From positions 124,001 to 164,343 of the forward strand of contig ML992508.1 in NCBI GenBank assembly GCA_010093995.1: DNA of 40,343 nt, in the 5' to 3' direction. The notes beneath the pieces were generated by a model. That model saw only the letters and a program-made list of their open reading frames with translations, was not told the origin of the DNA and made no database searches. This stretch comes from Elsinoe ampelina. Its lineage: Eukaryota. The translations under genes and the position numbers were made by a program. Position 1 is the first letter of the stretch. Each line of letters starts with the position of its first letter. Below are positions 1-40,343 of this stretch, piece after piece.

Positions 1-193
1 GAGGAGTGGGTGCCACACTCCTGAGGACCCCGCGGGTAATTATCCCTGGCGCAATCCGCTATTGATGCGACTTCCGGTCCTCTAGAGTGGGAAGGTGAGG
101 AGATTGGCGGCGAGGAGTGGCGATGGAGTATATAGTCTACTGGTCTAGCAGCCCTAGACAGACAGACGTGTTTCAGTGCCCTATACCGCAAGC

Positions 194-1576
194 ATGAAGT
201 ACTCTCTGGTTCTCGCTGGCCTTGCTGCCACCGCTTATGCGATTCCCAAGCACCACACAAAGTCGACGAAGATCAAGACTACAAAGCAACACAAGACTAC
301 TACTACGTCCAAGATTGCCACAACGACCTCAGTAGCAAGCTCGACGATTCCAATCACTGTAGTAGCTCCTGCTTCTTCAAGTGCCTCGACATCGGCTTCA
401 CCTTCAGCCTCTCCTTCTGCGGCACCCGCGCCGTCAGGATGCGTTGTGACTGACTTTGCTGCCATTCCCGCTGCAGTCGCCAACTGCACCTCGATCACGC
501 TCAAGGACATCCATGCCCCGTCCAATCAGACTATCGACCTTCAAAAGCTCCTGCCACACACTACCGTCACCTTTGCCGGCACGACTACCTTTGACTTCAC
601 CAACATCTCGTCGTTCGACCCGATTGTGATCAGCGGTACCGATATCACGGTGACTGCCGAACCGGACGCTCTCCTTGACGGCAATGGACCCATCTACTGG
701 GACGGCATCGGGTCCAACGGAGGTGTTCCCAAGTAAGAAGTTCTACACATCTTTCGTGAGAACACGACTAATCGTTCCAGGCCCAACCACTTCATCGTCC
801 TGAAGAAGATCAACGGTGGCGTTGTCAAGGACCTCAAGATCAAGAACTGGCCAGTCCATCTCTTCTCCATCTCTGGCTGCAACAACGTTGACATGTTCGA
901 CCTGTATCTCGACAACACCGATGGTAACGCCCCGAACAATCGCAGCAAGGGGCTTCCGGCTGCCCACAACTCGGACGGTTTTGATCTAAGCTCCTCCACC
1001 AACTTCACCATTCGCGACAGCGTCGTGCTAAACCAGGATGACTGCGTTGCCGTCACCAGCGGCGACAACGTCAAGGTCGACAACATGTACTGCGACGGCG
1101 GCCATGGTCTCAGCATTGGCTCCGTCGGTGGCAAGAGCAACAACAACGTGACCAACATCTCGGTATGTACCCTACCTCGTCCTCCTACGTGCCTCTTTAA
1201 TAATCCCTAGTTCACAAACTCCGTCGTCCTCAACTCCGAGAATGGCCCTCGCATAAAGACCAATTCCAACACCACCGGCTTCATCTCCGACATCACCTAC
1301 CGCAACATCACCGTCTCCAACATCAGCATCTACGGCATCGACGTCCAGCAGGATTACCTCAACGGTGGACCAACGGGCAGCCCCACCAACGGCGTGATAA
1401 TTCAGAATGTGTTGTTCGAGGACATCAAGGGTACTGCGAACGAGGACGGCAAGAACTACTACGTGCTCTGCGGCGAGGGGAGCTGTAGCAATATCAAGTT
1501 CGTGAATGTGGACATCACCAGTGGAGGGAAGCCGAGCTCGTGTAACTTGCCGGCGGATGAGTGTCCGGTCATCTAG
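194..1576 (+). CDS. Secreted GH28 endopolygalacturonase with Ser/Thr/Lys-rich N-terminal extension; exons 194-732, 781-1162, 1211-1576
   Basis: Signal peptide MKYSLVLAGLAATAYA. GH28 motifs NSDG, QDDC, GGHG, RIKT. Introns 733-780 (GTAAGA..CTAAT..CAG) and 1163-1210 (GTATGT..TAG) join the three pieces in frame. Confidence 0.95.
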
Positions 1577-1941
1577 AGAGATAGATCTTTGTCTGTAAAG
1601 ATTTCTGTTCATGTGCGGCTCGTGTCCAAGGCTCGTCCATATCGTTAGCAATTGCCTGCGATCAAGATTGTAGGCATGGGCGTCGAGCCCTTCTTCATTC
1701 CTTGCTATATCAACTCGATACTTGGGAATAATCAAAGGAATTAACAAATAGCCTCGTCAAAAGATTCGTGATGGGGCCGAGTCCCCGCCCTACTGAGCAA
1801 ACTCACCCGCCTTCGGGGAGCCAGCCATGAACTCACCGCACCGCTTTGCTTTCACCGAGCTTTCCAATGCTGTCCTGCCACTGAGTCTGAATGATTATCA
1901 CACGGTTCAGGGTTCTCGGAGGGCAAAAATTCAAAAATTCG

Positions 1942-2035
1942 TGATGAAGACGAGATTCGAACTCGCGCGGTTTCCCATCACGGGTTTACATACGTAGACC
2001 TAAACGTGACGCCATAACCACTCGGCCACTTCACC
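1942..2035 (-). tRNA. tRNA-Leu(TAG) with a ~15-nt intron (1984-1998)
   Basis: Minus strand: acceptor GGTGAAG/CTTCATC+A, D arm TGGCCGAGTGGTTATGGC, anticodon stem TCACG/CGTGA with TT-TAG-G, long variable arm, T arm GCGAG-TTCGAAT-CTCGT, then T5 Pol III terminators. Confidence 0.95.
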
Positions 2036-2220
2036 ATTCAAGATTCAAAACTGGATTTGATTGATATATGATGCCTAGCGTACTTGCGACACTAGCAACA
2101 TCTCGAGGTTCGCCCCGGAACGACATGCTCACGATCCCAACGGGATGCGCACCCTGCCACAACTATGGCAATGCGGCGGAGAACTCAGCTGGCTGTCGAC
2201 GTCCTGCTCTGCATGTCGGT

Positions 2221-3713
2221 CTACACAGTCGCCCCCAACACCAACTTACCTCCAACAAGATCAACCCCCTTATTGAATCTTTTATCCGGATCATACCTCC
2301 GCTTCACCTCCCTCAACCTCTCAAAATTCTCGCCGTACACCTCGCTCAAATCATTCCACTCATGCAAGAACCCCGCATGGAACTCCCCCGTCTCGTTCCC
2401 CTCCCCCGCAATCTCCGTATCAGCATGCGTCAAGCGTTCCATCACAATGTCTCCTAGATCAGAGGGTGCTTCGTCCTGCTTACACCCTAGCACGAGCTGC
2501 ATGACGTGACGACGGCCAGAGTGAGGCCAAGCAGTGGCGGTGCGGGAAGGGGAGGAGTTGAATGCTTGCTATCGCGCATGGTCAGCTACTACAGAGAAGG
2601 GAACCAGGCAGGGATGAGGGAGTACTTCTTGCATGAATTCTAGCAGGACGGTGGAGTTGCTGCCGAAGCCGGGGCAGGCGTCTACGCAGCGTTCGTACCA
2701 TTTCCACGCTCGGATGAGGGTCTCGTCGTCGATCTTCTCGATCAGTGGTGCGGAGAGCCAGAAGTGGCATGTCCCTTGGTAGTCTCTGAAGGTTTCGGCC
2801 AGGGCGTTGACTTGTTGGAGTGTCAATTCTGAGGTGCCAAAGTTATGAGCGCCGGGGAGGTCGAGGATCTGCTTGAAGCCCTTTTCTGACAGAGCGTGAT
2901 CGGTGCCGTTGGCGTCGAACAGCATGAAGCCTATGTCTGGTTTGGATCCTTGATTGGGAAAGCCCATACCGGGCCCGAGGTTGACAACATGCAATGCTAG
3001 CTTTGGATCGGATGTTCGGGCGGCCATGTCGGCGACGGCTTTGGAAGCTTGCTTGAGTGACGAGTATGGCACGGAAACAATGCCGGAGAAGATGTTGGTG
3101 GGATATGGTCGGGCTTGTAACTTCAGTGCCGTAACCACGCCGAAATTGCCACCACCGCCACGCAAAGCCCACAACAGCTCTGGCTCTTCGCTCGCCCAGA
3201 TGACCCGACCATCACGGAGCACAATCTGCATATCCAAGAGATTTTGAGGGTCAGAGATCATGCCGAATTCATGGCTCAATCAGCTCAATGCAGCCACCGC
3301 GCGGAGTCAGTGACCCCCACCCAGCTGCATCGATCACCAACGACAGAGTATCCCGACGCATTTCCATCCATCCATCGATCGACCCCTCCCCAGTCCAACC
3401 CTGCACCCAAGGTGAGCACATTCGTGGACCCGTCATAGTTGAACGACTTGAAGCCATGAGTGCTGAGAATGACATCCTTGGCAGAGACAGACCCAGTGCC
3501 TGTGTTGCGTATAGCGAAATCCAGATTGGAATTGTAGAGGTAGCGAACTGCGATTGAGAGGGATTTGACAGAGCTCGGAGCTATTACAAGGAGCGGATTC
3601 TTATCAGCATGGACAGACCATGGTTTAGCCTGTGCCTCATACTCGTTGCTTCCTTGATCGAAGACTTCATCAGGTGAGAGCAATGCCCTGAGAGCGTCCA
3701 GAGACCCGCCCAT
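2221..3713 (-). pseudogene. FAD-linked oxidoreductase (VAO/BBE-like, FAD_binding_4), disrupted
   Basis: Motifs ELLWALRGGGGNFGVVT and RLREVKRRYDP. Intron 2569-2625 (GTACTC..GCTGAC..TAG). 1-nt frameshift near 3298 and in-frame TGA at 3280-3282 (LS*LSHEFG, where Trp is expected). Confidence 0.85.
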
Positions 3714-4619
3714 TGTGCAATGAGAGGAGACGAGATTTCCAGATGTTTTACATACCTTCTTGTAGCACCATATTGCTGCTGGGCTGGAGGCCAGAGAGTA
3801 AGCTGACAGGGCACAGACGTGCTTACTAGACCGGACATGTCGATCACCACATCACCTTTCCTTCCTTATTTTTGGTACGGAATCATACTGGCGATAGAGA
3901 CCTTGGTCCCGACAGTATCCAGACGTGAGATTGAATCCAGGATGGGCTCTCGAAGGAAAGTAGGAATCCCACCACTGACCGTGCCCAACACACACACCAG
4001 AAATCGGTCATCGAGATATTAAGAAGGAAGCAAGCATCATGTTCTGGGTGGGGAACATCGTTCAAGGACACGGAGAATCGAAAAAAGATAGGAAAAGAAG
4101 GTGGTCGTGCTCAATCTGGCCTACAGTTCCCCGCCAAAAGTTTGAGTAAATTCGCGTCTTTCGTAACACGCGTTGTTCCCTTGTAACTGCTTTAACTACT
4201 AACTATGCTACTATAACGTCGTGTTCTTAGTGAAATAAGCTCAAATATTCGTGCTAGAAATAAAGAGCTATCGCCCTATACCAGAAATATCATTTAAGGC
4301 CGATTAGAAGGTAGTTAAAAAGGTATTAATATTATAGCTAATCTTAGCCTTCCTATCTCGACTATCTTCTTAATACTAGATCGAGTAGTATAAAGGCTTA
4401 TCTAAACTACATAAAGGCCGGCCTAGCAAATTATCTAACCTTAATAAGTATAATATTAAGTATATAGCTAATAGTAATTCCTTTATAACTTATAGTAACA
4501 TTAAGAAGAGCTATCTTCTAACTATTAGTGTCTACACTATCTAATAGTACCTCTATAGCTAGGATATATGTAAATAGGTTATAAAGAGAAGGCTATTAAT
4601 TATAAAGGAGTATATAAAG

Positions 4620-4806
4620 TATTAAAGCCTTATATTAAAGCTATATATGTCGTAATATAGAGAATACCTATCTAACTAAATAGTCTATTAGTAGTAGAAC
4701 TAATTACTATTAAGCTCTAAGCGTAAGTGCTACGTAGGATATTTAAGTACGTTACGTAAGCGGGACTAGCCGCTACTAAGTAATACTCTAATACTAAGCT
4801 CTTATA
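4620..4806 (-). repeat. 3' LTR of Gypsy-1
   Basis: 187-bp direct repeat of 11123-11309; TA..TA ends consistent with RIP-altered TG..CA; differences almost all transitions. Confidence 0.93.
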
Positions 4807-5220
4807 ATTATCTCCTCCTCTAGGAGAGCTATTCTTAGCTCTTAACTAGAAGTATATAATATATAGTATTATTTAGAAGTAACATAGGTATAAGGTAGTT
4901 AAGGTATTTTTATAAAGGTCTTATATATATCTTATATAATGTCTAGTAGTAGTAGTCTTAGAAATCTAGTTTCTAGGGGGGTGTTTATCTAGTTACTATA
5001 GTGCTAAAGCTAATCGGTAGTAATAATATTACTTTTCTTAGAATTTCTAGTAGTATCGTAGGAGACGCGCGCCTTATACTAGTAGCTATAACAAAGATAT
5101 AGTATACTAGAGGTTAGTCTATATAATTTTATCGTTTCTCCTTATATTCTTCTTTTCTACCTAAAATACATCTATATTTTATTAACCTCTTACTATATAA
5201 GTGTACTACCTATAACTATT

Positions 5221-6016
5221 ATATTATCTAACTCTAGCCTCCCTATAGCTAATACTTGTAGCGTAAGGTTAGCTAGTACCTAGGGAGCTATTACTACTAG
5301 CGCTAACTCTATAACTCTCTTACTTCCTAAAGAGAAGGCTAATACCTATACTAGGTATACTAATAGCGTTACTAAGGATAAGCTAATAGAGCTCTTATAA
5401 GAGACATAACTAATTTATAATAGGTTATATCTATACTAGAGATAACTTTAGTATCTTCTTCTATTATAAGTATAAATACTACGCCTATAGTAAGTATATA
5501 TACGAGTTACTTCTATCTATCTTATATAATATATATATTAACGCCTTTAACGTAGTTACTAAGCTTAAGGCCCCCGACTAGGCTAGTATTACTATAGCTA
5601 AGAAGTATATATACGCTATAGCCTATAAGAACGTTCTTAAGGTTAAGAAGTTTAAGACTATACTTAAGGTATACTATACTAATAAGGATAAGGTCGTTAG
5701 TAAGGTCTCGACTCCTTATATAGAGCCTATAGGTAGCTCGCTTAGTAGTATTACGCTTAAGCGTAAGAAGGTTAAGGAGCTATAGAAGATTAGGTATAGC
5801 CTTTATAGCTTAATTACTATTAGTAAGGAGGTAAGTTAGACTATACTTCTTATACGTTATAAATATAGCTAATAGGTTTAGATAGTATATAACTCTAGTA
5901 GTTCTACTACTAAAATTAACTATATTATAGCTAGTAGGTAGCTTATAGCCCCTATAGTACCTATAGGGGAGAATCTTAGTATAGAGATAGACAAGGGTAG
6001 TAATAGGGACGAGTAG
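5221..6016 (+). pseudogene. RIP-mutated antisense, intron-containing ORF inside Gypsy-1 (putative Cys-rich Zn-binding protein, ~230 codons)
   Basis: Near-open frame with four internal stops, all TAG. Intact phase-0 intron 5831-5881 (GTAAGT..GCTAAT..TAG). Probable intron 5397-5451 with RIP-altered donor. De-RIP reading gives CARC and KCEYCAHGKHAC. Confidence 0.6.
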
Positions 6017-9000
6017 GTATATACGAGCTAGGTATGTATCTCTAGCGCTATATCTATAATAAGGCCTTATATAGAGTATAATAGAGTATAGAGTTTAGGT
6101 TAATACCTGTAATAGTAGTATAAGCGTAGCGCTTTATTAAAATACATTTCCCTAGATAAGGAGTTTACTCTTTACCCTATTTATGTATTTATATAATCTA
6201 TCTACTTATATACTTTATAATTTACACCTTTAGCGACCTTTCTTAGCTACTCTTAGCTATAACTCGTATATAGCGATTAGCTCTCTTATATTTACGTAAT
6301 TCTCTTTAGGTTCCTAGCTATTAAACTTAATAGGCTAGTCCTTCTACTTTACTAAGTAGAATACCTTACCCTTTATAGTTCTTCTACCTAGAATCTTCTC
6401 TACTATTTACTTATCTACTTCGTTAGTAAGAGATATACTCTCTTCTAGCTCCTTACTAGCTCTACTTATCTATAGTTTAAGAAGAGATATATAAAAGACA
6501 TTATAGATATAATACTAACTTAGTAAAGCTAGGCGATACACCTATAATTTAATTATGTTAAGTATATAAAATAGGCTAAGGAATTGTAGTTCTATCTTCT
6601 TCTTTAGTATAGATAGCTATAAGTTCTTAGCCGAGAGTAGTACTAAGTTACCTATACTATATACCCTTAGCGTATACTTCCTATTATAGTACTTAGCCTA
6701 GTAGGTAGAAGCCTCTTTCTATTACTCTACTAGCTTCGTATATATATCTCGTAAGTATTATACTAACTCTACTACTACTAGTACTCTTCTCTTTAAAGTC
6801 TCGTCCTAAGACTTAATAGCTATTACTTCTAACTCTAGATAGTAGCTATATATTATTTAGAAGGGGCTTATATATAGCGTAGTATAAACGCTATTATTGC
6901 TTATAAATTCTACTTATAATAGACATTTAGCCTAGTTATTATATAGCTCTATATAGTAGTACCTTAGGTACTATTCTAATATTTAGTTTTACTACTTAGT
7001 TTAACTATCCGTCTATAGGTAAAAGGCTATACTAAGCCTACGCTTTATATGTATTTTGTAATAGAATTTACTCTAGAACTAGCTAGTAAAGACCGATCCT
7101 TAATTACTTACTATTCCCCTTAGGACACTATAATAGTAAATAACGTAGTTATATAGAATCTCTACTAGCTCTATAGATATATACTTCTTAGTAGTAGAGA
7201 TATATAGTAATATCTTAGTATAATAGTCTATAATTACTAGTACTATATTATAGATACTACTACCTTACTTACTTAGTAGTAGGTTAGTAATAAAATCTAT
7301 TATAATTTCTTACTATAGGTAGTCTAGTATTAGTAGTGTACGTAGCTCGCTATAGAGGTAATAGTAGTACACCTTATATTTCTAGTATACTTAGTATAAC
7401 TATATATAGTTATTAATGTCTTTTCTTATAGTTAGCTAGAAGTATTTCTATAAGAGGAAATAAAGCGTCTTATCTTTACTAAAGTAACTAGCCTATTTAC
7501 TATTATAGTATATATATAGTATCTACGCTCTTAAGGTACTATTATTTAGAATAACTAATACATCCTAGTAGAATAAGAGGTTATCTTATAGGTTCTATAG
7601 CGCCTTACTCTTATCTCTACTACTTCCTACTTATAAACGTAGCTTTATAACTTTAGGGTCTTATCCCTATAGTAGCTCTATAACTAATAATAAATTAATA
7701 GATAGATCTTCGAAGAGATTCTCCCTTACTATTACTATAATAGTGACTTACTAGGTCGTTATAAAGCTCTAGAAGTTCTTAGAAGAGATTTTGCCTTTAT
7801 ATAGTATATAGGCGGCCTAGGCCTACTCTAGAGTAGCCTCGTATATAGCTTAAATATGTCTAACTAGCGAAGTAGCTTCTTTAGAGTTAGTAGTCTAGTC
7901 TTAGATCTAGAGCTTATTCTAAAGAGTTAAAAGAAGGTAAGATACCTTCTACTTCTTAGCTATATAGTTAGAGTGCCTCGAGAGTGTATTAGCTAGGTTC
8001 CTCGTACCTAGCTAATACTCTATTATAAAGTTAAAAGTAATAAGGAAGGTAGCCTAGTAAGCTTATTAGCTATTTAGCTATTTTAGCTTTATAAATCCTT
8101 AGAGATTATTATAGTTAGTAAGTACTTAAATCGTATATAAGGTACCTTCGAGGTAGTACTACTATTACTTAAATATATATATAATTACTAATAGCTCTTA
8201 GTTGTACGTCTTATAATTATACTTAGCTAGGATAAACTTCCTTAACTAAAAGGTAATTAGGTACTAAGTACTATCGAATAGCTAAGATAGGATTACTACT
8301 ACTATAAACTTTAATATATTACTTTTAATATATAGAGGTAGTATAGAATTATAGTAACGAAGAATAAGGGTATATATAAAGGCGTCCCTAATGTCCTTAA
8401 ATACCTACTATTTGCTTATACTCTATATAAAAGAGCTATACTTATAACCTTTAACTAAGTCTTTAAGAAGGCTAGAGAGGAGAGTAATAATCTTAAAGTA
8501 GTACTATATAAAGTAATAATAGAAGTTTATAAAGCTAGTAAACTACTAGACCTTATAATAACTCTTTAGCCTCGGCTAATTCTTAATTATAGTTACTCTA
8601 CTAGGATCTATCGAGACACCTATAGTAGAGATAATATAGCTAAGGAATTCTACCTCCTTAGTAAAGAATTTACATTTCTTAAGGTTAGTATATAAAGTAA
8701 ACTTCTATAGCCTTACTAGAATCTTATAAATGTAATATATATAGTTCTCTCTCGAATTACTATAGATAAGAATATTATTAAGGTAGACAATATAGATAGT
8801 ATTAACTAGCCTACCTAGTACCTTATTAATATACGCTTAGAAGGTAGCTAGGGCATTAGTTAATCTAAAAGGTATAACTAAGTACTTAAAATAGCTATAG
8901 TATATATAGAATATAGTCTTCTACTTATTACTATACTTAATAGAGATCCTATAGTAGATATCCTTTAGATCTAACTTCGAGAACTACTAAGCTTACCTAA

Positions 9001-11122
9001 GCTAATTAAGCGTCTTACTAATAAGTAAAAGTAGGTAATAATTCTTAATAGTTACCTTATTTAAGCCCTAGTAATCTACGTATAAGTATAAAGTACTATC
9101 CTTTTTAGGTACGAATAAGATAGAAGTACCTACCTTACTTATAGAGCGCTAGATCTACCTATTTAATTTAGTAGTCTTAAGATAGTTCTTAAGTACTTCT
9201 AGCTTGTTAACTAAAAGGTTATATAAAGGCTAGAATAGAGGCCTTTTACTAGGCTCTAGCTTAATTATATACTTAGTGCCTAGTAGGTATAGTAATTTAG
9301 TAATATTCTTATAGATAAAGATATTAAAGAACTTTACGAACTTTAATAGTAGAGCTAGGTCGCCTACGGCGTAGGTATAGTTCTTAGACAGAGTCTATAC
9401 TATAGTATATACTCTTAGCTTATTCTAGAGATTCTTTATAAAGTCTTCTAGTTTATATAGGTAGACTATATATAAGGAGTAGCTATATAACTAGTTATCT
9501 ATAGTACTATCTATAATTACGTATTATCTTCTTTACTATAGGTACTCTAAAATAACTAGAGGGCCTAGTCCTAAGTCTATAGTATAGAAGAGGCTAATTA
9601 TCTCCCTAAGGTTGCTATAGAAGTCTACTAGATATACGTAAAGATAGTACGTACTATAGTAGAATCTAGCTTACTCTATAAAGAAAAATATACTTAGGTA
9701 CTAAGTATACTTAACTCTTAGTAGATTATAGTAAAGAGTAAATACCTAAGATATAAGATTAACTTCTATATAATTATCTATAAGAAACATATAGTCTTTA
9801 TAGCCTATAGGTGCTATAATAGTGCTATAATAGAGTAGCGATAGGTAAGTATTAATTAAAAGAGAAGTAGAGCTTAGTTACGCTTATTAGCTAAGCCTTT
9901 AGAGTTTACTAGCTTAGAGTTATTAACCTTGTCTATAGTAGCTACCTTATATACTACCTATAACTCCTTATCTTTCTATAAGTACTTTAATCTATACTCT
10001 AGCTTAATATAGCTAGTTCTACTATAGCTATAATACTTAGCGTTCTTCTTCTATACCTCGGAGGTGCTCTCTTACTTACTAAATTATTTAGTAGATAGGT
10101 TAGTAGCCTCCTACTCGCGATAAGCTTAAGAGCTACTACTAGACTAGTAGTAGTTTCCTTCTCGAGAGCTACCTTAGGTCTTATACTTATATAGTAGATT
10201 CGAGTTCTCTTCGTAGGTAGAATGCTTATAGCTTATATAGTTTAATAATTTAATATAAGAGCTAAGAGATACTAATTCTTAGTAAGTAGCTAGAATAGTA
10301 TAGTACTTAATAATAGTAGTACGTAGCGTAGGCTATAACTTAGTAAGGAGATAGTATACTCTTTATTCTTCTAAGTAGAGAGCTAGTTACTTCTCTAGAG
10401 TAGTAAGTTCTAAAGTAAAGGCCTAGATAGATTAGCTCTTATGTTATTAAGCACTCTCGTATATAAGAGTTATATGTACCTTATAGTTAATAGAGTTATT
10501 AACTACGTTCTATATAAACTAGTAAAATTGCTCCTACGTATAGCTCTCTAGGCTATCTATATAGTAGTAGTAATACTACGTCTTATCTAGCTTACTAGCG
10601 AGAAATATAACTCTATATAGTACCTTCTACTAATTAGTAGAATAAGCCTTAGAGGCTAGAGTAAAGATAACCTTGAGATTCTTTAGGAAGGATCTTACCT
10701 CTTTAAGCGTCTTACTCTAATAGGGATAAGGCTCTCTTAATTAAGGTCGTTCTAAGGATAGCCTTATAAATAATCTACCTATACTATATATACTCTAAGT
10801 GCTAGCTTTACTTACTATATACTTCGTAGAGGTATATAAGCTATAGCTAAAGCTAGTAGAAGTATATCCTACATCGTATATACGATATATCTACTTAATT
10901 TCTTCCTTAAGGCTCTAAGCCTTAAGCTCTAGCTCTAAATACTTACGCTTAGCGCGTAGATATAGTAGCTACTCCGTAAGAGTTTCTTCTTCCTTTAGAG
11001 AAGTCTACTTAATAGAGTCTATCTTTATAATATTATTTATACAAGGTATAGGCGCCTTACTAATAGAGTTCTAGTTGTCTATAGAGTCTAATAGATTATA
11101 ACTATAAGGGAGTAATTAGAAC

Positions 11123-11309
11123 TATTAAAGCCTTATATTAAAGCTATATATATTATAATATAGAGAACGCCTATCTAACTAAATAGTCCATTAGTAGTAG
11201 AACTAATTACTATTAAGCCCTAGGCGTAAGCGCTACGTAGGATATTTAAGTACGTTATATAAGCGGGACTAGCCGCTACTAAGTGCCGCTCTAATACTAA
11301 GCCCTTATA
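11123..11309 (-). repeat. 5' LTR of Gypsy-1
   Basis: Direct repeat of 4620-4806, followed by TSD TAAAG. Confidence 0.93.
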
Positions 11310-12779
11310 TAAAGGCTTACTTAAAGTTTGCTAAAGAGTATATTAATTAGATAGAAGAACAATAGTTAAAGGTTATCTAGAGTAATAAGTACTTAGTAGA
11401 GTATAGAACTAGTATTAGATAGCTATAGGTATTTCGCTCTATACTTAATTAGTACTATAAAGACGTAGTTATTCTATTTAAAAAGGGTAAGGATATAAGA
11501 GTAATAGTCTAGTATTGTTAGGGGTAGATTATATTAATACTAGTAAGTATATATACTAATTAACTTATAGTAGTATAAGGATAGCTCTTAATTAGTAGTA
11601 CAAATAATACTTAAGGAAACTATCTTCCTCCGCTAGTACGTAGTAAGATTAGAGCCTATACGTATAGGCTATCTAAAGCTAGCTAGACTCTAGATCCTTA
11701 TACCTAATTAGAAGCTTATATCTTATCCCTAAAGATCTCTATAATAAGTATACCTTTAGAGGCTTTAGCTAGTATAGATTAAACGTAATAAAGAGGGATA
11801 ATAGGTCTATAAAGAAGAGGTATATAGCTTAGTTATACCTATATACTCTCTAGTAAGTACTTATTAGCTAGTATAAACCTAGTCTTATCTTTATATAGAA
11901 TAACGCTAGAATATATATAGCTTATAAGGTTAAAGAGTAGTTTATAAGAAAGGGGATATAGGTAATAGAGTAGCTAGTATACTTACTAGATATAAATCCT
12001 ATCGAGAACCTATAGTACTTATTAAAGAAGCTTCTTTATACTTACTATCTAGAGCTTAATAACCTACTAAAAGACTTAGAGGTACTCTAGAAGGCTATAG
12101 GCTACGCCCTTAAGCAGTGCTAGAAGATAATAGATAAGAAGTTACTATATAAGTTATAGTCTAGCATAAAGAAGAGGATATAAGTAGTTATCTAAGCGCG
12201 GAGTTACTATACTAAATATTAAGCCTTATAAGCACTTTAAAATTTTGAAATTTATAGTATAAGATAGAGCTCTACTTAATAGTTATAATAACACCTCTCC
12301 GAGCTCTATATTATAAGAATTAGTAAAGTTATTTAACCTTAAAAGTTAGTAGTAGAATAGACGGTTGGTAGGGCAACTCCGCAATTTACGCAGACTTTTG
12401 GCTTAGTACTGTAGCTCGTTCCACGAAACCGCCGGCAGGACCCCATGACGATGCGCTCAATCTCTCATCATTCGGGAGTTCCAAGCAGGACAACCTGCAA
12501 CGGCCTTTGACAGGGGCCTTTGTCTCCAACTCGACGTCAACAAATGCTGGTGGTTCTTGATAGGCTATACTGCCGACGTCGACCCTGGAACGAACAGGTG
12601 CACACTCGCTGGCAAGCAGAGTCTGGAGATTGGACAATACCAGATGTCACCTCGTCTCTGCAACCCGCCACTGGACGTCAGAGAGACCCTGCCCATATCG
12701 ACCCCATGGATCGAGAGCAATCATGGCCGCGCGCCGTGGCGGTAGCATCTTCCGGTACCATCTTCTGGAAGACACTGGT

Positions 12780-13920
12780 ATGAGGCCGCGCAAAGGATGT
12801 CAACGCTGCCGAGAGCGGCATGCAAAGTGTACGGTGGAGCAGCCAGGCCGTGCATGTCAGAGGTGTACCAAGTACGGTGAAGACTGTGATTTCCTACCAC
12901 ACTTCCGCTTCCGCTGGGACGTACATCGCACAGAACTACTAGCAGAGGGCGACACACAGCCGAGCGTCGAGTGGTCGGACGAGCAGGTGTGGGTTTCAAT
13001 CAAGAAACGTTGTCAGTGGGTCTTCTGATAGGATCTTGTTAGCAAATGTTTGACCATGGTAGTCAAATATGTCTAAGAAAATGGCCAAGATTCATCCCCT
13101 GGTAGGATCTTCACGAGAGTGTCCTCTAGCAACCACTAAATAATACCAGGTCCCCACATACTCGAGCAAGGTGACACACCAGGAGTACCTAGCACCATAT
13201 CCAGTCGTCCGACTCCTGCGCCAGACTACGTTTCACCCGCTCAAGCGTCGTCGTCAGGGCCGTCGCTAGAGTCTTTCCACTTCCCATTCGACAAGCCTAC
13301 GCCGCCGGCGCACAGGGGCCGGCTGAACCAGCATGACCTTCTATCGGTGGCAAACATGTCGGCCATGCAGTCACCCGCGAATCGTATGATGTCAGCACCT
13401 TCTCCTGGCATGATCAGTCTGTCTTCTATGGGTGAGCTCGAGCAATCTATCGCAAATTCATTCGACCAGACGCCACCTTACGAGATCACCACCAGGCTCG
13501 CGCGTATATCAGGCCTCTCGTTTACCCGTAGGGAGATGCACCTTCTTCAGTACTTTGCTCCCACCCTTGCTCCGCTTGCGGATGTCTGCGAGCTTGGAGA
13601 GCTCATTTCGCGAATGAGGTTCCACGGAGAGCGCTATACGAACCTATGATTCTGCTTGCGGTCTGTGCTGTGTCGTCACGATTCGAATCTATCGAGTATC
13701 TGCTCCTGCTTGCGTCAGAGCCCAATGATCAGCCGGGTCCGGGTTTTGTGTCAACGCATGCTCAAAGAGGCCAGTATCGAGCCAGTTTCTGGTAGTAGGT
13801 TGTTGCTTATAACTGCCAGAAACAATGCCTCAATCACCTATTCGCCATCATGGGCCTGGCCTTGTCGAAGGACAATGTACATAACGCAAAATATACCGCC
13901 TGCCATATGCTGTACTCATG
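12780..13920 (+). pseudogene. Zn(II)2Cys6 transcription factor, degraded (3' end approximate)
   Basis: GCQRCRERHAKCTVEQPGRACQRCTKYGEDC binuclear cluster. After intron 13012-13062 the frame meets TAA at 13074-13076. Later fungal-TF-like segments (LLQYFAPTLAPLADVC; HFANEVPRRALYEPMILLAVCAVSSR) lie in different frames. Confidence 0.75.
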
Positions 13921-14489
13921 TAAGTCAACCATCATGTATTCCTACGAGCTATATCTGCCTTGCCGCCCCTTCATCCGGCCTATCTGATGGGAAGACTTTG
14001 CTACTTTGAAATCAATGTCTTTCCCAGACATCGAAACTCCGGGCGAGCACTTATTCTCAGCAAGATCCGCTTCACCATGACCTCGCTGTTCACACAACGT
14101 GACGAACCAAAGACTGATGTTTACCAGGTGGGTATCTCATCACAAATCGAGTTCAGAGAGAGCAAACCATCCGCTTCCTCAAACGAGTTCCGCAACTTGT
14201 CGTATGGAGGACAAGAGAAACGATTGAGATGTTACAGAGCCAGTGGAACTTGATCAGGACACATGAGATTTTCTGGGTAATCATCTAGTCGCAGCTAATC
14301 ACAATGTATATGCAGTTGCAATTGGACATGGACAAACTTTTCAGGATGGCAACATGTTTTAACGTATTCGATTCATCAACTTCATAACAACGACTACCCT
14401 CAGCCTTCACGATCCAATAGTTCTGGTGACGTGTCCAATCCTTGAGATCTCCTCTGCCCTACGCACCCTTCACTATTCCTATCGACCCA

Positions 14490-15785
14490 CTAGGTCAACG
14501 GAATTGGACACCCCAAATTCTCCAACCCCGTCCCTCCAAGCTTTTTCAAAACAAACGCCACCGTGTCCACCGTCGGCGTCACCACCCCATTCAAACTACT
14601 CGGCACACTCTGCGTCGCCAACTGATACAACAAACAAAGCGTGTTCTTCCCCTCCACAGTCGTCAACTTCCCATCCTTGATAACACCCCCACCCCAGGTG
14701 GGCAAGGCATTAAACCCACCGCTCCCCGTCGCGCCACCGAACAAGACGGGATTCTTGAGGTACATGGCCACAATCTGCAACGTGACGTCGTTGTTGGTGT
14801 AAGGCGCGACACGGTTCGTCCAGTTCTCCGGGATGCGTTCTTCGCCCGTGAACTCGTACTGGCCGCTTCCTGGGGAGGTCTCGCGGGCGCCGAAGAAGGA
14901 AGTGATGGTTTCAATGTCCGGGGCGTAGCCGCGGGTGCCGGATGGCATGAGTTCGTAGAGGAATGAGGCGGCGCCGTAGAGGAGGAGGGACAAGGGACCG
15001 AAGTAGAAGTTGGGGTTGCGCTTGAGGGAGTCTTGGTACCGGTCGTAGCGGTATTGGGCGAGATTGGTGAGGTCGAAGTTGCCCTTGGCTGTGGCGGCCA
15101 TTTGGGAGAAGAGGGTGCCGTTGAAGTTGTAGTTGTCGCCGTTGGCGAGGAAGAAGTCGTTACGGGTCAGCGAGGAGTCGGCTTCGAATTTGTTGTGGCC
15201 GTCGAGGCCAGGTTGGGAGCCGGTCAGGAGAGGATTGAAGGAGGTGCGGGACGTGGCGTCGCAGCCGATGGAGAGACGCTCGGTGACAATGTCGCCGTCG
15301 GTCAGGGTGAGGCCGAGCAAGGCCAGGAGGTTGGCGAGGTCGTAGCCGACATTGTAGACGTTCTGTTGAGCATCGACGAGCTCGCTGTAAGTGACAATAC
15401 CGTCACGGGCAAGGAAGCCGTGGTTGGCTGCGGCGTTTAGTCCCGGGCATGGACCTCGAATATCGTTTGGACCAGGCTTGATGAAGGCGTGGGCATCGTC
15501 ACCGGGAGCAGGGACCTGGTAGCCACCCTTGCCGGTACCTGGTTGGCCATTCTTTGCACCGCCGTAGGGGTACTTGGAGTTGTATGGCACGGCAGGCTGG
15601 TGATTGGCGTTGAACGGGCAGGTGACTGGACCACCCGGGTTACTGCCACCACTTTGCTGACGCTTCGTCTTGGAAGCCTTGTATGCGCTGGAAAGGGGAT
15701 TGGTATTCACCCCAGGCACGTTCGCCACCCAGGGGAAAGCTGTCGCCGAAGCGGCAAAGAGAGATAGTAGCGTGATAGACTTCAT
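14490..15785 (-). CDS. Secreted heme-thiolate peroxidase / long-type unspecific peroxygenase (Peroxidase_2), 431 aa, intronless
   Basis: Signal peptide, KR propeptide site, proximal Cys motif RGPCPGLNAAANHG, HNKFEADSSLTRND; TATA-like run at ~15850. Confidence 0.93.
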   Translation of the reverse strand: MKSITLLSLFAASATAFPWVANVPGVNTNPLSSAYKASKTKRQQSGGSNPGGPVTCPFNANHQPAVPYNSKYPYGGAKNGQPGTGKGGYQVPAPGDDAHAFIKPGPNDIRGPCPGLNAAANHGFLARDGIVTYSELVDAQQNVYNVGYDLANLLALLGLTLTDGDIVTERLSIGCDATSRTSFNPLLTGSQPGLDGHNKFEADSSLTRNDFFLANGDNYNFNGTLFSQMAATAKGNFDLTNLAQYRYDRYQDSLKRNPNFYFGPLSLLLYGAASFLYELMPSGTRGYAPDIETITSFFGARETSPGSGQYEFTGEERIPENWTNRVAPYTNNDVTLQIVAMYLKNPVLFGGATGSGGFNALPTWGGGVIKDGKLTTVEGKNTLCLLYQLATQSVPSSLNGVVTPTVDTVAFVLKKLGGTGLENLGCPIPLT

Positions 15786-17243
15786 ATTGGATGTGTGACT
15801 GGAGTTCTGCTAACTCTTGACTTACCTTCTTGGACACTCCAAGTCCTGGATATATATACTATACCGTGCAAATATCTATGTTCAAGATGCCGCGGCATCT
15901 TTCCTCTGACCCCAGACGTTCCAAATCTTGTTGACGTGCTCAAAAGTGTGTTTGGCTGGGTATGCTGTATTTGAGGAGTGGTACATGTCGATCAATACTA
16001 GTAGTGTAGACCTTGCAATGGTCGCATGAAGGTAAACCAGGGCAGAGTGTCACATCGCATAGTGACGATCTCAAACGGGCAAGCAGGTAACGGCACCTCG
16101 CTGCCGTTTTCTGAAAGTCTGGCAGGGCATGAACGAATGGGACGCGAGTTGATGACGCTGGTGACCAGTTCAGGGTGTGAAACATGCCGCGGTCTGCCAA
16201 AAGAGTGAAGAGGAGAAAGATGAAAGAGGAAACGGCGACAAAACAGGGGGTCAAGCTTTGTGCGGCACCCCGCAATGATCGACACGTCCAAAAGACTCCG
16301 GACGATCACTTCTCCGGCTTCACTTCCTTTTGCCACCCGTGATTGGTAGGAAATTTGGGAAATGACCCAAGCGGCGTATTTGGCTTCGACCGCGCAGTTG
16401 CTTGTACCCGCATCATACTCTTTGGGTCGAGACTTGGTCGTCTGGGGAGCTGGAAAGGGCATTTGCCTCGACACGACCGCTGGCAATGATACAGGCTGAA
16501 GCACAACCAGCGTATTTCCGCGTGCGCCACTATGATGATCTGCACGAGATTCATCACATTCGTAGCACATGTCTCGGGCATTTCGGAGACGTGACTGCTG
16601 TCCTCGAGATCTAGGGGCGAACTCGCGATAGCGTGTAGCCCCCGAACGTCAAGGACAAGAGGGAGTGGACAGAGACGACAACATGGAAGCACCCAACACT
16701 CCTCGTTTTGGCCTGCCCCTCTGGATCGAGCGTATTCCCCCAAAGCAACACTGTTACTTGTCATATTCAGAGAGCAGAATCTGCTTGAATCACAGGACGA
16801 TATCCGACCATAGTCGGCCCGTGAAGTACGAAAGAGGCATTGCTTGTTCCATGTGGTCTACCAATCGCAGCCATCATCACCTCGTCGTCTCTGCCATGGC
16901 CTCGAGCGTGATCCCTCCCGCAGCAGCCTCAACAAGGACCTGTGACATCCCCTCATCCTGTCTGTGGGATACCCCGGTGGGTTCCTGCAGATGCGGCTGG
17001 AAGCAAGCTTCGCCTGTCGACGCACTCTCGCTAATCAAGGTCCGCCATTGGCCAATCTCTCGCCTCTTCACGCTTAGTAAGTTCAAAATCTCCTCAAATG
17101 CTCGTCTAGAGAGCCAAGACGACCTCTTCTCCTCAGATATCACACCCAGAAACGCTGGACATGGCAATGACCTGCCTGTTGAGAGTAATGCCCACTGGGA
17201 TGTTGACCTGCATCAGTCAACACCATAGTGTTGTGGTAGAAGG

Positions 17244-17251
17244 TATAAATA
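17244..17251 (+). promoter_or_regulatory. TATA box of the small secreted peptide gene
   Basis: TATAAATA ~80 nt upstream of ATG 17326, followed by a CT-rich tract. Confidence 0.55.
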
Positions 17252-17325
17252 TGGACTGTTTTCCAGCTCATCTCTTCCTCGCTCCAATCTGTTAGATCCC
17301 AAGTATCCTCGTCAAGCCTCACATC

Positions 17326-17781
17326 ATGCGTCTCGAACCTCTTCTCTTCCTCTTCGGCCTCGCTCTTGCAGCCCCGGGACCCATCGCCGAGCCCAACGCA
17401 GCTCCAGCACCCATCGCTGCCCCTGTAGGCTTCACAGACTACAGCGAAGTCTTCTCTCTCGTAAGCAGTCTTCTCCTCCACTCACCCATGACCTGTACCC
17501 TAACAGTCATCAGGAAAAGAGGCAAACTTGCGGCAGTAAGCTATCCACCATAAGGACCGCTCCGTTAACAGCGCATGGACTTGCTGACAAGCTAGACTGT
17601 AATCGAGAATGCTGCCGCAAGCGCCCTAGCGGCAACTGCGACCCTGGTGGAATCAGCTGCGGGAGATCATACGTAGGTCTTTGAACTTGATAGAGTTTAG
17701 AAAGGTGTCTGACATCAGATGCAGTGCGACTCGAATCAGTATGGCTTCTTCTGCAGATGCGTCTGCGGGTATGGAAAGTAG
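17326..17781 (+). CDS. Small secreted Cys-rich prepropeptide (96 aa; defensin-like or effector candidate); exons 17326-17460, 17514-17535, 17596-17672, 17725-17781
   Basis: Signal peptide, A/P-rich pro region, Kex2 site LEKR, 48-aa mature peptide with 10 Cys. Three GT-AG introns with CTAAC/CTGAC branch points keep the frame. Confidence 0.85.
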
Positions 17782-18096
17782 ACTCCTCGGTACAAGAGTG
17801 TTTCCCACGGATGTAGCGGAGCAAGAAAGAGGAGCCATGCCGAAGCTATCATTATGGTTGCACTGGAAATGGAAATGTTGGGGAGAAACTTGTCAATGTC
17901 TAGGAATACTATCTCCAACCCTCCTGCGGGCTGTGCATCTCGCTACGAGATGTCTAGCATGCCATCATTATCTATCACATCTTTGTCTTCACCTGATCTG
18001 ACATGAATCCAACAGTACCCAAACCCCAATGCCATGCCCATTGCTAATATCAGGAACCGCTCAAACAACCTCCCACCGGCAGTCAACCCATCACAC

Positions 18097-21000
18097 TCAC
18101 ACAGCCTGCGCAGTTCCCCCACCATTCACCTCTCCCTTCCCAAACTCAAACGCCACATCCCTGACCCCATCCTCCTGCTTCCCCGCCCTCACCGTCTCAA
18201 CCTCAGTCGCAGTCAACCCCTTTCTAACCGCCAACACGGAATCCACAATCACCGCATCAATCCCCTCCTTGGCCTGCCTAGCCACATTCTTCGGATCATT
18301 ATTCAACGACCCATAACTAAAACACAACAGTCCACTCTGCCTAACCACCTTGACCAACCGGGGACACATGACCAACGGCGTCGCGGCGGAGACAATACCC
18401 AGTAGATTCCAGCGTGACGCGAACCGGATCGCTTCTTGCAGTGATGAAGCGCGGATGTCGCCCACCGGCGCGGTGCCGGCGTCTGTGAGGAAGAGGACGG
18501 GGATCGAGGGTTGTTTGAACGATAGCAAGAGGCAAATGTCCGGGTGGAAAGAGGAGAAGATGATGTTGCGGCCTTTGCCGAGTTGGTAGACTTTTGTGAG
18601 GACCGTGTCGACGAAAGAGTTGAGTTCGACGGCGTAGGTGTCCATTTCTTGTTCTTCGGATTCGAAGAGCATGGGGTATTCTGGGAGGGGTTAGTAAAGG
18701 TTGATTGGATTGGTAGTGGGGACGTACTCATTTCGATGTTGAAGCCGACCCCCTCTGGTAGCTTCTTGAACATGTCTTCCAGCGTGGCGAATGGAGCTTG
18801 GATAAAGTTTCCTCTACTGTTTGCTTTGAAGCCATTTTGTTTGTAATCTCGTGTGTGCTTCATCCTGTCGTCCATGTTTACCCTTGTATCTTCTTCCGAA
18901 GCCCCTAAAGAGTAAGACCGCTGTGGTCGGCCTTTACGTCCTCCGTTGTCATTGCCATTGGTGCCGTTCGATGGAGAGGCAGGACGAGACTGCCGCGAGG
19001 TAGCTCCATCATTCGCATGCAAGAATTGCTCGAGTGTAAGTGTATGCACTGGTGCATCAATGCCAGTCTCGCTGACCAGGAAATCATGGTAGATGACCGG
19101 AACCAGATCCTTGGTGAGCTGGACATCAAATTCCACATATGATGCGCCGAGGTTAGATGCTGCGATGAAGGATGGTATGGTGTTTTCTCCTAGCTGCAGC
19201 GACTTCATCGCGGCCATGTTCTTTCCAAGCCCACGATGTCCGATAATCTGTGTTGAAGTCCTCTTCCAGTATGTCTTGTTCTCGGTGATGGTCATGTTTG
19301 GATGAGAGAACGGCGTGATGATCAAGAAGTTAAAGTTGGCCGTGCCGATGACGTCCAGAGTGTCCGCTGCCACAATAGGGACGCTGAGATCACCTTGCAG
19401 ATTGATCCGTTTCGATCCTACACCTGGACGGATAGTATTAAGCATAGCGACACCTCGGCCGAGAACCTTGTCTTTGGTCCCTGCATAGGTCGGCACAATG
19501 TCAAATAGGATCTTGACTTTCGTAGGATCTGTAGAGGTGAATGTGATGGGCGATGTGCTGATATTTTCTTGGACAGGGAGATCGATGATTGTCGGCTCTC
19601 CGGTCGCACCCATAGCTGAGACCACTATCGAAAGTGCCGTATCGAGCTGTGTGGAGTGTGCGCTGGCCAGAGGGACGTTCTCCAGCTTGACAGCAGGATA
19701 GTCTTTTCGAGCATCCATTGATCCAAGACTGACAAGAATCAAGCTCTCGTTGGTCAGGTATCTGTGGCCGAAGGATTTGACCGGCTCGGGAGGGCGAGCA
19801 GCATTCGCATCTTTGAAGAGGGCATTTGAAGTTCGATCTCCCAGCGAGGAGGCCACGGATGTATTGCCGTTAACAGGTCGGAGTGGTGGACTGTCAGTCG
19901 CTGAGTCAACCGTCAAGTCAGCAAGACGTGTCGCGATTTCCAGATGTCCTCTGAGAGCCGCATGCTCAATTGGCTTCCAACCAGATGCGTCTGGTCTATT
20001 TACCTGTGCGCCAGATGACAATAGAAGGTCCACGATCTTTAGCTGCCCATCTACGCAGGCGACGAACATGGGAGTCCAGCCAAAAGTCTTCCCAGCAAGC
20101 TCGAGATCGGGCTTCTGGATGTCCGAGCCTTCGAGAAGGGCGACCATGCAATCTTCATAACCAAAGCGAGCAGCAACGTGCAAAGCCGTCTCCCCTTGCT
20201 CGTCCTGGTGATTGACGTTGACACCAGCCTCTACAAGCAAGCGAACGATCTTGTAGAAATTCGATTTCGTGGCTAGAGTGAGAACAGAACCAGATTTGTC
20301 GACTCTCTGCCGAGCATGAATCTCCTCGTCGTGCTCGTGCTGCCAATTCTCTGCAAGAAGAAGTGCTTTGGTGGTCCTGTAATGCCCACCCAGAACGCTG
20401 AGATGAAGGGGAGCAAAGCCTTCAGTATCCTGCCAGTATGCAGAATCGATGCCTTGAGACACATCAAACTGGTCCCATTCCTGCATGTGTCTGACGAGCT
20501 CCTGGGATGCGGCTACAAGACCATATTGCGCAGCATAGTGCAGCGGGATCCTACCGTACATGTCGCGAGCAAGCAGAGCAGGTCGCTGCTCTGGTTTGAG
20601 GCTATTCAAAACATGGACAAGTAGCTTGATGGACGGATCGGCCTTGCCCAATGTTTTGTCCACGTCTCGTTCTTCCACCTTGAAGGCTCCTGCCGCGAGT
20701 CGAGGGAACTCGGCAGCTGGGATGAAGTTGACTGGATCCGGCAATTCTTCACCCACAGGCTTGTTTTGGTTGTCAATCACTCTTCCCCGGCCAACAGATA
20801 TGATGTAACGGTGTATGATGTTCCTCTTGTTCATGTCGTCTTCCTCTTCCAAGGGCCCTGAGATTGAGAGAAGATAAGGAATACTGTTTGTGGCTTTGCA
20901 GGTAATGGCACGATGCAGCAAGCCGAGCAACACCTTGGACCGCTGTGGCTCCGGCAAGTCTGATGGTATAACATTGAAGAGCTCTCTGATCTCGTCGACT

Positions 21001-21702
21001 GCATCTTGTCGAACGGCACCCTCGAGACCTTCCAGAGTGGCTCCAGGTATGCGGACAGCATTGCGAGACACGGTACGTTGCAGCGAGCCAGTCGAATGGA
21101 CCGATGCTTTATCGTCGAAGATCTTGACCTCTGCAAGCGCTGACAGCCAGTCATTTACCGCACGCATGTCATTCGTAAGCCGGAAGTTGGAGGCAAAGGG
21201 CTTTGGGTCGACTTTTGTAGCAAGGTATCTGCTTTGCGCGGAGGAAGCTGTGATCTTCTTGTCCAGCTTCTTCGTGATCTTGACAAAACCCCTCCGGTTG
21301 ACCTCTCCATACCACTGAAGCTTTCTGTATTGACTGCGGAGCTCAAGGAGGGCCCCCATCAGGTCTTCAAGCTCTTCCCTGTCCATCTCCTCTTGTGGCT
21401 TGGCTGTAGTGCCATACCGCTCGTACAGCAGGCGCAGGCGACGAGAGAACTCGGCATATTTCTTGTTGTAGAAGAAGTCGACATCTTCCAGGTTGCGATC
21501 AAGGGCATAGAAGAATTCTAAGAGCAGATTAGTCGTGTGTGTTGCAGGCAAACTGCTCATGCATACCTGCCAGGTCTGCTCCCCCTTCGGCAGTCTCTTC
21601 CTTATGGGCAGACTTGATGAGTTTTTTCAAGCCTTTATAGTTGATATAGGAAGAGGACCACTCGGGGACCTGATTGCGTGCAAGATTCTGGCCGAACTTC
21701 AT
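18097..21702 (-). CDS. GDE1: Glycerophosphocholine phosphodiesterase (SPX-ankyrin-GDPD); introns 21518-21566 and 18681-18727
   Basis: SPX start MKFGQNLARNQVPEWSSSYINYKGLKK, ankyrin repeats (GETALHVAARFG), GDPD motifs IIGHRGLG, ENT, VEFDVQLTKD, FNIEMKYP. Confidence 0.96.
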
Positions 21703-22462
21703 CCTGGCGTGGTGTAATTTGCGCGGCGGTGTAGAAGATTTGCTCGAATCACGACCGCGTCGCGAGCAACGACAGGAAGGTCGAGGGTGGATGTCAAGAC
21801 ATTGATATGCCCAGATAGAGGATTCCCTATCTCAACCTGGTCGTCTTTGGTTGCACAGGTCCATTGACACGAGCAGGGGTTGTGATAGCCATGGAAATTG
21901 ACTGTATGCAAGATTGTCCACAGATCGAAGTGGGGTGAAGTGTTGAGATAGAGAGGAGCTGCAAACTGTGACATCAAGTTAAACAAGCATGTGAGAGTCT
22001 GAGACGTTCTGGTTGGCTCAAACGTGTCACCGTCCCTGAAAGATCAAGAGACCCTGCCGCTCTTGGGCCCGTTGGCTTTTGACCAAAAAAAAAGAGAGTC
22101 ATCAAACCGTGGGACCCACGTGTCCTTCATCTGTTCGAGGCCTCCAAGGTGGCTTCCCCACATTAATCGCAAACTACGAACCAGTAGATCATCTGTCAAT
22201 GTGGTATAGATAGCATGGGCGAGATGCATTGGAGCGGCGAGGCCGAGTCCAAGACCATAGCTTGCATTTGGCGTCCAAAGAGACCATGGAACAGGCGGGT
22301 GACACCAGGACGGGCGGCTAATTGCCTTGAGTCTGGCTCGTTATCGGTCAAGTCACACTTGCGCCACATGCTTCGTACAGTCATGTCTGGTGATATGTCT
22401 GATGTCTTGGAGGACGATAGGCTTGACTCCTCCTCGTAACCGTCTGTCCTCGTGCTCACATC

Positions 22463-24617
22463 ATGCCCCGCCTGATCATATCGACAACTGGCTCGACCGA
22501 CAAGATCCTACCAGTACTCCTTGCCAGCACATACGTCAACAAGCATGGTGATTTGCCCTTCGTGGAAGTCACATTCGAGCACAGCGACGACGCTGAGATA
22601 TCGGATGCGCCTGTCAAGCTTGAACTTGACGATGGTCTAGAGCTGGTCAGGCAAGAAGTGATCCTCTGCAAGCTTGCCGCGTTCGCGTCCTTGGGTGACA
22701 ATGTTGACTATCAGAATGTGAAGATTGAGCCGCCTGTGTTTCAACGTCAGCTAAGAGAAGCAGGTAGGAACCTGGACAGACAAGTCTATGCGATTCAGCA
22801 ACGCCGGCTACAAATCCTTGCAGGAGCATCTCAGCGAGCTCGACGAGCATCTGACGTTACGCTCCTATATTCTTGGTCATCAACTGAGCCTGGCGGATGT
22901 CGTCGTGTACGGCAGCCTTCGTGCCAATCATGTCGCGATGGCGGTCGTGGCGCACCAGACGAACGTACAAAGATGGATGGCGCTTGTCTTGTCCGTGACT
23001 CCTTGGGTTGAAGAGTCGAGGACTGCATTGCACGCACGCCTGGATGGATCAAAATCAAGCACAGACAGCATAGCTAGTATGATCGCGCGGGCGAGGGAGA
23101 TATCTGGTGGACCAGTGGTTACTCGCTTTCCACCTGAGCCATCAGGATACCTACATATTGGCCATGCTAAAGCTGCCTTGCTGAATCATGTCCTCGCCCA
23201 CGAGAGCGGTGGTCATTTGGTGTGCAGGTTCGACGACACAAATCCGTCAAAGGAGTCTCAGGAGTATCAGGACTCTATCCTGGTCGACCTTGCCGCCATC
23301 GGAGTCAAGCCTGATCGAATCACCTATTCCAGCGACTACTTTGATGCAATGTTTCAAGCTTGTAGAAAATTGATCACGTCGGGCCACGCATATGCGGACG
23401 ACACTGACGGACCGAGCATGAAACAACAGCGATGGCATGGTCTGGAGAGCAGAAATCGGGAGGCAGACATCAACATGTCGCTGGCGAAACTCGATGAGAT
23501 GAGGGATGGGACCGAGGAAGGTCTGCGATGGTGCATTCGAGCCAAAATCTCCGTGGACAACGTCAACAAGGCACTTAGAGATCCAGTCATCTACCGCTGC
23601 AACCTGGAACCTCATCATCGTACTGGGTCAACATGGAAGATGTACCCAACCTACGACCTTTGTGCGCCGCTTGTCGACTCTATGGAAGGTGTCACTCTAG
23701 CTCTGCGTACTACAGAGTACAACGATCGAAATGCGCAGTATGCTTGGATGCAACAGGCTCTACAGCTTCGAGGGGTTCCTGTATGGGAGTTTGGCCGATT
23801 GTCATTCGCACAGACTGTACTCTCAAAGCGAAAGCTGTCACAAATTGTCGATGCTCGAGCTGTCGCAGGCTGGGATGATCCGAGGATCCCAACGATTCGA
23901 GGTTTACTACGTAGAGGTCTGACCGTTCCCGCGCTTCGAAGCTTTATCAGAGAGCAGGGTCCCAGCCGGAATGTAGTCACTCTCGACTGGAGTCCCTTGT
24001 GGGCAATTAACAAGAAACAAATCGACCCAGTTGCTCCAAGATATACCGCCGTCCGCACCAACCGAATGGTTGTCCTCTCGATCAACGGTATTTCGAGCAC
24101 ACGTACGGAGTGGCAGCCCAAGCATACGAAGAATCCAGCAATCGGCACGAAGAAGATAGTGTATGGAAACCGCATTCTGATCGATCAGGATGATGCAAAG
24201 ACGCTCGAACTTGATGAAGAAGTCACACTTATGACCTGGGGCAACGCGGTTGTCAGCAAGCTAGAGAGAGTCCAAGGCCATGTCACCACTGTGAGCATGG
24301 AACTTCGCTTGGATGGGAATGTCAAAGAGACCAAGAAGAAATTGACGTGGCTATCAAGCGACCAAGATCTCACTCCGGTCGTCTTGCATGAATTTGGATC
24401 TCTTCTCAAAAAAGATAAATTGGGTAAGGACGATGACTTACAGGACTGTCTGAATATCTGCTCGGAAAGTATGCAAGAGGCTGTGGCCGACTGTAACGTG
24501 AGAGACTTGCTGGCGGGAACTATCATCCAATTCGAGCGGTATGGCTATTACCGTATCGATCAAGCAGCCGAGACCAAAGTTCCAGCACAGTGCTTCAAAA
24601 TACCGACTGGCAAATAG
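22463..24617 (+). CDS. GUS1: Cytosolic-type glutamyl-tRNA synthetase (~702 aa), apparently divergent; intron 22718-22763
   Basis: GST-like N-domain (HLTLRSYILG..LSLAD), VVTRFPPEPSGYLHIGHAKA (HIGH), RFDDTNP, LSKRKL, GWDDPR, C-terminal IIQFERYGYYRID..IPTGK. Confidence 0.92.
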
Positions 24618-25945
24618 TTGCGGCAGATCAATGATTTGACAGACGGGTCTTGCTGGAAGCCCTGAATGAGCACATGTCTTTCGGCGGATCGTGCGTATTT
24701 AGTGCCCAAGATTGGTTCACACCATGACTATGCAGCCGTCCACCGTGCTCGATCACGATTCGCCCTACCATGCTGTCGGAATGAGAAGATGGACCCGAGC
24801 TCGAAAATGCAGCTTGCGCGGCGGGCTACTCTTCGTAGGAGAGAGCGAGACAGTTTAACGTGCGCCATGGGGGTTTGCAGCTCCCCCCCCTTTGCAGGCC
24901 CACGGCGGCAAGCTCGCTAATTTAACTCGATATAGAGACGGGCCGCGTCATGCCGAGAAGCGACGCCTATCGGCGCACGAGCCGCAGCTCCGGTATTTGG
25001 CTTAAATAGGCAATCGAGAAATCCCCAAGTTTTGCTCGATAGCTTTAGTATTAACTACCTAATTACTATAATATACCCTCTTCTAGAACTACTACTATAT
25101 ACTATAAAGAGGCAATTTAAGCTACAATTACTAAATATTATGCCTCTAAACACTCTCTGAGCTTTAAAAAGCTTGCCTATTACTATCTAGAAGTAGTTAT
25201 AACAACTCTATTATACTATATTTAGGGCCTCTATACTATATAGTTAAGCGTAGCTATACTATAATAATAACTTACCCCTACGTAAGAGAAGGCCTTAGTT
25301 AGATATATTAAGTATCTTATTAATAGTAGATACTCTCCTACTTATACTATAATTAGTAAACTTACTAATTAAATTATCTAGTATAACTAGATAAATAACT
25401 TCTCTCTCTCTTACTAGTCTTAGTCTTAGCCTATTAGCAAAAACTAGCCTTATAAGTTCCTTAAATATTATCTAGAACTATCCCTTAAGCGTACTTAAGC
25501 TCTTAATAGTAAAAGAGCAAATAAGAACTAAGATCTAGCTTCTATTAAGTTGTAGTTTAGCACCTTAGAAGCGATAATTAACTAGTATAATATTAATAGT
25601 TAGAACATATATAATATAGATAAGACTAGATATATAATAGGCTAAACTAGCCTAGCTTAGTTAGTTATTAAGAGAGACTTAAAGGCACTAATACGCTACT
25701 AACTAGAGAATAGAATATAGGCTACAACTATTAAGACTCTAAGTGCTAGTAGCTATTAAATACCTCTCTATATTATCATTAAAGGTAGTAATATTAATAT
25801 TAATTAGAGCTACTAGCTTGCTTAACTATTACTATAAGATAGCGTATAAAACAGTAAGATAGTAGTATTATAAAATAGCTAGTTAGATAAGAATTATACT
25901 ATCGAGTAGTTATACCTTTTTTGTAAGTATATAAGACTTTACTAT

Positions 25946-26148
25946 TAATTACAACTAGTAAGACAAGGGAGTTAATTACGTCTATTTATTAAGATATCGA
26001 GACTTAGAAAAAGAAGAAGAAAACTAGTATATAAAGTACATATAATATCGAGAGTAAAGTAGCTAGAAGCCTAAGCTATAATACTAAGATTACGTAACTA
26101 ATCCGAACTATATCTTAACCGAATTTAGTTTATATCTATCTTGTATTA
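25946..26148 (-). repeat. 3' LTR of Gypsy-2
   Basis: 203-bp direct repeat of 32036-32238. Confidence 0.93.
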
Positions 26149-27745
26149 CTACTCTCTCTCTTAAATGTGTTTACTCTTAAATACTATTATATAGTTCGTT
26201 CCTTATTAATCTAGCTTAGATAAGGCTTATCTACGTAAGAATCTAGATAGTTATATAGTATATTAGCTACTCCTTTAAGGTTATTAATTAGCTACTAGGT
26301 AAGATCCTTTAGATAGCTCTTCTAGCTTATATAAGTAACTAGCTTCCCTTATAGTATATATATATTAATTACGTTGTCTACCTTATACTCTTTCTACTAT
26401 CGACCTCTACTAGAGGTAGTTCCTTAAAGGCTTAGCCTAGTAAGGGGTTATTTAGATACTTAGTAAGGAGATTAGCGTAGAATATAGAGTAAATTCTTTA
26501 TAGTATAGCTAGTAGATCGAGCTTATATACTAATAGTAACTACTTTTTAAGGATCTTATAAGGACTAACATACTTTAGTAGTAGCTTTAGATTGCTCTAT
26601 AGCCGGAGGTTCTTCGTTAATAACTATACTAAATCGCTAGCTTTAAACTCTATTAGCTAGCGGTGTTTATTAGCTTACTCTACTATTCGTAACTAAGTAA
26701 TAGTAAGGTTAGCTTTAGCAATAGTAAGAGCTTCTTCTAGTTGTTTAGCAAGCGCGCAAATGTCGGCCTTATTAAGCTTAGCTCTTGTTAATAGTACGTT
26801 AGAAGAGAGCTAGAAGCTTAGCCTTAGCTTATATCCTCTTATAACCTCGAACGGTAATAGCTTAGTACTTTCTAAGGAGTTAGCGTTAGTAGAGAACTCT
26901 ATAACTAGTAGAATAAGGGTCTAATTACTAAACTATGTTATATAGGACTAGATAACTCGTTTAAACTTTTAGTTTATAACTTCTAATTAGCTATCTATTT
27001 AAGAGTAGCTAGCGGTAAATAGCTTAGCTATAATCTTTAGGATCTAGTAGAGCCTCTTCTATATATTACTAACGAACTAAGAGCCGTAGTCGGAGGTAAT
27101 ACTATCTAGTAGGCTATATAGTTTCTATACGTAGAAGAATAATAGCTTAGCTATCTCGAACGTAGAGGTCCCTTCTTCTCTCTAGAAGTAAGAGATTAAG
27201 TGTCGCTCCTTAGATAAGCGATTAATAATATATAGTACTACGTTATAGCTATCTACTAGAGGTAGGCTAGTAATAAAGTCTATAGTAATATATTGCTAAG
27301 GTCTTACTAGAATAGGTAATAGCGATAGGAGGCTAGCTAGTAAGCTATAGCGAGCCTTTAAGCGCTTATAGTTATAATAGTTAGTAACGAACCTCTTAAC
27401 ATTAGAATCGTACTCGAGGATATAGAAAGTAGACTTAATTATAGTAGCTATCTTAGTAGCTCCTTCGTATATATAATTCTTCGATATATAGACCTCTTAG
27501 ATAACTTTCGTAGCTATAGAGAAAGGCACGATTAATTAGCTAACGGTATATAGTATTCTCTTCTCGATTATAACATTAGTTAATAGTAACTATTTCCTCT
27601 TTAGAAAGGCTTCTATTATATAGTAGATACTACGAACTATCTCGAAGTTAGAGTCTTATAAGTTAGCTTTAGCTACTTTATCGAAAAGGAGTAAAGGCTC
27701 TTCTATAGCGGAGATAGGTGCTATATAAGTGCCTAGCTCGCGAGC

Positions 27746-27845
27746 CGAAATAGGTAGCAAAATAGGTAGCGAAATAGGTAGCGAAATAGGTAGCGAAATA
27801 GAAGGTAAAATAGAAAGTAAAATAGAAGGTAAAATAGGTAGCGAA
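27746..27845. repeat. 12-bp minisatellite (~8 copies, CGAAATAGGTAG / TAAAATAGAAGG) inside Gypsy-2 pol
   Basis: Directly visible tandem array, unit length divisible by 3, between RNase H and integrase. Confidence 0.85.
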
Positions 27846-30800
27846 CTAGTTTACGAACTAGATACTAAACTAGATCCTAGTTTAGCTTAGATTAGTAATC
27901 TAGTTTAGATACGACCTAGATTTAGTTTGTTAATAATACGCTAATCTAGCACTTTATATAGTAATAGTGTCTAGCGTAGATTAGAGTCTTCCTTTGAGTA
28001 TAATACGTCTCTATTCCTCCTCGTAAGAGCGTTAGCCTTACTGTTAGTAGCGCTAGGCCTATATATAATCTTAAAGTTAAACTATACAAGGTAGAGGGCC
28101 TAGTATACTTAGCAGCGTAATAGCTTTTAAGTCTTTATAAAGTATATTAGGGATTAGTAGTTAGTAAGGACATAGATAGCCTTATTAGATTAAGTACTTA
28201 TAAGCTTAGAGGCCTATTTCTTAAAGGCTTAGACAATTACTAATAGCTTCTTATTATAGATTACGTAGTTACGTTCGGCTTTGCTTATAGATTTACTAAA
28301 GAAGGTAATAGACTAGAGAATATTAGAATTGTTATATTATAATAGAATTCTAGCGGTAGTAGTGTTAGAGGCGTTAGTCTTAATAACTACTTACTTTAAG
28401 CAATTAAAGTACACTAAGATAGAGACACTTATAATAGTATACTTTATATAGTTAAACGTAGTAGTATACTTATTATTCTACGGCGTAGTATCCTTCTTAA
28501 GTAGGTCGTTTAATAGCTTAGTAATAGTGCTAAATCCCTTAATAAAGTAGTAATAGTAGCTGTAGAAACTAATAAAGCTTCTTACCTAAGTAGTGTTACT
28601 AGAGGCTAGTTATTTCTAGGCTTATATAGCTTTAACCTTTTTTAGATCTATCTTAACTCTATCTTAACTAATAATAATACTAAGATACTTTACTTCTATT
28701 AGGTAAAACTTACTCTTCTTAATGTTAGTATTTAGGCCTAAATTATAGAGATGTTAGAGTACTAGCTTAATATACTTAGCGTGCTCTCGGCAAGTGCTGT
28801 TAGTATAGATAAGAATATTATTAAAATAGATTAACACGAAGCGCTTAAGTATATCGACGAAGTTGTAATTTATAAATCTCTACTATACTATAGAGGCATT
28901 AGTAAGGCTAAATAGTATTACTAACTACTTAAAGTTACTTATATATATAAAGAATATAGTAAGGTCTTTACTATCGACGGAGTTATAGAGGTAGTAGAAG
29001 GCTTAATAGATGTTAATCTTACTAAACTATTTAGCTTTACTTACGCGCGTAAGTATTTCTTCGATAAGAGATAGAGAATAGATATCTTACTTAGTTACCT
29101 TATTAAGGCCGTAGTAATCGATATAAAGGCGAAGTCTACTATTAGACTTATAAACAAAGAGAATAGGCGAGGAATAGCTAGCTAAGCTTAGCGTAATAAA
29201 GCCTTTATCGAGGTACTTACGGATAAACTATTCTACTATATCGAGCTCTTCTAGTAATAGGCAGTATAGAGGTTTAGTATATAGTAGTTTAGCTCTATTC
29301 TTAAGTGTAATCCGATTGTCGAAATCCGGCCGATATAGAGGAAGTATATTAGATTACTCTTTAAAGAAGATATTAGTAAACTCTTATAGCTTCTCTAGGA
29401 GAACTACTATAGAGTCTAGTTCTAGTTCGGAGGCTATTTAGTAGTAGTCCTTAATATTCTTTACTAAAATTATAAACACCTTATTCTCTTAGTATTTAGC
29501 TACTAATATAAAGGTAGCGGCGCTAATAAAAGTAATAGTTAGCTCTTCTTACTTAGTATTACTTACGTAGGCAAATACGTAGGAGAACTTATATATTAAC
29601 TAAGTACTATAAGAGATTAGCTTAAACTCCCTCTAATTCGGCTTAAAGTTTGACTTAAGAGCTAGTAGCTAATATAGTCTAGTTCGTCCTAACTTAGTAG
29701 CTAAGCTAGAACTTAGTTTATAAGTTAGACTAGAACCGAACTAGTTCTAAACTAGGGCGGCGGCTTTACCGAGCTAGATTTCTAGATCTAAGCTAGGCTT
29801 AGATCTAGATTCTAGCCTTTTAATTAGCTACGGTAGCTTCTACTTAATAACTATCGGCGAAAACTCTTCTTTATATATAACTTAGCTATACTTATAGTTA
29901 ATAGTAGCCCTATTAGCCTTAAGCTAGCTAAGGCTAAGAATAATATTAAATCGGCTAATATCTATAATATAAAAGGTAGTAAGGTTATTTAGCTTACTAG
30001 AAATAGTAGTAGTAAGGGGAATACTATATGTAACTTACTCTATTAGAACACTATTATAGGCTTAAAGCTAAATAGAGCTAGCTAGTACTATAGAGTAGCC
30101 GAAGCTCTTTAGCTTATTAAGAACGTTATAATTAACTACGGCGCTAATAAGCGCGCTAGTGTTAATAAAGGCTTAAAGCGTAATAGTGTAAGAGTAGTTA
30201 TAAGAGTTATAAATAGTAATAGAAGTTATAATAGCAGGGATATAGTAGCTAATAATGCTATTTAGTAACTATATACCTCCGGATCTATCTCGAATTACTC
30301 TTATTTTACTAGAGAATAGAACTTATCCTTTAGCTACTTATTTCCCTAGCTAGAGTAGCTAGTAGACTTATAGTCTATTTCGGAGTTAAACTAAGACTAA
30401 ACTAGATCTAGTTTATAGGCCGAACTAGTATCGACCTAGTTACTTAATTCGGCTAAGCAATTCTAAAGCTACTATATCTCCTCTATAGCACTAATATATA
30501 TAGGGTATATAGTAGCGTAAGTAGCCTTCTCTAAGGCGCTAGCTATATACTTAGTAGAGATATGTCTAGGCTTACTACATATGTAATAGGTAAGTGCTAG
30601 AGCTAGACGAAAAGGCTATAGAGCACCTCTAGTAATAGAGTAGAAGGTAGATAGAGCTATAGGCATAGAGGTAAAATAAGGTACGTAAGTAGGTATAGTA
30701 GTAGCATAGCTTATAGCTAGTATAGAACGTAAAGCCTAAGTGTACTTAGTAATAAGGTTATTCTATTAGATATTATAATTAGTAGCGTAGGCCTTAGTAA

Positions 30801-32035
30801 TAAAAGTAGTAAGGTTATTAGTGTCGTAGTTAACTAGAGTATTACGTAGCTTATTAAATATCTTCTAATAGATCTAGTATAGCTACTCCTCTTTAGCGAT
30901 CTTAGCGTAAAGAGCATACTTATTAAACTTACTAATAAAGAAGTTAAACGTGCTATTACGCTAGAAGAGGTTAGTAAACTAAGTACGTATAGTAGCTCTA
31001 TAGTTAGGATCCTTAAAGCGCTAGGCTAGAAAGGTAAGAACCTCTTTAACGCTAATAACGTTATTACTAGCTAAGTCTATAATAAGAGTATAGGCTTCTC
31101 TAGAGAGGTATAAGTATAGATAGATAAACTAGGTATCTCTTATAGAGAAATAATCTATATTAGTATATATCTTGTTCCTTATCTAGTACTTAAAGACCTC
31201 GAACTACTCTAGTGTACCTATACTAAAGATAGTAGAGTCTAGTATCTTTTCTAATAAGGTAGAGCCGCGTATAGAAAGAGCTAGTATACTATACTCTATC
31301 TCGTTTTTTAGTTAGTTTACCTTAGTCTTAAGCTCTTAGATTTTGTCTAGGTAGTAAGTAGCTTAGGTAGTAACGCCGTTAGTATAGAACTAAGATGCGT
31401 CTAGTTTAGATTAGAGATTACCGAGCTAGGCCTAAGTAGTATCTAACTTATAGTAATAGTAGAGAGCGTTAGTATAAGTGCCTTTTACCTACGTAGTTTA
31501 CTTATTATAGAAGGACTTAATATAGTTAAATACGTCTCTTAGTGCCTATATACTATACTCTTTCTATAGCTTCTTAAGAAGTATAGCGTCGAAGAGGGCA
31601 AAAAGATTATAGTAGAGAGAGTAGATAGAGGTGTTATTATTATTAGAGATAGGTTAAGGTAGCTTACTTTAGTAGCGCTCTTCGTCGCTATAGTTAGATT
31701 AAGCTATACTCGGCATAGTTAGTCATAAATAAAATAGTATAAAACGTTAATACGTAATAAAGAGAATATTAAAATTTTTAGCTAGTAGTTTACTTTCTTT
31801 AAGAGTTATCTATAACTCGACTTATTACCTTCTTCTTATATCTTTAAGGTTCGCGGTATTAACTTATATAGTAGTAGCGAGGATCTATTATAATATATGC
31901 GGAAACTATAGTTATAATAGCTTCTTTTTTAATTCTTTATAAGTAGTAGTTATTAGTAGTTATATAAGTAGTAGAATAACTAGATAATTCGATAGCTCTA
32001 TTGCTTAGTTATAGTTGTTCGAAGTCTCGATATAG

Positions 32036-32238
32036 TAATTACAACTAGTAAGATAAGAGAGTTAATTACGTCTATTTATTAAGATATTAAGACTTAGAAA
32101 AAGAAGAAGAAAACTAGTATATAAAGCACATGTAATATTAAGGGTAGAGTAGCTAGAAGCCTAGGCCGTAATATCGAGATTATATAACTAATCCGAACTA
32201 TATCTTAACTAAATTTAGTTTATATCTATCTTGTATTA
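32036..32238 (-). repeat. 5' LTR of Gypsy-2
   Basis: Direct repeat of 25946-26148, followed by TSD ACTAT. Confidence 0.93.
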
Positions 32239-34632
32239 ACTATCTAAATTCGATAGAGGAGGTAAAAGAGAAGAATCTCTAGCACTATAAAAGGCTACTT
32301 ATAATAGATAGCTATAGTATCTATAAGTTACTCCCCTTTCTATTACTTACTTATAAGAAAGACATTATTCTTCTTGTCCTTCTTATGTATTTAATATACC
32401 TTCTTTAGCCTCTTAACATTATAATCTTTATAGCTTTAAAGGCTAATTATCGATATAAGATCTAAGCTAAAGTACACTAAGTAGTTAATAAGATTACGTA
32501 TATTAATTTTATTAAGGCCTATTTAAATATCTACGATATTACCTTTAGCTATAATACTTAACTTAACGCCTTTAAAGCTGCTAGAATCTAGCCTTATAAT
32601 CTACGCTAAGTACTTAATTAACTTAATAGCCTTATAGCTACCTTATTCTCTTAAGTCTCCTTAGATAGCTCTCTACTAGATATTACTTCTTTTACTTTTA
32701 ATATTACGCCTTAAACTTAGTATCATTTTAACTATTAGCTTAGCTATATATACTACCTTACTAACTCTATAGTAGAAGTAATAGTAGAGAAGCTATAAAA
32801 GAGCTATAATGTTACTACTAACACTAATATACTTCTTTATAAGAGAGTAGCTAAGTTAGAAGAAGAGGTAAGAACTAAAAAGACAAGGCTAAAGAATTAT
32901 ATAAAGGCTAACGTATATATACTTAATATAGAAGACTTAATTAAAAAGCATAAATAGTAATAGCTACTTAAATAGCTTAAGAAAGAGACTTATATTACTT
33001 ATACTAAGCGTTAATAGGCTTAAAAGCACTAGTAAAACTATAAGTTACTCTTTAGCTATAAAGACTTATAAACTTAAATAGTATAAACTACATATAAGCA
33101 ATTAAGGTAGTAACACCTTAACGCTATATTCTAGTATAACAATTACAAGAAGAGAATTAAGCCTTTAAAGGCCTTATCTAGCTTATAATCTAACTTATAG
33201 TTTAACTTATAATCTAGTACTTAGCTAAGTAGTTAAAGGCTAGCTAAAAAGAGGTAGTAGCGTACTTTAATCTCTTTAGTAAACTCTTTATGCTAATCTT
33301 TACCTTCTTCTTCTCTGTTACTAATACTACTATAACCTTTTATTATACCTCTCTAGCCTTACTAGTCTCTAATATTCTCCTTCTTATTTCTAGTACTACC
33401 TTTTATACTGTCGCTACTCTCTCTAGCCTTACTAACTCCTCCTCTATTAATTTTACAATTCTTACCTTAATAGCAAATATAAAGAGCTTAGATACTACTA
33501 TAGAAAGTAGTTAGCTAAAGTACTTAGAGTACTTAGAGCACTTAGCCTCTAAGTACTTAGAGCACTTAGCTTCTAGAAGTGCCGGATAGTTAAGAGTTAT
33601 AAACGCTTCTATATAATAGCTAGTGGTAATAGCTTATTACACCTTTTTTTAGCTTCAATTTTTAAGCCTTAAGAGCTAGTCTATACTACCTTTTTTTAGC
33701 TTTACGTTTTTAAGCCTCAAGAAGAAACTACACTAGGGCTTTCAGCCCGCCAAGATGTGTTTAGACCTGCCAAAAAGACGCCTTTTTACACACGCTAACG
33801 GGCGGCGATCCTACCCTCGATTTGGCAGCGCTGCAAAGGGGGGGGAGCTGCAAACCCCCATGGCGCACGTTACTCATCAGCGGTGACGAGTTTCAAGCCA
33901 CATGGTCTGTGGCATCCATGCTCTTAGCTCTCGTGGGAATTGAATGCACAATTTCTCGGCTCCATCATTCAAAGAAAGTGTCAATTTACATTTCCGAACC
34001 TCGAGCTTCTTCAGCATGCTTTTCCGAACGGAGACATTGCGTCTTTTTCAAGACCATGAAGTAAAATATATTGACAATAAGACAGCAGGGTGGCCACCAG
34101 AGACACGAACCAAACATCGTGCATGTTCCTGCGTGTGCAATCAAGGCTGACGTAGGCTGAGACCCAATGGGGTGAGAAACCGGTGACAAGCTCCTTTGGC
34201 ACTCGTCTGGTAGGCATTCGTCTACGAAGTAATACTAACTTAATACTCCTCTGGCTTCCAATCTCCACCACCACAACCACGGCCTCTGTCAAAGTTCAGA
34301 AGCAGAGACGTCCCAACAGGACCCGAGAATGGCACATTCCGTGTTGCAGTAGTGGACATACATAACATAGCTCGGGATGCACATTGAAGCGGACCAATGT
34401 CCTTCCGCCGTCGTCCGAGCGAGAGGGTCCGCGATGAAAAACAAGGCTCGGTTGAGTGTTCCGGGGCTGGGGTAAACGAATCATGCTGCATGAAGATCTG
34501 GACTTTTTCCCTCTTCTATCCTCTACACGGACAAGGTACCTCCCATCGTCCTGCCATTGCTATGCCACATGGAAATCTCTGCCATGACGGCGTCACTTCT
34601 CTTCTTCCCTTCCTATTCTCTTCTGTCTTAGT

Positions 34633-36397
34633 ATGGGACGTCTAAAGCCTGTCATCTCGAACACGGTTGGTACAGACGAACCGCGTTTGAAGCATCTTCT
34701 CCCAACTTTGAGCAAACCTTGGTGGAGAGTCAGTCACCTGCTACGGCTCAACCTTCTTCTCACGATACCTTGGGCTTCTGCCTATGTCAATGGCTATGAT
34801 AGTAGCATGCTCAATGGCACGCAATCGTTGCCAATATGGGTTGCAGGTCAGTTGTTTGAACATATCAAAAGAATAAATACCTGACCATTGGTACAGACTT
34901 TGATGATCCATCTGGATCACGACTTGGCTTGATGGTGTCCATGTCCGCCGTCGGCATGATCAGTGCGACACCATTCACTCCCACACTCGTGGACAGGCTT
35001 GGTCGAAGACATCCAATCGCTATCGGATCAATCATCTGTTGCGCAGGCACGGCTCTCCAAACTTCAGCACCAACCTTGTCGTACTTCCTGGCAGGTCGCT
35101 TCTTTCTTGGACTTGGTCTGGGTATGTCTATCGGCGCCAGCACACCACTGATGGCTGAGCTTGCGTATCCATCACATCGGGCCGTACTTACTGCCCTGTA
35201 CAACACGACATGGGTAAGTCGCGTCAAAGTCTGACAATCATTTCACTGACACGACCGTAGTACATTGGATCAATCGTAGCGGCTTGGACTACCTATGGTA
35301 CATATCAGCTGACCAATAGCTGGTCATGGCGTATTCCATCCATGCTTCAAGGTCTTGCATCAGTCTATCAGCTTCTCTTCATCTACTGGGTACCAGAATC
35401 TCCACGCTGGCTCATTTCGCGAGGTCGCGTTCGCGAAGCACGTGCAGTCCTCACCACATACCACGCTGGTGGTGACTCGACTTCGGAATTAGTGTCTTAC
35501 GAGTTGGAAGAAATCACGTCTGCTATTGAGATGGAAAAGCGGCTTGAGACCACAACTTACCTCACATTCTTCAGCACGCGTGGTAACATGTGGAGACTGT
35601 TCATTACAATCACCTTCGGCCTCATTGTACAATGGGGCGGCAGTGGTCTGGTATCTTATTACCTCATATTAGTCCTGGAATCTGTCGGCATCACCTCTGG
35701 CTCGACGCAGAACCTCATCAATGGTGCACTGCAGATCTTCAATCTTGTTGTCGCGGTACTTGCAGCAACGACAGTCGATCGCTTTGGAAGGCGTATTCTG
35801 CTGCTCACTTCTCTGACTGGTATGTTCGCGACATTCGGCGTTTGGACCACTGTCTCGGCTCTACACGAGCAGAGTAATTTCACCAACGCTGGTCTGGGTC
35901 ACGCAGTAGTAGTCATGATCTTCGTCTTCTACGGCTTCTACAACATCGCATTCAATCCGCTACCATTCGCATACGTACTGGAGATCATGCCCTTTAGTCT
36001 GCGTGCTAAAGGCATAACAATTCTCCAAGCAAACACACTAGGTGCACTCCTCTTCAATTCATTTGTGAACCCGATAGCACTAGAAGAGATGGGATGGAGA
36101 TACTACATCGTGTACCTAGGGTTACTGGTACTCTGGTTCGCCATCATCTACTTCACCTACCCAGAGACGAAAGGCTTGAGCCTCGAGGAGGTCGCCATTG
36201 TCTTTGATGGTCCATCCGGACGGCCGTCGCTAGCGAGGAGTACAACCAATGAGTCGGAGAATAGACAAGGGTACCAGAGACATCCCGAGAGTGACAGCCA
36301 GACCGATATGGTCGCGCATGGGCATAGTGAGACGTATGAGCTGCCGCCCATCTCTTCGCTGGAGAGGGTGAATGTCGCCTGGATAGATAAAGTCTAG
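34633..36397 (+). CDS. MFS sugar porter, lactose permease / cellodextrin transporter-like; introns 34847-34896 and 35214-35260
   Basis: NGYDSSMLNG, DRLGRR, ELAYPSHR, YNTTW|YIGS, SWSWRIP, PESPRWL, DRFGRR, PETKGLSLEE. Confidence 0.93.
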
Positions 36398-36960
36398 TCT
36401 TCATGATTGACATGCTTCTTGAGCCCATGATCCCTCGCATATCAACATATGTCCTCTTGGCTATGCGTTCCCATATCGCTTCCGTAATGGCAGGTGAGAC
36501 TACTCTGTGCATCCGTCCGATCCCCACGCTGGAGCATGACTTACACACCTTGTGGATGCCGCTTTCGTGAAAGGTTTACCAAGGAATGAATAGGCCGGGA
36601 TGAACTTACACACGAGCGGCGATAATTTCTGGGAAGCTGCGGTAACGCGATTTGCTGTGTGCAGCAAGAGGGCTCTATCCGACATAGCATGCTCTCCAAT
36701 GCAGGGTCCAGCCTCCAACACGCCTCCACACGTCTCCAACTGTAGCTTGACGCCATTCACATGCAGGGCAAACGTCAGTGCAGCTAAATCCATGCGCAAC
36801 AACTTCTCCACCAAAAGTCACCGTGCTTCGAATAAGAGTGAATCCAAGGTAAGTTCATCATCTACATCTCATCTATATTTTCTGCCTCCCCGAACAACCA
36901 CTACCTCACCACCAACCACACCTCCACCACCAGCTCAGCACCAACACCACAACCACAACC

Positions 36961-37705
36961 ATGGCCCCGCCCCCACCCCTCATCCTCCACGCCCACTCCA
37001 CCGGTCCCAACCCCTACAAAATCGCCATCGCCCTCGAACTCCTCTCCATCCCCTACCAAGTCAAAAAATGGGACTTCTCCGACTCCGCCTCGGGAGTCAA
37101 AGGTCCAGACTTCCTCTCCATCAACGAGAACGGCCGCGTCCCCGCCCTCGAAGACCCCCAAACCGGCGTCGTGAGCTGGGAGAGCGGGGCGGTGATGAAC
37201 TACTTGCGGAGGAGGTATGATACCGAGAACAAGCTGGGGCCGAAGGGGAAGGACGGGGGCGAGCCGACGGAGCAGGAGAGGGTGGATGCCGAGAAGTGGG
37301 AGTACCTACTTGTGTCGACGGTGGGGCCGATGATTGGGCAGACGAATTGGTTCAGGTAAGGCATACTCCGCGAAGAGCATGGTTAGTGGATGAGGTACTG
37401 ATGGAAGCAGGCACTACAACACAACCAAGAACGAGGACGCACTCAGGCGGTACGAAGCCCAGTCTTACAGATGTTTCGGCGTCATTGAAGGCCAATTGAA
37501 GAAGACGGGCGGGGAGAGCTTCCTGCCTGGTGGGATCAGCTATGTGGACCTGCACTACGAGCCGTGGATTAGGCAGTATGAGTTTGCTGGGTTGAGTCTG
37601 GATGAGTATCCGAATCTGAAGAAGTGGTTGGGGAAGATGAAGGAGCTGGAGGTGGTGAAGAGGGCGTACAAGAAGGTGGCGGACGCGCCGGAGCCAGGCG
37701 CTTAG
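36961..37705 (+). CDS. Glutathione S-transferase, Ure2p-like class; intron 37356-37410
   Basis: GPNPYKIAIALE, INENGRVPALED, WESGAV, GPMIGQTNWFR|HY, YPNLKKW. Confidence 0.93.
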
Positions 37706-38111
37706 GAGGGTGTCAAAAGAGCATCGTTGAGAGCCATGTGAGCGGCTTGAAGCGAAAGATGTTGGTGAAGTGCTGACGGGTGGGGTCGTGGAGAGGGAGT
37801 CGAGCAAGGCAGGTGACCCAAAGACTGAATTGAGGCGACAACGACGACTACCACTTCGACTCAGGTTTGGAGTGGTTCAAATTTGAGCGCAGCACATCTT
37901 ACATAGCGCACAGTACAAGAAACGGACCGGTTGAGGTCGACAGGTCGACATATCAAATGGGACATGGTGAGACCGCATATGCTACCCGGCTGCTAAACCC
38001 TTTCATAGTTCCAACAATACTAAACATACTTTGAACCACTCTCGCTGGACGATTGCACATTTAGGGCATCCTATTGTATTCCAACATTGATAGCTATCAT
38101 TCTCCCTCTAG

Positions 38112-39880
38112 CTATGCACTGGATATGTCCAGCTTGGCCTTGCGAGTGCTGGAGCCAACCTGCGTTGCATGACCTGCACAGTGCCATACCCCAAGTTCCT
38201 CGTTCCACACTGTTGGCTTGGCCTTGCACCCTTTTGACTGAGCGCAGCTTGCAGTTGGCTTGTCTCGATTCTGCTCGCGCTTGTCCGCCAACTCGATTGT
38301 TGACTTGTTAACAAAGTGCTCTTTGCAGTACCACTTACCTCGCTCTTCGTTCCAAGCGATCTTGGTCTTCTTGCAGGTGTTCTTGTATGAGCAGTGGGCT
38401 GGACGTGTATTGCGGTTCTTCTCCCTCAGTGCCCGCTTCCTCTTCTCTCGTGCCAGGTACGTTGGATTTGCGTGCTTTTCACACAGCCAGCGTCTTTTCT
38501 GCGCATCCCAGTAGAAGGAAGCAGTCTTGCAGTGACCTCCGCCGAAGTACGTGCACAGACCGTCGGTAGGAGGATTGTCTTTGTCTATCTTGCGTTGACG
38601 GAATCGCTCGCAATGGTATTTGCGGACACCTTCCTTGACCCGGGCCACACAGGTGGGACAATGGTACTTCTGTATGAGAAAGTACCGCTCCAGCGCATCA
38701 ATTTCTCGGCCACATTGTTCAAGTGTCCGGTGGTTCGGTGTTCTAGACTTTCTCAAGAGTTTTCATGGAAGGCGCGGCGGCGCTGAGTGGATTTTGCCAC
38801 CCACACAACAGCGCAATCTTCGCAACAGAATTGGCCGACGGGTTCCCCTCACGTGTACGCCGTAGCGGGATTGTTGCAGCCTCGTGTTTGAAACAGAGTC
38901 CCAGCTCAGCTGGAGGTCTTGTCCCCTTCTTCTCAACTCTGGGCTTTGCCATCATCTCATAATGGCAGCCCGGCGACTCGCAGAGCGCATGTTGGGATTG
39001 GCCTGGTCCATCTTGTTGGTAGCGGCTGTCCAAGCAAGCCGGGCATCCCTCATGCTGACTACGCTTGCCGTCCGTTGCACCGAGGTGTCGGTCACGTACC
39101 CCGGACAGGGCCATGGTTTTCCGTATCTCTTCTCATAGTCTCCGGGACAAAACCCGTTCCGTCAGCTGGTCAGAGATAGCTTCACTTCCGTCGATGGAGG
39201 CCTGTCAACCTTCCATCGTACCAGGTATGAGATGCAGGAGCCGTAGAGGATCCAGTCCTCCGGATGAGTTGGATCTGCGCTTCGAAACCTTGAGTCTTCC
39301 GTGCGGGGTCAGTTGGAGCATTGCCTCTTCCCACCCTGTATTCCTTGCCGGATGGAAAGCGCCATGTTCAAGGGCACAAACAAGTGTTCGTCAAGGAGAT
39401 CGTTAGGAATCATGCTGCGGACCCATTGCTCCACCACAGGGCTTCCTCCCCGTCGACTCTCTTCCGTCAGATTCAGAGGCCGCAGGCTTCTCGCCAAAGC
39501 TATGATGACTGACTCCAGCAGAACCGGAAACACTCTGGCAGTGCACTCCTCGGATATTGCAACGGCTCGCCAATGCATGATCGACCCGGGCTGCAGCGCA
39601 GCTTGCAAATGACGACCGTCACCGACCTGTTCCTCGGACTGCGGTAACCGGTCGGCATCTCGCCTCGGCCCAGATCCACGCTTGTTGTATGCCGCGCCAG
39701 CGTACATGGCTTGAAAGATATATACGCCTGTTCCGGACAGCGCCTTGTCTAAAAGACGGACGCCAAAGAGCTACGACGTGCTCGGGTGTTATATCTGGCC
39801 GACCAAGGACGGCTTGGAAATCCTCTGGTACGGCTTTGACCAGTTTCTGGACCAACCAGTCTGGGTCATGACTGTTGTAA
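38112..39880 (-). pseudogene. Fragmented gene: GIY-YIG-like N-terminus, GATA-like finger and three C3H-type Cys/Trp repeats (5' end approximate)
   Basis: Consecutive minus-strand coding-like pieces separated by frameshifts and stops: GVYIF..MYAG; CSN*..LYGSCISY..RP; 3x C-x4/7-C-x6-W-x6-W-x-C-x2-H in ORF 38112-38756. Confidence 0.55.
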
Positions 39881-39924
39881 CTGGCAAATCGGACCGAGAG
39901 ACGTGTGTTTCATTCAGAGAGTTA

Positions 39925-40343
39925 CAATAACCGATTTATCTACTATGCGTACGCTGACTTATTAGTACTAGTTCTTTAGTACTAGAGAAGTTATACTAGC
40001 CTTCTATTATAATACTCCCCCTCTAGTATAGATTATTAAAGCTAGAGAACTATCCTATTATATATAAGTAAAGTAATTAGCTTATTACTTTATCTCTTTA
40101 TAATTGCTTATAATTGTTAGTGTTAGCTAATTATTAGTAAGAATTCACTATTAGTTTAGCTTATAATTGCTAGTAATAATAGTAACTATTAATAATAGCT
40201 AGGCAGCTATTGTTTATGTAAATAGACTAGCTTATAAGTCTTAATTAAAGAGATATAAGTATCTAACTAGCCTCTTTATAATTTCTCTTTCCTTTATTAT
40301 ACTTATAGTAGTAGCTTTTTCTTTTATATAACACTTTTACCTT
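39925..40343. mobile_element. Start of a third RIP-mutated AT-rich repeat block, family not identifiable, runs off the window
   Basis: Abrupt switch to TpA-rich, CpA/TpG-depleted sequence like the other two islands. Confidence 0.7.

Follow-up and report, generated by a model that had tools for sequence, protein, structure and literature searches.

A copy of a Ty3/Gypsy chromovirus family in the genome of Elsinoe ampelina carries, between pol and its 3' LTR, a plus-strand reading frame of about 230–270 codons in three blocks. This stretch is probably a RIP-inactivated accessory gene of the element family, spliced and antisense to gag-pol, in the layout designated aORF-3R and shared with the fungal gene brtn. 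One short intron at least, and probably a second, is needed to read the gene. In the present copy it is dead: its start is unrecognisable, four premature stops interrupt it, and the donor of the second intron is altered. All coordinates given here refer to the window, i.e. the whole stretch of DNA analysed, which comprises 40,343 nt (GenBank assembly GCA_010093995.1, contig ML992508.1, positions 124,001–164,343 of the forward strand).

The window contains two AT-rich blocks of about 30% GC (4.2–12 kb and 25–34 kb) amid gene-bearing DNA of about 52% GC, and a RIP signature is present in both of them. In the stretch holding the extra ORF and in the adjoining pol, the ratio TpA/ApT is 2.1 and the ratio (CpA+TpG)/(ApC+GpT) is 0.06–0.08, while the values in the gene-bearing DNA of the window are 0.57 and 1.26 respectively. 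CpA and TpG are converted almost fully to TpA in the RIP-like blocks.

Positions 4620–11309 are a complete insertion of a Ty3/Gypsy chromovirus (Metaviridae) on the minus strand. A direct-repeat search, refined by alignment, delimited two LTRs of 187 nt each, about 90% identical to one another (3' LTR, 4620–4806; 5' LTR, 11123–11309, both minus strand), and the alignment revealed an identical 5-nt target-site duplication beyond them (4615–4619 on the 3' LTR side, 11310–11314 on the 5' LTR side). The 3' LTR is abutted by a polypurine tract (4807–4821), purine-rich on the sense (minus) strand of the element as read from the sequence. Gag-pol lies on the minus strand, and Pfam searches showed the domain order RT – RNase H – integrase – chromodomain in a single minus-strand frame. 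The pol core (6476–9076) includes RVT_1 (8630–9076), RNase H (8045–8404), the integrase zinc domain (7400–7543) and a Tf2-type SH3 domain (6476–6652); the chromodomain forms the C-terminus of pol (about 6263–6406; Pfam Chromo, E = 4.8e-5, residues 1572–1619 of the pol frame). RVT_1 and two RNase H models exceed the Pfam curated cut-offs, while Chromo (23.6 vs 25.1 bits), SH3_Tf2-1 (21.3 vs 30) and Integrase_H2C2 (17.7 vs 25.5) fall below them. The pol frame is interrupted by 156 stops in 1,619 codons, every one of them TAA or TAG, as is expected from saturating RIP of Gln, Trp and some Arg codons. From the chromodomain to the 3' LTR the distance is about 1.45 kb.

Two minor features were observed at the ends of the element. 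The 25 nt just beyond the target-site duplication (4590–4614) match those just inside the 5' LTR (11098–11122), where the primer-binding site is expected, at about 19 of 25 positions; this likeness may be due to chance in AT-rich DNA, or may be the trace of an insertion beside an older copy. In addition, loose ends at 4781–4811 are formed by two contigs of a DNA run (X1, see below) with a much GC-richer LTR end, which diverge exactly at the LTR boundary. These contigs are probably solo LTRs, too short for RIP, and from them it seems that the usual TG once stood at the start of the LTR.

The extra ORF was assessed by stop counts and by a home-made hidden Markov model of codons, of modest power, in which ancestral codons are read through context-dependent C-to-T and G-to-A change; its prior rests on five genes of the window confirmed by Pfam, with 2,766 codons in all (the RIP-aware model). 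Next to the polypurine tract lies a spacer (4822–5103) with no frame preference, which contains 8–13 stops per 100 codons in all frames and has no clear best frame in the RIP-aware model. The first block of the ORF (5104–5396, plus strand, codon start at 1 mod 3) is part of a frame that meets one stop, the TAG at 5281, within the 102 codons of 5092–5397, and the second block (5452–5830, plus strand, codon start at 2 mod 3) has two TAG in 126 codons. In both blocks the plus frame ranks first of the six in the RIP-aware model, and in block 2, which also holds a Tyr-rich cluster and a basic Lys/Arg patch, it scores 31–50 nats above the off-frames. The third block (5882–6016, plus strand) contains one internal TAG (5939) in 44 codons and shows a weak preference for the plus strand. 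Between the end of the extra ORF and that of pol lies a stop-dense spacer (6017–6262), in which the frame of pol has 8 stops in about 55 codons (6095–6257). The ORF at 5104–6016 is thereby located between the chromodomain (6263) and the LTR (4806), which is the location by which aORF-3R genes are defined.

Splicing of 5221–5396, 5452–5830 and 5882–6016 yields a model of 230 codons with internal TAG stops at 5281, 5579, 5783 and 5939 and a terminal TAG at 6014, so that the earlier note on this DNA, which had described a plus-strand frame of about 230 codons with four internal TAGs, was correct in its count. The same note had regarded the fact that all four are TAG as compatible with RIP; the stops are indeed TAG, but this carries little weight, nearly all stops in this DNA being TAA or TAG. 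As for the start, the position proposed earlier (5221) is one candidate, but the frame is open from 5092 on and three further ATA codons (5104, 5197 and 5212) are available. No ATG survives as a start of the plus frame in this copy, and the start codon may lie upstream of 5221, each ATA being a candidate former ATG. At the other end, the terminal TAG (6014–6016) could itself be RIP-made, and the next stops are found at 6029 and 6089.

The openness of this frame stands out against its surroundings. The plus exon frame has 2 stops per 100 codons at 5100–5400 and likewise 2 at 5400–5700, while the off-frames of the ORF stretch have 21–24 and the true sense frame of pol has 5–11. An empirical null was obtained from the other RIP-like DNA of the window by sliding windows at every offset on both strands, with the pol genes included. 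None of the 28,398 windows of 417 nt elsewhere in this DNA had two stops or fewer, and one stop or none was found in 16 of the 29,064 windows of 306 nt. It follows that the ORF stretch is a former coding region or the mirror image of one, and is not a product of chance. The plus frame is, moreover, strongly 3-periodic, and its register shifts exactly at a short stop-dense gap. These stop counts, the empirical null, the 187-nt LTRs and the 5-bp duplication bear out the claim that a former coding frame is enclosed within the boundaries of the element.

The better defined of the two introns is a candidate of 51 nt in phase 0 (5831–5881, plus strand), whose donor is a perfect GTAAGT and whose acceptor, a TAG, is preceded at a distance of about 10 nt by a CTAAT branch site. 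Within it, the exon frame meets 4 stops in 17 codons, compared with about 1.5% stops over the rest of the frame, and the plus exon frame is here the worst-scoring one in the RIP-aware model. While GTAAG alone is common in the RIP-like DNA (102 occurrences), the full pattern GTAAGT..CTRAY..YAG occurs four times in 2 x 16.5 kb of it, one of them exactly on the stop cluster. Donor, branch site, acceptor and stop cluster all agree with the intact phase-0 intron that had been proposed at this position.

A probable second intron joins the two frames of blocks 1 and 2. The plus frame of block 1 is closed from 5398 and that of block 2 is open only from 5414, so that none is open across 5398–5413, and no insertions or deletions are listed among the family copies (contigs of run X1, see below); therefore, an intron is required at this point. 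Its ends are not unique, because 10 donor/acceptor models give an equal stop count. Among these is the intron of 55 nt at 5397–5451 (plus strand) originally proposed, whose donor reads ATAAGA in this copy and would be the best one if its first A was a G; that A is in a TpG-to-TpA context. An intron at the gap is thus supported, but the nine other models fit as well as the proposed one.

The distribution of the segment among copies of the family was assessed with a DNA run carrying the same species label (run X1), in which half of the sampled words of the stretch occur and which provided 2,404 contig pieces on 4400–7000 at 80% likeness. Summed contig depth, a measure that does not give copy number, starts from 152 in the unique flank and jumps to more than 24,000 at the 3' LTR; it amounts to 22,000–62,000 over the LTR, 7,000–22,600 (mostly 12,000–22,000) over the spacer and ORF (4835–6226), and 19,000–35,000 over pol. 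On this measure, again not to be taken as a copy number, the extra segment reaches about 60% of the depth of pol and about 100 times that of the unique flank. This cover suggests that the segment is cargo of the whole family, and its resemblance to that of the flanking pol makes a one-off capture very unlikely, in line with the suggestion of the earlier note that it can be a stable part of the element. Transitions account for 211 of the 214 variable sites of the X1 contigs over 4400–7000, and among the 40 of these 214 sites that are listed none coincides with one of the four TAGs, with 5397 or with a candidate start. One X1 contig skips 110 nt in the third coding block (5900–6011), and at least one copy is therefore a deletion variant. 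Three runs presumed to be RNA yielded no pieces on 4400–7000, a result that does not bear on expression.

That the segment is a passenger without function is unlikely. According to this explanation, a fragment of a host gene, introns included, or of another mobile element would have been trapped in reverse orientation in the founder of the family and multiplied with it, at no time serving the element. The extra ORF fits the host codon prior unusually well, the margin of 31–50 nats over the off-frames comparing with at most 10 nats for pol windows of equal length; the introns suggest a genomic rather than a retro-copied origin; the start codon and the ends of the ORF are undefined; and a second Gypsy family is present in the window without such a segment, its pol being separated from the 3' LTR by about 300 nt in which no comparable frame was found. 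On the other hand, one would expect some 0.9 kb of dead weight in the copies of a family to disappear or degenerate ahead of RIP, whereas the frame was essentially intact when RIP struck, its four stops being all of the type that RIP makes. In addition, plant antisense ORFs at a like position are reported to be kept family-wide (PMC7264820, PMC11963269). It should be noted that the passenger explanation concerns origin and use, and as such overlaps with that of an accessory gene. The stop density of the extra ORF is about one-fifth of that of pol, and this, together with the codon fit, may indicate a host origin or merely a low content of Gln and Trp.

The assignment of the coding strand requires some care, because RIP is symmetric and causes transitions only, so that stop types, purine/pyrimidine periodicity and the reversibility of stops are all blind to strand. 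The minus frame that is codon-aligned with block 2 is the frame of pol, and it has 5 stops in 241 codons over 5372–6094. It is therefore conceivable, if decidedly improbable, that the coding strand is the minus one, the segment representing either a third ORF in sense orientation, located downstream of pol, or a C-terminal extension of the latter (5372–6094), and the plus strand being open only as its mirror. The minus frame does share the register of pol and contains ORFs of 94, 85 and 44 codons at 5372–6094; it reads through 5831–5881, where it needs no intron; and it is the best frame at 5755–5845 in the sliding model. However, about 170 nt with 8 stops in some 55 codons of the frame of pol part this ORF from the chromodomain, so that it would hardly be a continuation of pol. 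Furthermore, the minus reading gives no account of 5092–5397, where the plus frame has 1 stop in 102 codons, the minus frames have 7–22 per 100, and only plus is open.

The RIP-aware model points in the same direction. The plus frame leads its codon-aligned minus counterpart by +9.3 nats in block 1, +5.5 in block 2 and +2.5 in block 3. As a control, the model was applied to 19 windows from the pol genes of both elements, and it favoured the true sense strand in 16 of them, with a median margin of +6.4 and a worst result of -2.3. With flatter priors (synonymous codons flattened, or all 61 codons equal), the plus sign was kept for blocks 1 and 2 with smaller margins, while the sense strand won in 14 and 12 of the 19 control windows respectively. 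The minus frame loses by 5–6 nats in block 2, and it also loses by about 5 nats over 5453–6013 with plus forced to read through the intron, but this last advantage shrinks to +0.2 with a flat codon prior. In its composition (Leu 18%, Glu 0.8%) the minus frame is typical of an antisense read. A search that included the minus frame returned no homologue of it, a weak point in that the true chromodomain was missed as well. Overall, stop counts at 5100–5400, the RIP-aware model and its pol control uphold, with a moderate margin, the claim that the coding strand is opposite to gag-pol, and we regard plus as very likely the coding strand.

The idea that no gene was ever there, and that a biased composition shaped by RIP yielded the open frames as a by-product, is hardly credible, since, although RIP-saturated DNA is low in complexity (TpA/ApT 2.1) and no homologue or domain was found, 16.5 kb of like DNA contains no comparably open window, and the frame shows strict 3-base periodicity with a register change exactly at the stop-dense gap.

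The layout is already known, and a fungal precedent exists. The earlier note was aware of no characterised fungal equivalent, but this is contradicted by brtn, an antisense gene located between pol and the 3' LTR in the Boty-like Gypsy elements from Botrytis cinerea as well as Sclerotinia sclerotiorum (Zhao et al., 2011, Virology 417:248); a Monilinia transcript resembling BRTN is also on record. A search of the literature for fungal antisense accessory genes retrieved brtn as the only case. As described, brtn resembles the extra ORF in belonging to a fungal chromodomain Gypsy element, in occupying the strand opposite gag-pol between pol and the 3' LTR, and in that its function is unknown. The setting differs from that of the Boty host, the genes here having about 52% GC, RIP being saturating and the copy being dead, and the likeness drawn here to brtn is one of layout. 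New here would be the second fungal family of this kind, one whose cargo contains introns and whose host is RIP-active.

Antisense ORFs between pol and the 3' LTR, i.e. aORF-3R, are also described in the plant elements Grande, RIRE2, Retand (with a TRP28 domain) and PvRetro13; they occur in the majority of a family's copies, and their products are presumed to be nuclear or DNA-binding regulators (PMC7264820, PMC11963269). Their position and orientation are the same as those of the extra ORF, whereas the plant carriers are mostly non-chromovirus elements and the distance from pol to the LTR in Retand is 2.9–6.6 kb, against 1.45 kb here (PMC7264820, PMC11963269). The antisense genes of complex retroviruses are mentioned alongside them in one of these sources (PMC11963269). 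A further parallel is offered by hAT elements of Pyrenophora tritici-repentis that carry a histone H3-like gene, where again a mobile element multiplies an extra and possibly host-derived ORF (PMC3538342). However, hAT is a DNA transposon whose cargo belongs to a recognisable host family, while the present carrier is an LTR retrotransposon and a host relative of its cargo was not found.

If the stretch is an antisense accessory gene, it would be transcribed from a promoter of its own in the spacer at 4822–5103, which would possibly provide the 5' UTR of the plus gene as well, or from the 3' LTR acting in antisense direction, and transcription would converge towards pol. Its introns would outlast retrotransposition because the sense-strand genomic RNA would contain no splice signals. 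By analogy with other antisense genes of retroelements, the product might act in the nucleus on the expression of the element or on host silencing.

A bolder and tentative proposal, for which we see some chance but which on balance we doubt, is that the gene is unrelated to brtn and encodes a small basic nuclear protein with a metal-binding His/Cys cluster, forming a conserved functional part of a chromovirus of RIP-competent ascomycetes. If so, fungal Gypsy elements would have gained antisense regulators more than once, in parallel with Retand/Grande and with retroviruses, and the unusual closeness of its codons to those of the host would indicate that a host gene had been domesticated to serve the element. 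HBZ of HTLV-1 is spliced, lies on the strand opposite to gag-pol near the 3' LTR, and is transcribed inward from the 3' end. The likeness to HBZ is an analogy only, since it concerns animal retroviruses and involves no sequence relation.

Accessory antisense genes of LTR retrotransposons still have no demonstrated function. A second fungal family, with introns, would widen the comparison and would show antisense cargo riding through reverse transcription. In addition, it would flag a class of ORFs that is discarded by the annotation of RIP-rich fungal genomes. The copy described here is dead and without present function in its genome, and its value is that of a pointer to the family.

The protein deduced from the plus frame is rich in Lys (10.9%) and also in Ser, Ile and Tyr. 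Stops make up 1.5% of the frame, vs 5.8–7.9% in two pol frames, which implies that the ancestor was poor in Gln and Trp. The product would accordingly appear to be a basic, Lys/Glu-rich protein, poor in these two residues, whose basic patch might be nuclear-targeting or nucleic-acid-binding and one of whose clusters was perhaps once His/Cys-rich. The Lys/Arg patch near the end of block 2 could serve nuclear targeting. The Tyr content (10.9%) does not distinguish the frame from the RIP-damaged pol frame of the same element (11.6%), and it is a general product of RIP, which turns the codons of both His and Cys into those of Tyr.

The description of the product as Cys-rich, with a Zn-cluster-like spacing, is not supported. 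A sole Cys codon survives (5257), and the proposed cysteines are Tyr codons, which ancestrally could equally have been Tyr, His or Cys. The string of cysteines had been obtained through a choice of RIP reversals, and one of the positions relied upon is Asp. When the Zn(2)-Cys(6) pattern (CX2CX6CX5-12CX2CX6-8C) was tried across the join of blocks 1 and 2, no fit was found even with all Tyr taken as Cys; the position of the third Cys is occupied by Asp in this copy and by Gly in the majority of the others (5378 A>G, among the variant sites listed). At the start of block 2, 8 of 14 residues are Tyr, and the stretch of pol where Tyr is most crowded, with 7 in 14, coincides with the integrase zinc site; a His/Cys metal site at the Tyr cluster is possible on the strength of this pattern. 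Four Tyr codons of the cluster fit, by eye, the spacing of a zinc knuckle (CX2CX4HX4C); where Tyr is so dense, such a fit may well arise by chance, and the Gly that usually follows the second Cys is absent.

Homology searches gave no matches. Pfam searches at E <= 1 with all three plus frames of 4807–6500 found no family, including no TRP28, and a Pfam search with the frame of pol gave no domain past the chromodomain. A word-indexed protein search with the plus frame of 5414–6016 (stops as X) returned 135 near-length and 2 shorter candidates, none of which scored, and a HMMER scan of 1.84 billion representatives gave 0 matches at E <= 0.001. Likewise, none of the 7,052 candidates for a minus-frame query comprising the SH3 domain, the chromodomain and the downstream stretch matched at E <= 0.001, and scans of IMG/VR with block 2 and with the RT region produced none that was confirmed. 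Because the query containing the true SH3 domain and chromodomain also found nothing, these blanks say little about novelty, and they reflect RIP damage as much as novelty.

The second Gypsy element of the window (25943–32238, minus strand) is RIP-degraded as well; its LTRs of 206 nt (25943–26148 and 32033–32238) are 90% identical, and its RT region shares 67–81% nucleotide identity with that of the first element. Its pol frame contains, between the RNase H and SH3 matches, about 10 tandem copies of a 12-nt unit (27724–27891), which encode in the sense frame a repeat rich in Ser, Leu, Pro and Ile. The genes flanking the AT-rich blocks (158–1576, 14493–15809, 18306–21626, 22755–24614 and 35261–36394) encode, respectively, a GH28 polygalacturonase, a family-2 peroxidase of the haem-thiolate type, a GDE1-like protein with ankyrin repeats and a GDPD domain, a Glu/Gln-tRNA synthetase and a sugar transporter. 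The GDE1-like protein also gave a weak SPX match, just below the Pfam cut-off.
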